Below, piece after piece: positions 1-53,367 of a DNA stretch of 53,367 bases. Position 1 is the first letter of the stretch. Each line of letters starts with the position of its first letter. A model generated the notes under the pieces. The model searched no databases, was not told the DNA's origin, and worked only from the letters and a program-made list of their open reading frames with translations. The position numbers were made by a program, and so were the translations under genes. The stretch comes from a virus (lineage: Duplodnaviria > Caudoviricetes), in the IMG/VR virus record IMGVR_UViG_3300003886_000006, positions 1 through 53,367 of that record, one strand, 5' to 3'.

Positions 1-91
1 AAACCGTTTCGACGTTCCGCAACGAAAATGTGGATTTTGCATCTGTACTTGTTGAGGAGGAACCTGGCCGGTTGTGTTGACCGTGTTGCAG
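1..91. repeat. Terminal overlap, copy 1 (circular assembly)
   Basis: Bases 1-91 are identical to 53277-53367, and an ORF reads in frame across the join. Confidence 0.97.
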
Positions 92-97
92 GTTTCA

Positions 98-793
98 TCA
101 GCCGCCCCCCATCCAATCTTCCCCGAACACCGCGACCCACGGTGCCATGAGCGTATCGATATGATGCTGTTCTAGGCCGTATTGACCTACCAGGTCAACT
201 ACAACTAGGGCTTGGGCAGCATCCCAGGCGGTGTTCCAGGTGGCTTCCCAAGTGGCGTCCCGGGTGTCGTCCCGGGTGTCGTCCCGGGCGGTGTTCCGGG
301 TGGCGTTCCAGGCGACACCCCGGGCGACACCCCGGGCGACACCCCGGGTGACTTCCCAAGTGGCGTCCCGGGCAGTACTTCTGGCGGCTCTATACATAAC
401 ATCTAGTTTTCGTAACTGTTGAGCGCTAGCCGATTCCAGCATCTCTAACATTTTCACAACTGCGGCCCCGTTCGGTCCGAAACTTAACGCCCGGTCCTCT
501 TCCCGCATCGGCCCGATCTGGCGAAACCCGAGCTTGTCATTCCCCTCAACAACCGGGTTCCCTTCGAACGACCACAACCGAAACGGCCACCTCACACCCC
601 ATCTGCTCGACGCGGCCATCTCCGGGGTGATGCAGGCATGTAAAACCGCGTCGCTGCACGTCTTGTACCTGTCCGCTTTCGTTCCCCGCCCCGGCCGATA
701 TATCCGCCCTTTCTTGTAGATAAACTTCGGATCATGCCAAGATCCGCCGTCCACCCTGGTCGTCTTGTAATATCTGGTTTTCATATCCGCCAT
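98..793 (-). CDS. Hypothetical phage protein with 4-aa (12-bp) AWxA/TRDx repeat tract
   Basis: 231-aa ORF; repeats ATWE/VTRG/VARG/TRDD/AWDA near the C-terminus; same architecture as 37222..38052. Confidence 0.8.
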   Translation of the reverse strand: MADMKTRYYKTTRVDGGSWHDPKFIYKKGRIYRPGRGTKADRYKTCSDAVLHACITPEMAASSRWGVRWPFRLWSFEGNPVVEGNDKLGFRQIGPMREEDRALSFGPNGAAVVKMLEMLESASAQQLRKLDVMYRAARSTARDATWEVTRGVARGVARGVAWNATRNTARDDTRDDTRDATWEATWNTAWDAAQALVVVDLVGQYGLEQHHIDTLMAPWVAVFGEDWMGGG

Positions 794-1311
794 TTCCTCT
801 CAATCTCATCTTGTGTCAAATACTCTTCACCTGCTACCGCCGCGGCCGCGTTCTCCCGCAGCATCGCCGCTTGCTTCTCCAAACCTTCGGCGCGTCTCCC
901 CATCTGTTCAGCTTCGTATCGCCTTGCTTGCCGTTCGATCGTGTCCAGATTCGTTGCCATCTCGTTTTGTATCACGTCGCGGAAGTCGTCTATCACCGCG
1001 GCCGCATACCCATACGGTAAGTCTGTCGCCACATACGCGGGCACTCCAACACGGTGCAAATATCCACCGTACCAAGCCACAGACCATCCTTCACCTTCCG
1101 CCTTTTCACCTATACGTACCCGCCCGTATCCCCGCGTTTCAACCTTTTTCCCTTTCGGCGTGTACCCTTTCTCGGGTAGGTGAATCACTGCGTAATATTC
1201 CGGTGCAGGATCGTACGGTCTACCTGCCTGCCTTTCCGGATAGTCATGGTCGAAGATGATTTTGACTTCCGCGTCTCCACGTTGAACCTTGACTGTGTGT
1301 AGTTCTACCAT
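781..1311 (-). CDS. Hypothetical protein, C-terminal coiled coil
   Basis: 176-aa ORF, AGGGG SD-like site, overlaps the downstream gene. Confidence 0.75.
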   Translation of the reverse strand: MVELHTVKVQRGDAEVKIIFDHDYPERQAGRPYDPAPEYYAVIHLPEKGYTPKGKKVETRGYGRVRIGEKAEGEGWSVAWYGGYLHRVGVPAYVATDLPYGYAAAVIDDFRDVIQNEMATNLDTIERQARRYEAEQMGRRAEGLEKQAAMLRENAAAAVAGEEYLTQDEIERKWRI

Positions 1312-1472
1312 TGTGTCGTGCCCCTATGCTCGTGCCTGTTTTACCTGTCGCGTCTACGATGTGCTTTACCGTCTCTATCCTCTCTCTCCTCCCATCCCCC
1401 CCTGCTCCCCCTACCTTCTCGCTTCCCCTATCCCCCGCGCGCCGTCCACCTTCCCCCCTCCCCGCGCGCGCG

Positions 1473-1943
1473 TCATCTTGTCTCTTGCCCTACTACCCTC
1501 ATCAGATCCGACGCGTCCCACAGCCTCTCGTCTCTTGTCGCGTCATCATCAAACCGGGCAATCCGGCTTATCGCGTCCCGTATCCAATACAGTGTCGTCG
1601 TGTCATCATCGGCCATCATCCGGCCGGATAGTTCATGAAGGATGATGGCGAGAATATGCGGTGCTTGAACATTCCCCATGTCACGTATCTGTTCGTCTTG
1701 TTCTGTGGCAAGATCCTGCAACCCTGTCAGTTCTTTACATGCGAGAATGTTGATGCTTGTCGCTGTTGTTGACATGTTGTCAAGGCTGGCCTGTGCAGTT
1801 TCGATGTGGCTGCGAATGGAGAAGCTTTCCACCCTTTCGTCACCGATCTCTTCGAGGTGTTCGCGAATATTCACGATCTGTTTCGACAATTCTTCTGTCA
1901 TCTCTCTTAGCTTCTCGGCTGTATCGTGTCCGTCGTCTGGCAT
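1473..1943 (-). CDS. Hypothetical coiled-coil protein
   Basis: 156-aa ORF with strong AGGAGG RBS and heptad-like composition. Confidence 0.75.
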   Translation of the reverse strand: MPDDGHDTAEKLREMTEELSKQIVNIREHLEEIGDERVESFSIRSHIETAQASLDNMSTTATSINILACKELTGLQDLATEQDEQIRDMGNVQAPHILAIILHELSGRMMADDDTTTLYWIRDAISRIARFDDDATRDERLWDASDLMRVVGQETR

Positions 1944-1978
1944 AACTTGTCCTCCTACGCTTCCATGTCTCTAATCAT

Positions 1979-1996
1979 TGTAGCAGTTCTGCTACA
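1979..1996. promoter_or_regulatory. Palindromic operator-like site TGTAGCAG-NN-CTGCTACA overlapping a minus-strand TACAAT -10 box
   Basis: Perfect 8-bp arms just upstream of gene 1473..1943; related copies at 5832-5847 and 51806-51821. Confidence 0.6.
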
Positions 1997-2552
1997 GTTT
2001 ACCTAGTCAACCTTTCTCATCTGTCTATCCCCCCCGGGATTTGACAGTTGCCTTAGCAACATTCCCCCCGGGATTCGCGGCCGCCTTAGACACCGAAAAC
2101 ACCTTGGCGGCTCCCAGGTTTTCCCATGGTCTTCCCATTTTCCAAAATCTGGAAACAGGTTGGAAGGATCGTTGGAAGAATCTGGGAATGCCAAAATCTG
2201 GGAATGGAAGGATCTGGGAATGGAAAGATCTGGAGACTGGAGTAAGGGTGGAAGATACTGGGAGCTGAGAGCGGTCGGGCTGGTCGGGCTGGTCGGCGCT
2301 TGATCGTTTTACCATCAGTCCTCTTTCTTCGTTTCCCACACCTATCCCCACATCTACACCTATCCGTCTATGTCTGCGTCTACCTGCCCGTAACAGACGT
2401 GTCGGTACCGGTCACTGCTACCGACTACACGCGACGGTAGAGGCGATTTGGTGGGGAGTAGTCGGTTCGGTTGGTTAGTCGTGTCGGTCGTGTCGGCCGT
2501 GCTTATCTCCAGTCGTCTCCTATTCGCCTACATCCGCGTCTACCGGCCCGCG

Positions 2553-2601
2553 GCTACCGGCCCGAGACCCAACATCATTATCGGGATCTCGGGCCGGTAG
2601 C
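2553..2601 (-). terminator. Strong hairpin, probable terminator of the early-type operon
   Basis: 15-bp perfect inverted repeat GCTACCGGCCCGAGA/TCTCGGGCCGGTAGC just after the stop at 2644. Confidence 0.6.
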
Positions 2602-2643
2602 GGACGGTAGGTGCGGAGTCGTGGAGTCGCGAACAGTCGCGAA

Positions 2644-2859
2644 TCACAGATAGACGCGTCGCGTATCGTCGCGTATTCCGTCGGTCTCGGTTTCGTCAAT
2701 CTCCAGGTAGCCGCGGTACGCGTCGTGTTCCGCCAACACTGCTTCGAGCAACATGGCGGTTCCGGCACGTTCACGCGTCAACTCGTTGACCGATTTGGCC
2801 AGTATCCGGTTTGCAGCTTCTAGTAGATCATCGATTTTGACTGTTTTCCGCCGCGTCAT
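2644..2859 (-). CDS. Hypothetical phage protein (MTRRKTVKIDDL...)
   Basis: ATG at 2859 overlaps the upstream TGA (ATGA coupling); 71 aa. Confidence 0.7.
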   Translation of the reverse strand: MTRRKTVKIDDLLEAANRILAKSVNELTRERAGTAMLLEAVLAEHDAYRGYLEIDETETDGIRDDTRRVYL

Positions 2860-3206
2860 TGTTGTATCCACGCGGTCGCGTGCATACGATTCCCACCGTA
2901 TTGACTGCCACACATATGACATGCGTGCCATGAAAACCATGGTTCGCATGGGGCGCATCCGCCTGATTGATAGTCGGCGGTGCATTGTTCACAGTCGCCA
3001 CTATCGGCTAATGCTCCTAACGTCACATCGGTGTCTATCCCAATTTCGTGGGCGATCGCGGCCAGATATGCGACGTTGCCACATTCAGTCTCGGGCGCGT
3101 CGGGATACGGTGACCAGGTAGTATCGGGTAGGTCCCCATTGCCCACATGCATATAGCAATCAGTGCATATGGTTATTGTGGTTGGAGTTTCGTGTTCATG
3201 CGCCAT
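2856..3206 (-). CDS. Cys-rich hypothetical phage protein (putative Zn-binding)
   Basis: CxxC motifs CTDC, CEQC, CAPC, CHMC; start placed at MAHEHE after a GGGAG RBS. Confidence 0.7.
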   Translation of the reverse strand: MAHEHETPTTITICTDCYMHVGNGDLPDTTWSPYPDAPETECGNVAYLAAIAHEIGIDTDVTLGALADSGDCEQCTADYQSGGCAPCEPWFSWHACHMCGSQYGGNRMHATAWIQQ

Positions 3207-3291
3207 AGGTGCTCCCATCTGTTGCTGATACCTATGGGGGACGCGCGGAGGTTCGCAAATCTCCGCGCGTCGGCCGATAGGTGTCAACGTG

Positions 3292-3714
3292 TCAGCAATG
3301 GCACGCACAATCATCGTTGTCACAATCATCCACGCCGTCCACACCGCCACACCACGGACTTAAAAACAGCTCCCCATCGTGCCAGTGAAAAATCACATCT
3401 TGGGTTGTCCGCGCCTCGTTGAGCCATTGCTCACACGCGTCGGCCGCGTCGGCGAGGGTTTGAAAATCATCAACCCCGATGTGTGGCGTGACAGACGATC
3501 CCATTATTGATGCCATATCGCGTTCCGCGATTGCCGCGATATATGCTCTCTCATCTTTCGACTTTTCATCTTCGGCGCTATCGACCCATCCGTGTTCGAC
3601 CGCCATCTGCACTAGCCGCGCGGTCGCATATTGGCCCCACCAGCCGTCGATGTAACAGCCGACATCCGCCAGTCCGTATCGTTGGGTGTTCGTCTGGTTC
3701 GTCTGGTCGGTCAT
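3292..3714 (-). CDS. Hypothetical phage protein
   Basis: Start MTDQTN overlaps the upstream stop (ATGA); GCYIDGWWG and WHDGELFL look like conserved cores. Confidence 0.75.
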   Translation of the reverse strand: MTDQTNQTNTQRYGLADVGCYIDGWWGQYATARLVQMAVEHGWVDSAEDEKSKDERAYIAAIAERDMASIMGSSVTPHIGVDDFQTLADAADACEQWLNEARTTQDVIFHWHDGELFLSPWCGGVDGVDDCDNDDCACHC

Positions 3715-4163
3715 GACAGTTCGCTTTCTTTCATCTTCGCTTCCATCTTCGCCTCCGATGACCAGTGAATGTATCTGCCCGGTACCGGCCCGCAGTCGCA
3801 CCACTCCGACGCGACAGACGGGTAGTAGACAGATCCGCGTCCGTAGTCGACCCAGTTACCGCCGTGTCGCGTGATTGCCCGGCCGGATGCGCGTATTTCC
3901 GCGTCGGGTACGTCAATCAGTAGGTAGGTGAAAAAGTCCCCGTGCGCGTGCCAACATGCGGCAGATATTCTCCGACCGGTTGTCGGGTTGATGCTTGCGC
4001 CTGCCGAACCCGAGTCAATCACTCCGAGTCGGACCCGATACGCGACAATCGTTTTGTAGCCGACCCGATCTAGTCGGGTAAGTCGAAGATTGTCTCTGTA
4101 GTGTCCGGTGGTGCGTTGGATCGCGTGTTCAATGTCGGCTTGTGTCGCGTTGCGAATTTCCAT
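3711..4163 (-). CDS. Hypothetical phage protein (AACWHAHGDFF motif)
   Basis: GGGAG RBS before MEIRN; Cys/His cluster could bind metal. Confidence 0.75.
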   Translation of the reverse strand: MEIRNATQADIEHAIQRTTGHYRDNLRLTRLDRVGYKTIVAYRVRLGVIDSGSAGASINPTTGRRISAACWHAHGDFFTYLLIDVPDAEIRASGRAITRHGGNWVDYGRGSVYYPSVASEWCDCGPVPGRYIHWSSEAKMEAKMKESELS

Positions 4164-4173
4164 TGTCGTCTCC

Positions 4174-4434
4174 CTATCTGCTCTGTTTGGCCGGTACATG
4201 TCCGCTGACTGTCCCACGTTTTCTCTCCACTATGCGTTCCCGCGCTATCTCTCGCACAATCTCTCGCTCCCCAAACACAACCTGTTCATGTTTCCGGTCG
4301 CGATCCGCTACTTCCGCAACGATCCACAAACCGGTTGCGCGGTTGTGTATCCGCCGGATCGTTAGACCGCGTCTAGCCGCGATTTGGCCGATGGCATGAT
4401 GGATATCCGGTGTCGTCTGTCTCCACAATCCCAT
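4174..4434 (-). CDS. Hypothetical basic protein
   Basis: AGAGGAG RBS before MGLWRQ. Confidence 0.6.
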   Translation of the reverse strand: MGLWRQTTPDIHHAIGQIAARRGLTIRRIHNRATGLWIVAEVADRDRKHEQVVFGEREIVREIARERIVERKRGTVSGHVPAKQSR

Positions 4435-4481
4435 TGTTTGTCTCCTCTTCGTTCGTCTGTTCTCAATTGTCGTTGGGTGTC

Positions 4482-4832
4482 TCAATCATCGCCGGGTGTC
4501 TCGATTGCCCAAGTCGGGTCGCCCGCGTTGTCGGCGATACTCCGACCGAGTCGGCTCCAGTCCTCCTCGTCACCGTCGCGTTTGAGTTCGTAGAGGGCGG
4601 CGCGAGCTTCCGTGTCGGTCGGGTCGGTCGGGTCGGCTACGGTGACGGTCCCAGGTTCGACCTCGGCGTCGACCCAATAGTCGATGTCGTACACATCGGT
4701 CGGGTCGTCTTCGGCGTGATACAGGATCGACGCCCACGTGTACCAGACGTCACCGTCTTGCTGATAAGAGAGGCCGGCTGTCCGGGTCTCTTCGAGTGAT
4801 CGACCGCTCGGGTCAGTTTTCGTTGTCGCCAT
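4482..4832 (-). CDS. Hypothetical acidic protein
   Basis: AGAGGAG RBS before MATTKT; D/E-rich. Confidence 0.7.
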   Translation of the reverse strand: MATTKTDPSGRSLEETRTAGLSYQQDGDVWYTWASILYHAEDDPTDVYDIDYWVDAEVEPGTVTVADPTDPTDTEARAALYELKRDGDEEDWSRLGRSIADNAGDPTWAIETPGDD

Positions 4833-5112
4833 TGTCTGTTGTGCTCCTCTGTTCGTCTGGTTCGGTAAAACTGATTGTCGCGGTGGTTGCTGTGGGGATC
4901 TGGTCGGCGGTCGCACCGTACTGTCGCGCCTGCGCGACCCAGTAGTGCCGCTGGTTGATTTCTGACTGTAAAGCGCCTAGGGCTCGCGCAATGTTCGTAT
5001 CGACCCAGTCGATCATGTTGAGACTCAATTTGCGTCGTTCCTGTTCGTCTATCGCCATGCGGTAAGTGTTGATCTTTCGGTCTGTTTTCCAATTTGGTTG
5101 TTCTGTCGCCAT
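4813..5112 (-). CDS. Hypothetical protein
   Basis: AGAGGAG RBS; 99-aa helical ORF. Confidence 0.7.
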   Translation of the reverse strand: MATEQPNWKTDRKINTYRMAIDEQERRKLSLNMIDWVDTNIARALGALQSEINQRHYWVAQARQYGATADQIPTATTATISFTEPDEQRSTTDNGDNEN

Positions 5113-5188
5113 TGTCTGTCGTCTCCTCTAGTCGTCTGTTCTCTTCCCGTCTCTTCCCACGTCTCTTCTACCGCCCCCCACATCTCTT

Positions 5189-5281
5189 CTACCGTCGATG
5201 TCGTGTCCGGTCGATTAGGTACAGCAGTATCGGCCAGATGGCTAGTGCTGCGGCTGTGGCGAGGAGCGTTGTGGTGGTCAT
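5189..5281 (-). CDS. Putative 30-aa membrane microprotein (MTTTTLLATAAALAIWPILLYLIDRTRHRR)
   Basis: Hand-translated; ATGA-coupled to the upstream gene; one hydrophobic helix and a basic tail. Confidence 0.45.
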   Translation of the reverse strand: MTTTTLLATAAALAIWPILLYLIDRTRHRR

Positions 5282-5472
5282 CGGCTGTTCGTCGTCCCGG
5301 TTTGTACGCGTACGACGAAGATCGGTCCCACCCAGTACAGATGGACCAGGTTGACGGTTCCCGGCAGCGCTATCCGTTCGAAGCGTCTGCCGGTTGGTCC
5401 GCGTTTCGCGTCGTCTTTGCGGCGACGGTAGATGGTGAAGGTGGAGTTGCGTAGGTGTGGATGTGGCCTCAT
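5278..5472 (-). CDS. Hypothetical basic protein
   Basis: AGAGGAG RBS before MRPHPH. Confidence 0.55.
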   Translation of the reverse strand: MRPHPHLRNSTFTIYRRRKDDAKRGPTGRRFERIALPGTVNLVHLYWVGPIFVVRVQTGTTNSR

Positions 5473-5515
5473 TGTTCGTCGTCTCCTCTGTATTGTTCGT
5501 CGTCTCCTCTGTCTG

Positions 5516-5773
5516 TCAGTATCCCATCTCCATCTCATGCATCATGATGTTGTAGTTGTCCCATTCCTCTTCGGTTGTGACGCGTTTACTGTGGCAATGA
5601 TCGCATGGATGATCATATGTACCGCTCATGTAGTTGTCGACGAAGTCAGATCCTTGTTCATCCATCTCGTCCGCGGTGTACGCGTATCCGTGGAGAGTTT
5701 GTGTGCCGCGTCCGTGACAGAGCGGGCAGACAATGTAGGGTCCGTGTTTGGTGTCGCCGGTCATGGTTTCCAT
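5516..5773 (-). CDS. DnaJ-like zinc-finger small protein
   Basis: CPLCHGRG...CDHCHSKR motifs; GGGAG RBS. Confidence 0.75.
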   Translation of the reverse strand: METMTGDTKHGPYIVCPLCHGRGTQTLHGYAYTADEMDEQGSDFVDNYMSGTYDHPCDHCHSKRVTTEEEWDNYNIMMHEMEMGY

Positions 5774-5831
5774 ACTGTCTCCCTTGTTTGCGCGCGCGTG
5801 TTCTTCCGTGCGCGTCGGTCCGCCACCAACG

Positions 5832-5847
5832 GTAGCAAATCTGCTAC
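5832..5847. promoter_or_regulatory. Operator-like palindrome GTAGCAAATCTGCTAC upstream of the early-type operon
   Basis: One mismatch from the 1979-1996 palindrome core; overlaps a minus-strand TACCGT. Confidence 0.55.
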
Positions 5848-5914
5848 ACGATGCCTAGGGCCAATATCTGCCAGCCGCCACCAACAACCAGGTCTACACC
5901 ACCAACAACCAGAC

Positions 5915-6056
5915 CAGACATATCCGACCAGTCCCATTCCGCCACACACACATATCCGATAACCATATTCTGACTACACACACATATCCGATAGCCACAT
6001 TCTCACACACACACATATCCGATATGTTGCCAATATCGCATACACATGTCTGATAG
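5915..6056. repeat. Phased direct repeats (core CATATCCGAT, iteron-like)
   Basis: Cores start at 5919, 5951, 5983, 6014 and 6045 (outer two degenerate); period 31-32 bp. Confidence 0.8.
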
Positions 6057-6296
6057 GTGGAGGCAGACAGACGTTAGATGACGGTTATGTGGGATATAGG
6101 TGGCGTGTCATGCGGACAGCAAAAACACATTAGGTTTACCGAATACTAGACACTGCTTTACTGCCACATATTGGAAGGGATTTGGTGGTGTGGGGTAGCT
6201 GATGGGTTGACGTGTTCGGGTTGGATCTGCCCGGTAAAGCTACTATCCATTCACTATTCGGCATCTAGCATCTGATGTTCGATACCTGATAGTTGA

Positions 6297-6312
6297 TGTT
6301 TCACGTGGAACA
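6297..6312. promoter_or_regulatory. parS: parS site 1 (ParB/Spo0J binding site)
   Basis: TGTTTCACGTGGAACA; the reverse complement TGTTCCACGTGAAACA fits the chromosomal consensus TGTTNCACGTGAAACA. Confidence 0.9.
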
Positions 6313-6436
6313 TCGGCCGGCCATCTACGTTACGCGCCAGCCGTCATCGACCAGTAGATATTCGGTTAAGCGGATATTCGGTTAACCAAATACATGCCCA
6401 TTTCTCTGTCACCAGCCGACACATGTTTCCGTCTGA

Positions 6437-6452
6437 TGTTTCACGTGGAACA
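6437..6452. promoter_or_regulatory. parS: parS site 2
   Basis: Identical 16-mer 140 bp downstream, in the identical 21-mer TGATGTTTCACGTGGAACATC. Confidence 0.9.
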
Positions 6453-6855
6453 TCCGCCTGCTTGCCTATCTTTCCTCTATCTGACAGCAGCCGAAACGCT
6501 ATCTACTCTTACCCATCCTTACATGCTTCTAAATAACATCAACCTATGATCGTTAAACAATGTTATCTATCATCGAATATCACACATATCACTGTATAAA
6601 GATGGTAGAAAATCCCAACCCCGGCCCGAAAAGGCAGAATATGGGAGGACATGCCCCCCGCAAATTTTCACCCAAAACTACTGGCGGTTAAGAAAGATTA
6701 GATGGAGTAGAGGGGTGGAAGAGAAGAAGTAGAGAAGGAAGGTAGAGGAGTGGTGGAGTAGAAAGGTAAGGAACGGTGGGTAAAGGGTGAAACGACAGCG
6801 GGGTGGAAAGCAACCGCCTCCCCACCCCACCACCTCAACAACAACCTATCAACAA

Positions 6856-7236
6856 TCAGCTATCCGCCACATCCCCATACAACGGTGTGGCTGCAACCCC
6901 CAACATCCGTTCCGCCCACGGATATCTGCGACCCAGCCAACGCGCCGCGACATAATACAACGCGGACAGGCCATTCGACATTGCGATAATGACCGATGCG
7001 GAAGTCGAATCGGAGACGACAATGTTGAACTGGCGGGCCAGCAACGTTACCAGATAGCCGACTGCGATCGGAGTCAACGTGCGGATATGGCCGATAATGT
7101 AGTCGGATAGGACAGAACGCGGACGGGGGCTTTGCATAGAAGACACGTTGAGATTGAAACCCGAACCGGCCGGACCGTCTGCCGGACCGTCTGTCGAACT
7201 GTTTGAACTGTTCGGACCGTCACCTACAATTTCCAT
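6856..7236 (-). CDS. Putative holin
   Basis: Two hydrophobic segments (IRTLTPIAVGYLV; SALYYVAARWL); directly follows the endolysin. Confidence 0.75.
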   Translation of the reverse strand: MEIVGDGPNSSNSSTDGPADGPAGSGFNLNVSSMQSPRPRSVLSDYIIGHIRTLTPIAVGYLVTLLARQFNIVVSDSTSASVIIAMSNGLSALYYVAARWLGRRYPWAERMLGVAATPLYGDVADS

Positions 7237-7264
7237 AACATCCTCTCCTTACCTTCTTACTTCC

Positions 7265-8386
7265 TTACTTCCTTACCTTCTTCACCAAACTGTCCAGCCG
7301 TCCGCCGACCGCATTCAAATCGCGGGTGATCGACGACATAGCCACCTCGCAGCTAGACAAACCTGTCTTCAACTTGGCAATATCCGACCCGATCTGAGTC
7401 AAAATCGGATCAGATATGCGGCGCAGGTTACGGTCAAACGTCGCCCCCATCGTAACCTGCAACAGACTGGCGAACATTTTGCCGGTCACAATCGAACCGC
7501 GATCAGACGGGGCAGCACCCGGGATCTGGCCGACCGCGTCAGCCGTCCTATCCCCATACACGCCGTCCTCAACCAGACCGGTGTTATACACGTCGTTTAG
7601 TAGAGACTGGATCACCGCAACATCGGACCGTTTAAAGGCGCGAACCCCGGACCCGTCACCCCGTTTGATAGGTAGAAAAGGCATATCATCTCCTCCGATC
7701 GGACTGTTTGAAAAGTCAACCATACGATTCGTAACTAAACCTAGGAACTGTTCCCATTCGTTACTGTTGAAACCCGGATCGGTGCGGCGGGTAGGGTCCA
7801 GATTGGTGTGGCCGGTGAACCCGGCTAAACCCGAATCGACCTCAGCTTTCGTACGGAACACAACCGGAATCGAATACAACGACGCGACCTTCGCACATTC
7901 GATAGCCGCTGCCTCCAACAGGGCGGTTTTAAACCAGACAGGGACAGTCCCCCACTTGGCTGCCCGAGTCGCAATCTCAACACCCCAACCCCGCGTGTTG
8001 TAGCCGCGGACGTGAAACGCGACCGCAGTCGAAGGGAGCAGATGGACAGTCGAATCGGAATCGACAACCACATGGGCGGACGCAGGGCGGGCGTTACCGG
8101 TGAAATATTTGGCAACAGACTCCGCACCCGAATCGGGTGGGATAAAATCGGGGATGTTCTCCGCAGTATGAACAACGATAATGTCGGGGGCGCGGCCAGC
8201 CCGACGCGACGGGTAACCCCAAAAACGCAGCCCGTTAGACCTGACCGGCGCAAACCGGTTCTGATGGGTGAAAAGGAAATATGAAGCAGGGGGAGAAGGG
8301 GAAGCAGGGGAAATGGGGAAAGAAGGTTTAGCAGATTTGATATGTGACATCGATGGCATCCTTTCCGAAATCTGAGGCAACGTCAA
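7265..8386 (-). CDS. Endolysin: Amidase_2 N-acetylmuramoyl-L-alanine amidase with peptidoglycan-binding domain
   Basis: IVVHTAE, SAHVVVD, AFH, GVEI, GHTNLDPTRRTDPG amidase motifs; C-terminal IQSLLN...EDGVYGDRT. True start may lie downstream of 8386. Confidence 0.9.
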   Translation of the reverse strand: MTLPQISERMPSMSHIKSAKPSFPISPASPSPPASYFLFTHQNRFAPVRSNGLRFWGYPSRRAGRAPDIIVVHTAENIPDFIPPDSGAESVAKYFTGNARPASAHVVVDSDSTVHLLPSTAVAFHVRGYNTRGWGVEIATRAAKWGTVPVWFKTALLEAAAIECAKVASLYSIPVVFRTKAEVDSGLAGFTGHTNLDPTRRTDPGFNSNEWEQFLGLVTNRMVDFSNSPIGGDDMPFLPIKRGDGSGVRAFKRSDVAVIQSLLNDVYNTGLVEDGVYGDRTADAVGQIPGAAPSDRGSIVTGKMFASLLQVTMGATFDRNLRRISDPILTQIGSDIAKLKTGLSSCEVAMSSITRDLNAVGGRLDSLVKKVRK

Positions 8387-8525
8387 AGACGAAACCGTCG
8401 ACTAGCTGTTTAACCGACCAGCCGACCAGCTGTTTAACCGTTGACGACGATAGCAGAAGGGCAATCGACTACAGCACTGTCAGAGAATGGTAAACGGAAA
8501 CGTTGAATCATGTCAGATCCACATG

Positions 8526-9035
8526 TCAGATCCAGCCGAAAATGCGGAACAGACTCATCGACCCGATACCCGATCCGACGCCGACACCGACCGCGATCCA
8601 AATGATCCGATTCAGCCTGTATTCGAAACTGTCAAGACGGGCATGAAGCCGCTTGTCCCCCTCGACACGGAACCCACGCTCCTCATCAACCTGACCTTGA
8701 ATATCGTTTTGCCGGTGAACCATCCCCGGGTTACCCAACTCGTCGCCGGTCAACGCGGTACGAACATCCTCCATCAACGCGTTCATTGTCGAAACCGACT
8801 GGTCGAGATGGCCGATAGATACCCGCAAATCATCGTGGGCTTGAATCCTCGCCTCACGGGACTCTGCGACCATCGCGAAAATAGCAGCCGCAATATCAGT
8901 ATGCGGGATACTAGGCGGCGGCGAGGAAGGAGGGGAAGAAGGGGAAGAAGGGGAACGGGAAGGGGAAGGGGGTGAAGCAGACGGTGGTGGGGATGATGCA
9001 GGTGGCGGTGCAGACGGTGGTGCAGGTGGGGTCAT
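8526..9035 (-). CDS. Membrane-anchored coiled-coil protein of the lysis cassette
   Basis: Pro/Ser low-complexity N-terminus, coiled coil, C-terminal TM (IIWIAVGVGVG); precedes the endolysin. Confidence 0.7.
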   Translation of the reverse strand: MTPPAPPSAPPPASSPPPSASPPSPSRSPSSPSSPPSSPPPSIPHTDIAAAIFAMVAESREARIQAHDDLRVSIGHLDQSVSTMNALMEDVRTALTGDELGNPGMVHRQNDIQGQVDEERGFRVEGDKRLHARLDSFEYRLNRIIWIAVGVGVGSGIGSMSLFRIFGWI

Positions 9036-9190
9036 CAGTAGGCTCGTTGGTAGAAGACGTTGAATACGGATATGTTAATAGACGATAGCGACGTTTAGCT
9101 AACGTTGCATCAACCTGTTAACACCAACGCCAACGCCAATCTCAACCTCAACCTCAACCTCAACCCTTTCCACCTTTCCACCTTTCCCCA

Positions 9191-11131
9191 TCAATATGTG
9201 CTCAACACTTCGGCGGTTATCTCAAACTCATCGAATGTGGCAAGCTGCGTCGACTGGACTTGACATCTAACCTGGATTGTTCCGGTAACCGCACCGGCCA
9301 CCCCATGACTGCGCATCAGCGACCCGTAATCCTCCGACGACATCGAGTCGCGTATCCACAGTGAGTTAGACCAGGTGGCTCCCCCGTCGAGTGAAATACC
9401 CATACGCATTTTCACCACCGACCCTGACGCAGCCCAATACGCGTATGTTGATGTGGAAGCTTTCACGAAAGCTTGGAAACGGGTCGTGGGCAGACCGGAG
9501 ATAGTAAGCGTGTAAGCCGTTTCGGTAGTGTTGATCGCCGCCAACGTGAGGGCGGTAGTGTTCTGACCGTTCCGCCCCACCGCCGTCATCAGCCGCCAAT
9601 CGTCCCATACGAGACCGTCAGTGGAATAACGGGTGTAGACACGGCTACCAGTCTTACCAGTGTGGATCTGTTTGATGCGCCAACCGGCACCGCCCGCACC
9701 GGAAATCCACGATTCGATCGTGCCGGAAGAATACGGGTAGGTGGCGTCACCGGACACTGACATGATCGAATATCCGGCAGGCCAAGACGCCACATTCGCA
9801 GTCGCGACCGGCGCGGTGAGAAGCTGCGGGACAGACGCGACGTGACCTTGAATCGTCCCGGTGCCGGACAGGATCACATTCTTGTCAACCGACACGATGA
9901 TATCGGCAGGGATATTCGGGGCTTGACGGTTATACACTGCGGTTCGTTTCGCGACACCCTGCGCGACACCGACCGGATTCACCCCTTCATGTCCAACAAC
10001 AACCTGTGTCGATCCGGTCTCATCCACATATTCGGACAGGTCGGTGTACACGCCGTCCTTGTCACGATAGTACAGCCCCATGCCCCGCTTCACCGGCCAG
10101 GTGCGGCCGACAGCGCGCAGGGCAGTCGGGAAGACGACACCACCCTCATATGGGATCTGGTTGGAAACGTCGACGAGCCGGGGGGGGAAATATACGAAAA
10201 CGGTGTCACCAACTTCGAAGTCCCCTTGAACATGAAAGTTTGCCAAGTCGAGGGTGATGAGCTGCTGAACGGTGGAAAGGTCAGTGAGAAGCTCCTGGGC
10301 ACGACTGTTAGCTTGCGACACGAACGTTGTCGGATCGTCCACAACAACCTGGGTCGGGTCGGCGTTTCCGAAAAAGTCTTTGTACGGGTTCGCCACTCCG
10401 ATGGCAGCCAAGTCGGCTGACCCCATAATGATCTGATCCGACCCGGCAGCCGCGTCGACTTTTCCCGCCAACAGCACCTTCTCAACCCACTGTGTCGCAT
10501 CCACCCCTGCGCTTAAACCCGGCGACGACGAAACTTTGAAGTTAGGGTCAAACGGGGTGCCACGATGCACTGCGAGGAAAGTCGCGACAGTCCAAGGGGC
10601 GACAGAAGTGACGAACAGGTCAAGCATCGAACCGGAATCGAACGTGCCGTCCGGATTGACCCGCCATTCACCGTTCACCGGTGGTGTCGGCCCGGCATGA
10701 TCCAAAGCAGCTTTCGCTGTCACCGCGAAATAGTCTGCAGTTACCGCACCCGGATTGTTTGTGACAGTGCCGACAGTCAACGTGGGGGGCAGAATCGCTG
10801 TGATGAAGTCGGACCATGGGGTTGCAGAAAACGATTTAGTGACATCGAAAATAACCCCACGGCCGTCCGCGTCACCGAGCCATCCGGCAAGTGAGTCCCC
10901 GCCGATCTGCACCCCCGTTTCACCAACAACACCATCAACTTTGCGCAACACACGGCCCGTGTAGACAGACAAGCTTTTCAAATCAGCGTCACTGTAACGT
11001 CGCGAATCGAAACGTGTCTCTGTGATGATGATATGTCCACGTTCGACAATGTTGTCGCGGACAGAAGCAGGTGTGAGGGGGGAAAGTGTCAGGTCCCACC
11101 GGCCCGGCTGCATCAGCTCTTCGGTAATCAT
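9191..11131 (-). CDS. Minor tail protein (baseplate hub-like with C-terminal fibre-like extension)
   Basis: Start placed at MITEELMQPGRW just after the upstream stop; FEVGDTVFV hub-type motif; last gene of the tail module. Confidence 0.8.
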   Translation of the reverse strand: MITEELMQPGRWDLTLSPLTPASVRDNIVERGHIIITETRFDSRRYSDADLKSLSVYTGRVLRKVDGVVGETGVQIGGDSLAGWLGDADGRGVIFDVTKSFSATPWSDFITAILPPTLTVGTVTNNPGAVTADYFAVTAKAALDHAGPTPPVNGEWRVNPDGTFDSGSMLDLFVTSVAPWTVATFLAVHRGTPFDPNFKVSSSPGLSAGVDATQWVEKVLLAGKVDAAAGSDQIIMGSADLAAIGVANPYKDFFGNADPTQVVVDDPTTFVSQANSRAQELLTDLSTVQQLITLDLANFHVQGDFEVGDTVFVYFPPRLVDVSNQIPYEGGVVFPTALRAVGRTWPVKRGMGLYYRDKDGVYTDLSEYVDETGSTQVVVGHEGVNPVGVAQGVAKRTAVYNRQAPNIPADIIVSVDKNVILSGTGTIQGHVASVPQLLTAPVATANVASWPAGYSIMSVSGDATYPYSSGTIESWISGAGGAGWRIKQIHTGKTGSRVYTRYSTDGLVWDDWRLMTAVGRNGQNTTALTLAAINTTETAYTLTISGLPTTRFQAFVKASTSTYAYWAASGSVVKMRMGISLDGGATWSNSLWIRDSMSSEDYGSLMRSHGVAGAVTGTIQVRCQVQSTQLATFDEFEITAEVLSTY

Positions 11132-11138
11132 GAAACAA

Positions 11139-12491
11139 TCACGGCAGCACACCACCCGGTACGATCGGTGCAACCTGCTCAGCAACATGGTAAAGGTACT
11201 GGTCCCCGAGGGCACGCGCCTGATTGTTAAGCACAACATTCAACGGGTCGATGATTTCGACACCTATGTGGAAATCAAATGTGGTGTCTAACCCAACCAC
11301 AGTTCGTTTCAGCTTACCGTTGACCAAATCGTCTATAGTCGTATGACGTGACCCGATGAACCATTTGTTTCCGTCAGCATCATTCGCCGCATCCTGTATA
11401 CCGTACATGGTTGAAACGGCAGCATCAGCCGCGGACCGTGCAATGGTCAAATCGTTAGCCAACCAGTATCCTTTATGCACCCAATAGCCACGGGCGAAAT
11501 ATGAGCTGCGGCGAATCGAAATGTCTAACGTCGCCCTGCCAGTTTCGAAGATAATCATCGAATCACCTTCCGAACCTATCAGCCGTATCGCCACCTCCTC
11601 CGGTGTGTTTCGCAACACAACAATATGGTTCCAAGGGGAAAAGTAGGCGGTTCCGTCAACTTCAAACTGGAATTGGGTGAGGGACGACCAGGCGGCTGTC
11701 GCCGGTGGCGGATACGGGTCCCAAACGGCAACTTCAATGTTGCGGTTAGTTAACGTGCCTCTAACCCGGATCAGCCCGTTGTCTATCTGCCAAGTGTCGG
11801 TGACAGTATCTGATAGTGGGATGCCGGGAACGAGTTGAGAGTCGAAATGGATTTTGCAAGCACCCTTGTAATAGTTCGCGGGGGCAACAGTCCACACTGG
11901 AATGTCGGGGGGGGTGATGCCGAAAAACAGTGGAACTTTACCCTCCTCCGTTTCACGAGCGTCGACACCTAAACCGGTCATTGGCCAAAACGAGGTGAAC
12001 CCGGCCGGAGCCGAAACGAACGCTTGACCTGCCACCAACCCTAAGTCGTTACTCAGCAACGTCCCTGACAGGATCGATTCGAACATGCGCGTATTCAAAT
12101 CGGTCAGCACTATCCGATATGGAAAAAACCCTCCGTTGCTCAACGCCCCCAAGCTGGCTGTCACCCCAACCGACGAGTCTTCCAAAATGTAAAACCCGTC
12201 AACAGTCGGATCTAGCACCGACGACACAGCCACAACCCCGTCGAACCCTGCCCGTTTCGTCTGCTGCAACAATGCGTCCCTCAGATGGATCGCGTCCGTC
12301 AACGTCGCAGTGTCTTTGATATGCCCCGAAATGGTCAGCTGCCTACCTTGGCTTGTCGACCGCCACGACATGTCGAACGGGTTCGCCAACGGCGTTTCGA
12401 TCCCGACCCGGCCTATCTGCAACATGTACAACCCTCCGACGACTGGAACCCCTGATCCGTAACCTGTGGAATACCCACCGATATATGCCAT
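11139..12491 (-). CDS. Minor tail protein (distal-tail-like)
   Basis: 450-aa beta-rich ORF in the post-tape-measure block. Confidence 0.75.
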   Translation of the reverse strand: MAYIGGYSTGYGSGVPVVGGLYMLQIGRVGIETPLANPFDMSWRSTSQGRQLTISGHIKDTATLTDAIHLRDALLQQTKRAGFDGVVAVSSVLDPTVDGFYILEDSSVGVTASLGALSNGGFFPYRIVLTDLNTRMFESILSGTLLSNDLGLVAGQAFVSAPAGFTSFWPMTGLGVDARETEEGKVPLFFGITPPDIPVWTVAPANYYKGACKIHFDSQLVPGIPLSDTVTDTWQIDNGLIRVRGTLTNRNIEVAVWDPYPPPATAAWSSLTQFQFEVDGTAYFSPWNHIVVLRNTPEEVAIRLIGSEGDSMIIFETGRATLDISIRRSSYFARGYWVHKGYWLANDLTIARSAADAAVSTMYGIQDAANDADGNKWFIGSRHTTIDDLVNGKLKRTVVGLDTTFDFHIGVEIIDPLNVVLNNQARALGDQYLYHVAEQVAPIVPGGVLP

Positions 12492-12492
12492 A

Positions 12493-14811
12493 TCATACCG
12501 CCGTTCCGTCCACCGTAGCCGACGCGCCGTTCAGCAAGTCAACGTCGGCTGTCGTCAACCATTTCGAATCCCGCAGCCGCGTATCGTTGATTCGGGCCAG
12601 CAACGCACCGTCGATTGTTATCAGCGACGCAAACTTGGCACTGTTGCCAAAATCGTTCCCTTCTAACAGTGGCATAGATTTGGCCCCCACCGGGGATTTG
12701 ATTCGAACCCCATACGCGTATCCGCCTGCGGCAGCCCCCGAGTCCCCTTCGAAATGGTTCTTCACAATCGTGACATGTTTCCCGTCGCCGCTAACCCCAA
12801 CCGTACCGTCAACGTCAACACCGGCGTCGAAAAATTGGATACGGTTACGCACCACATCCAGCTTGTTCGTTGTTCCCCCCACCCCAACCGAACCAACATC
12901 GAGTGTGTGCGAATCCCGTTGAATGTTGTTGTCGAGAATCTCCCAATCCGGATTGTTCCCCTCCAACCACACTCCGAACCGGACGTCTTGGATACGGTTG
13001 CGAACCACATGACCGTATTGGGTCGGCTGGCCGTTTGACGCAACCACAATTTTCACCCCGTAGCCTTGGTTCGCTTTCAAAAAGTTTTCAACTGAACAGT
13101 CTTTCATCGTCCAATCGTTGATCGCTTTCACCGTAATCGCCGTGTCGAATGTGGCACCACCGGCAGACATGTCCGTTACCGCAACCCCCATCATCCCGCC
13201 GCCACCCCACCGCGGATTCCCATCAGTCGAATCCCACAGTAAAACTGCGCTTCCCGCTGCGGTACCGTCGACGAAGATAACAACCGGCGCCCAAGTGGTC
13301 GTCCCTTCATGGCCCCGCCCCGACCCGGAAAACCCGTCAGCTATCAAACCTTGCGCATTGCCGAAACGGCAGCCAACAGTGAACCCGTCGTAAACAACTG
13401 TCGTGTCGATTAGCAGCCGAATGTTTTTACCAGCCGGAACGATCACATTCCCTGGACCGCCCAAAGCGGTCTGCGCGGCCCGTAACGCCGGTCCGGCGTC
13501 AACCCCACCGGAAAATAGGACACTCAAATCGCCGGTGTAATGCGTCCCGACATGTTCACCCCGCGACGCGACTTCTTTCCAACCGGACAGGTCAGCTTTC
13601 GGCGCCAAAATCGCATCGGTGCGTGTCGGGTTAGCCAAAGTTGTGCTCGTTCCACCACCGGTGCCGATCGTATAGTGAACGAGTGTTTCGTTACTGGTGC
13701 CAAGCTCCGGGCCGCACAGTAGATAAAACTTGTCGACGTTGCAGGTGATATGTTCATTCACCCGTGTCGTCTGCCCTAAAACCTTATCCGGATAGAACGG
13801 TCCGGCACCGGCAAACTTCTGATCCCACGTCTGCCCAACATCTTTCAAAAACACCATAATATAGTCGTTTATCACATCCGGGTTAGGGACCGTGTTGGTT
13901 GCCACCCCCGCCAACACCATGATGTTTTCTGCGGCGAAATCCATGTCACCTTGCGCGTTCGGCACCGGCGATGAGCCTTGCGGCCGGGTCACAAACGCAC
14001 CCGTGTTTGCTTTCACCATCGTTGTCGACGGTAACGCGCCGAGAGCCGCAGTGGACCAGCCCGTGACCGTATACCACAGTTCCCGGTCGTTATCGTTGTC
14101 ATCAACCCCGGAACCACGGTTCCTTATCGCATAGATCCGATCCTCCCACCGGTTGTAACGGATAGATTCGGTGTTGCCCCCCAAGATACCGTTCACCGGT
14201 GTCCAAGTGCCTTGTGTCGCCCCGATCGACGTGACCGTATCTACCTGACCTGACACCGGTGTCGGCTTCGTGTAAATCCGCACCGTGTCGTCCGCGTTCG
14301 CCCAAACAGCTAAATACCAGACGCCGCCGATGTTGACGAAGAAGATCCCTTCCGTGTCACCACCCCACGAGTCAGTCACCGTATATCTGGCGCGGCGTGT
14401 CGCGGTAGTCGGATTGTCCACATTGTCAACCTCATGGCACCAAACCCGGTACACACCGCCCGGCCCCTCAGTCGGATCATCAGCTACCGCATAGAAAAAC
14501 CGTGGATCGACCGGATCGAACGCCATACCCGACCCGGCGTCGAACACACCGAACGTTGTGTCGATCGTGTCTGCTGTGATAGAAGTCGCGGCGACAGTCG
14601 TCTCGTCTGTCGCCGGTTTCCACCTTCCGGCAGCAGCATCATATTTCAACGTCAACCCGTCACCTGAACCGGTCAAGTCAACGTCGGATAGGGAAGCGAG
14701 GTCACCGTTGAAGTTGAGCAGAGTGTTGTGGCGGGAGTGAAGCTCATTGTGGTCGTTGACATGATCCGGGTCGGAATCAACAACGGTGCGGTTTGTCGGC
14801 AGTGTTCCCAT
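12493..14811 (-). CDS. Tail fibre/spike, probable receptor-binding protein with C-terminal parallel beta-helix
   Basis: LASLSDVD...LKYDAAAGRWKP fibre repeat; GPALRAA...GNVIVPAG beta-helix cap followed by Asn-ladder repeats (RNRI, DNNI, KNHF, GNDF). Confidence 0.8.
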   Translation of the reverse strand: MGTLPTNRTVVDSDPDHVNDHNELHSRHNTLLNFNGDLASLSDVDLTGSGDGLTLKYDAAAGRWKPATDETTVAATSITADTIDTTFGVFDAGSGMAFDPVDPRFFYAVADDPTEGPGGVYRVWCHEVDNVDNPTTATRRARYTVTDSWGGDTEGIFFVNIGGVWYLAVWANADDTVRIYTKPTPVSGQVDTVTSIGATQGTWTPVNGILGGNTESIRYNRWEDRIYAIRNRGSGVDDNDNDRELWYTVTGWSTAALGALPSTTMVKANTGAFVTRPQGSSPVPNAQGDMDFAAENIMVLAGVATNTVPNPDVINDYIMVFLKDVGQTWDQKFAGAGPFYPDKVLGQTTRVNEHITCNVDKFYLLCGPELGTSNETLVHYTIGTGGGTSTTLANPTRTDAILAPKADLSGWKEVASRGEHVGTHYTGDLSVLFSGGVDAGPALRAAQTALGGPGNVIVPAGKNIRLLIDTTVVYDGFTVGCRFGNAQGLIADGFSGSGRGHEGTTTWAPVVIFVDGTAAGSAVLLWDSTDGNPRWGGGGMMGVAVTDMSAGGATFDTAITVKAINDWTMKDCSVENFLKANQGYGVKIVVASNGQPTQYGHVVRNRIQDVRFGVWLEGNNPDWEILDNNIQRDSHTLDVGSVGVGGTTNKLDVVRNRIQFFDAGVDVDGTVGVSGDGKHVTIVKNHFEGDSGAAAGGYAYGVRIKSPVGAKSMPLLEGNDFGNSAKFASLITIDGALLARINDTRLRDSKWLTTADVDLLNGASATVDGTAV

Positions 14812-14938
14812 CGTTAATCACCTACCAGCTTACTTGCTTTGCTTGCTTTGCTTATCTTACTTGCTCTATCTACCTTACTTACCTTACTTACCTTACTTGC
14901 TCTACTTACCTCATCTACCTTTTTTCCCCTATCCATCA

Positions 14939-17900
14939 TCAACCCATCCCGACTGTACGCGACCGTCGGTCATATTCCAGTTCGGTTCTCACCGCAACCA
15001 TAATCTTCTGCCATTCTTGCGGCCGGGTCGGGTCGAACACTCCGCGAACATTCAAATTCTGTATCGTCACCCCACCGCCACTATCCGCATTGTGCTGTTT
15101 GCGGCTTGTCGACGACGACGTGATCCTCTCCCCGCCGTGAGCCATAATCAGTTGCGGCTGTCCGACCATACCCGGAACGACCCCACCCAACGCGAATTGG
15201 AGAAGATCCCCGGCGAAGATCAGGTTCGGGTCTAACGTGCGGGAAATGCCGGTGATCGAATTAGTCACCGTCGCGTTAAGCGCCAACAGTTTCCCTAACG
15301 TCACCCCCAGGAACGCGGAGACGGCGCTCAGCGTGTCCCCAGCCTTCACCGTATACACATTCGATGCGGAAGTGCCCGAACCGGTTGTGCTGCCACCTCC
15401 GGCATCTGAGAGGGGTATGAGACCTCCGGTGGTGTTTTGATCCGCGGTGAACGCGTCCGAAGCGAAAAACCCTAAATCTATCAGGCTTTGAATCGCGTCT
15501 TTAGTCAACCCGACCTGCTGCGCCAAGTCACGGAAAATGTCAACCCCGTCCTTGCCGATGTCGTTGAAATCTTTACCCGACCTGACCAGCTCAACTTGCG
15601 CGTCGACCAGTCCAAGCTGCGCGTCGAGAAGGCTACTGTTCGCATCACTCAAATCTGAAACAATCCCGATTTGACGGTCGCGAAGGGTCGTTAAATCGTT
15701 CTCAGCTTGCCGCACCTCGTCAGTGTCGGCGGTAGCCGCAATCCGGGTGTTCGCCAAGTCACGTTCCGCAATAGACAGCTCCGTCTGAGTGATCCTGCCC
15801 TGGGCGAAAGCGAGCTGAGCGCGGGCCAGATTTTCCTCCGCGACTTGAATCGCCAACTGCTCATCTAACGTCACGTCGACCGCCCGGGACCGTGCCCGCC
15901 GCAGCCGCTCTTCGGCAGCCAAAATCTGGTCCGGTAAAGTCTTCTGCTCCCGACGCAAATCCAACAGCCCCTTCTCCGCGTCGGCCAAATCGCGGATTGC
16001 CCTGCGGAACCGTTGCGTCGCAGAAATCGCACCGGTGAACGCGTCGAGCTGCTCCCGGATCGTATCCATCGCCTTCCCCAACACGTCTTCGACAGCCGCC
16101 CCGACCGCACCGCCATCACTACTACCACCACCGCCGCCGCCGCCGCCGCCGCCGCCCCTAATCCCAACCCCCATCGCTTTCGCAACTTCTTTACCGATGT
16201 TGACAAAATCGCCGGATAGGCGTTTGAAACGCCGCGCAATCGCATTGACCGCGTCGAGCGCCACCCCGTCGAGTTGACTGGCCGCGTCTTCTTCACCTAT
16301 CAAATTAAGCACCTTCAACTTGCCTGGCTTGTTAATAGCCAAATCTAAAGCCAACGACAGTTGCGACGCGTTTTGGATCGTCCCCAGCATCGCCGCGTTC
16401 ATCCCCAACAGCAGATTGATGAACGCACCGATCGGCACCCCTGCGTTGGCCGCGACCGACCCGATCATGTCCAGATTGCCGCTGATGATCGCAGCGCCGG
16501 AACCGAACGACTGGGCGATAGGTTGAATTTGGAGCAGAATGTTGTAAAACTCGATGTACTGGTTTTCTGTCAACAACCCCATTTGACGCATCATGTTGAT
16601 CTGATCTATCGCAGGTTGTATCCCGTTTGGACCTAACTCGCGTGCCGCCTGCTCCACATTGTTCAACGCACGCTGATAGGCGACAAACTGGTCAATTGAC
16701 GGGTCGGTCGTGTCGTTAAGGTCAGCTTGGGCTTCCGCCAGTGAACGGACCGCGTCGACAAAATCGAGACTGGTACTGACCGCATCGTCTAAACCGTTCA
16801 TCGCGTCGGCCAACGCGTTGATCTGATCTTCACTCAAACTAGCTGCGTCCCCCATCTCAGATATCGCATCAGTCATACTACCGAGCGCCCGCATCCGCAT
16901 CCGCATAATCTCAGTGTCGTTGGCCTGCAACTTCGACTCTTGTTCCAGTTGAATCCGGGCCTGCTCAACCGCAGTCTTATACAGGTTGGTGCGTGAAGTG
17001 AGGAGCTGCATCAACGCGACCTGCTGCGTAGAGTCGACAATCGAATTGCCGGTCCGATCCTTCAACTTGTCATACTGGTCGGTGAGTAAACCCAACGCGA
17101 CAGTGTTGCCGGTGATCGCCTCCCCGAACACTTTCGGGGAGATTTCGAAGAAGCTGAGTAGCGCCCGTTCAGCGTCGTCTAAACTTTGAACAACAGCAGG
17201 TGAGGCGAGATCCTCCAAAGAGCTTTTCTGCTCTTTAATCGCCGTTGTCAAATCTTCCGTAATCGTCTGGTTCCGCTTCTGTTGGGCACCCCAACGTTGA
17301 AACGCGGATATGGCGAGGAAAATACCGGCTGTCAAACCGGCACCCATAGCGCTGCGAAGCATCACCGCCTGTATCCCAGTTTCTTTCATCGCGGCAGGCA
17401 GGAACACTCCGAACAGTTTCACCGCCCCTTTACCGGCAAGCGACGCGATGGTGATACCGATGGTTAACGCGGCGAACCCTTTAATCGCGACCCGGGTCGG
17501 CCCGTCGATCGCTTGGAAACCGGCCCCGACGTTGCCGAGAATGTTGGCCAACGCGCCGAGCTGCGGAATAACCGACTGGCCTATTTCGATCCCTAAATCG
17601 TTCATCTGGTTTTTAGCCAACGTCACTTGGGATGATGTCGTCGCGAACCGTTTATCTGCTTCTGCGTTCAACGCCAGGTTCTCTTGCCAAGCTTTCGACG
17701 ACAGGTTCAAAGCTCGGGTTAAACCGCCAGTGTTGTTCGCCAACGCGGTGATAGTCGAAAACGTTCTTGCAGCCCCCAAGCCGACCTCTTCAAGCATCGA
17801 CGAAACGTTCCCGCCTTCCCGGGCGACCCTCCCCACCCCTTCGATGAACAGGTTGAAAGCTTGCGCCGCGTCCCGTTTGAAAATGGTGGCAAATTCGCTT

Positions 17901-18694
17901 GTGGTTGTCCCCGCGATCTTCGCGAAGCTTTCCAACTCGGCACCGCCATAGTCGATCGCCTTCGTCATTTCGATAAACGCCCGCTGCACCGCCGTCCCGC
18001 CACGTTCCGCAGGGATACCGACTGTGGAGAACGCGGCGGCGAGAGCTAATACCTGATCGGCGGTTAAACCAACAGTTTTACCGACCGGGGCGATACGAAG
18101 CGCGAACGTTAAAATCTGATCTTCGGTTGTAGCCGAATTGTTTCCCAAGTCGACTAGGGCGGCACCCATCCGGTCGAAATCGTTTTCTGCGACTCCGAGA
18201 ACATTGCCGAGACGGGAAAACCCGAGGGCGGCCGCCTCAGTTGACAGTTCCGTTGCAACCCCGATTTTCGCAATCGTCTCAGTGAACGTTTCAATCCCGC
18301 CGATAGAAATGTCAAGCTGCCCGCCCAATTCAGCTATCCGATTCAACTCGTTGACGTTGATCGGGATCTCTTTCGACAGTTGCCTGATACCGTCTGCGAG
18401 CGACAGGAACTGGCCTTCCGTCGCGTTCAACGTTTTCCGCACCCCAGTGAAAGACGATTCGAAATCTATCGCAGCTTTCGCAGAGAGAGCTAACCCTCCG
18501 GCGACCCCTAATGTGACGATTTTACCGAACGTAGACGCGGCAGCCCCAAACGCCGCCATCCTCGCCTGAGCTACTTTCGCCGCCGCATCCATCTGACGGG
18601 CCGACGCCCCAACGGATCTGCCCACCGCAGCAAACTCGGCTTGTGCCTGACCGGTTTTAGCTGAGACGACGATTGTGATTAGCTGATTGGCCAC
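14939..18694 (-). CDS. Tape measure protein (TP901-type N-terminal domain, LysM near C-terminus)
   Basis: 1251 aa, Ala-rich helical; AAIDFESSFTGVRKT motif; LysM VYTVKAGDTLS...LLALN...PNLIFAGD; follows the tail chaperone. Confidence 0.95.
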   Translation of the reverse strand: MANQLITIVVSAKTGQAQAEFAAVGRSVGASARQMDAAAKVAQARMAAFGAAASTFGKIVTLGVAGGLALSAKAAIDFESSFTGVRKTLNATEGQFLSLADGIRQLSKEIPINVNELNRIAELGGQLDISIGGIETFTETIAKIGVATELSTEAAALGFSRLGNVLGVAENDFDRMGAALVDLGNNSATTEDQILTFALRIAPVGKTVGLTADQVLALAAAFSTVGIPAERGGTAVQRAFIEMTKAIDYGGAELESFAKIAGTTTSEFATIFKRDAAQAFNLFIEGVGRVAREGGNVSSMLEEVGLGAARTFSTITALANNTGGLTRALNLSSKAWQENLALNAEADKRFATTSSQVTLAKNQMNDLGIEIGQSVIPQLGALANILGNVGAGFQAIDGPTRVAIKGFAALTIGITIASLAGKGAVKLFGVFLPAAMKETGIQAVMLRSAMGAGLTAGIFLAISAFQRWGAQQKRNQTITEDLTTAIKEQKSSLEDLASPAVVQSLDDAERALLSFFEISPKVFGEAITGNTVALGLLTDQYDKLKDRTGNSIVDSTQQVALMQLLTSRTNLYKTAVEQARIQLEQESKLQANDTEIMRMRMRALGSMTDAISEMGDAASLSEDQINALADAMNGLDDAVSTSLDFVDAVRSLAEAQADLNDTTDPSIDQFVAYQRALNNVEQAARELGPNGIQPAIDQINMMRQMGLLTENQYIEFYNILLQIQPIAQSFGSGAAIISGNLDMIGSVAANAGVPIGAFINLLLGMNAAMLGTIQNASQLSLALDLAINKPGKLKVLNLIGEEDAASQLDGVALDAVNAIARRFKRLSGDFVNIGKEVAKAMGVGIRGGGGGGGGGGGSSDGGAVGAAVEDVLGKAMDTIREQLDAFTGAISATQRFRRAIRDLADAEKGLLDLRREQKTLPDQILAAEERLRRARSRAVDVTLDEQLAIQVAEENLARAQLAFAQGRITQTELSIAERDLANTRIAATADTDEVRQAENDLTTLRDRQIGIVSDLSDANSSLLDAQLGLVDAQVELVRSGKDFNDIGKDGVDIFRDLAQQVGLTKDAIQSLIDLGFFASDAFTADQNTTGGLIPLSDAGGGSTTGSGTSASNVYTVKAGDTLSAVSAFLGVTLGKLLALNATVTNSITGISRTLDPNLIFAGDLLQFALGGVVPGMVGQPQLIMAHGGERITSSSTSRKQHNADSGGGVTIQNLNVRGVFDPTRPQEWQKIMVAVRTELEYDRRSRTVGMG

Positions 18695-18719
18695 AGACAG
18701 CCCTTCTATAAACTCTCTA

Positions 18720-18778
18720 AACCCAACTGGTAACCCAACTGGTAACCCAACTGGTAACCCAACTGGTAACCCAACTGG
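18720..18778. repeat. Tandem repeat (AACCCAACTGGT) x~5
   Basis: Read directly; intergenic, upstream of the tape measure gene. Confidence 0.9.
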
Positions 18779-18810
18779 CCAACTGGCAACCTGGGTGAAG
18801 TTTCAGAAAC

Positions 18811-19197
18811 TCAGTTGGGTTTTCCTGGGAGAACTATAGGCTGAATCTGGTTTTCGGGACGTACAAGTCGGATTCGGACCCCACGCGGATTATGTTCATG
18901 CTGCCACGTCTCCATCTCAAATTCGATCCGTTCACAGCCGAGACATTTCTCCCCCTCCGCGACATACGCGGACGGATTGTCAACCCACTCGTCGGTTCTA
19001 GTACCGCAGCGGGGACATTCGGAAGCTTTCTCGATGCGCCATGCGACAATAATTTCCCGATCGTTCTCCGACCAGTAAGGCTCGTCGGGTGAACAAACCC
19101 GACCTAGGAAAACACTATAAGGGATACCGTTTTCGCAGCAGTAATCTACTTCGATTCGGTAGCGGGCGTCACGGCGGAGACGTTGCTGAATAAAGGG
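18811..19197 (-). CDS. Tail assembly chaperone, -1 frameshifted C-terminal part (lambda gpT equivalent)
   Basis: Slippery heptamer C-CCT-TTA at 19197-19191; -1 frame is open for 128 codons (QQRLRRDARYRIEVDYC...CPRCG...CLGC...KPN*). Confidence 0.85.
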   Translation of the reverse strand, partial: PFIQQRLRRDARYRIEVDYCCENGIPYSVFLGRVCSPDEPYWSENDREIIVAWRIEKASECPRCGTRTDEWVDNPSAYVAEGEKCLGCERIEFEMETWQHEHNPRGVRIRLVRPENQIQPIVLPGKPN

Positions 19198-19739
19198 ATA
19201 TCAGGTGATTCGGTGTTCGCCGCCTGGGCGGTGAGGAAAACTTTGATCAGCTCCGCGTTGTTCCAACTGTCAGAGTTGAACATCTCTTTAGCCTGATCGA
19301 GACTGATTTTCGGTTCAACCGACGCAGCCGCAACCAGTTCAGGTGGGAACGTTTTCGTGTTGAAAATCGACCCGTCCTTCTTATCTTCCTGATCCGGCTT
19401 GTTACGTCGAACCATCGACTCGAACGCGGGACGACCAATCGAACGGAACGAGAAAGTGACGATTGTGCCCTCAGCTTCAACCAGCAGCCGGTCCAGTTCA
19501 GCTTGAACATCCGGTTCCTTATCAGGCATGTTCGATCTGCGGTCCTCATGACGGACCTCAATCAGCCGCTTCTGCATCTCCTCTATTTTGACAGCCATCT
19601 CACCGTCAATTTGGATGCGGACAGTGTGGACGATTGCCTTCTTCGCCGCGAGGATCTCCGCCATCGTTGAATGCTGCTTGGTTTGCTTAGCCTGCTTGTT
19701 GATCTGCTTATCGCCGGTCTGCTCATCGAGCATATGCAT
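19146..19739 (-). CDS. Tail assembly chaperone (lambda gpG equivalent)
   Basis: Between major tail and tape measure genes; ends just after the slippery site. Confidence 0.85.
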   Translation of the reverse strand: MHMLDEQTGDKQINKQAKQTKQHSTMAEILAAKKAIVHTVRIQIDGEMAVKIEEMQKRLIEVRHEDRRSNMPDKEPDVQAELDRLLVEAEGTIVTFSFRSIGRPAFESMVRRNKPDQEDKKDGSIFNTKTFPPELVAAASVEPKISLDQAKEMFNSDSWNNAELIKVFLTAQAANTESPDIPLFSNVSAVTPATESK

Positions 19740-19783
19740 CTCCTAGGTTTCTTAGCCCTTAGATTCTGAATGTTGAGAGGACA

Positions 19784-19813
19784 GCTAGACCCGTTAACCG
19801 TAACGGGTCTAGC
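19784..19813 (-). terminator. Hairpin after the major tail gene
   Basis: 13-bp perfect stem GCTAGACCCGTTA/TAACGGGTCTAGC, 4-nt loop. Confidence 0.65.
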
Positions 19814-19884
19814 CGACATGTTAAACCATGTTAAACATCTGAGGAGCTGTTTGGTTGTTACGACTGTTACAACCGTTACAACTG

Positions 19885-20376
19885 TTATGCGACGACTGCG
19901 TTCAAAACCGGGTCGGCTTGCAACGCGTATGTGCAAACAAACCGCATCACATCGCCGCGGGCCAGACGGGTGTTGGACCGTTGCGACACCCGCACCTTCC
20001 ACACTTCCACCACATCAGCTACCGCAATCGCGTTTGACGCACCGGAACCGCCGAACCGGGCAATAACCAGATGGGTGTCTTTCAGACGGGGCTGGGCGGT
20101 CCAAGCCGTGTCGGCACCACCGGCTGTCGCATCATCCCGGTAATATTCACCGGTGACTGTCCCGCCGATCGTAGCCGGAACCGACTTGTCACGGGGCGAC
20201 GACAGGTCCGACGAATCAGCGTCGGTGCCTTCCTCCGGTGTGTCAATCCCTGCTGGGGTTAGAAACGGTGTCACTTCACTACCGGCAGTGATCTCAACTA
20301 GCGTCGGGGCGGCAGTGTTCGCGATCGTGTCAACAACATGGACTTTAGTAAATCCGTCGGGGGTGAGTCGGGCCAT
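19885..20376 (-). CDS. Major tail (tube) protein
   Basis: DGFTKVHVVDTIANTAAPTLVEI...G actinophage tube-type N-terminus; GAGGAG RBS; synteny. Confidence 0.88.
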   Translation of the reverse strand: MARLTPDGFTKVHVVDTIANTAAPTLVEITAGSEVTPFLTPAGIDTPEEGTDADSSDLSSPRDKSVPATIGGTVTGEYYRDDATAGGADTAWTAQPRLKDTHLVIARFGGSGASNAIAVADVVEVWKVRVSQRSNTRLARGDVMRFVCTYALQADPVLNAVVA

Positions 20377-20531
20377 TGGTTACTCCTCAGTGTCGGCTCT
20401 CAAACCACAGCATACTTGCATACTTGGAAGATGCTTGCATACGTGGAAGATGATGGTACACCGTCGGTCGCGAGTCAAGCATAGGTTTAGTTCACGACTG
20501 CACATCGTTTGCACATCGTTTCAAACCTTTT

Positions 20532-21047
20532 TCACGTTTTAGGCTTCTTCACCGGTTTCCCCCCAGCCGTCTTCCGCCCTTTCGCAGCCGCCTTCTGCGC
20601 TTCTATAGCCGCCTTCCGTGCTTCCCTCATCTCCCGTCGCCGCGTCTCACCAGGATCAAACATGACATTCGCAGCATCGTCCCGGTTGCGTGCTTCAACA
20701 AGTTCCCGCCGCCGCGTCTCACCAGGATCAAACATTACACTGTCCCTCATCGCCTCTTTCAACTCTGCCCGCCGTTTCACCCCAGGGTCATCTTCGACAG
20801 TCACAGTGCGGGGGATGTTCACCGGCTTGTCCACAATCCGCCAACCTTTCGACCCGTATAAAGTCTCGAACTCGTAACGTGTCACCAACGTCGGCACGGC
20901 TGCTTCAAGATCAGGATGGTTGACCCAAACCTCATCAGGTAGTGTTTCAGATAACCTTTCAGGCACCCCAGGCAGCGTTTCAATCAGCTCTTCCCGACTC
21001 GCCTTTCCACTGTCTTCACTGCTTCTACTGCTTCTACTGTTTCCCAT
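20532..21047 (-). CDS. Hypothetical protein with duplicated MFDPGETRRRE unit
   Basis: 171-aa ORF in the tail module; 26-bp exact repeat at 20638 and 20710. Confidence 0.65.
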   Translation of the reverse strand: MGNSRSSRSSEDSGKASREELIETLPGVPERLSETLPDEVWVNHPDLEAAVPTLVTRYEFETLYGSKGWRIVDKPVNIPRTVTVEDDPGVKRRAELKEAMRDSVMFDPGETRRRELVEARNRDDAANVMFDPGETRRREMREARKAAIEAQKAAAKGRKTAGGKPVKKPKT

Positions 21048-21062
21048 GTTTATCCCTATCTA

Positions 21063-21503
21063 CTATTCCGGTGTGGTTCTAATCAGATACTGGTCGAGGT
21101 TTGAAAATATCGGTTCCGGTATGCCACGCTGCTCCACCAGTCCGGGCCGTGACAGATTCAAATCGACACTGAGTATTTTCCGACCTGCCACACCTTCTGC
21201 GGTCAGGTTTGTGAAAGTCAACACTCCACGGGCCAGATCCAACATCATCATCGACTGCTCATCCGATACACCTATCGCGGTTACCTGTATCCGACTGTCC
21301 GCGTCGGCATCCGGGTCGGTCCATGGCCCTTCGAAGCTGCTCTGCCCACCGGTCGACACGATCAGATACGGTGGTGAACAGTCGGGTGCTTCACCGCGAC
21401 CCACCCCGACACCCACACCGCCAAGCTGAACAGTTTCCAACACGTTCACTATTGCTTGAAACAGGGGGTTTTGTAACGGTCTAGGCATTTCACAACTCTC
21501 CAA
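21063..21503 (-). CDS. Tail terminator (DUF3168-like)
   Basis: APDCSPPYLIV and IQVTAIG motifs; precedes the major tail gene. Confidence 0.75.
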   Translation of the reverse strand: MESCEMPRPLQNPLFQAIVNVLETVQLGGVGVGVGRGEAPDCSPPYLIVSTGGQSSFEGPWTDPDADADSRIQVTAIGVSDEQSMMMLDLARGVLTFTNLTAEGVAGRKILSVDLNLSRPGLVEQRGIPEPIFSNLDQYLIRTTPE

Positions 21504-22320
21504 ATCCGTGGCCGACGGTGAAACCGGAGAACCGGTTCAAAATGCGTTGCCCCGAAGCGGCAAACGCAGTGTTCGGTCCCCGAACCACCGCTGACCTTTG
21601 CGCAGATAGCCTACCTGAAACCCACCGGCCGACAACTCTACGAAACACACGGGTCGTCAACGCGCTGCGCATGATGCTTTCCAAGTCGCCGGTGATTTTC
21701 GCACCTTGCAACGCTGCGCCACGCGCCTTGTTCATCCCACCGACACCAAGGATACGCACATCACCGACTGCTTTAGAGAACGAATATAGGGATGTGCGGA
21801 AAGTGCCGAGTGCGGCAGTCGAGTTTGCTATCGGGTTGGTGAAAACTCTCCGACGGCCCGCCACCTGCACAAGCTGCGTCATCGCGTCGGTGAACATCGG
21901 TTTGATCGCGTCGGCTGCGGGAATCATAAACGGATAGCGAATGAACCGGCCCGAGTTGACATGCAGAAACCCCCATTCGAGAAACAGCGCCTGTTGAGTC
22001 TCAACCCCAATTTCGACCGACCATTCACCGTATCCGCTTCTAAACACTGGACCTTTCCCACTCGGTCCGATCGAGTTGAATGTGGCACCGGTGAGGATGT
22101 GCGGCCGGTGGAACTCTTTAGCCAACCCGGCTAGATATTCGCCAGTGATTTGAACAATACCGCGCGAACCCATATCTAGCAGTGGCCCCATCGCAGCCCA
22201 ATGTTCCTGCACCACGTTGATGCCTTGGACCGTAATTGTGACGTTGAACGGGTTGAGTCGGGTCGCGACCCGGTTTAAAGCCGCCTGCGACGCGATAGGG
22301 AAAGACGATGGGGTTGCGAT
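21490..22320 (-). CDS. HK97 gp10-like tail-completion protein with C-terminal extension; start uncertain (GTG 22215 or ATC 22320)
   Basis: PHILTGATFNSI, ALFLEWG, YPFMIPA motifs; frame open upstream to 22329 and encodes FNVTITVQGIN. Confidence 0.75.
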   Translation of the reverse strand: MATPSSFPIASQAALNRVATRLNPFNVTITVQGINVVQEHWAAMGPLLDMGSRGIVQITGEYLAGLAKEFHRPHILTGATFNSIGPSGKGPVFRSGYGEWSVEIGVETQQALFLEWGFLHVNSGRFIRYPFMIPAADAIKPMFTDAMTQLVQVAGRRRVFTNPIANSTAALGTFRTSLYSFSKAVGDVRILGVGGMNKARGAALQGAKITGDLESIMRSALTTRVFRRVVGRWVSGRLSAQRSAVVRGPNTAFAASGQRILNRFSGFTVGHGFGEL

Positions 22321-22329
22321 GTGAACCCC

Positions 22330-22788
22330 CTAACAGATGTTGTCTGAATCGTCAGATGTGTCGGTGAGGGTGATACGTCGCGCCGCCAACTCCGACTCGT
22401 ACATAACATCGGAGACGACGAGTTTACGGTTGGCGAAATACGGATCAGATGAGGTGATGATTTCAACCACATCGTCAATCCAGATTTTCGGGGCGTCATA
22501 GGGAAGTAGACAACGGTACTGTCGGATACGGACCGTTTCCCCACCGGCAATCTCCTGCCGGTCACGTCGGAACACGATCGGGGAAATAAACGCTGCACCC
22601 GTATAGATCACTTCCGGAATGGCGGCAGGGTATTGCAACGTCGCCGGGTCGATCACGCCACGTTGCGTATCGGTGAGACGTGTAATCGCGACAGTCGTCT
22701 TCGATGTCCCGAGCGCACCGGTACCGAAAAGCTGATCGAAGTCGGCGCGTAACCCGTCCAGTTCAAGCTGGGTGACTAAATCTGCCAT
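22330..22788 (-). CDS. Head-closure/stopper protein (DUF6093-like)
   Basis: GVIDPATL...VIYTG...YRCLLPYDAP...DDVVEIITSSDP pattern; synteny. Confidence 0.75.
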   Translation of the reverse strand: MADLVTQLELDGLRADFDQLFGTGALGTSKTTVAITRLTDTQRGVIDPATLQYPAAIPEVIYTGAAFISPIVFRRDRQEIAGGETVRIRQYRCLLPYDAPKIWIDDVVEIITSSDPYFANRKLVVSDVMYESELAARRITLTDTSDDSDNIC

Positions 22789-23216
22789 CGGTCCACATCC
22801 AAAGTCGCGATTTCGACACTAGCCTTATCAACATCAACCCATATGAACGCGCCGATCCGGTCTGTCCCCAAAATGATAAACACTGTATCGTCGGCTTGAC
22901 ACATCATGTTGAAATCTGTTTCGGAAGGATCAGCGGACTGGTTCGGGTGGGAATGGAAAATCGCGACCGCCGACTCCCCCCGACTGTGGATCTCCTCTAA
23001 AGCTTCACGGATCAGAGTCAACGAAACCATGAACTGGTGGGGGGAACGCCGCTGGTTGATGAGAGGGCAGATACGGCCGGTGGATGAGATCAGACAGACA
23101 GACTCGTTGGGAAGATGGCTGATCGCGTATGAGACAAGATCCGGGGTTATCAGATTGAGGAGAGCAGTGTAGGTGGGGGAAAGGGACGAAGTGTGGGTGG
23201 GGGTGGCAACAGTCAA
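22776..23216 (-). CDS. JAB/JAMM (MPN+) metalloprotease
   Basis: PNESVCLI (catalytic Glu) and AIFHSHPNQSADPSETD give a complete E...HxH-x7-S-x2-D motif. Confidence 0.9.
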   Translation of the reverse strand: MTVATPTHTSSLSPTYTALLNLITPDLVSYAISHLPNESVCLISSTGRICPLINQRRSPHQFMVSLTLIREALEEIHSRGESAVAIFHSHPNQSADPSETDFNMMCQADDTVFIILGTDRIGAFIWVDVDKASVEIATLDVDRWQI

Positions 23217-23593
23217 AACTCTGCCCCCGCACTGGCCACATCCTGCTGATAGTCACTGTTTATCGTATCGTTCACATGCTTCGCAGTGGTGTCAATCAGC
23301 AGCTCATATTCTTTCACCTGCCGGTTCAACTCCCGCATCCGCTGCCGACGGGACATGAGCGACCCGGCCGATGTGGCGTCAAACCCACGTTTCACATAGT
23401 CGTTACGGCGCAGCCGCCAACAGATCAGCGCGGTGCGGAGAACATTCAAATTGCCGCGAACCGTTGAGCTGTAAATGGTTTCCAAAGAACCAAGCTGGAT
23501 TGCGGAATCGTATGAAGCATCGTCGTCGGAAAAGTCGGGATCGCCACCGATCTCGTCACGGATCAAAGCGAGAGTGTCTGTGTTGAGCGCCAT
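23213..23593 (-). CDS. Head-to-tail adaptor
   Basis: LALIRDEIGG...FSDD N-terminus; helical; between head and head-closure genes. Confidence 0.7.
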   Translation of the reverse strand: MALNTDTLALIRDEIGGDPDFSDDDASYDSAIQLGSLETIYSSTVRGNLNVLRTALICWRLRRNDYVKRGFDATSAGSLMSRRQRMRELNRQVKEYELLIDTTAKHVNDTINSDYQQDVASAGAEF

Positions 23594-23758
23594 AATGGTT
23601 TCTCAGTTCCTCTCAGCTTCCCGGCTTCCAAGGTTACTTCGCGTAGGGTTACTTCGTGTAGGGCGTAGGGTTACTTCGTGTAGGTTCGTGAAACAGTCAC
23701 CTGTGTGCGACTGTTCGCAGTGTAGGTTCGCAAGCTTACCTCCTAAAGGTTACTGTTG

Positions 23759-24847
23759 TCATCCAACCCCGAGCATCAACAATCTCGCGTCCCACACGTA
23801 TTCCCATGCGGCCCCGTTGATTGTCCAGAGACGGCCGGTGACCCGATCGTTGAACTGTCCCGCAGCGACCTCGGCGGTGGTGAGGTTGGTGAGGTCGGCT
23901 TGGGCGACGATCGGACCTCCGATGTCGTCACGTACTTCTGCTAGAGAAATGTTGCCTATGAACGGATTCGCCACCCCGTTGGAATGCCCACCGACAGCAA
24001 GTACCCCCGATGCGGCCGGTACGATTGCTCTCGGTACCCACACTGCCGCACCGATCTCCACAGTGTTTTGTAACACTGCACCTCTACCTGTCGTTGCCAC
24101 GTATGTTCCACCCAACAAGGTCGACACATCCGCCCCCGCAGTAATAGCAGCGTTAACCGATTGAGTGCCGTCAACTTCCTGCACCACAAGGGTATACATG
24201 TTTGCGGCACCGTCCATATAGAGCAGATAGCCGCTGCCGCCGACACCGAAAGCGTCGATGAGCCTGGGAAGGTTCGGATTGATCCAGCTTGTAGGAACCG
24301 AAGCCGTGAACTGCATATCAACGTCACCGACGATCCGTAGCGACGGGACGAAAGTCGAGACGGCACCACTAGCAACCATCATCTTCGAGAGAGAAAACTT
24401 GTCTCCAGCAACCGCATCTGCTGCTGGGATCTCCACCCACAAAGTTTGAAGCGTGGTTCCTGTCGGGTTGAGCGACACTGAGATGACGCTTTCTCCTGGC
24501 GGTACCGATACGGTGTCGGCAACGCCTCCGATATCATCCCAAAGGCGAAGCTTGACGTTGAGATTAGCTAACGTCCTGTTCGTAAGCGTACATAGCATCG
24601 TGTGTGCGCCCGGCGTGATAGGGATCGTAAGCCCACCTCGGGTGAGCCTGGCTGCTGTTCCCGTCACTTGAACGGTTCCTGTCAACTGACCGAAACCGTC
24701 TGCCTGCGGACCGTCGTCTACAACTGTGAGCCACGACGAATTCCATGGGTTCGACTGTACGATATGTGCCGTGTCAGCATCCAACAAATTGACATCATCT
24801 GTCGACAGATAGTTGCCTGGTGTGCCGTCGAATGTCAGAAAGCCCAT
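23759..24847 (-). CDS. Putative virion accessory protein with carbohydrate-binding/LamG-like domains
   Basis: Beta-rich; LAVGG...FIGNISLAEVRD LamG-like C-terminus; GGAGG-like RBS; head module. Confidence 0.65.
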   Translation of the reverse strand: MGFLTFDGTPGNYLSTDDVNLLDADTAHIVQSNPWNSSWLTVVDDGPQADGFGQLTGTVQVTGTAARLTRGGLTIPITPGAHTMLCTLTNRTLANLNVKLRLWDDIGGVADTVSVPPGESVISVSLNPTGTTLQTLWVEIPAADAVAGDKFSLSKMMVASGAVSTFVPSLRIVGDVDMQFTASVPTSWINPNLPRLIDAFGVGGSGYLLYMDGAANMYTLVVQEVDGTQSVNAAITAGADVSTLLGGTYVATTGRGAVLQNTVEIGAAVWVPRAIVPAASGVLAVGGHSNGVANPFIGNISLAEVRDDIGGPIVAQADLTNLTTAEVAAGQFNDRVTGRLWTINGAAWEYVWDARLLMLGVG

Positions 24848-24883
24848 ACGGTTCTACTTCCTTCCACTTCCCTCTATTCCCCT

Positions 24884-25213
24884 CTATTCTCCGGTGTCTT
24901 GAACAATCCGATATCTGGTCGCGACGAAAAACTTGCCAGCAGCCGATGTCGTATATGTCAAAGATTTCCCTGCGGCACATCGGAACAGTCCCGAATTGTC
25001 TGCCTCCCCACCAGCTTCAACAATCATGCCGCCGTTTGCCGGAATGTACTGCTCCCAGCGAAGATCCGCATTTCCCGATTCGAGCATCCCTGTCTGTGCC
25101 GTATCGGACGACATGTACACCATGTCGACAATGATTTGCTTGTCGGCTGCCGGGGCAGCAACCAGCTCCTTGTTGGTTTGTGCAACGGTTTGCCGTTCCC
25201 TGACGAAAGGCAT
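24884..25213 (-). CDS. Small putative structural (decoration-like) protein
   Basis: AAGGA RBS; LVAAPAADKQIIV beta-sandwich type; head module. Confidence 0.7.
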   Translation of the reverse strand: MPFVRERQTVAQTNKELVAAPAADKQIIVDMVYMSSDTAQTGMLESGNADLRWEQYIPANGGMIVEAGGEADNSGLFRCAAGKSLTYTTSAAGKFFVATRYRIVQDTGE

Positions 25214-25368
25214 AAGGTTCCTTTCCGGTTGTTACCTATTGTCTGATTGTCTAGTTTGTGAAACGTTGAAGGTTGAGGATTGTTGAAGATCATAGTAGTA
25301 GAGGGTGGGGGAAGTTGGTTGGTGGACACGGTTGACGCTACCCCAATCAACCTGGCATCATTCCAACA

Positions 25369-25956
25369 TCAACCTTTCTTCTCCAACTTCGGCACCAGCC
25401 CGCTCGCTTCCAACATCCGAATCATGTCGTCCCGTTTCGTCACCGCATCGATCACATCATCTTCCCAATCGGTGATGTCGCGGGCCAGCTTCTTCCACGC
25501 GGTCAACGTCCCATGTTTGCCTTTCCGCGGCGGGATCGCTTCGACAGGAACCTGACCGTCGACATCGACTTTCCCATAGCTGCCTCGACCCATCAGCTTG
25601 TCGGAAGCCATAATGTTGGCGTCTAAAGCTGCCTGGACGTATCGGGCAATTTCTGGTTCCCCCCGCGACTTGTAAAACTGGACCCGTCGGATCATTGCTC
25701 CACGGTCAAGGTTAGTTAGCTCAATCGACTCGACTTGCTCGACTTGCTCGACTTGCTCGACCTGCTCGACCTGCTCGACCTGCTCGACTTCCTGCTCAAC
25801 CTTTTCCTCTTCTTCGACTCCCGTTTCTGCATTTTCCTTCACTTCTTCCTTCACCTCTCCGACCAGTCCGGCCCATCCATGTCCGACCTGTCCGGCCTGT
25901 CTCTTCTGCTTCTTCATCAGCATCTCACTTTCTTCCATCTTTCCTGCTTCTTCCAT
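25369..25956 (-). CDS. Hypothetical head-module protein with (VEQ)n repeat
   Basis: Acidic N-terminus, C-terminal PPRKGKHGTLTAWK...KRDDMI; start placed downstream of the long hairpin. Confidence 0.7.
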   Translation of the reverse strand: MEEAGKMEESEMLMKKQKRQAGQVGHGWAGLVGEVKEEVKENAETGVEEEEKVEQEVEQVEQVEQVEQVEQVEQVESIELTNLDRGAMIRRVQFYKSRGEPEIARYVQAALDANIMASDKLMGRGSYGKVDVDGQVPVEAIPPRKGKHGTLTAWKKLARDITDWEDDVIDAVTKRDDMIRMLEASGLVPKLEKKG

Positions 25957-25965
25957 CTTTCCGTC

Positions 25966-26047
25966 TCCCAAGTTGAAGGGTGGATAGGGGAGTGATGGGG
26001 GAGATGCCATCCCACCGACCTTCCCCTATCCACTCTTCAACTTGGGA
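25966..26047. other. Long hairpin (26-bp arms, one mismatch)
   Basis: TCCCAAGTTGAAGGGTGGATAGGGGA / TCCCCTATCCACTCTTCAACTTGGGA. Confidence 0.8.
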
Positions 26048-26093
26048 ATCGACTAACCATCTTCCAATCATCTTCCAACTCTTCCAGATGTAA

Positions 26094-26124
26094 TGAGGGG
26101 GAGAGACTAGGTCTCTCCCCCTCA
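26094..26124 (-). terminator. Hairpin directly after the major capsid gene
   Basis: 14-bp perfect stem TGAGGGGGAGAGAC/GTCTCTCCCCCTCA. Confidence 0.7.
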
Positions 26125-26145
26125 GGGTTTCAGCTTCCCAATCTT

Positions 26146-27405
26146 CTACTCGCCGGTGTTGAACACGGTCGGATCGACGTAGGCAGCGCCTGCACCAGTG
26201 TCCTGATACATGACGACTGCTGCGCCTCTCTGGCCGACACCCGCACCCATATATCCGTCGTAGACGGAATCGTAGAGCGGATAGTTCTGCCGGTTACCTT
26301 CGATCAGTCTCAGCCCTCTAGCACTCGGGTTGCTGTGGGCACGTAAACCCACCACATTCCGGGTGTCGAAAGGCCCACCGGCGACTGTCCCGAGGAAATA
26401 TCCGGTCGGGTTGTCGTTGTTTTGCACGATGGTCCAATCGTTGCACCATCCTTCGACGCGTAAACCACCTGCGCCTGCGGTCCTTTGCAACCCTGCGATC
26501 ACACCTGAACCGGTCAGCTCTTGGGGACGCTCACCGGTTTCGGCTGGGATGAAGTTGGCAAACGACCTGACAAGTGGCAGGTTGTCACGATGCACATGCA
26601 GGATGAACGTCGCGTCACCGAACTCACGGAATCCGTGGTGAACCAGATGTTCAGACATGGAGTCCAAATCACCTTGGGCGAATGCGACACCCGCCGACCA
26701 CAGATAATGGGTGTGGGTACCGGCGAAAGTCCACCGTTTGATCGTCGGTGGAACTTCACCGTCACCGTTGTACAGCCGCTTGACTGCGATCTGGTCTTTG
26801 TCCGTGTAGTTGGCTGAGCCATACAACGCGGCTAGAACCAGTTCACGTCGAAGCTGCGCCCAGGACGAAAAGACGGTCGCTTGGACGGCAAGGAGCTGCG
26901 CGCCGGTCGCTTCGTCAATGTATTCCTGAGTGTAGCCGTCGCCCAAGTCGAAATGTTCGAGCGGGAATCCGCGCGACACCTGCGTCATACGGATCTTCGA
27001 CGGGCGACCGAATTCGGTCGCGACTTGGAAACCAGGGTTCGTCGGAACCCCAATCTTCTCAGTCGGGTTGATAACACCGAACGTGAGGAACGCGGTGATC
27101 GCATCTGCGGAAGCGTTGAACGCTGCCAACATTGCGTGCATGTTGTTCCAAATGTCGTTGACGTTCTGTCCGTCGATGGTGACGCCACGCATCCCGGGGA
27201 TAGTTTCGATCACATCGCCGCGGCTGATAAACCCGGCCGGGGCCGCGCCTTCTTCCGCACCGAAAATGTGAAGCGGGGAACGCCCCTCCATCACACTGTC
27301 GAAATATTGACCCAAGTTGACTTGCTTGAACAGATGTTCGAGCGTCTCCAACGGTCGGTTCATGGCCGCGTCGAGGGCGGCACGGGTGAGTTTGAATGTA
27401 TTCAC
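26146..27405 (-). CDS. Major capsid protein
   Basis: 419 aa; follows scaffold and decoration genes; AAGGA RBS; followed by a terminator-like hairpin. Confidence 0.88.
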   Translation of the reverse strand: MNTFKLTRAALDAAMNRPLETLEHLFKQVNLGQYFDSVMEGRSPLHIFGAEEGAAPAGFISRGDVIETIPGMRGVTIDGQNVNDIWNNMHAMLAAFNASADAITAFLTFGVINPTEKIGVPTNPGFQVATEFGRPSKIRMTQVSRGFPLEHFDLGDGYTQEYIDEATGAQLLAVQATVFSSWAQLRRELVLAALYGSANYTDKDQIAVKRLYNGDGEVPPTIKRWTFAGTHTHYLWSAGVAFAQGDLDSMSEHLVHHGFREFGDATFILHVHRDNLPLVRSFANFIPAETGERPQELTGSGVIAGLQRTAGAGGLRVEGWCNDWTIVQNNDNPTGYFLGTVAGGPFDTRNVVGLRAHSNPSARGLRLIEGNRQNYPLYDSVYDGYMGAGVGQRGAAVVMYQDTGAGAAYVDPTVFNTGE

Positions 27406-27420
27406 TGTTTCCGTCCTTTC

Positions 27421-27867
27421 TTATGCGGCCGGGAGCAGACCGATATCAACGACGAGGCGTGAACCTGTACCGTTGAGATCAGCAGCAACATATCCGACGA
27501 ACTGGTCGCCTACAGCCATGCCTACGATCAGCACGTCACCGAGGGCGGTAGCGTAGATGAGGTCACCGTTGGTGAGGGTCGGAGACGATCCGACTTCACT
27601 TTCGACAAATTCGGCACGGCTGAACACCGTATATTTGCGGCCGCCGATCACATTCTTGTGAGCGGAGCCGGTGGCGGGCGTCTTGCGGCCTTCCGGTGTC
27701 CAAATGACACCGATCACATCGTTGTTTGTGGCGAGGATGATTTCACCTGCAGCGTTCAGCGCGACACACAACATGTCGCCGTCGCCCCAAGCTCCTGCCA
27801 CTCCATCGAGTGCAGCGGCCGCAGTCAGACGAACCTTCCCACCTTCGGGGGTTTGGTCTAGTCTCAC
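27421..27867 (-). CDS. Capsid decoration/cement protein
   Basis: Gly/Ala-rich beta protein between scaffold and MCP; GTG start after GAAGG. Confidence 0.75.
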   Translation of the reverse strand: MRLDQTPEGGKVRLTAAAALDGVAGAWGDGDMLCVALNAAGEIILATNNDVIGVIWTPEGRKTPATGSAHKNVIGGRKYTVFSRAEFVESEVGSSPTLTNGDLIYATALGDVLIVGMAVGDQFVGYVAADLNGTGSRLVVDIGLLPAA

Positions 27868-28031
27868 TGTTGAAAAACCTTCTTTCTGCTTGTCAGGGTC
27901 GGGGAAAGTAGAGTTGGTTTGGTAACGGCTGGGCTGGTGGGGCTTGGGGCACCTGGCCCGCACACCTTCCCGATTCCACCATCATCAACTTCACTGTCCG
28001 GCCAATATCCGGCCAATATCCGGCCAGCTTT

Positions 28032-28832
28032 TCAGCTTCCCGGCATGGGCAGATATCCCTGTTCCTTCAACTTCTTGGCATAGTCGTCTTGGGTGGCTTT
28101 GATCTTGTCGGCTGGGGTGACAGGTTTCTTACCTGCCCCATCACCGGTTCCGCTCTTGGCGTCCCCAAGAAGATACGGTTTGGCTTTCGCCAACTTTTCG
28201 AGCTGCTTTTCGATTGATTTCGCCTCCGGGACTCCATCATCGAACACGATGTCGTCGAGCCGTAGCATCGCTTGCGCATCGGCAGGGTCAAGGAACCCGA
28301 TTTTAGCTGCCGCTTTGACGACGGCGAGCGTCAGGTTCGCGTTCCGCAACATAGCTTCCGCTTTGACGGCACGTTCGGTCGCTTCCTGAGCTTCCTTAGT
28401 GGCCCGTTCCGATTCGGACAGTTCCGCGTCGGCAATCTTCTTCAACTTCGCTTCGGCTTCTACCGCCCGCTTCTCAGCTTCCCGCGTCTTCATCCGATGT
28501 GCCGCGGACTCTTCGCGCAGCCCTTTGACATATTCGGCGTCGAACGTGGTAGCAGCCGACTCTTTCGCCTTGGCAGCAGCATCAGATGCTGCCTTGTCGG
28601 CAGCAACCTTTGCAGCTATCTCAGCTTCAACCGCGGCAGCATCCGCAGCTGCTTTCGCCGCCGCTTCAACCATCCCGCCATCTTCACCACCTTCGCCTTC
28701 CGCACCGACATAGGTGGAAGCTTTCACTTCACACCATGCACACCATGTTGATAGTGATCGGTTCGACAGGTCCGACAGATCCGACAGGTCCGATAGTCGC
28801 AGCTTCACATTTGGCATCTTTCTCGTCAACAC
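28032..28832 (-). CDS. Capsid scaffolding protein
   Basis: FDAEYVKGLREESAAHR, ELSESERA, DPADA, AKPYL motifs; AGGAGG RBS before GTG 28832. Confidence 0.88.
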   Translation of the reverse strand: MLTRKMPNVKLRLSDLSDLSDLSNRSLSTWCAWCEVKASTYVGAEGEGGEDGGMVEAAAKAAADAAAVEAEIAAKVAADKAASDAAAKAKESAATTFDAEYVKGLREESAAHRMKTREAEKRAVEAEAKLKKIADAELSESERATKEAQEATERAVKAEAMLRNANLTLAVVKAAAKIGFLDPADAQAMLRLDDIVFDDGVPEAKSIEKQLEKLAKAKPYLLGDAKSGTGDGAGKKPVTPADKIKATQDDYAKKLKEQGYLPMPGS

Positions 28833-29044
28833 CGGATACCTCCTGGGTTTCCTTCTAGGAATTAGGTGTCGACATGTAGCGTAGACGAAATTGGGTGAAT
28901 GTGGAAGCAAATGAGAACGAATCTCAAAACCTACACGCTGTTTAACGTTGCATGACGCCATGTGACTGCTACAAGCCTGTACGAGACGTTGCTTCCCGCT
29001 ACATCTCCCCGCTACGTCTTCCCGCTTCCCGCTACGTCTTTCTT

Positions 29045-30535
29045 CTACGGTCCGTCAATCGTCCCTCGTAGCTGCACCGCAGTCTCATATGTGGCTGCAA
29101 TCGTATCTTCACGGGCCTGTTCGGTAGCGATCTCTTCGTCTTTCAACCTGACGATCTCTTCAATCTCACTAGGTCGCAACCCGAGCTGCTTGACGATGTA
29201 ACGGAACGGTAAACCAATCTTAACCATCGCCTGTGCTTCTGCCAGGATTGCGAGACGATACTCGTATCTCGGATCTTTCCACAGCATGTCCCCGAGCCGC
29301 AACATGTCCGGTTCAACCCCGTCAACATAGACAGCCATCAGTCTGGCCACGTCAACCCACCGGTTCGCCAAAATCACCTGCTTGCGCGCCACCTTGTCGT
29401 TCAACGGTTTGTCTTCAATCTGCAACGAGTCGCCGCTGGGCGCGTCACCTCGCCCACCCCGATCCGATTTGAGGAAATATCGGACAGGGGTCCGCGATGT
29501 GAACGCGATATGTTGCAGCCACATTTCAATCACAGTGATATATGTGGAAGGGTCCGCGGCCTCAAACTGGCCGAACTGGCTGGGGACGACACGGTTATCT
29601 GCGTCAAAGGTCGGTTTGAAATGCCACGTCACCCCCGGCCCTGCGTTCCATCCGCCAACCGGTTCCGAAGCGATAGTCTCCACCCAACGCTGATTGAACG
29701 CTTGGAAACTTCCGGTCACCATCATGTCAACCAGCGTCTTGTTCAACGCGTCCTGCTGGCGGGTCGCGTCGGCAATCTCAGATCTGAACGACACGTTCGG
29801 AAATTCAACAACCGGAACTTGACCGAACCGGTGCGGCAACGGCCACGGTTCCCCAAGGACTTCACGTCGCGTCAACCCGTCAAGGCTACCGACCATCGAA
29901 GCAATCTCGTCGTACGCGTCGGTCGACGACGCTTTCAAACTCGCATCGCTGCCGTCCCGCACTTTGAACTTCCAAGCAGCCTTATCGGTGTAGACAGTGA
30001 CCAGCACATCGCCGTCTTCCGTCTCCCACCGTTTCACCGCCCACACTGCCCGTTTCCGATCATCATTCGAATATCGGACACGGATCAGAGACGCCGGTTG
30101 CCAGTCGAGTCGTGCCCCGCCACGTTCTTCATCCGGCCAAACTATCGCATACGCGGTTGATTCAACCAGCGTCCCTTGATGTAGATAAAACTGTTCCTCT
30201 TCGATCTCGTTGGCGCGAAACACATCCCACAGACGGTTGGCCGCATCCAGGTTCTCATCGTCGTCAGTTTTAATCCCGGTCAAAATCAGTTTGTCCAACA
30301 CGACATCGACTATCGGCCGCATCCAATTATCAGAGAACCCTTTGAACGCGGCCCCGAACGTGTCGGTGAAAGTTTTGGTTGAAAACGTTAACGGCTGGTC
30401 ACCGTCGAAGTAGCTGCGTAACCGTTGAAACTCGACTTCGTTGGCGGTTAAAGTCTCGAACTCTTTCCGCAAAATAGCTTCACGGATAAGGTTGGCGATA
30501 CCTGAGTCACCGAATGTTGTAGTCATATGGCTCAA
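29045..30535 (-). CDS. Portal protein (SPP1 gp6-like)
   Basis: YFDGDQPL, NWMRPIVD, HRFGQVPVVEFPN, PSGDSL motifs. Confidence 0.92.
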   Translation of the reverse strand: MSHMTTTFGDSGIANLIREAILRKEFETLTANEVEFQRLRSYFDGDQPLTFSTKTFTDTFGAAFKGFSDNWMRPIVDVVLDKLILTGIKTDDDENLDAANRLWDVFRANEIEEEQFYLHQGTLVESTAYAIVWPDEERGGARLDWQPASLIRVRYSNDDRKRAVWAVKRWETEDGDVLVTVYTDKAAWKFKVRDGSDASLKASSTDAYDEIASMVGSLDGLTRREVLGEPWPLPHRFGQVPVVEFPNVSFRSEIADATRQQDALNKTLVDMMVTGSFQAFNQRWVETIASEPVGGWNAGPGVTWHFKPTFDADNRVVPSQFGQFEAADPSTYITVIEMWLQHIAFTSRTPVRYFLKSDRGGRGDAPSGDSLQIEDKPLNDKVARKQVILANRWVDVARLMAVYVDGVEPDMLRLGDMLWKDPRYEYRLAILAEAQAMVKIGLPFRYIVKQLGLRPSEIEEIVRLKDEEIATEQAREDTIAATYETAVQLRGTIDGP

Positions 30536-30589
30536 CCCTCATTCCGCATTCCGCATTCCGCATTCCGTGCCTTCATCGTTTCAAACATT

Positions 30590-30847
30590 TCAAACTTCAA
30601 CTCTCGGCATCAAATCATAGAGGTATCCGCGCAGGATAGAGTCTACATGTGGCCAGCATCGTCGGCATTCCAACACTGCCTCCCCGGTCCGGTCATCATA
30701 TCTCTCCGCGTAATACAGATGACCGTTGAGTTTACAGATGAGACGTTTACGGCGAATCTTGGCCAAATCCTGTCGGGTCAAAACAGGTCCATCAGTTGAC
30801 CCACCAGTCGATTCGCCAGTCAACCCGGCAACTAGTTCAATAGCCAA
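30590..30847 (-). CDS. Small Cys/His protein (LICKLNGH...CRRC)
   Basis: 85-aa ORF coupled to the terminase gene. Confidence 0.6.
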   Translation of the reverse strand: MAIELVAGLTGESTGGSTDGPVLTRQDLAKIRRKRLICKLNGHLYYAERYDDRTGEAVLECRRCWPHVDSILRGYLYDLMPRVEV

Positions 30848-32441
30848 AATGCACCCCGGCGAGATGTTTCATCCGGTCCTGCTTCTCCTGCTGCCCTCTC
30901 CGCCCGGCACTTTCAACCCTCGTCACCGACCCGCCACTAGCCATCCGTGTTTCCCTAGTTAAACAGACGATCCCTTTAGACGCTGCATCCACCTGATCGT
31001 CATGGTCCCCTTCCGGGAAGGTACCACATTCGGCTAAGAAGTCTTCATTCCACGGTCCGCGCACAATATAGAAATGGCCGGTGTGAATCAGCGACGCTAA
31101 CCCTTTCGCATGTTGCTCCTTCGTTCCGGTGGCGAACAGGCCACGGACGGTGTAGCCGGGGAGGAGACTGTTTTTGTAGCGCCACACCAGCGACTTCCCG
31201 GCTGATCCGCGTTCCTGCTCAACCCATATCGGCACTCCGGCACCGTCGCGGCGTGCGTCACTTTTCACATTCATGTCGACAATCCCCGGGTTGTCACGGA
31301 ACCGGTTCATGTCGAACAGGTAGTAGTCGCGGATTGGCAAAATGTGTTCACCGGTGCGAGGATCGATCATCCGATGTCCACGCGCCAACGTACGCCCAAT
31401 CTTCGCCCCCGCAGTCCAGTCCGGGTTCGGGTTCAAATCGGTCTTTTTCGTTGCAGCGAAATCCCAATATCGGATAATGTTTTCGAACGTCGCCGCAGGT
31501 GGCACATCAGACCAGTCGACGATTTCGATCTGCTGCGGGTTGATGAAACCACCGGACGATGTTGCCGACCAGTCACCGTGACGTAGCTGATTGTAGGTGA
31601 CCGATTCGCCATCATCAGTAATCATCACTTTCAACGATTCGACATATTCTTCCCGGTCTATATGTGGGTTGTCGTCGAGGGTCGCGGAAAGGAACTTGCG
31701 GGTAACACTCTGCGGATACACCGGGCCGTGCGGCAGCTTCCACCGTTTCCTCACCCACTCGTGCCCCGGACCTCCCGGGTTCGACGCGGAACGCACCCGG
31801 GAAGGTATCGGGAAGTCTTTGAGGCGACGGATACGGGAATACAGGTAGAGGTATTGGTATTCGCGAAGTTGCGTCAACTCGTCGAAACAGACGATGTTGT
31901 ATTCGCCGCCCTGATAGTTCAGCTCGTCGCCTTCATGTTCCAAATACCCAAACTTGATGCTTGCACCTGACGGGAAAGTCCAGATGTTGTTGTTGCCATC
32001 CCAATGTGCTTTCGACCCGGAAAACCATTCATGGGAACGGTGAATCAAACCGCCCGGCTGGGAAAGCTGTTTGAATGTGCGACGGATAATCAGCGCCTGT
32101 GTCGGATATTCGTCAATGTCACGGGCAGCTTCCATGAGTAGAGCCGAAGATTTTCCAGGTCCGGCCGCGCCGCCAAATAGTACCTCTAACGTGTCGTAGA
32201 GAAGAAGGAACGCGTGCTGTTTAGGGTGCGGTATTTCCGGAATGAACTTCGACAACCTCAGCTTCAACGATCTCGAAATCGTCGCTATCTGAGCTTCTGT
32301 TAAGTTCTCCAAGTCCTCCGGCTTTAGGTTCACATCCAGACTCAGATTCGGACGGTCCGGGTTTGGTTCCGTCCCCGGTTCCGTCCCCGGTTCCAAGCTC
32401 GAAAGCTCCGGTCGATTTGAGGGCTGCAAGGATTTCTCCAA
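30837..32441 (-). CDS. terL: Terminase large subunit
   Basis: Walker A GGAAGPGKS, Walker B VCFDELTQ, ASNPGG, nuclease YWDFA and HDDQVDA. Confidence 0.97.
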   Translation of the reverse strand: MEKSLQPSNRPELSSLEPGTEPGTEPNPDRPNLSLDVNLKPEDLENLTEAQIATISRSLKLRLSKFIPEIPHPKQHAFLLLYDTLEVLFGGAAGPGKSSALLMEAARDIDEYPTQALIIRRTFKQLSQPGGLIHRSHEWFSGSKAHWDGNNNIWTFPSGASIKFGYLEHEGDELNYQGGEYNIVCFDELTQLREYQYLYLYSRIRRLKDFPIPSRVRSASNPGGPGHEWVRKRWKLPHGPVYPQSVTRKFLSATLDDNPHIDREEYVESLKVMITDDGESVTYNQLRHGDWSATSSGGFINPQQIEIVDWSDVPPAATFENIIRYWDFAATKKTDLNPNPDWTAGAKIGRTLARGHRMIDPRTGEHILPIRDYYLFDMNRFRDNPGIVDMNVKSDARRDGAGVPIWVEQERGSAGKSLVWRYKNSLLPGYTVRGLFATGTKEQHAKGLASLIHTGHFYIVRGPWNEDFLAECGTFPEGDHDDQVDAASKGIVCLTRETRMASGGSVTRVESAGRRGQQEKQDRMKHLAGVHFGY

Positions 32442-33105
32442 TAGCGCTAGGTTTCATCTCGTGGGTGTGAGTTATCTCACCTTGAATGTCCACAATCTCT
32501 GTCGGCATTCCCCGGGCGAGACGTTCCGCCGACATCAAACCCGGCATGTTTCGCGCCATCTTAGATGCAGTGTCGAGCAGTTTCACCGTATCCCGTTCAC
32601 TCAAATCTTCCAAAGTGTTCGGATCTACCTCCAGTTTCAGCTTGAGAGCTTGGAACGGTATCGACATGGCTTCGAGCGCTTCCACAATGATCGTACCGTG
32701 ACGTTCCGCCATTGCTTTGACCGCTTCGAGGCGGGCAAGCTGATAAACCCGATCTTCGGCTGTGTCCCACGCTTGGGCACGCATCGCCCATTCGAACCGT
32801 TTACTCCAAAGGTTGATGCTCGAAATGCTGTAACCGTGGTCACGTGCCACCATCATGTAGGTGCGTGACAGGCCAAGGTCACGGTAAGTACGGAAAGCGT
32901 TCCAGGCAAGATCAGTTTCGTCAGGGTACCGTTCCCACGGTTCACGGAACGCGGTGGAAAGGTTAGCCAAATCAACGTTTGGTATCTGGTCGAGACTGTC
33001 CGCGTCGACAACAGGCAGCTCATCGTCAGATACAGGTTCCGGGTGAAGGTTGAACGCGTCTTCGACGCGTTTCGCAGCCTCAGACATTTTCACGATTTCA
33101 CGCAT
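32221..33105 (-). CDS. terS: Terminase small subunit
   Basis: PWERYPDETDLAWNAF..YRDLG..R, W..RAQAWD HTH-type domain; immediately upstream of terL. Confidence 0.8.
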   Translation of the reverse strand: MREIVKMSEAAKRVEDAFNLHPEPVSDDELPVVDADSLDQIPNVDLANLSTAFREPWERYPDETDLAWNAFRTYRDLGLSRTYMMVARDHGYSISSINLWSKRFEWAMRAQAWDTAEDRVYQLARLEAVKAMAERHGTIIVEALEAMSIPFQALKLKLEVDPNTLEDLSERDTVKLLDTASKMARNMPGLMSAERLARGMPTEIVDIQGEITHTHEMKPSAIGEILAALKSTGAFELGTGDGTGDGTKPGPSESESGCEPKAGGLGELNRSSDSDDFEIVEAEVVEVHSGNTAP

Positions 33106-33190
33106 AGAAGATCACAAGAGAACCATAGAGGGTTACGAGGGGATGTTATACAAGACCGCATCTTCCCTTTCTTCACCTTCTTCACCTTCT

Positions 33191-33922
33191 TCACCCGACA
33201 ACATCTGGGTCAATATAGTCGTCGACAGTCATCTGATCTGGGTGAATGTCCGGTTTCCGCGTATCGTCAAATGTGAACAGGTATTCAAATCCGACACGTG
33301 CGTCCCTGTTTTCCCCATGTCGCATTCCACTAACCCCAATTACTTCGACAGCTACCAGCCGCCAGCCGACAGTTATCAGATAGTTCAAATGCCATTCCGC
33401 GACCCGTTGGATTTCCCCGCCACGGATATGGTTTTTCATGTTGAGAACAAACCGGCCCCCGGGCCGCACCACCCGCCGTATCTCACGCCACGCACGCCGG
33501 TGGAAAGCCCGATAGGCTGAACCCCACAGGAGTGTCCCCGAATTGTCAGGGTTGAGCTTGTGGGCGTTGTCGCCGGTGAGGGTTCGCATATCATGGGTGT
33601 AGGAGCGGCGTGTCGACGGGTCTTTCGCATTGTGATGGTCAGCGAACCGGTTGCCGAACGTCGGTGATGTGAGGACCGCGTCGAAAGATGAACTGGGGAA
33701 CGGCAGGTGAAGCGCGTTGCCAATAATCGTGTCTTTATGCGCTACCGCCCATTCCGGTTCCAATTCAACCCCGACTGTTACATTTGGCAGACTGTGGATA
33801 CGGCCGACACCGGCAAACGGGTCGAGGATGAGAGGGTAGGAAGCGGGGGGAAGATGCAGGGCGGCAGTGGCAAGGATCTGTTGCGGGAATTTGGCAGGGT
33901 GGAGAGGTTCAGCCGGTTCCAT
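33191..33922 (-). CDS. DNA amino-methyltransferase (N4C/N6A type)
   Basis: Motif I ILDPFAGVG, motif IV variant DAVLTSPTF, RRVVRPGG. Confidence 0.85.
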   Translation of the reverse strand: MEPAEPLHPAKFPQQILATAALHLPPASYPLILDPFAGVGRIHSLPNVTVGVELEPEWAVAHKDTIIGNALHLPFPSSSFDAVLTSPTFGNRFADHHNAKDPSTRRSYTHDMRTLTGDNAHKLNPDNSGTLLWGSAYRAFHRRAWREIRRVVRPGGRFVLNMKNHIRGGEIQRVAEWHLNYLITVGWRLVAVEVIGVSGMRHGENRDARVGFEYLFTFDDTRKPDIHPDQMTVDDYIDPDVVG

Positions 33923-33936
33923 CTTTCCCCCACCTT

Positions 33937-34188
33937 CTACTTCCCGACCCGTTTCTTCCCACCGTCCCCTAACCCGTCCAGATATCTGCCTAACGCTTCA
34001 ATCAGCACTTCGACCATCGTCCGGTCCTGGTTGGTCGCGGCCAGCTTCAAACGCTTCCACAAGGCCCGTGGCATCCCTTTGACGGTGATAGTGGTGAGCG
34101 TTGACTTGGCTGGCTTAGCTGCTGGCTTAGCTGCTGGCTTAGCTGGCTTGTTCGGTTTACTTGGCTTGGCTGCTACTGGCTTAGTCAC
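33937..34188 (-). CDS. Ribbon-helix-helix DNA-binding protein
   Basis: TTITVKGMPRALWKRLKLAA...TMVEVLIEALGRYL; (AKPA)n N-terminus. Confidence 0.8.
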   Translation of the reverse strand: MTKPVAAKPSKPNKPAKPAAKPAAKPAKSTLTTITVKGMPRALWKRLKLAATNQDRTMVEVLIEALGRYLDGLGDGGKKRVGK

Positions 34189-34230
34189 GAAACTACCCTT
34201 CTCTCTACATATGGATAAACGAGTACAATC

Positions 34231-34259
34231 AGTTTACCTAGCTAGTCTAGGGTTGGCAA
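34231..34259 (-). promoter_or_regulatory. Sigma70/SigA-type promoter
   Basis: TTGCCA-17 bp-TAAACT upstream of the RHH gene. Confidence 0.65.
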
Positions 34260-34306
34260 GCGTTTCGGACGGACTGTTGAAAATAAGCTATCAGCAACAC
34301 CATCAG

Positions 34307-34927
34307 CTACAACAGTGGCGCTTTACACACCCACGACCCTGGCCCGTTTTTCGCCAACAGCCACGCGCCGACTGCAATGTTCGCGCGAGGATCAAAAATG
34401 CTGGCACCGTCCCATCCGGCCGCGGCACTTCGTTCCGACCAATAGCGGCTCAAGTGCTGCACGAGGCCAGATGCCCCGGACGACGCGTTGTATGCATTCG
34501 GATCGCCACCCGATTCGCATCTGATAATCGCCAACGCCCAATCGACCCGGTTCGGTGGAAAATACTGTTCGACAAGACTCCGCCACCGTTCAACGTTTGG
34601 TGGTAGCGGTGAAAGCTGCCGTGGAGGAGGTGGAGACAATGATGGCAGTGATAGTGCAGAATCCGTATGGGGATGGGAAACCCAATACGGCCCGTTCATT
34701 TCAACAAACCGTTCAACCCATCTCAACCGTTCAATTTCCGCTTCGGTTCTCATTTCAACCCGATACGTTTCAAGACCGGATCTCATTTCAACCGGCATCG
34801 GGTCGGGGAGGGTTTTAGCTTGCGCTGTGTAGCGGACGGCTGCTAACAGGATCACTGTTGCCACACCGATAACCAGAATCCAGTAGATCAATTCGATAAA
34901 CGACCAACGTTTCAAAGGAACCTCCAA
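34307..34927 (-). CDS. Membrane-anchored lytic transglycosylase (SLT/Rpf-like)
   Basis: N-terminal TM; IIRCESGGDPNAYN, ASGLVQ, IFDPRANI motifs. Confidence 0.88.
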   Translation of the reverse strand: MEVPLKRWSFIELIYWILVIGVATVILLAAVRYTAQAKTLPDPMPVEMRSGLETYRVEMRTEAEIERLRWVERFVEMNGPYWVSHPHTDSALSLPSLSPPPPRQLSPLPPNVERWRSLVEQYFPPNRVDWALAIIRCESGGDPNAYNASSGASGLVQHLSRYWSERSAAAGWDGASIFDPRANIAVGAWLLAKNGPGSWVCKAPLL

Positions 34928-35047
34928 AAGGAGACGATGGGGGATGGGGGGAAGTTAGTAGCGGAACAGGCTGAAACCAAGGATAAGGAAGGAGAAAGGA
35001 GGATGCGGTCTGATACAACCAGTCTGATACAACCAGTCTGATACGAC

Positions 35048-35075
35048 CAGCGGCCCCGAGCACGAGGGGCCGCTG
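35048..35075 (-). terminator. Hairpin, probable terminator of the small-gene operon
   Basis: 10-bp stem CAGCGGCCCC/GGGGCCGCTG. Confidence 0.55.
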
Positions 35076-35144
35076 ATCTGACGTGGGAGACAAGCCGCTC
35101 TATAGACGGGCCTCAACCTGACTGTAGCATCTGTAACACACTTT

Positions 35145-35441
35145 TCAAACCTCCTCCGAACGGGAATACATGGAATGTAGGGCACGGTCGGCGGCGACAG
35201 TGTGCAACCCTACCTGATCTGAAAGTGCCATCTCGTTCGTCACATAGGTCATCAGACTTCTACCCCCGTTTTCATCCATCCGTTCCACAACCATCACAAC
35301 CCGGGTAGGTACCCAACGGACCTCACCTTTAGCAACATCAGTCGCCCATTCGTCTATATGTGCAGCAGTGTCTAAAAGGATGTCGGTGACGGCTTCAAGG
35401 AAATCACCTGCGTCGCTGATGAAACCGGAAGGGATGTTCAT
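35145..35441 (-). CDS. Hypothetical protein
   Basis: GGAGG RBS; 98 aa. Confidence 0.7.
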   Translation of the reverse strand: MNIPSGFISDAGDFLEAVTDILLDTAAHIDEWATDVAKGEVRWVPTRVVMVVERMDENGGRSLMTYVTNEMALSDQVGLHTVAADRALHSMYSRSEEV

Positions 35442-35447
35442 AGTTGG

Positions 35448-35696
35448 TTAAACCTCCACGTCTGTTACATCTGTTACATCTGTTACATCTGTTACATCTG
35501 TCGTCTGACTGTCACAGTCGACAATTCCGTCACCTTCACAATCGGTACATCCTTTCCACATGTAGTAAAGCTCGTTTCCGGTCCCGTCGCATCGCCTACA
35601 CAGCATCAAAGTACTGTCATGCTGTATCACCAACACAGCTTCACGACGGTGTGCTTGGTCCATGTCTATGTTTATCGAACTACCCATCACCATCAC
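35448..35696 (-). CDS. DnaJ-type zinc-finger small protein
   Basis: CRRCDGTG...CTDCEGDG; (TDV)4 tail from a 9-bp repeat. Confidence 0.7.
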   Translation of the reverse strand: MMVMGSSINIDMDQAHRREAVLVIQHDSTLMLCRRCDGTGNELYYMWKGCTDCEGDGIVDCDSQTTDVTDVTDVTDVTDVEV

Positions 35697-36020
35697 CTAT
35701 CCCATCCATCCTGACCGTCTGGCAACATGTGGTTTGACTACACGCCCCGACACCCGGTCTTGGTCGATAACAACTCTGATCTGTGTGCCGCAGCCGCAGA
35801 CACATCTGAAAAGCATCTCCCTGTCCATGTCTACTGTCACCTGTTCAGATGTTGCCTGTTCGGGGTCTGACATGATACGTTCCACCCACCGGCACTGGCC
35901 GGATGCTTTAAACCCGGCTTTAAACACACAGTACCGCTCTTTGTCAGGGTCAATAATGGGATTCCCGCCGATCCGATCCCCACAGGTATGTGTCTCACAC
36001 CACCACAACTGTTCACTCAT
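35697..36020 (-). CDS. Cys-rich hypothetical protein
   Basis: WWCETHTC, CVCGCG; GAGG RBS. Confidence 0.65.
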   Translation of the reverse strand: MSEQLWWCETHTCGDRIGGNPIIDPDKERYCVFKAGFKASGQCRWVERIMSDPEQATSEQVTVDMDREMLFRCVCGCGTQIRVVIDQDRVSGRVVKPHVARRSGWMG

Positions 36021-36028
36021 CTTTGCCT

Positions 36029-36472
36029 CTACTCCCCTTTTCCCTTGTCAGGATATCGCACAAGCAGTTCATAGCCGGTACCGTAATACCCGCTACCATC
36101 ATCACCTGAGACTGCAAACAGGTTGATTCGTTTGTCTTCGGCTACAACGAATACACGATAAACGGTGTCGTAGGAGCCATCTTCAACCTTAACGCCCTCT
36201 TCAAATTCGACTGATGTGACAATGTTGTCACACCCGTTAAGGTCATCCAGTTGATAGTCGCCAGCAGCACAACATTCACCTCGATTTGGCACAACCTTGG
36301 CCACTGTCCCGTCGTCTAGACGTAGATGGTCGTCTGCGATCCGTTCGATTTTATGCCCGAGAAGCAGTTGGCGAATCTGCTTGTGGTCATCTTGATCGTA
36401 GCCTTTAAGGGATTCATCCAGATAGGAACTGTCCGCTGCAATCAGCTTGCTCCGTTTAGTGCCCATCATCAT
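36029..36472 (-). CDS. Hypothetical phage protein (SGYYGTGY motif)
   Basis: 147-aa ORF coupled to its neighbours. Confidence 0.75.
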   Translation of the reverse strand: MMMGTKRSKLIAADSSYLDESLKGYDQDDHKQIRQLLLGHKIERIADDHLRLDDGTVAKVVPNRGECCAAGDYQLDDLNGCDNIVTSVEFEEGVKVEDGSYDTVYRVFVVAEDKRINLFAVSGDDGSGYYGTGYELLVRYPDKGKGE

Positions 36473-36728
36473 CTTCTGGCATAGATCCTCCCTGGCCGAT
36501 GTTGCCCCGTACCGGATAGGTGCGAATCACCCGGCCTCCTCTTGACACTGCAATCTCTAACACTATCGCGTCTTCCGGTGCGGAACAGTCAGCGTTTAAC
36601 ACCCGGACTCTGAGTATTGCCCGCCCGTCGATAGTCGCGAGACGATCCACGAAGATCATCGCCTCGGAATCTTTCGGATACCATGCCATCCCGTATTGGG
36701 TTGTGAATGTTCTTGGACGGTCACTCAT
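36456..36728 (-). CDS. Hypothetical protein (MSDRPRT...)
   Basis: GGAGACGGCA-ATG junction motif. Confidence 0.7.
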   Translation of the reverse strand: MSDRPRTFTTQYGMAWYPKDSEAMIFVDRLATIDGRAILRVRVLNADCSAPEDAIVLEIAVSRGGRVIRTYPVRGNIGQGGSMPEDDDGH

Positions 36729-36963
36729 TGCCGTCTCCTTCTGGAAAGCAGCCGTCATGAGGGTAAACCGCTGTTGGCTTACAGTCGTGACCCTGGTGAA
36801 CGAATCCTGAAATGTGCAAGTCACAGGAGAGCCGCCGTACTTGTGCCGCATTAATCCTGTCCGTGTGGGCACATGCAGATGAGTCGACGACCCATCCGGC
36901 GTCGTTTTCACAAGGCAGTCCATTTGCTCCACGGTAAGTCTGTGCATCACACTTCACCGTCAT
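36721..36963 (-). CDS. Cys/His-rich small protein, paralog of 51423..51644
   Basis: Shared C..GL(I)PC...A.WVV...RLSC..H...F.H.G.DC pattern. Confidence 0.7.
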   Translation of the reverse strand: MTVKCDAQTYRGANGLPCENDAGWVVDSSACAHTDRINAAQVRRLSCDLHISGFVHQGHDCKPTAVYPHDGCFPEGDGNE

Positions 36964-37229
36964 CGCCCGTCTCCTGTCTCTACCCAATGCTTCGGCGGGT
37001 CTTCAACGCGGCAGGCTTGACAGTCGGCATCCAGACATCTCAGTCCCCCTTCGAAACGGTCATCATCGAAATACACCAGTTCAGCATTATGTGATGCACA
37101 CCACGGTATCGACTCCAACACAACCTTCGCACCACCGTCACACCAGTCATGCACCGTATCGCCAAAGTAGCTGTGACCGTCATGGTGATAGCCGTGTCCG
37201 CACCGGTCTCTTAATCTCCGTTCACTCAT
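36960..37229 (-). CDS. Cys/His-rich small protein, paralog of 38045..38332
   Basis: LRD..C.HG, WC.GG, PWC..H and identical ACRVEDPPKHWVETGDG end. Confidence 0.75.
   Translation of the reverse strand: MSERRLRDRCGHGYHHDGHSYFGDTVHDWCDGGAKVVLESIPWCASHNAELVYFDDDRFEGGLRCLDADCQACRVEDPPKHWVETGDGR
36967..37016. repeat. 50-bp exact direct repeat, copy 1
   Basis: Identical to 38058-38107. Confidence 0.92.
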
Positions 37230-38052
37230 CGCCGCCGTCTCCTTCCATAGCCCAGCCCAGCACGCCATCCTCGACGGGGACAGCTATTGCGAGGCCGTTG
37301 CGGTAGGCGTCGCGCAACCCGACAGTGAGTAGATCGGGCGGCGAATCGACGAAGCCTTGTAACGCCGCATATTGCACAGTCAAAGCGGCCCAAGCGGCCC
37401 GAGCGGCCCAAGCGGCCCGAGCGGCCCAAGCGTCCCAAGCGGCCCAAGCGGCCCGAGCGGCCTGAGCGGCCCAAGCGTCCTGAGCGGCCTGAGCATCCTG
37501 AGCGGCCTGAGCGGCCCAAGCGTCCTGAGCGGCCTGAGCATCCTGAGCGGCCTGATATTGTCGTGTCGACCAGGACAGCCCCCTCGCCTTCAACGCCGCT
37601 ACCAGCCCGGCCTCAACAGCCACCGCATCCCGCAACGGGCGACTCAACGCCTCCCGCCACGACAACACCGAGTCGACCATCACATCCACATGCGGACGTA
37701 ACGCTTCGTGTAGTTCACTGACGGCGGCCCGGTACTCGTCATCGGTCGCTTCACGTACCAGCATCAGCCGCGACACCCGACATTTCCCTCCGACCTCAGT
37801 CACTTTAACCTGTTGCGGCACGTCAACTTGGATGAGCCGCGACGGGTACCCGTCCGGCCACAGTCCGCCGATTCGCAATGCCTCATGTGGTGCGTAGGTG
37901 AAGTTCCACCCTTCGGCACACCGCCGATTGGATCGGTCGACTTTCACTGTTGGAAGTAGCACTTCTGGGGTGCCGTCCCAAATCGGATCGCCGCCGCGGA
38001 CTGGCGGCCGGTAGTCGCTGGTCAGTACTTTCCACCCGGTACGGTCACTCAT
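37222..38052 (-). CDS. Hypothetical phage protein with (AAQ/DAW/AAR)n 9-bp repeat tract
   Basis: 276 aa; same architecture as 98..793; bounded by 22-bp direct repeats. Confidence 0.8.
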   Translation of the reverse strand: MSDRTGWKVLTSDYRPPVRGGDPIWDGTPEVLLPTVKVDRSNRRCAEGWNFTYAPHEALRIGGLWPDGYPSRLIQVDVPQQVKVTEVGGKCRVSRLMLVREATDDEYRAAVSELHEALRPHVDVMVDSVLSWREALSRPLRDAVAVEAGLVAALKARGLSWSTRQYQAAQDAQAAQDAWAAQAAQDAQAAQDAWAAQAARAAWAAWDAWAARAAWAARAAWAALTVQYAALQGFVDSPPDLLTVGLRDAYRNGLAIAVPVEDGVLGWAMEGDGGDE

Positions 38053-38332
38053 CGCCGCCGTCTCCTGTCTCTACCCAATGCTTCGGCGGGTCTTCAACGC
38101 GGCAGGCAGTTGCAGTCTCTATCCCCAATCCACAGCCATCATCTGCGGGATAGTATGTGGAGTCATGCACCACACACCATGGAACTGTATTCAACAGCAC
38201 CAGTTCGCCACCGAGGCAGGTCCAGGATATGGGGAACCCCACCGTATGGGGTTTGTAGTTTCCATGTTCGCATGGCCGATCAGGATCTCGCAATTCGCGA
38301 GATCCTGTTGCAGTTTCTGTTTCACTCATCAC
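38045..38332 (-). CDS. Cys/His-rich small protein, paralog of 36960..37229
   Basis: Same motif pattern and identical C-terminal segment. Confidence 0.75.
   Translation of the reverse strand: MMSETETATGSRELRDPDRPCEHGNYKPHTVGFPISWTCLGGELVLLNTVPWCVVHDSTYYPADDGCGLGIETATACRVEDPPKHWVETGDGGDE
38058..38107. repeat. 50-bp exact direct repeat, copy 2
   Basis: Identical to 36967-37016. Confidence 0.92.
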
Positions 38333-38528
38333 CGTCGCCCCTTCCTGGAAAGCATCGTCTACACGGTTTGTAATCAGTGTGTGGCGGAACGATCACTTCA
38401 ACATGGTGGTTGAGGCAATCTGTCAACGGTCGATCGGAAAAGCTTCGGTAGATTCGGTGGGCATGACTTCCAGCCCGGGTGAACCCAACTTGGCTTCTAT
38501 CCCGACTGTACAGATCTTCACCACGCAT
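38322..38528 (-). CDS. Small Cys/His protein
   Basis: HAH...C...PCRRCFP; GAGGAG RBS. Confidence 0.6.
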   Translation of the reverse strand: MRGEDLYSRDRSQVGFTRAGSHAHRIYRSFSDRPLTDCLNHHVEVIVPPHTDYKPCRRCFPGRGDGDE

Positions 38529-38721
38529 CACTATCTCTCTCCTCGCCTTCCCATGGGAACACGAACCGGGAGTGCCTGTCGCTCCAGACAGGTGTTGGCA
38601 AGTCAAGTTCCTCGGCGAGCCTGGGAAGCTCGTCGTTAACGTCGCCCATGTTCTCACTCAGGGCGAGACCGACGAGTATGCACCTGATCTCTGTGTAGTC
38701 GATATCGACGTTATTAATCAT
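38518..38721 (-). CDS. Hypothetical acidic protein
   Basis: 67 aa, GAGG RBS, coupled to neighbours. Confidence 0.6.
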   Translation of the reverse strand: MINNVDIDYTEIRCILVGLALSENMGDVNDELPRLAEELDLPTPVWSDRHSRFVFPWEGEERDSDAW

Positions 38722-38973
38722 TCAATCCTCTCCGTCCTCTCTCGCCAACAGCCCCGCAGCCATCGACTCCACCGTCGCCTTTATCCCCAATTCGTCAACA
38801 CTCCACACATGCCGCGTATTCACTTCCGAGTCGTTCCGTGCCGCCTCACAGCACCGGTCAAGACTGGAAGCCATCCAATCCGGTAATGCCCGATACAACG
38901 GCGGGAGTGACCGGCCACAGGTAGGGCACGGCACCGGTACAGCACATTCGGCAGTGCAATCGTCAAACATCAT
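38722..38973 (-). CDS. Cys-rich small protein
   Basis: CTAEC...CPTCG...CC; GGAGG RBS. Confidence 0.65.
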   Translation of the reverse strand: MMFDDCTAECAVPVPCPTCGRSLPPLYRALPDWMASSLDRCCEAARNDSEVNTRHVWSVDELGIKATVESMAAGLLAREDGED

Positions 38974-39113
38974 TACCTCCGTGTCTCATCACCCACTCCT
39001 CCTTCTACTTCCACAAACCGGGCCGGTCCAATGGGGCACCGGACGACCAGCCCGCAACAGTGTGTGTAATGCTTGCCGTCTAGCTGACCGGCCCGGTCTG
39101 CGGAAACCTTCAT
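38973..39113 (-). CDS. Putative 46-aa protein (MKVSADRAGQLDGKHYTHCCG...)
   Basis: Hand-translated; ATGA overlap upstream and TAATG overlap downstream fill the gap exactly. Confidence 0.5.
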   Translation of the reverse strand: MKVSADRAGQLDGKHYTHCCGLVVRCPIGPARFVEVEGGVGDETRR

Positions 39114-39388
39114 TCAACCGCCTCATATGTCGCCTTGAAAATCTCCGGTTTGCACGGGTAAAACTCGCCTGCGACACCTTTGATGATCCAGTCGCCAAGA
39201 TCAGCCCGCATCGTTCCTTCCAACGTATCGATCATCACAGCGACACCCGCCCGTCCGCTAGAAGCTTTCAATATCCACGCCGTCTCACCAATCCAGTCAA
39301 TCACATTCTTCCACGGAGGCTGCACTTCCATCGCTTCGATCACAACCGGCCGTTTCCGATATCTCATCGGTGTGTTCTTACCCATCAC
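39110..39388 (-). CDS. Widespread phage protein of unknown function (PGDYG-like)
   Basis: YRKRPVVIEA...TLEG...GDWIIKG..GEFYPCKPEIF..TYE signature. Confidence 0.85.
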   Translation of the reverse strand: MMGKNTPMRYRKRPVVIEAMEVQPPWKNVIDWIGETAWILKASSGRAGVAVMIDTLEGTMRADLGDWIIKGVAGEFYPCKPEIFKATYEAVE

Positions 39389-39747
39389 TGCCCCTTAAAT
39401 TTCTCTACTAGACGCTGATATTCGCCCCATTCAGGGTCGTCGGTGGGGGCGTCGCGAAGATCCGTCCAACCGTATCCCCATTTGCCGTTCCAGTCTCTCC
39501 GATATCCGTACACACGTTCCCAGTCGGATTTCCAATCCCCGATCGGGTAGCGGATAACCCAGTATCCTTCCGTGTTTGTTACGTCTATATGTTTCATGGA
39601 ATCTACAGCTTCGTCCTCGTCGAGGTAAAAACCGACAGGAGTCAAATGTCCACATTCCCCGCGCGGTTTCTCTTGAATGATGTAGACATATTCACTCTGC
39701 TGCCCCTGCTTGTCCTGTTTGCCTTGCTCTTCCCGACTCATTGACAC
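39385..39747 (-). CDS. Hypothetical protein
   Basis: 120 aa, aromatic-rich C-terminus, overlaps both neighbours. Confidence 0.7.
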   Translation of the reverse strand: MSMSREEQGKQDKQGQQSEYVYIIQEKPRGECGHLTPVGFYLDEDEAVDSMKHIDVTNTEGYWVIRYPIGDWKSDWERVYGYRRDWNGKWGYGWTDLRDAPTDDPEWGEYQRLVEKFKGQ

Positions 39748-40154
39748 ACCTTAACTTCCGTTTCCCCGGCCACTTCAACACTTGTCAACGTCTGCTCTGC
39801 TGACCCTTTCCCAACTGCACTCGCCCCGTCCATGTTCAACTGTAGGAACGTTCCGACTAGGCCCCACCGGAACTGCCGCCCTATCGGAATGTCGGTGAAA
39901 TTCACAACCGCCCCGTCCATCGTCCACGTCTCACCGGTCACAACCGATATCACGTCCGGGGACCAGTCCAACGTCAACGTCAGACAGACCGCTTCGACTG
40001 GTGTTGGTGGTGGTGTTTCAACGGTCTCAACGGTCTCAACGGTCGCTACTTTGGTTGACACGCCACCGTCTATCGCTACATCCCAAATCTCTGCGGTTCC
40101 GGTCTGGCCGATTGAGATAGCTACAGCCAGCATCATCATCAACAGTTTCATCAT
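39738..40154 (-). CDS. Putative secreted protein
   Basis: Signal-peptide-like MKLLMMMLAVAISIG; (VET)n-Pro linker. Confidence 0.65.
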   Translation of the reverse strand: MMKLLMMMLAVAISIGQTGTAEIWDVAIDGGVSTKVATVETVETVETPPPTPVEAVCLTLTLDWSPDVISVVTGETWTMDGAVVNFTDIPIGRQFRWGLVGTFLQLNMDGASAVGKGSAEQTLTSVEVAGETEVKVCQ

Positions 40155-40178
40155 GCCTTCATCTCCTGTTTCTTTCCG

Positions 40179-40418
40179 TCACTGTAAAGCTTTCGTCCGT
40201 AACAGTTCCATCCGCTGTTCCTGTTGCCCTTGTTGTTGCACTGCGACTAGCGCCAAGGTGGCGTGTATCTGCGCGGCCAGCAACAGATCGGTGTGCGGCG
40301 TGTAGGTGTATTCTTGGATGAGTCGTTGCGCCCGGAAGCGATGTTCCGCGACCTGGTCTGTGTGCGGTCCGTATACGAGTCCTTCGTTCAGAATCACGTT
40401 GTCGCTAGGTTTCATCAT
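40179..40418 (-). CDS. Hypothetical protein (AQIHATLALV motif)
   Basis: AGGGGA RBS; downstream of a consensus promoter. Confidence 0.7.
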   Translation of the reverse strand: MMKPSDNVILNEGLVYGPHTDQVAEHRFRAQRLIQEYTYTPHTDLLLAAQIHATLALVAVQQQGQQEQRMELLRTKALQ

Positions 40419-40463
40419 CTGTTTCTGTCCCCTTTCATCCTTCGCCTTTTCCTCATCTAACCT

Positions 40464-40492
40464 AGTTTAAACCATCTGGCTTACCGAGTCAA
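40464..40492 (-). promoter_or_regulatory. Sigma70/SigA-type promoter
   Basis: TTGACT-17 bp-TAAACT at the head of the 35145-40418 operon. Confidence 0.7.
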
Positions 40493-40505
40493 ACGTTCTT
40501 ACCCT

Positions 40506-40826
40506 TTACCCCATCACCCCTCTACCCCTCTCCCTTTCCCTTCCTTCCCCTTCCCCTTCCATCCTCATCTTTTTAACCTGATACCGGTCCCGTCGTAACA
40601 TCCCACCCCACATCCCTCGAAGCTGGTTGGTGGTGATCGCATAGTTGAGGCAGTCGGCCCGCACTAAACACCTTCCACATATTTTCCGTGCTTGAACTGT
40701 CGATTTGCCTTGAAGTGGGAAGAAAATGTCGGTGTCCATACCGGTACATGCCGCCTCTTCACGCCACTCGTTGGCTGCACCCCAAATGTTGCGGCTGGGT
40801 GACATGTCTGTTCTTTTCACTGTCAC
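40506..40826 (-). CDS. whiB: WhiB-family Fe-S transcription factor
   Basis: W.EEAAC...DIFFP...ICGRCLVRADC...GMWGG: four Cys plus the GxWGG turn. Confidence 0.95.
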   Translation of the reverse strand: MTVKRTDMSPSRNIWGAANEWREEAACTGMDTDIFFPLQGKSTVQARKICGRCLVRADCLNYAITTNQLRGMWGGMLRRDRYQVKKMRMEGEGEGRERERGRGVMG

Positions 40827-41785
40827 AGCATCACCTTGCCACCCAGTTCGGTTTTGACCAGATGGATCGCAGCCAGATCCTCTCCCCGCATCCGGTTCCT
40901 CATCTCACCTGCCAACCCGATTTTCACCAACTCCACCATCGTGTAACGCGGTAACCGTCTGATCTTTTGCGGCATCCCCACATTTTCGTCCCGCGCCACC
41001 ACAATCACATCCTGTAACTTCCCGGACCACATTTTCGCCCATCCTTGACTGTCGAGTCGTTTCCGTAACGCGGCCCCCGGTTCTTCGGCAAAATCTAGTG
41101 TCGCCGGATCAATCTTCGGCCAGCCCAAATCCCCGTTGGCTATCAGCAAAGCTAACGTCAACACCCGTTCCAGCTTGTATTTCAACGCATGGTTACGGAT
41201 CAGATATGCCGGGTGGAACGCCGGTATCCAAATTCGACCGTGCGCCCAAACTGCGACGCCTTCAACGTCACCGAACCGGCCGGTTAGTTTCCCAATCACA
41301 GCCTCATATGCGGATTTCCCTAGCAGCACTCCGACTGTTGCTTTAGCCAATTTGAGCTGCGCGTCGAGATTCACACGACACGCTTCCACTTCCACCTTCT
41401 CCGGTGTCCGATTGTTAGGTGGTCGGCAACACACTGCGTTCAACACCATCACATTCTCACGTGCCGTCCCCACCTTCTCTAAGCTCCTGTCCAACAGCCG
41501 TCCTGAGGCCCCCACAAACGGTTCCCCCTGTTCATCTTCGTTCCTCCCCGGCCCTTCCCCGACGATAACCAGACTGCTACTTGTTGGACCGTTCCACGGG
41601 ACCGGCGCGGCACATGTGGTGTGCAAATCGCAAACATCACAGTTGATGATCGCGTCACGGATCTTCTGCTCACGGTACAGTCGGGTGAAGCGGCGACGGG
41701 ACTGCGCGGTACGCGCGTTGCGGGCCGCGGCGAGATAGTTGGGATGTGACATAGCTACGGCCGAGGTTCGCAAGTGTGATCCCAA
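40823..41785 (-). CDS. Uracil-DNA glycosylase family 4 with C-terminal extension
   Basis: CDVCDL, GEGPG..ED.QG.PFVG, CRPP.NR.P, FHPAY motifs. Confidence 0.92.
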   Translation of the reverse strand: MGSHLRTSAVAMSHPNYLAAARNARTAQSRRRFTRLYREQKIRDAIINCDVCDLHTTCAAPVPWNGPTSSSLVIVGEGPGRNEDEQGEPFVGASGRLLDRSLEKVGTARENVMVLNAVCCRPPNNRTPEKVEVEACRVNLDAQLKLAKATVGVLLGKSAYEAVIGKLTGRFGDVEGVAVWAHGRIWIPAFHPAYLIRNHALKYKLERVLTLALLIANGDLGWPKIDPATLDFAEEPGAALRKRLDSQGWAKMWSGKLQDVIVVARDENVGMPQKIRRLPRYTMVELVKIGLAGEMRNRMRGEDLAAIHLVKTELGGKVML

Positions 41786-42123
41786 TGATGGCGACTGTTA
41801 CCGACGTAACGTGATCCACGAACTTCGACACGAAGGGTAAGCAAGTCGTGGGCGAGCCGATTAACGAACAACGCATCAGCCTTTAACTGCTTAGCCATAT
41901 CAGTTGTCACGGCTATTCCAGTTTCCTTCGCCATGTCGGCTTCGGTTTCGAAGTCACAGCCGATACGCATCAGCTCATATATTCGCCTCTTACCTGGGGT
42001 CAACTTCGCAATTCGATTCAACCGATCCTGCAACTTTCGTTCCTGCTTCGTCGTCGTTCGAATTCGTCGCGTAATGTTTGCAGCGTCAGCAATACCCGTA
42101 GCATCTACAGCAGTATCCATCAT
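41755..42123 (-). CDS. Hypothetical protein, possible HTH
   Basis: LTPGKRRIYELM...TEADMAKETG. Confidence 0.6.
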   Translation of the reverse strand: MMDTAVDATGIADAANITRRIRTTTKQERKLQDRLNRIAKLTPGKRRIYELMRIGCDFETEADMAKETGIAVTTDMAKQLKADALFVNRLAHDLLTLRVEVRGSRYVGNSRHHWDHTCEPRP

Positions 42124-43331
42124 GTTCCCTTGTAGTTGAGGATTTGTCTAAGCTCGACTTTGATTTCAACGAGATCAGCTTGAAGTGCCATGACACGATT
42201 GATGTCTTTATAGGATCGCGGGTCTTCGTCGATAAGCAATGCAGCCTTGTCCTTCAACCACGTTTTGCCTTTCATCAAATCGGTGAGTTCGTCTGCGGTG
42301 AACTGTCTCTTCGCGGCTTTCCGCGACATTCGTCTCCCTGCCCCATGTGCCGATGATTGGAAAGACGCTTTGTTGCCTTTACCTTTCACAATGAAGCTGT
42401 TGGTGCCCATCGACCCTGGCACAACTCCCCAATCACCCACGCGGGCGCGGATAGCTCCTTTACGGGTGATCCACAGGTTCCGCCCCATGTGATTTTCAAG
42501 GGCGATATAGTTGTGATGACAGTTGATGCGGCGACGTTCTGAGATGCTATCAAGCTTCTCTTTGGAGACAGCAACTGCTATCGCGTCAAGTACTGCATCC
42601 ATCATCGCTTCCCGGTTAGCTAAAGCATATCTCTGCGCCCACATGAGGTCTTCGATGTAGTGGGTGAACTCCTCAGTATCTTCAACGAAATAGGCCAGGT
42701 CCGGATCATCAAGCTGAATGAACCGACGCTTCATATCTCCCTTAGCTGTCTCGATATGCTTCCGAGCCAAAATATTGCCCACACCGCGAGAGCCGGAATG
42801 TAACACAACCCAAACACCCGGATCGGAGCCAGACGTGGCAACAAGATTTTCCTCATAGAGGGCTTCGACAAGACAGATTTCAACAAAGTGGTTGCCGGAA
42901 CCTAGAGATCCGAACTGGTTGACGGTGCGTTGCTCCAAACCGCATTCTTCCACCGACTCGTTCGGATTGGCACGTATCCACGCATCCCCCATATTGGAAT
43001 GTTGATGGCCTTTACCAACACCGGCCGGAACTGTCTGCTCAATATGTGACAGGAGTGGTCCTAAATCGTCGGGCAGATCGGAAGCGTCGAGGGTGGTTTC
43101 TACTGCAATCATGCCACAACCGATATCTACCCCTACTGCGGCAGGCATGATGGCCCCTCGGGTCGGGATCACCGACCCTATTGTTGCTCCCATGCCAAGA
43201 TGAGCATCAGGCATGAGAGCGACATGGGGCGACACGAAAGGCATGTCACCACTACGGGTTGCCTGTTCGACCACATTGTCTTCAAGATTGTCGGCCCACG
43301 ATAAAACATGGGGGGTGAGTCTCTTAGGCAT
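42120..43331 (-). CDS. rtcB: RtcB RNA ligase
   Basis: PDAH, VGVDIGCG, GSGNHF, HSGSRG, HHN, RKGA, PGSMG, SAHGAGR, YKDI motifs all present. Confidence 0.97.
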   Translation of the reverse strand: MPKRLTPHVLSWADNLEDNVVEQATRSGDMPFVSPHVALMPDAHLGMGATIGSVIPTRGAIMPAAVGVDIGCGMIAVETTLDASDLPDDLGPLLSHIEQTVPAGVGKGHQHSNMGDAWIRANPNESVEECGLEQRTVNQFGSLGSGNHFVEICLVEALYEENLVATSGSDPGVWVVLHSGSRGVGNILARKHIETAKGDMKRRFIQLDDPDLAYFVEDTEEFTHYIEDLMWAQRYALANREAMMDAVLDAIAVAVSKEKLDSISERRRINCHHNYIALENHMGRNLWITRKGAIRARVGDWGVVPGSMGTNSFIVKGKGNKASFQSSAHGAGRRMSRKAAKRQFTADELTDLMKGKTWLKDKAALLIDEDPRSYKDINRVMALQADLVEIKVELRQILNYKGT

Positions 43332-43512
43332 CTTCCCCTCCTGTAGGCTTCATAGCCCTTTTACCCTCATACATATATTCAGCTAGTTCCTCCGCGTATT
43401 CAATCAGCTCTTTCGCGGTCGGCGGCCGATCAGTTTGACTTCTCGGCTTCAACATTGATGCAGCCAGCTTCAACCCGTTGTATCTCCGCTCACCCATCGA
43501 CAGTACACTCAC
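43324..43512 (-). CDS. Hypothetical small protein
   Basis: GGAGG RBS; overlaps both neighbours. Confidence 0.65.
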   Translation of the reverse strand: MSVLSMGERRYNGLKLAASMLKPRSQTDRPPTAKELIEYAEELAEYMYEGKRAMKPTGGEDA

Positions 43513-44180
43513 AGCGCCTCCTGTAGCCTTTCAGCAGTCTTCTTCCCGATCCCGTCTATCGCCAACATTTCCTCATATGTCATGGTCCATGTCATCGGCA
43601 CCATCCCGCCGTTCGCATCCAACATTTTCTTCGCCATGTCCGGTCCGATACCGGGGAACGATTGCAACACATGCAACCCGAATCCTTGATCCCCGACTTT
43701 CCCCCACGAATTTCTGGTCGGCCCTGGCCGCCGTTTCAAACTGGTGTGTTTCCCTTTCTTCACCCATTTCTCTAACGACCTGATCAGGTCGGCTGTTTCT
43801 GTCAACCCTCGCACCCACAGCACCGGCACACCGAATTCGAACATGAGGGTGAAGAACAGGCCGTGGAGTTGATGCAATGTGAGCCGCGACCAGCTATCCC
43901 CTAGTAGCACCCCGTCGCTGGTCCACTCCCCGTAGCCTTCTAACACCAGCAGCACCTGCTTCAACCCGCCCATCATTTGCAACTGTTGATATAGCCGTCC
44001 GTCGTCTAAAGAGTTGAGCAGGTCGTTTGGGAACTGTTTGCGTTGTATCCCGATCCGGTGTTTCCCGGCGAGCACTAGAAAGTCACAGCCGTGCCGTTCC
44101 GGCTCAGACGATGTTGAACCGATATCGTCTAGCTGCTGTCGTAGCTGTTGAGGTTCGGTGGGGGAGATAAGAACACTCAT
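43509..44180 (-). CDS. ERCC4/XPF-family structure-specific nuclease with tandem HhH
   Basis: GCDF...IQRK...DLLNSLDDGRLYQQ; GIGPDMA and GIGKKTA hairpins. Confidence 0.9.
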   Translation of the reverse strand: MSVLISPTEPQQLRQQLDDIGSTSSEPERHGCDFLVLAGKHRIGIQRKQFPNDLLNSLDDGRLYQQLQMMGGLKQVLLVLEGYGEWTSDGVLLGDSWSRLTLHQLHGLFFTLMFEFGVPVLWVRGLTETADLIRSLEKWVKKGKHTSLKRRPGPTRNSWGKVGDQGFGLHVLQSFPGIGPDMAKKMLDANGGMVPMTWTMTYEEMLAIDGIGKKTAERLQEAL

Positions 44181-44193
44181 CGTCTATCCTCTC

Positions 44194-45075
44194 TCACTTT
44201 TCACTCTTCACCCTTCGCTTCTTCTGCTTCCTTTGCCTTATCTCCCAGCCGCCTATCCGCCTCAAATACTGTTTCACATACGCATTTTGTGGCATGTCCC
44301 CAATGTCTATTGTCCTACTCCCCACCTTCTCTTCCCACACGTCTTCCCTCGTCCGGTCCCCTACCATCACCATCTGTCGGCTCCCGTCGGCCCGTTTCAG
44401 CATCCTCGTGATCGTGTCGTAGCGATGTCCGATGCCTTTCTGACCTACCGGGGCCATCGAATTCGCAATCTTGTACCGTTTGATCTGGTCCGATGTGCCG
44501 CCCCGGTTCACATCGATTTTCCGTTCTGTTGTAACCCCGATCGTGTGCGCCCTCGTTTTCATCGTCAACGGCAGTTCGAACTGCTTATACACTTTGGTGA
44601 TGAAAATCCAGTCCATGCCTTCCTGGCCGCCGAACTGCGCCTTGTGGCCTTTACCGGCCGCTTCGGCCTTTTTCACTTCGGCTCGCATCGCCAAAAAGTA
44701 GTCTTCCGGTTCGTCCCCCATCACTTCACGGACGTAGAAATATTGGGCTTCCTCCCACGCCCAATCCAACATGTCGACAACGATCAGGTCACCTTTTTTG
44801 CTTGCCCGACTGATTTCCCGGGCGATTGTCAACGCGTCGCGGAAATCGTATGGCTGGGCGACTTCAACCAGTCCGCTTTTCTCCACTTTCGGGAACCACA
44901 GGTCAGCCATCTTGTCCCACGTATGGTCCGTGTCGATGATGCGAATAGTGCCGTCATATCCCCATTTGATAGCGTTCGCGATGAAATCAGCCCAACAGGT
45001 TGATTTCCCTACCTTCTCCGCACCGTAGATCAGATGTCGTTCCGGTGCGTTCCGATCCGGATGTGGCTGCAACAT
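44194..45075 (-). CDS. AAA_24/Sak4-like recombination ATPase
   Basis: LIYGAEKVGKST Walker A, IIDTD, IVVD Walker B; sits in an exonuclease/SSB module. Confidence 0.8.
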   Translation of the reverse strand: MLQPHPDRNAPERHLIYGAEKVGKSTCWADFIANAIKWGYDGTIRIIDTDHTWDKMADLWFPKVEKSGLVEVAQPYDFRDALTIAREISRASKKGDLIVVDMLDWAWEEAQYFYVREVMGDEPEDYFLAMRAEVKKAEAAGKGHKAQFGGQEGMDWIFITKVYKQFELPLTMKTRAHTIGVTTERKIDVNRGGTSDQIKRYKIANSMAPVGQKGIGHRYDTITRMLKRADGSRQMVMVGDRTREDVWEEKVGSRTIDIGDMPQNAYVKQYLRRIGGWEIRQRKQKKRRVKSEK

Positions 45076-45076
45076 C

Positions 45077-46093
45077 TCAACCTACTTTCTTCACCGACGG
45101 GTACCGGTACTCTTTCTTATCTTTGCACTGCTCGATCGTCTCTTTCAACTTCACTTCTTCCATCTTCAACTTTTCAGCCAGCTTCCCCACATTCAGATAC
45201 CCACGCGACCCGCCTTGGCCTTTGATTTGCCAACCGCCGACGATCCGCACTGTCCCTTTCGCGACGATCTCATTGATCCTCTTGTTCACATCCCGGCGTT
45301 CCTCTTCCGCCATTTTCCCTCGCGCCATCACTTTGCTCAGCTCACTGTGATGTTCAGCTAAGCCGACTAGCACCGCGTTGGTCACATCGTCGATCGGGTC
45401 ACTACCGACATCATCTTCCACACCGAACGGGTTGTCGTCGTCGTGCAGATACGGGTATGGGCAGAAGAACTTTTCGCTGGCTTCCACGTCGCACGGTGGC
45501 AGCTCGTTCTTCTTCCGCCACTTTTCCGCTTCGATAATCCGTCGCCGGATCTGTTTCCAACTGACCGGTGGCGTCGAAACATGTTGAATGTTCATCTCGC
45601 CGCTGTCGCGACATTTCACCACATATTCGGCTTCAAGCCCATAGTGATGCATTTCGATACTGATCTGATACCCGTATTTGACAAACTCGGGGGACATGAG
45701 GGCGGTGGTCGCGTCGGTGAAACTCAACCATTTCTTGTACCGCGCTTTCGACATCGTTTTGATTTCAATCACCCGATCTTTGCGGGCACGCGGCGGTCGA
45801 CCCAGCCCGTCGGGGTGGAAACGGATGAAGACGCGGGGGATGATTTTCACGTCAACCTGATCCTGTTGACTGTGGATCTTCCAGCCTGCTTCCCGTAACG
45901 CTTCGATAATCACCGGCTCATGCATGACCCCTTCGGCTGCGGCGGTGTTCATTATCCGGTCGGCAAATTGGGAACGGTTCTCCGCGTATCCTTGCATCGC
46001 GGCGACTATCGCACGGACACAAGTGCCGGAACCGGAAGCTCGGTAGATGGAAGTGTCGTTTTCGCGGTAGCCGATTGGCCGATTGTCACTCAC
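45077..46093 (-). CDS. Cas4/RecB-like PD-(D/E)xK exonuclease
   Basis: RAS...C.R, G..HE, HPDG, EIKT, YQ, terminal C...FCPY...; GTG start after AAGGAG. Confidence 0.85.
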   Translation of the reverse strand: MSDNRPIGYRENDTSIYRASGSGTCVRAIVAAMQGYAENRSQFADRIMNTAAAEGVMHEPVIIEALREAGWKIHSQQDQVDVKIIPRVFIRFHPDGLGRPPRARKDRVIEIKTMSKARYKKWLSFTDATTALMSPEFVKYGYQISIEMHHYGLEAEYVVKCRDSGEMNIQHVSTPPVSWKQIRRRIIEAEKWRKKNELPPCDVEASEKFFCPYPYLHDDDNPFGVEDDVGSDPIDDVTNAVLVGLAEHHSELSKVMARGKMAEEERRDVNKRINEIVAKGTVRIVGGWQIKGQGGSRGYLNVGKLAEKLKMEEVKLKETIEQCKDKKEYRYPSVKKVG

Positions 46094-46115
46094 GTCGCAG
46101 TCTCCTTCTATGTTC

Positions 46116-46219
46116 GGAACTGTGGGGTCGAACAAGCGTGGAAGACACACGCAGCCGGATATTTAACCCCACAGTTCCTATATGCTTCCCTAGCCTCCGG
46201 TATCTGGGCTTCGGGAAGC
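46116..46219 (-). other. Two stem-loops upstream of the Cas4-like gene
   Basis: 13-bp perfect stem GGAACTGTGGGGT/ACCCCACAGTTCC, plus a GCTTCCC/GGGAAGC stem. Confidence 0.65.
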
Positions 46220-46237
46220 TGACCTTACCAACCTTGC

Positions 46238-46570
46238 TTACTTCGCCGCTGACCGTCCACGCGCTTCAACGATTATGGTCCGTTCGAGCACGTCAATAAC
46301 GCCACCGATCGGGTCACCTTCGGTCAACCCTTCCTCGTCCATCAGGTTTATCAGCATGTTGAGGAACGTCCCCGGCTTGGTGGATCTGGTACGCCGGTTG
46401 GTGGGGGATACGGCTGCGGTTCCCCTGGCCCGCGCCTTACCTGTTGGCTTACCTGCCTTGCCTGCCCCCGACTTTCCACTGGGCTTGACGTTTCCCTTGA
46501 CGTTTCCCTTGACGTTTCCCTTGACGTTTCCTGTAGCGCTGGTCGGTTCGTTTGTTTCAGCCATCAGCAT
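46238..46570 (-). CDS. Small basic low-complexity protein with (GNVK)4
   Basis: 110-aa ORF with a 12-bp tandem repeat. Confidence 0.6.
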   Translation of the reverse strand: MLMAETNEPTSATGNVKGNVKGNVKGNVKPSGKSGAGKAGKPTGKARARGTAAVSPTNRRTRSTKPGTFLNMLINLMDEEGLTEGDPIGGVIDVLERTIIVEARGRSAAK

Positions 46571-46589
46571 CTCTCTCTCTATTTTCGGC

Positions 46590-46734
46590 TGGTGGGCCGG
46601 GGCAGGTGTGTTGGGAACTTCGGGAACTTTCGGGGGGCTTCCCGTAAGCTTCCTGTCTCACCTGAATCGCCGGATGGTTTTATCTCACCAAGGGGGGGGA
46701 GTGAGTCAACCTTTCCGCTTTCCCCGGCCCACCA
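46590..46734 (-). ncRNA. Candidate ~145-nt structured RNA (sRNA or 5' leader)
   Basis: 13-bp terminal stem enclosing two nested arms; TACAAT 6 nt before its 5' end. Confidence 0.5.
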
Positions 46735-46790
46735 ATTCTCATTGTAGTCGCAGCCGTTTCTACCTATCCTCTACCTGTCCCCTACCCCCT

Positions 46791-47516
46791 CTACCCGTTG
46801 CTGAAAATCCCGTCTTCGTCCAACAGGTCGGCGTGCAGGTCGTCGAAGTCTTCCACCTCAGGGTACGCTTCGAGTGCTGCGTCTACGAACTCGTCGAAGT
46901 CTTCATAGTCGTCTGCGAGCTTTAGGAGCTTCCGCCGCAACGCCTTTTCGCTGACGTCAGCTTTGGGCTTGCTCGAACTCGAAGCCTTCGCATGTCCCTT
47001 ACCCTTGCCCTTACCCTTCGCCTTGCCTTTACCTTTCACCTTGCTCTTCGTCGCGACGATGCTGGTTGGGAGCGGCATTTCCCACACGATCTCGTCACCA
47101 TCGTCGTTCTTCCATTTGCTGACGACACGGCGTTCGAAGTGGATTGTCAACCCGTCGAACACTTTCGCCTCATATGGTGCCCCGCGCGACCCGAGCAGTT
47201 CGGCAACATCGTCGCCTAGCCCTACAGCCGTATCGATCAGTCTGCCGACGCCGCTGCTTCGGATGAACTTGTTCCTTCCGGAGCCGTGTTCTACTGCGGC
47301 CCCTTCGTCAACAACTTCCCAGCCTTTGCCGGTGCCGAACCTTTCGCTGTACTCTTCGTCGATCTCTTCGCCGTCCTGATATGCGGGGCCGCTCAGGAAC
47401 AGGAAGATCTTCTCCTGGTTGTCGCTTTCCTCGTCGGGACCGTACCAGGCGTTTTTGACTTTCAAATCGAAGTCGTCGAGCAACCCGGAGGTAGTTCCCC
47501 AGTCATCTACTGACAT
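46791..47516 (-). CDS. Putative ssDNA-binding protein
   Basis: Acidic, aromatic N-domain, KG linker, acidic tail; AAGGA RBS; position in the recombination module. Confidence 0.55.
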   Translation of the reverse strand: MSVDDWGTTSGLLDDFDLKVKNAWYGPDEESDNQEKIFLFLSGPAYQDGEEIDEEYSERFGTGKGWEVVDEGAAVEHGSGRNKFIRSSGVGRLIDTAVGLGDDVAELLGSRGAPYEAKVFDGLTIHFERRVVSKWKNDDGDEIVWEMPLPTSIVATKSKVKGKGKAKGKGKGKGHAKASSSSKPKADVSEKALRRKLLKLADDYEDFDEFVDAALEAYPEVEDFDDLHADLLDEDGIFSNG

Positions 47517-47715
47517 TGTATATATGTCCTTTCATCATCATGACATTTGCAATGATGGCTGTTACCCCTGCCATCATGGGGAATTACTCATGCACCTCCC
47601 ACGTTCTTGTTGCATCTCCTGTACATCTCCCACGCATCTCCCGTCACCTTCACCGGTCCTGAACGCACCTAGCGAAGGGATACTAAGCATAGCAGACACA
47701 TCACGCATTGTGAAG

Positions 47716-49935
47716 CTATATCGCATGTTTGTTCCGATTCTTTCTCCTAGCCTCGGCAGCTTTAACCAATGGTTTGGATTTCGGATTGTTCTTCGACAAC
47801 ACCAACGCCTCTTTCCACCATTTGGGAAACAGATGCTGACTGTCGCGGTACAGTCGGAGGAAAGACTGGTCAAGAATATACGTGTCACACCAGTCGTCTT
47901 TGCTTCTCATTCCCCGACCGGTCATTTGCACTATGGCACGGATAGTTTGAACCGCATACCATGTCTTGCCACCGCGCGCATACATTCGCGCCTTCACCAT
48001 CTTGTCCCCCAGATACGGGTATGGCACTTTCGCGATCACGATCACTTCACATTCGTCACCCGGCAGGTCAATGCCACGTTCAAACGATGGGGCCAGCATC
48101 ACACTGTCTTTACCTTCCAGGAACCGGGCTAAAGCCGCATCCCGTTCCTTCGCGTTCCAATATGTCATCACACGACTGTTGTCAAGACTGTTGTACAGGT
48201 ATCGTGTCAACTCGTAGCTGATAGTGTGGATCAGTATCCGCGCGTTCAAATTCGCATCTAATACCTCTCCGATCTGTTCCGCCAGAATCGGATACGCCTT
48301 GTCTTTCGTCTTCATCGTCACCCGGGTCTTCCCGACGTTAAACACGGGTCGGCTGGCCGCGGGGAAGGTGGATGCCATTTCGACATGCGCCCATTCGTGG
48401 TTTTCCAATCCAAGATCCTGCGCCATCTGCTGCGGGGAGATCAGTGTGGCGGACATCAGCAGGAACCTTTTTCCGGTTCGCCACAGCACATCGTTTGCGA
48501 CGTCATCAACCCGAATCGGTTTCCACACTAGCACCGCGTCGCTGTCCCTTTCGGCCCGCTCATAGCCGGTTAGCACCCATGAGCCGTCCAGCCCGTCTTC
48601 CCCTTCTTGACGGTCCAACATTTGACGTATCTGCCCTTTGAGCCGCCCTAACCGTTTCCTTTCCCGCCCTGTCTTCACCGCGCTGCCGAACATGGACGGT
48701 TGCCGTCTCATCTCGTCTTGCCGTTCAGTGATGGCAGGCAACATTTCGTCAACTAGCCACCGTGCCCAATCGGTCGCGACAGTCTTTTTCGGAATCGTGC
48801 CAACCCCGAGCTGTCTGCGAACATGCGGTCCGATCACCACTTCAACATGCCCCATCAGTTGCTGCTCGATCGTGTCAGCTTCGTCGACTATCACCAGGTC
48901 ACGACCGACGAACTGTGACACAACATTACGTGTCTCATACAGATAGTATGCGGTGTTTAAAACCCCTAGCAGCGCCCTCGCCGCCCGGTCTTTAGCAACC
49001 TGATACGGGCAGCTATGCATCGACGGACACCATGAGCACGATGTTGGCCCTTCACTCCACGACCCGTCGCAATCTTCTGTGGATAGGTCAGGTCGCAGTT
49101 CCGTCGGATAGTTCCCGCGGCCCTTCACCATTTCACTGTACGGGAAATCATCGGCTATCTGGTTTTGCAACGATTTGGTGGTGCAAACAAACGGGGTGGG
49201 GCGATTACCGGTTTGTAGCCTTCGCACCATTTCACTGATAATCGTCTTCCCTGATCCTGTAGGCGCGGACAGGAACACGACTTTACGCCCATCGTTGTAA
49301 TGGCCGATGATTTCCCGTATCGCCTGCCACTGGCCGTCGCGAAACTCGGTGAACTGTGGCGGCATCGGGATGTTGCCGAACATCGGATGGGACAGGGACG
49401 GCGGGTCGACAGGAAGGTTGTTGAGGAGTTTGGAGGTAGATGAGAGAGAAGGGGGGGAGGATGATGCGGACAGGCTCTTTTCCTTATCCCTTTTCTCGCC
49501 TTCCTCCTCGCCGCGTCGTATCTCTAAAAACTGTTGCCCTTTCCCCTGCTCCTTTTTCTCCCCACCTTTACCTTTTCCCTTACCTTTTCCCTTACCCTTC
49601 CCCTCATCTTCCCCCTCACCTTCCCCCTTCCCCCTATCTTCCCAATAGTCCATTTTGCCGCGGCGACACAGCACTACAGCTAACACATGGCTGCACATGC
49701 TTTTTCGTCTCGTCTCCCCGTAGCTACTGGTATGGCAGCTACATCGGTATTTCGTTTCCCCGTCACGCATCTCAACATGGTATTGGGGGTACGAGTCGCC
49801 TAGCTTCTTGTCCCCTTCTATCTGCCATTGGGAGTCACCCAAGTTCACGACGCGACGCCTCTTAGCCCGTTTAGTCAGCGATGCGCGTGCTTTTACCGGG
49901 GTTGAGCTGACGGTCGCCCACTGGTCTCTACTCAA
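47716..49935 (-). CDS. dinG: DinG/XPD-family SF2 helicase with N-terminal SWIM zinc finger
   Basis: SWIM CSC...CSH; Q motif FRDGQ; APTGSGKT; Cys cluster; VDEAD; MSAT; RGIDLPGD; QMTGRGMRSKDD. Confidence 0.92.
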   Translation of the reverse strand: MSRDQWATVSSTPVKARASLTKRAKRRRVVNLGDSQWQIEGDKKLGDSYPQYHVEMRDGETKYRCSCHTSSYGETRRKSMCSHVLAVVLCRRGKMDYWEDRGKGEGEGEDEGKGKGKGKGKGKGGEKKEQGKGQQFLEIRRGEEEGEKRDKEKSLSASSSPPSLSSTSKLLNNLPVDPPSLSHPMFGNIPMPPQFTEFRDGQWQAIREIIGHYNDGRKVVFLSAPTGSGKTIISEMVRRLQTGNRPTPFVCTTKSLQNQIADDFPYSEMVKGRGNYPTELRPDLSTEDCDGSWSEGPTSCSWCPSMHSCPYQVAKDRAARALLGVLNTAYYLYETRNVVSQFVGRDLVIVDEADTIEQQLMGHVEVVIGPHVRRQLGVGTIPKKTVATDWARWLVDEMLPAITERQDEMRRQPSMFGSAVKTGRERKRLGRLKGQIRQMLDRQEGEDGLDGSWVLTGYERAERDSDAVLVWKPIRVDDVANDVLWRTGKRFLLMSATLISPQQMAQDLGLENHEWAHVEMASTFPAASRPVFNVGKTRVTMKTKDKAYPILAEQIGEVLDANLNARILIHTISYELTRYLYNSLDNSRVMTYWNAKERDAALARFLEGKDSVMLAPSFERGIDLPGDECEVIVIAKVPYPYLGDKMVKARMYARGGKTWYAVQTIRAIVQMTGRGMRSKDDWCDTYILDQSFLRLYRDSQHLFPKWWKEALVLSKNNPKSKPLVKAAEARRKNRNKHAI

Positions 49936-50072
49936 AACAGTTCCACATGTTTACGTCTCCACGTCTCCACAATCTCCACGTCCAAGATAGATAATAGTGG
50001 CAGTATAGCAGGGGTAGTCAAGAAAACTTACCCCCCCTTACCCCCCTTACCCTTCCCCTTCCCCTTCCCCTT

Positions 50073-50765
50073 CTATTCCCTTACCCGTTTCCTTCCCCGA
50101 TTGATCTTCTTCCGATAGTCTCTGATAATGTCTTCCAGTTCGCCGCTGTACGGGTTCGGGATCGAGTCGACTACCGCGTCTTTATCTGCCAGATATTTCC
50201 GTAGTGCAGCCCATTCGCGTCTTTGCCATAGCCGTTCCACGTTGGTTCGAACCGCGGCGATATACGACTCAGCTTCGTCTTCTTTCGCCATGAGCTGCAA
50301 CTCGTCGGCCATCAACATTGCCATATCCACAGCTTCTTCCAACTCGTCATCGTCGATGGCCCGTGAAATCTGTTTGATCCGGTGGTAGAACGCGTCTCGG
50401 GCGATGTCTTCAATTGTCCGGTATTGCGGTATCCGTCCGGTTTGGATCAGTGCCCCTGCGGCCCCGGCGAGGGGTTTCGGCAGGTTGACTCGCAGATGGA
50501 AACTGTGACCTTTCTTATCTTGACTGTGGGTGTAGAAATGGTGCGGGTCGTAGCTCACATCATCATCTACAGTGTCCCAGGCGGCCCCTCCGGCCCCTTC
50601 TTGCCGTTCCCTATATTCGGCTAGTGCAGTCAGATAGATGGACGATTTCGATGCGTTTAGTCGTAAAGATTCCTGCTCGACCCATTCCCGCCAGTATTCG
50701 TTGATGATGAACGATGTACGGGAAGTTTGCGGCTTTGGGGATTCGTCGCCTGAGACTACATGCAC
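50073..50765 (-). CDS. Putative RHH-type DNA-binding protein
   Basis: RTSFII...ASKSSIYLTALAEY plus a second RHH-like unit; AGGAG RBS before GTG. Confidence 0.6.
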   Translation of the reverse strand: MHVVSGDESPKPQTSRTSFIINEYWREWVEQESLRLNASKSSIYLTALAEYRERQEGAGGAAWDTVDDDVSYDPHHFYTHSQDKKGHSFHLRVNLPKPLAGAAGALIQTGRIPQYRTIEDIARDAFYHRIKQISRAIDDDELEEAVDMAMLMADELQLMAKEDEAESYIAAVRTNVERLWQRREWAALRKYLADKDAVVDSIPNPYSGELEDIIRDYRKKINRGRKRVRE

Positions 50766-51065
50766 GGTTGCTCCTAATCACGTCGGATGTGGATGTTACA
50801 CGGTTGCGCGACGGTTGGGTGTCAACCACCTTAGCGAGTCCCGTCTTACGGTCCCCCTTTTTCCCCCGGGTTTTTCACCCACCATTAGCCGCTGCATTAG
50901 CCGCTGCATTAGCTACCACATTAGCTACTACATCAGCCACCATCTTGACTTCTGCAACTGTTCTGACTTCTTCAACCGGCCGGGCCTGTTCGAACCTTCA
51001 ACACTTTTCGACTACCCTCTTTTCCAGTCTTCCATATTCTCCCTCCATTCAGAAAGGTTACTCCT

Positions 51066-51419
51066 ATGGCTTACGCCCTTCTTTCCACTCCGACTGCACT
51101 CAGCCAGGCTGGGGTGGTCAACCCAACGTTTCAGGTCGCGGTTGTCGGCGGTCACATGTTCGCCAACGACGGCCGTGTGTTTCTCGAAATCAGAAACGAT
51201 GATGCGGCAGCAAAAACGATCACGATTCCGACCGGTGAAGTGTTGCAGGGGGATCTTGCAGTTGGTGACCGGACGATGGTTATCCCTGCCGGTCAGGTTG
51301 GCTACATCGGACCGTTTCCGCAGAAACCGTACAATCAGGTTTCGGGGGCGGACGCGGGGAACGTGTACATCGATTACAGCGCGGTGACTGCGGTGACGAT
51401 TAAAGCGTTCCGTGTGTAG
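51066..51419 (+). CDS. Virion structural-type beta protein; the only convincing plus-strand gene
   Basis: GAAAGG RBS; GHMFANDGRVFLEIRN...IGPFP...YNQ...VYIDYSAVT resembles small actinophage structural proteins. Confidence 0.8.
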   Translation: MAYALLSTPTALSQAGVVNPTFQVAVVGGHMFANDGRVFLEIRNDDAAAKTITIPTGEVLQGDLAVGDRTMVIPAGQVGYIGPFPQKPYNQVSGADAGNVYIDYSAVTAVTIKAFRV

Positions 51420-51422
51420 CAG

Positions 51423-51644
51423 TCAGAGCAGATGGACCCACGATCCGGTGCAGTCCATTCCTCGATGCATGAAGTAGTAGAGGTGTTGGTTGCATGACAG
51501 TCGTGGTTCCGCGTCTTGGTGGCAGCCGTCTGGCATCGGTTCAACTACCCATCTGGCTTTCTTCACGCAAGGTATGAGGCCAGATTCACTATCCCGGTAG
51601 GCCATGCATCGGTCTCTGTTCGTCTCATTCATCGTGTCACCCAT
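51423..51644 (-). CDS. Cys/His-rich small protein, paralog of 36721..36963
   Basis: GLIPC...ARWVV...RLSCNQH...FMHRGMDC. Confidence 0.7.
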   Translation of the reverse strand: MGDTMNETNRDRCMAYRDSESGLIPCVKKARWVVEPMPDGCHQDAEPRLSCNQHLYYFMHRGMDCTGSWVHLL

Positions 51645-52007
51645 GTCATTGTTCTCCTGTCTCGATCCGCTGCTTCTCTAGCCTTCTCCCAGCTTTTACC
51701 CAACCCTCTTCCAACCCTCCACCAACCCTCACCAATATTACTTCTATGCCAACTCCACCTACCCTTTTCTCGTTTTTGCCGACACCGCGTCGGTATTACG
51801 ATCTTGTAGCAACTCTACTACGATTTCGAAAACACGCGCACTCTCATGCCATCACTTTCCTAAAACGTATTACTCGCAACCCCCTGACCAGGGGTATTAC
51901 TCTTATGCCATCATGCCAGGAGCTTACTAAGGCGCGTCGTGGTGCCGTCATGCCATGGTGAAAACACCTGGCATTACAGCGCGCGCGATATAGGGATATA
52001 GAAGGGT

Positions 52008-52259
52008 TCATTCGTATCCGCATTCCTCAACCCGGCCGCACCTTTCACATTCAAACACCACCCCGTATCTGTCAACCAGCCGGACAGTCGGCAGCCCACC
52101 ACCTACTTCCCTTTCTCCCCCACCACTATCCACCCCACCATCGTCACATTCGCAAACAGTTGGTGTGGGCGGATCGTCAGATACTGCGTCGAGGAAGCTG
52201 GGCGGTTGGCTGTCACATATCAATCGTCCTTCTCCCCTCTCATCTTCCCTTCTCATCAT
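52008..52259 (-). CDS. Zn-ribbon small protein
   Basis: CEC...FECERCG; GAGGGG RBS. Confidence 0.6.
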   Translation of the reverse strand: MMRREDERGEGRLICDSQPPSFLDAVSDDPPTPTVCECDDGGVDSGGGEREVGGGLPTVRLVDRYGVVFECERCGRVEECGYE

Positions 52260-52497
52260 CTTCCCCTCTCATCCAACCGTTTTTCCCTTTCGCCCGATCT
52301 CTAGCTTCAACTTCTGTTAGTAACCGTTCCAGCCATCGTTCAACTCTGCCCATGATCGGTAGCACGATTAGGAGCGCCAATCCGATTAGGGCACTGATTT
52401 CAACTGAGGCCGGTAGTAGCCCTCGGGTGATGCTTGCCTGTTCGGTCACTACCCCGATCACTATCCCCCCGCCGATCACTATCCCCCCACCGATCAC
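52240..52497 (-). CDS. Small membrane protein
   Basis: Hydrophobic ISALIGLALLIVLPIM; (IVIGGG) repeat from an 18-bp tandem. Confidence 0.55.
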   Translation of the reverse strand: MIGGGIVIGGGIVIGVVTEQASITRGLLPASVEISALIGLALLIVLPIMGRVERWLERLLTEVEARDRAKGKNGWMRGEDDEKGR

Positions 52498-52838
52498 TCC
52501 CTTGCCCCTTCCCCTATCCCCTTCTCCCGCGCCTCTATCGCCTCTATAACCTCTGCTAGCCGCTCAGGGATCATTTTCCCTTCCCTCTCGGCATACCATC
52601 GCACAATCACCCAGGCGCGCCACAGGGGTCGTCTGGTGGGGCCTACAGTCGTATCAGGGTCGGGTAGGGTTTGCGTCGGCCGGTTCTGCCCGTTTCTCCG
52701 TCGGAAATCCCACTGTGCCGGGGTTCGAGGTTTCAAATCAGTTTGCGGCCAGACGGTGCAGATCAGCTCGGCCATGTCTGCGGTTGTAACCCAACGGGTT
52801 AGCAGATCGTGAATCTGGTTCTGTTCCCTACCCATCAT
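52494..52838 (-). CDS. MerR/Xis-like helix-turn-helix DNA-binding protein
   Basis: VTTADMAEL...LPDPD..VG....PLW....I..W pattern. Confidence 0.7.
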   Translation of the reverse strand: MMGREQNQIHDLLTRWVTTADMAELICTVWPQTDLKPRTPAQWDFRRRNGQNRPTQTLPDPDTTVGPTRRPLWRAWVIVRWYAEREGKMIPERLAEVIEAIEAREKGIGEGARE

Positions 52839-53367
52839 CCCTCCCCCCTGCTTTCATTCCCCAACCGGCACAACTTCACAACCGCAACCTGATGTTTACA
52901 CGCTACGGTAGGGTTTGTTTTCGCAGCCATACAGGTGCAGACGTTCGCTAACCCTTTATCCTGCGGCACTGTCACCGTGTAAATATCCCGTTCACCTTTC
53001 ACCCGAAACATTCGGCCGGGGATTTCGCGAACATCAACAGGGGAGATCATGTCCCCTTTAAACGTTGAACGTTCATCAGCTTCCGGCGTCGTCTGGCTGT
53101 CGAACTGTAGAAACCAGATGCGTTGACAGTGTTTGCATACAGGTTCACGCGGCCGGACCTCATCCGGTATTCTCATCCACATGTCTCTGCCATGTTCGAG
53201 GGGACATAGCCAACCCGAATTGTTCAATCTGACCGGTTTGTCCAATCTGACCGGTCCCCGAATCCCGCACAGTGCGAAACCGTTTCGACGTTCCGCAACG
53301 AAAATGTGGATTTTGCATCTGTACTTGTTGAGGAGGAACCTGGCCGGTTGTGTTGACCGTGTTGCAG
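52835..53367 (-). CDS. SWIM zinc-finger protein; spans the contig join (true start ATG at 98, 179 aa)
   Basis: MKPATRSTQPARF... from 98 reads in frame into LDKPVRLNN...; C-terminal YTV...CTC...CKH SWIM motif. Confidence 0.8.
   Translation of the reverse strand, partial: ATRSTQPARFLLNKYRCKIHIFVAERRNGFALCGIRGPVRLDKPVRLNNSGWLCPLEHGRDMWMRIPDEVRPREPVCKHCQRIWFLQFDSQTTPEADERSTFKGDMISPVDVREIPGRMFRVKGERDIYTVTVPQDKGLANVCTCMAAKTNPTVACKHQVAVVKLCRLGNESRGEG
53277..53367. repeat. Terminal overlap, copy 2
   Basis: Identical to 1-91. Confidence 0.97.

What the first reader, a model, noticed from the sequence alone, without database searches (positions are those of the whole stretch)
6294..6454. Two perfect chromosomal parS sites in a phage with no parA, parB or integrase: possible hijack of host ParB/SMC
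Seen: the 21-mer TGATGTTTCACGTGGAACATC occurs twice, 140 bp apart, in the largest non-coding region. Its 16-bp core fits the bacterial parS consensus TGTTNCACGTGAAACA. I recognise no ParA, ParB, integrase or DNA polymerase gene. Known: parS is bound by the ParB CTPase clamp, which loads SMC, and Bacillus phage phi29 carries parS sites used by host Spo0J to trap its genome in spores. Inference: this phage may borrow the host segrosome purely in cis, to persist as an unintegrated carrier genome, to position its DNA or enter dormant cells, or to titrate ParB and disturb host segregation. I do not know of this in a likely actinobacterial phage.
Basis: partly seen in the sequence, partly recalled or inferred. 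Interest (0 to 1): 0.85.

Follow-up and report, generated by a model that had tools for sequence, protein, structure and literature searches.

The report
Host-type parS pair in ParB-less actinophage
A complete 53-kb phage of an actinobacterial host carries two exact copies of the bacterial chromosome "centromere" site (parS) in its main control region but has no gene for the protein that reads it, so it probably loads the host's ParB onto its own DNA, as Bacillus phage phi29 is known to do.

Summary
The 21-mer occurs exactly twice (6294-6314, 6434-6454), with 0 expected by chance. Its 16-bp core fits the published chromosomal parS consensus, and no other parS-like site occurs in the genome.

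The window is a complete, circularly closing phage genome. Six-frame HMM searches find no ParB, ParA, tyrosine or serine recombinase, or family A/B DNA polymerase. A WhiB gene points to an actinobacterial host.

The sites lie in a 1.08-kb non-coding control region between the lysis genes and the first early gene, next to other repeat arrays.

The "hijack host ParB" reading is plausible but unproven. The only close relative found (68% portal identity) has a differently arranged genome and an equivalent control region with other repeats and no parS. Conservation therefore gives no support.

The feature is not unique. The same 20-mer lies in 76 IMG/VR stretches. Of the 11 near-complete genomes tested, 0 encode ParB_N, yet they hold 1-32 parS sites each, and one is another WhiB-encoding phage. 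Cultured phages also carry such sites, and phi29 is the published precedent. This scan had already noted similar cases on other DNA.

Verdict: a real feature, a new member of a known kind, of moderate interest.

The parts
6294..6314 (.). parS-1: exact 21-mer; the 16-bp core at 6297-6312 reads TGTTCCACGTGAAACA on the minus strand
   Evidence: consensus from PMC7022226
6434..6454 (.). parS-2: identical 21-mer in the same orientation, 140 bp from parS-1; core at 6437-6452
5774..6855 (.). 1,082-bp non-coding control region between the end of the late (lysis) genes and the start of the early genes; largest gap in the genome, lower GC
   Evidence: no match in INPHARED or PLSDB
5915..6037 (.). Iteron-like tandem repeats at 31-32 bp spacing: three good copies of ACACACACATATCCGATA plus one degenerate copy, just upstream (in the direction of transcription) of the first early gene
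   Evidence: families D1, D2, D4
5878..5912 (.). Two exact copies of CCACCAACAACCAG, 21 bp apart
   Evidence: D10
6357..6388 (.). Two tandem copies of GATATTCGGTTAA between the two parS sites; an inverted partner lies at 6129-6145
   Evidence: D9, I2, I9
6500..6599 (.). AT-rich minimum (31% GC) next to parS-2
5516..5773 (-). First early gene downstream of the gap: 85-aa Cys-rich protein with a GGGAG ribosome-binding site upstream
6856..7236 (-). Last late gene: 126 aa, phrog_10742. Holin-like by position only
7265..8386 (-). Endolysin (Amidase_2 plus PG_binding_1)
40506..40826 (-). WhiB-like transcription factor, the marker for an actinobacterial host
   Evidence: 1.3e-19; 40581-40766, 71 bits; among the control genomes only C. 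glutamicum matched

Best explanation
The two sites are genuine chromosomal-type parS sites that the phage keeps in cis, with no reader protein of its own.

**Proposed mechanism (inferred)**
- In an infected actinobacterial cell, the host's ParB CTPase nucleates on them and slides onto neighbouring phage DNA.
- ParB thereby brings its usual partners to the phage genome: ParA, SMC, and polar or septal anchoring.
- The most likely benefit is positioning and inheritance of an unintegrated phage genome. This would be a carrier state or entry into dormant cells or spores, analogous to phi29 with Spo0J.
- A side effect or alternative benefit is modulation of the adjacent early-gene control region by ParB clamps.

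**Shown versus inferred**
- Shown: the sequence identity to parS, the duplication of the site alone, the non-coding location at the late/early junction, the absence of phage ParA/ParB/recombinase, and recurrence in other ParB-less phages.
- Inferred: ParB binding in vivo and every downstream consequence.
For: 1. There are two exact 21-mers with a 16/16 parS core, 0 expected by chance, and no other such site in the genome. The consensus comes from PMC7022226.
2. Only the site itself is repeated. The flanks are unrelated. This argues for selection on the site and against a passive segmental duplication.
3. The same 14-mer variant GTTTCACGTGGAAC is a natural member of clustered chromosomal parS sets in three Actinomycetota genomes (8, 3 and 8 sites; reversed-pattern control 0). 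The 20-mer lies in at least 120 bacterial genome stretches. By my reading of the names, 45 of the 80 titles shown are Actinomycetota.
4. The six-frame searches for ParB_N, HTH_ParB, AAA_31, CbiA, integrase and resolvase were all empty. No partition family appeared among 61 ORFs scanned with Pfam or among 41 scanned with NCBIfam.
5. The feature recurs. Of 40 IMG/VR records holding the same 20-mer, 1 has a ParB_N match, and that is below the cut-off. Among the 11 that are at least 90% complete, 0 have one. Those 11 hold 1 to 32 parS 14-mers each. One of them, G011 (78 kb, terminal repeats), also encodes WhiB.
6. There is a published precedent. phi29 carries five parS sites, and host Spo0J is implicated in spore entrapment (PMC2731898, passages). 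My 32-base query recovers the phi29 family in INPHARED.
Against: - There is no conservation support. Of 46 portal-relative records, 0 carry GTTNCACGTGNAAC. The one close relative, G041 (syntenic, 50-77% aa identity), has its late arm inverted relative to the window. Its non-coding control region has different repeats and no parS.
- The phage has only two sites, and no ParA or other hint of a maintenance lifestyle. No repressor or integrase was found, so it looks lytic.
- The host genus is unknown, so I could not check that its ParB exists or prefers this variant.
- No read-level check of the assembly was possible.
- Part of the apparent recurrence is not independent. The 76 IMG/VR stretches fall into 25 similarity clusters, one with 43 members. 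At least one cultured phage with the same site, Microbacterium phage RobsFeet, does encode a ParB_N protein.
Confidence: 0.55

Rival explanations
1. The sites bind host ParB in vitro but are a functionless or nearly neutral passenger. They would have been acquired with the lineage-specific control region at the inversion junction, with no selected role.
For: They are absent from the only close relative and from all 46 portal-relative records tested. There are only two sites. The gap is lineage-specific DNA with no match anywhere searched.
Against: Two identical 21-mers with unrelated flanks are hard to get without selection. No flanking similarity longer than 26 nt was found to any of 120 bacterial parS loci, so there is no sign of a recently captured host fragment. 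Many unrelated ParB-less viral genomes keep such sites, some in arrays of 20-32.
Confidence: 0.2
2. The palindromes are operators for a phage-encoded or other host DNA-binding protein that is not ParB. They would be one part of the repeat-rich early control region, and the match to parS would be incidental or competitive mimicry.
For: The sites sit among three other repeat families in the early control region. The relative G041 has an analogous region with its own repeats. Small ribbon-helix-helix proteins and WhiB are encoded.
Against: A 16/16 match to a universal consensus is very unlikely to be incidental. No HTH_ParB or ParB_N fold is encoded. No candidate reader was identified.
Confidence: 0.13
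3. The region is a replication origin or packaging/terminus region, and the parS-like palindromes serve that function.
For: The gap holds iteron-like 31-32 bp repeats and a 31%-GC stretch. It is the start and end point of a unidirectional gene circle.
Against: None of the 30 DnaA-box-like matches in the window falls in the gap. No initiator, primase or polymerase was recognised. Nothing links the parS sequence itself to initiation or packaging. This reading is also compatible with, not exclusive of, ParB loading.
Confidence: 0.08
4. Assembly chimera: a piece of host origin-proximal DNA was joined into the phage contig.
For: No read-level check could be made. The gene order differs from G041 by an inversion whose junction is the gap.
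Against: The gap is non-coding and has lower GC than the phage. It has no similarity beyond the site itself to 120 bacterial parS loci. It is flanked on both sides by phage genes, and the contig closes on itself with a 91-bp overlap.
Confidence: 0.04

Closest known systems
Host-type parS sites of Bacillus phages phi29 and Nf, read by host Spo0J (PMC2731898, passages read)
   Same: Both are lytic-looking phages with no ParB of their own that carry chromosomal-consensus parS sites. The window's site query recovers the phi29 family in INPHARED.
   Different: phi29 has five sites, at least one inside the connector gene. Its host is a Bacillus spore former, and the system works together with Spo0A boxes at the early promoters. 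Here there are two sites, both in one non-coding control region. The host is actinobacterial and unknown. No experimental evidence exists, and spore formation by the host is unknown.
parABS cassettes of integrase-less cluster A mycobacteriophages (mentioned in PMC8612146, passage; the primary paper, Dedrick 2016, was seen only as a reference entry)
   Same: Both are actinophages without an integrase that carry centromere-like sites in the position where lysogeny functions usually sit.
   Different: Those phages encode their own ParA and ParB and, as I recall it, use phage-specific parS repeats. Here parA and parB are absent, and the site is the chromosomal consensus.
Chromosomal parS clusters of Actinobacteria, for example C. 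glutamicum with 10 sites of TGTTNCACGTGAAACA (PMC7022226 table)
   Same: The sequence is identical, and several sites cluster within a short distance.
   Different: These are chromosomal, origin-proximal, and accompanied by parAB. Here the sites are on a phage genome with no par genes.
Other ParB-less viral genomes with the same site in IMG/VR (G002, G004, G010, G011 and others), and earlier notes of this scan (e1-5677317, e1-5926125, e1-5959028)
   Same: They have canonical parS, no ParB_N, and mostly non-coding positions. G011 is another WhiB-encoding phage with two sites.
   Different: They are unrelated to the window; only weak TerL matches were found. Some have co-oriented arrays of 20-32 sites. 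These are unpublished observations, not established systems.

Membership tests
Chromosomal-type parS (ParB/Spo0J loading site) | 16-bp palindrome fitting TGTTNCACGTGAAACA | tested here: met
   Both sites are 16/16 on the minus strand. The consensus is from PMC7022226.
Chromosomal-type parS (ParB/Spo0J loading site) | Specific binding and CTP-dependent loading of ParB | not testable with these tools
   This needs EMSA, ChIP or a loading assay.
Chromosomal-type parS (ParB/Spo0J loading site) | Origin-proximal location next to parAB on a chromosome | tested here: not met
   The sites are on a phage genome with no par genes. No DnaA-box-like site lies in the gap.
phi29-type exploitation of host ParB by a phage | Host-consensus parS on a phage that has no ParB of its own | tested here: met
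phi29-type exploitation of host ParB by a phage | Host ParB-dependent segregation of the phage genome into spores or daughter cells | not testable with these tools
   The host genus is unknown and there is no experiment.
phi29-type exploitation of host ParB by a phage | Sites conserved among related phages | tested here: not met
   0 of 46 portal-relative records carry the site, including the close relative G041. Only one close relative was available.
Phage or plasmid parABS partition cassette (P1, cluster A mycobacteriophages) | parA and parB genes adjacent to the centromere | tested here: not met
   The six-frame searches were empty. No such family was found in 61 ORFs scanned with Pfam.
Phage-plasmid or episomal prophage | Replication initiator plus maintenance and immunity genes | tested here: inconclusive
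   No Rep, repressor or partition family was recognised. However, many small early ORFs have no known family, and iteron-like repeats are present.
Phage ParB/KorB-type dispersed operator system | A phage-encoded ParB-family protein plus many dispersed palindromes | tested here: not met
   There is no ParB_N or HTH_ParB. There are only two sites, and they are clustered.

The most novel reading that the evidence does not exclude
The 1.08-kb gap would be a cis-only maintenance and decision cassette that works entirely through host proteins.

- Host ParB loads at the parS pair.
- ParB then does two things. It tethers and partitions the unintegrated phage genome into daughter or dormant cells. As a sliding clamp, it also silences the adjacent iteron-controlled early promoters.
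- This would give a phage with no repressor, integrase or par genes a dormancy or carrier-state switch coupled to the host cell cycle.
- It would be one case of a widespread, undescribed strategy, also seen as 20-32-site arrays in ParB-less phages of about 100 kb.
Probability: 0.15. Interest if true: 0.8.

Novelty: new member of a known kind. Interest (0 to 1): 0.45.

Why it matters
If host ParB really loads on this genome, the phi29 trick of borrowing the host centromere reader extends to actinophages. Together with the many ParB-less viral genomes found here that carry the same site, that would suggest a common route by which "lytic" phages persist, position their DNA or disturb host segregation without encoding any partition gene. 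It would also give a simple cis element to test in tractable actinobacterial laboratory strains. This single case adds little on its own: it has two sites and no conserved relative.

Tried and rejected
- **Close relatives, single-protein scans.** Scans of IMG/VR with the endolysin and with TerL found no relative. The endolysin in JGI metagenome contigs found none.
- **Contigs I could not fetch.** Portal homologues at 71% (P0106, 54,169-bp contig) and an endolysin homologue at 51% (P0002, 52,383-bp contig) exist.
- **Gap DNA.** No match in INPHARED (near and distant) or PLSDB. No similarity longer than 26 nt to 120 bacterial parS loci.
- **Iteron 17-mer.** Two unrelated single hits in IMG/VR.
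- **Public sequencing runs.** None was listed for 4800-8300, so no read mapping, depth or termini check was possible.
- **Other sequence features.** No tRNA. No Rfam family at gathering score. No DnaA-box-like site in the gap. The RNA fold downstream of the last late gene was not better than shuffles (z = -0.41). No sigma-70-like promoter was scored inside the gap on the coding strand.
- **Host genus.** Not determined.
- **Literature.** Searches for host-ParB use by phages returned only the phi29/Nf work and phage-encoded parABS. I found no paper on orphan chromosomal parS in actinophages in those searches.

Full report
**1. The observation**

The 21-mer TGATGTTTCACGTGGAACATC occurs exactly twice, at 6294-6314 and 6434-6454. 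None of 100 dinucleotide-preserving shuffles gave a match. On the minus strand the 16-bp core reads TGTTCCACGTGAAACA. This fits the consensus that a review gives for chromosomal parS, "mainly TGTTNCACGTGAAACA", also listed there for the 10 sites of Corynebacterium glutamicum (PMC7022226, passages and table).

With up to three mismatches allowed, these two are the only parS-like sites in the 53,367 bases. That is 4 strand matches against 0.58 expected. An alignment of +/-50 bp around each copy shows that identity is confined to the site and a few flanking bases (family D6, 28 nt at 93%). What is repeated is therefore the site, not a larger segment.

**2. The genome**

The window is a whole IMG/VR virus record, classed as having direct terminal repeats. 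The first and last 91 bases are identical. Nearly all long ORFs are on the minus strand. In the direction of transcription the order is:
- small early genes (5773 down to 98);
- across the record ends, a DNA-metabolism module;
- small genes;
- the late genes and lysis genes;
- the 1,082-bp gap at 5774-6855.

The DNA-metabolism module holds:
- a helicase at 47716-49935;
- a Cas4-like exonuclease at 45077-46150;
- a Sak4/AAA_24 protein;
- an ERCC4+HhH nuclease;
- RtcB;
- a UDG-family protein;
- WhiB at 40506-40826.

The late genes run from a small-terminase family match through TerL (30837-32441), the portal (29045-30535), a 1,251-aa ORF that I take to be the tape measure from its size and position, and tail genes. 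They end with the endolysin (7265-8386, Amidase_2 plus PG_binding_1) and a 126-aa last gene.

The gap is by far the largest non-coding stretch and is lower in GC, with a minimum of 31% at 6500-6599.

Besides the parS pair, the gap holds several repeat families:
- iteron-like repeats at 31-32 bp spacing (5915-6037);
- two copies of a 14-mer (5878-5912);
- two tandem 13-mers that lie between the parS sites (6357-6388), with an inverted partner at 6129-6145.

No tRNA and no Rfam family was found.

**3. What the phage lacks, and its host**

Six-frame HMM searches of the whole record at E<=1 were empty for:
- ParB_N, HTH_ParB, AAA_31 and CbiA;
- Phage_integrase and Resolvase;
- DNA_pol_A and DNA_pol_B.

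In each case the same search did match most control genomes. Pfam scans of 61 ORFs and an NCBIfam scan of 41 of them showed no partition, recombinase, repressor or polymerase family.

The WhiB hit (1.3e-19; 71 bits) points to an actinobacterial host. Among the 14 control genomes only C. glutamicum matched. WhiB-like proteins are described as exclusive to Actinobacteria and their phages (PMC8612146, passage).

Portal relatives occur in 5 of 401 sampled Actinomycetota genomes, at 36% identity at best. The host genus could not be named. TerL is only 40% identical to its best match in INPHARED.

**4. Relatives**

Single-protein scans found no close relative. A portal alignment built (A2) retrieved 79 IMG/VR loci. 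I searched the records of 46 of them, leaving out 33, most of them on shorter contigs. Of those 46, 0 carry GTTNCACGTGNAAC.

Only one is close. G041 is 52,386 bp with a 144-bp terminal overlap. Its portal is 68% identical, and most genes are syntenic at 50-77% amino-acid identity. In G041 the late arm is inverted relative to the early and replication arm, so the two arms diverge from one point. In the window everything runs one way, and the gap sits exactly at the junction that this inversion creates.

G041 has its own non-coding region of about 700 bp at the start of its early arm. It holds different repeats (AAATACTGGAAA-like), none of the window's repeats, and no parS.

A repeat-rich early control region is thus a shared design, while the parS pair is an addition specific to this lineage. 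With a single relative at about 68% nucleotide identity, it withdraws support but does not disprove function.

**5. Is it captured host DNA or a chimera?**

- The gap has no match in INPHARED or PLSDB.
- Against 120 bacterial loci that contain the same 20-mer, no match exceeds 26 nt.
- The gap is non-coding and is flanked by phage genes on both sides.
- No public run was listed for this stretch, so the assembly could not be checked with reads.

**6. Context: the site elsewhere**

By my reading of the names, 45 of the 80 titles shown are Actinomycetota. Of the 120 eight-kb loci, 71 hold two or more parS 14-mers. In three Actinomycetota genomes the 14-mer occurs 8, 3 and 8 times in clusters, the phage's T/C-asymmetric variant is among them, and the reversed-pattern control gave none.

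*IMG/VR.* The 20-mer lies in 76 stretches. None is related to the window beyond weak TerL matches. They form 25 similarity clusters, one with 43 members.
- I tested 40 of their records, chosen for contig length of at least 10 kb.
- One has a ParB_N match, below the cut-off.
- Of the 11 that are at least 90% complete, 0 have one.
- Those 11 carry 1 to 32 parS 14-mers each. Three genomes of 104-117 kb have 20-32, and all their listed sites point the same way.
- One of the 11, G011 (78 kb), encodes two WhiB-like proteins. Its two parS sites lie outside any ORF of 100 aa or more.

*INPHARED.* A 32-base query around parS-1 at E<=10 matched 221 records:
- 37 Bacillus phages, including phi29, Nf and their relatives, which serve as a positive control;
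- 56 Microbacterium phages;
- 17 Gordonia phages;
- 8 Arthrobacter phages.

Microbacterium phage RobsFeet has the exact 22-mer inside gene 71, annotated "DNA binding protein", with no Pfam family. RobsFeet does encode a ParB_N protein elsewhere, so it is not an orphan case. Arthrobacter phage Emotion has an intergenic TGTTTCACGTGAAAC.

*This scan.* It had already noted orphan host-type parS on other phages (e1-5677317, e1-5926125, e1-5959028).

**7. Mechanism**

From established knowledge of ParB, it is a CTP-gated clamp that nucleates at parS, slides onto flanking DNA, and recruits ParA and SMC. This is summarised in PMC12704722 and PMC7022226 (passages). A perfect consensus site should therefore be loaded by the ParB of almost any ParB-bearing host.

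The best reading is that the phage exposes two loading sites so that host ParB assembles on its DNA. For phi29, the published role is Spo0J-assisted segregation of the phage genome into the prespore, together with Spo0A boxes that shut down the early promoters (PMC2731898, passages).

Here the parS pair sits 260-400 bp upstream of an iteron array and about 520-680 bp upstream of the first early gene. ParB clamps would therefore also cover the early control region. Which benefit applies is inference: inheritance of an unintegrated genome, positioning, silencing of early genes, or titration of host ParB.

I put the probabilities as follows:
- 0.55 that the sites are functional, host-ParB-dependent cis elements;
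- about 0.2 that they bind ParB but are passengers;
- about 0.13 that another protein reads them;
- about 0.08 that they belong to an origin or terminus function;
- about 0.04 that the region is an assembly artefact.

**8. Novelty and verdict**

In the searches I ran, the only published case of a ParB-less phage using host parS is the phi29 family. Actinophage papers describe phage-encoded parABS instead.

The present case is a new member of that known kind, in a different host phylum. It is one of many such genomes visible in public data. It is real and worth a simple bench test, but as a single example it is weak: two sites and no conserved relative. Interest is 0.45.

Noticed in passing
window whole genome; G041 (L157-L159): All long genes in the window run one way round the circle. 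The closest relative, G041, has the late arm (TerS to lysis) inverted, so its two arms diverge. The window's 1.08-kb gap lies exactly at the junction that this inversion creates.
   Followed up: partly
G041 about 19,440-20,170 (L157/L158): The relative's early control region is also non-coding and rich in repeats, but with different motifs (AAATACTGGAAA-like, several copies; TTTACTTGTTT twice) and no parS. The repeats look lineage-specific, as expected for sites of a phage-specific regulator.
   Followed up: partly
L038 1940-2005 (record G011, 78,430 bp): Another ParB_N-less, WhiB-encoding phage has two tandem TTATCCACA (DnaA-box-like) motifs about 30 bp upstream of a canonical parS. A second parS lies 874 bp away. 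It looks like mimicry of host origin-proximal elements.
   Followed up: partly
records G002 (116,662 bp), G004 (104,344 bp), G010 (111,555 bp): These IMG/VR genomes have no ParB_N match yet carry 24, 32 and 20 canonical parS 14-mers. The sites are clustered within about 10-20 kb, and almost all listed sites point the same way.
   Followed up: partly
L282 3501-3522 (Microbacterium phage RobsFeet, NC_047989.1): The exact 22-mer lies inside gene 71 ('DNA binding protein', no Pfam family). 56 Microbacterium phage records match the query. RobsFeet also encodes a ParB_N protein at 50019-50276, so it may pair a phage ParB with a host-type site.
   Followed up: partly
L002, L013, L021 and about 10 other loci of the 43-member IMG/VR cluster: In one large family of viral contigs the same 20-mer lies about 700 bp from a TerL-like gene, possibly inside a long ORF.
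   Followed up: no
window 6738-6772 and 7246-7280; 6690-6800: A 35-nt imperfect inverted repeat (74% complementary) brackets the last late gene. A long purine-rich tract on the + strand follows it.
   Followed up: no
window 51066-51419 (+): This is the only well-supported plus-strand gene: 117 aa, 74% identical to G041, matching phrog_38030 and phrog_16194. It sits in a 650-bp stretch with no minus-strand ORF inside the early and replication arm.
   Followed up: no
window 30837-32441, 42120-43331, 43509-44180: TerL is closest (40%) to Methanobacterium phage psiM2. The phage also encodes a full-length RtcB RNA ligase, apparently absent from G041, and an ERCC4/XPF-type nuclease with HhH motifs.
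   Followed up: no
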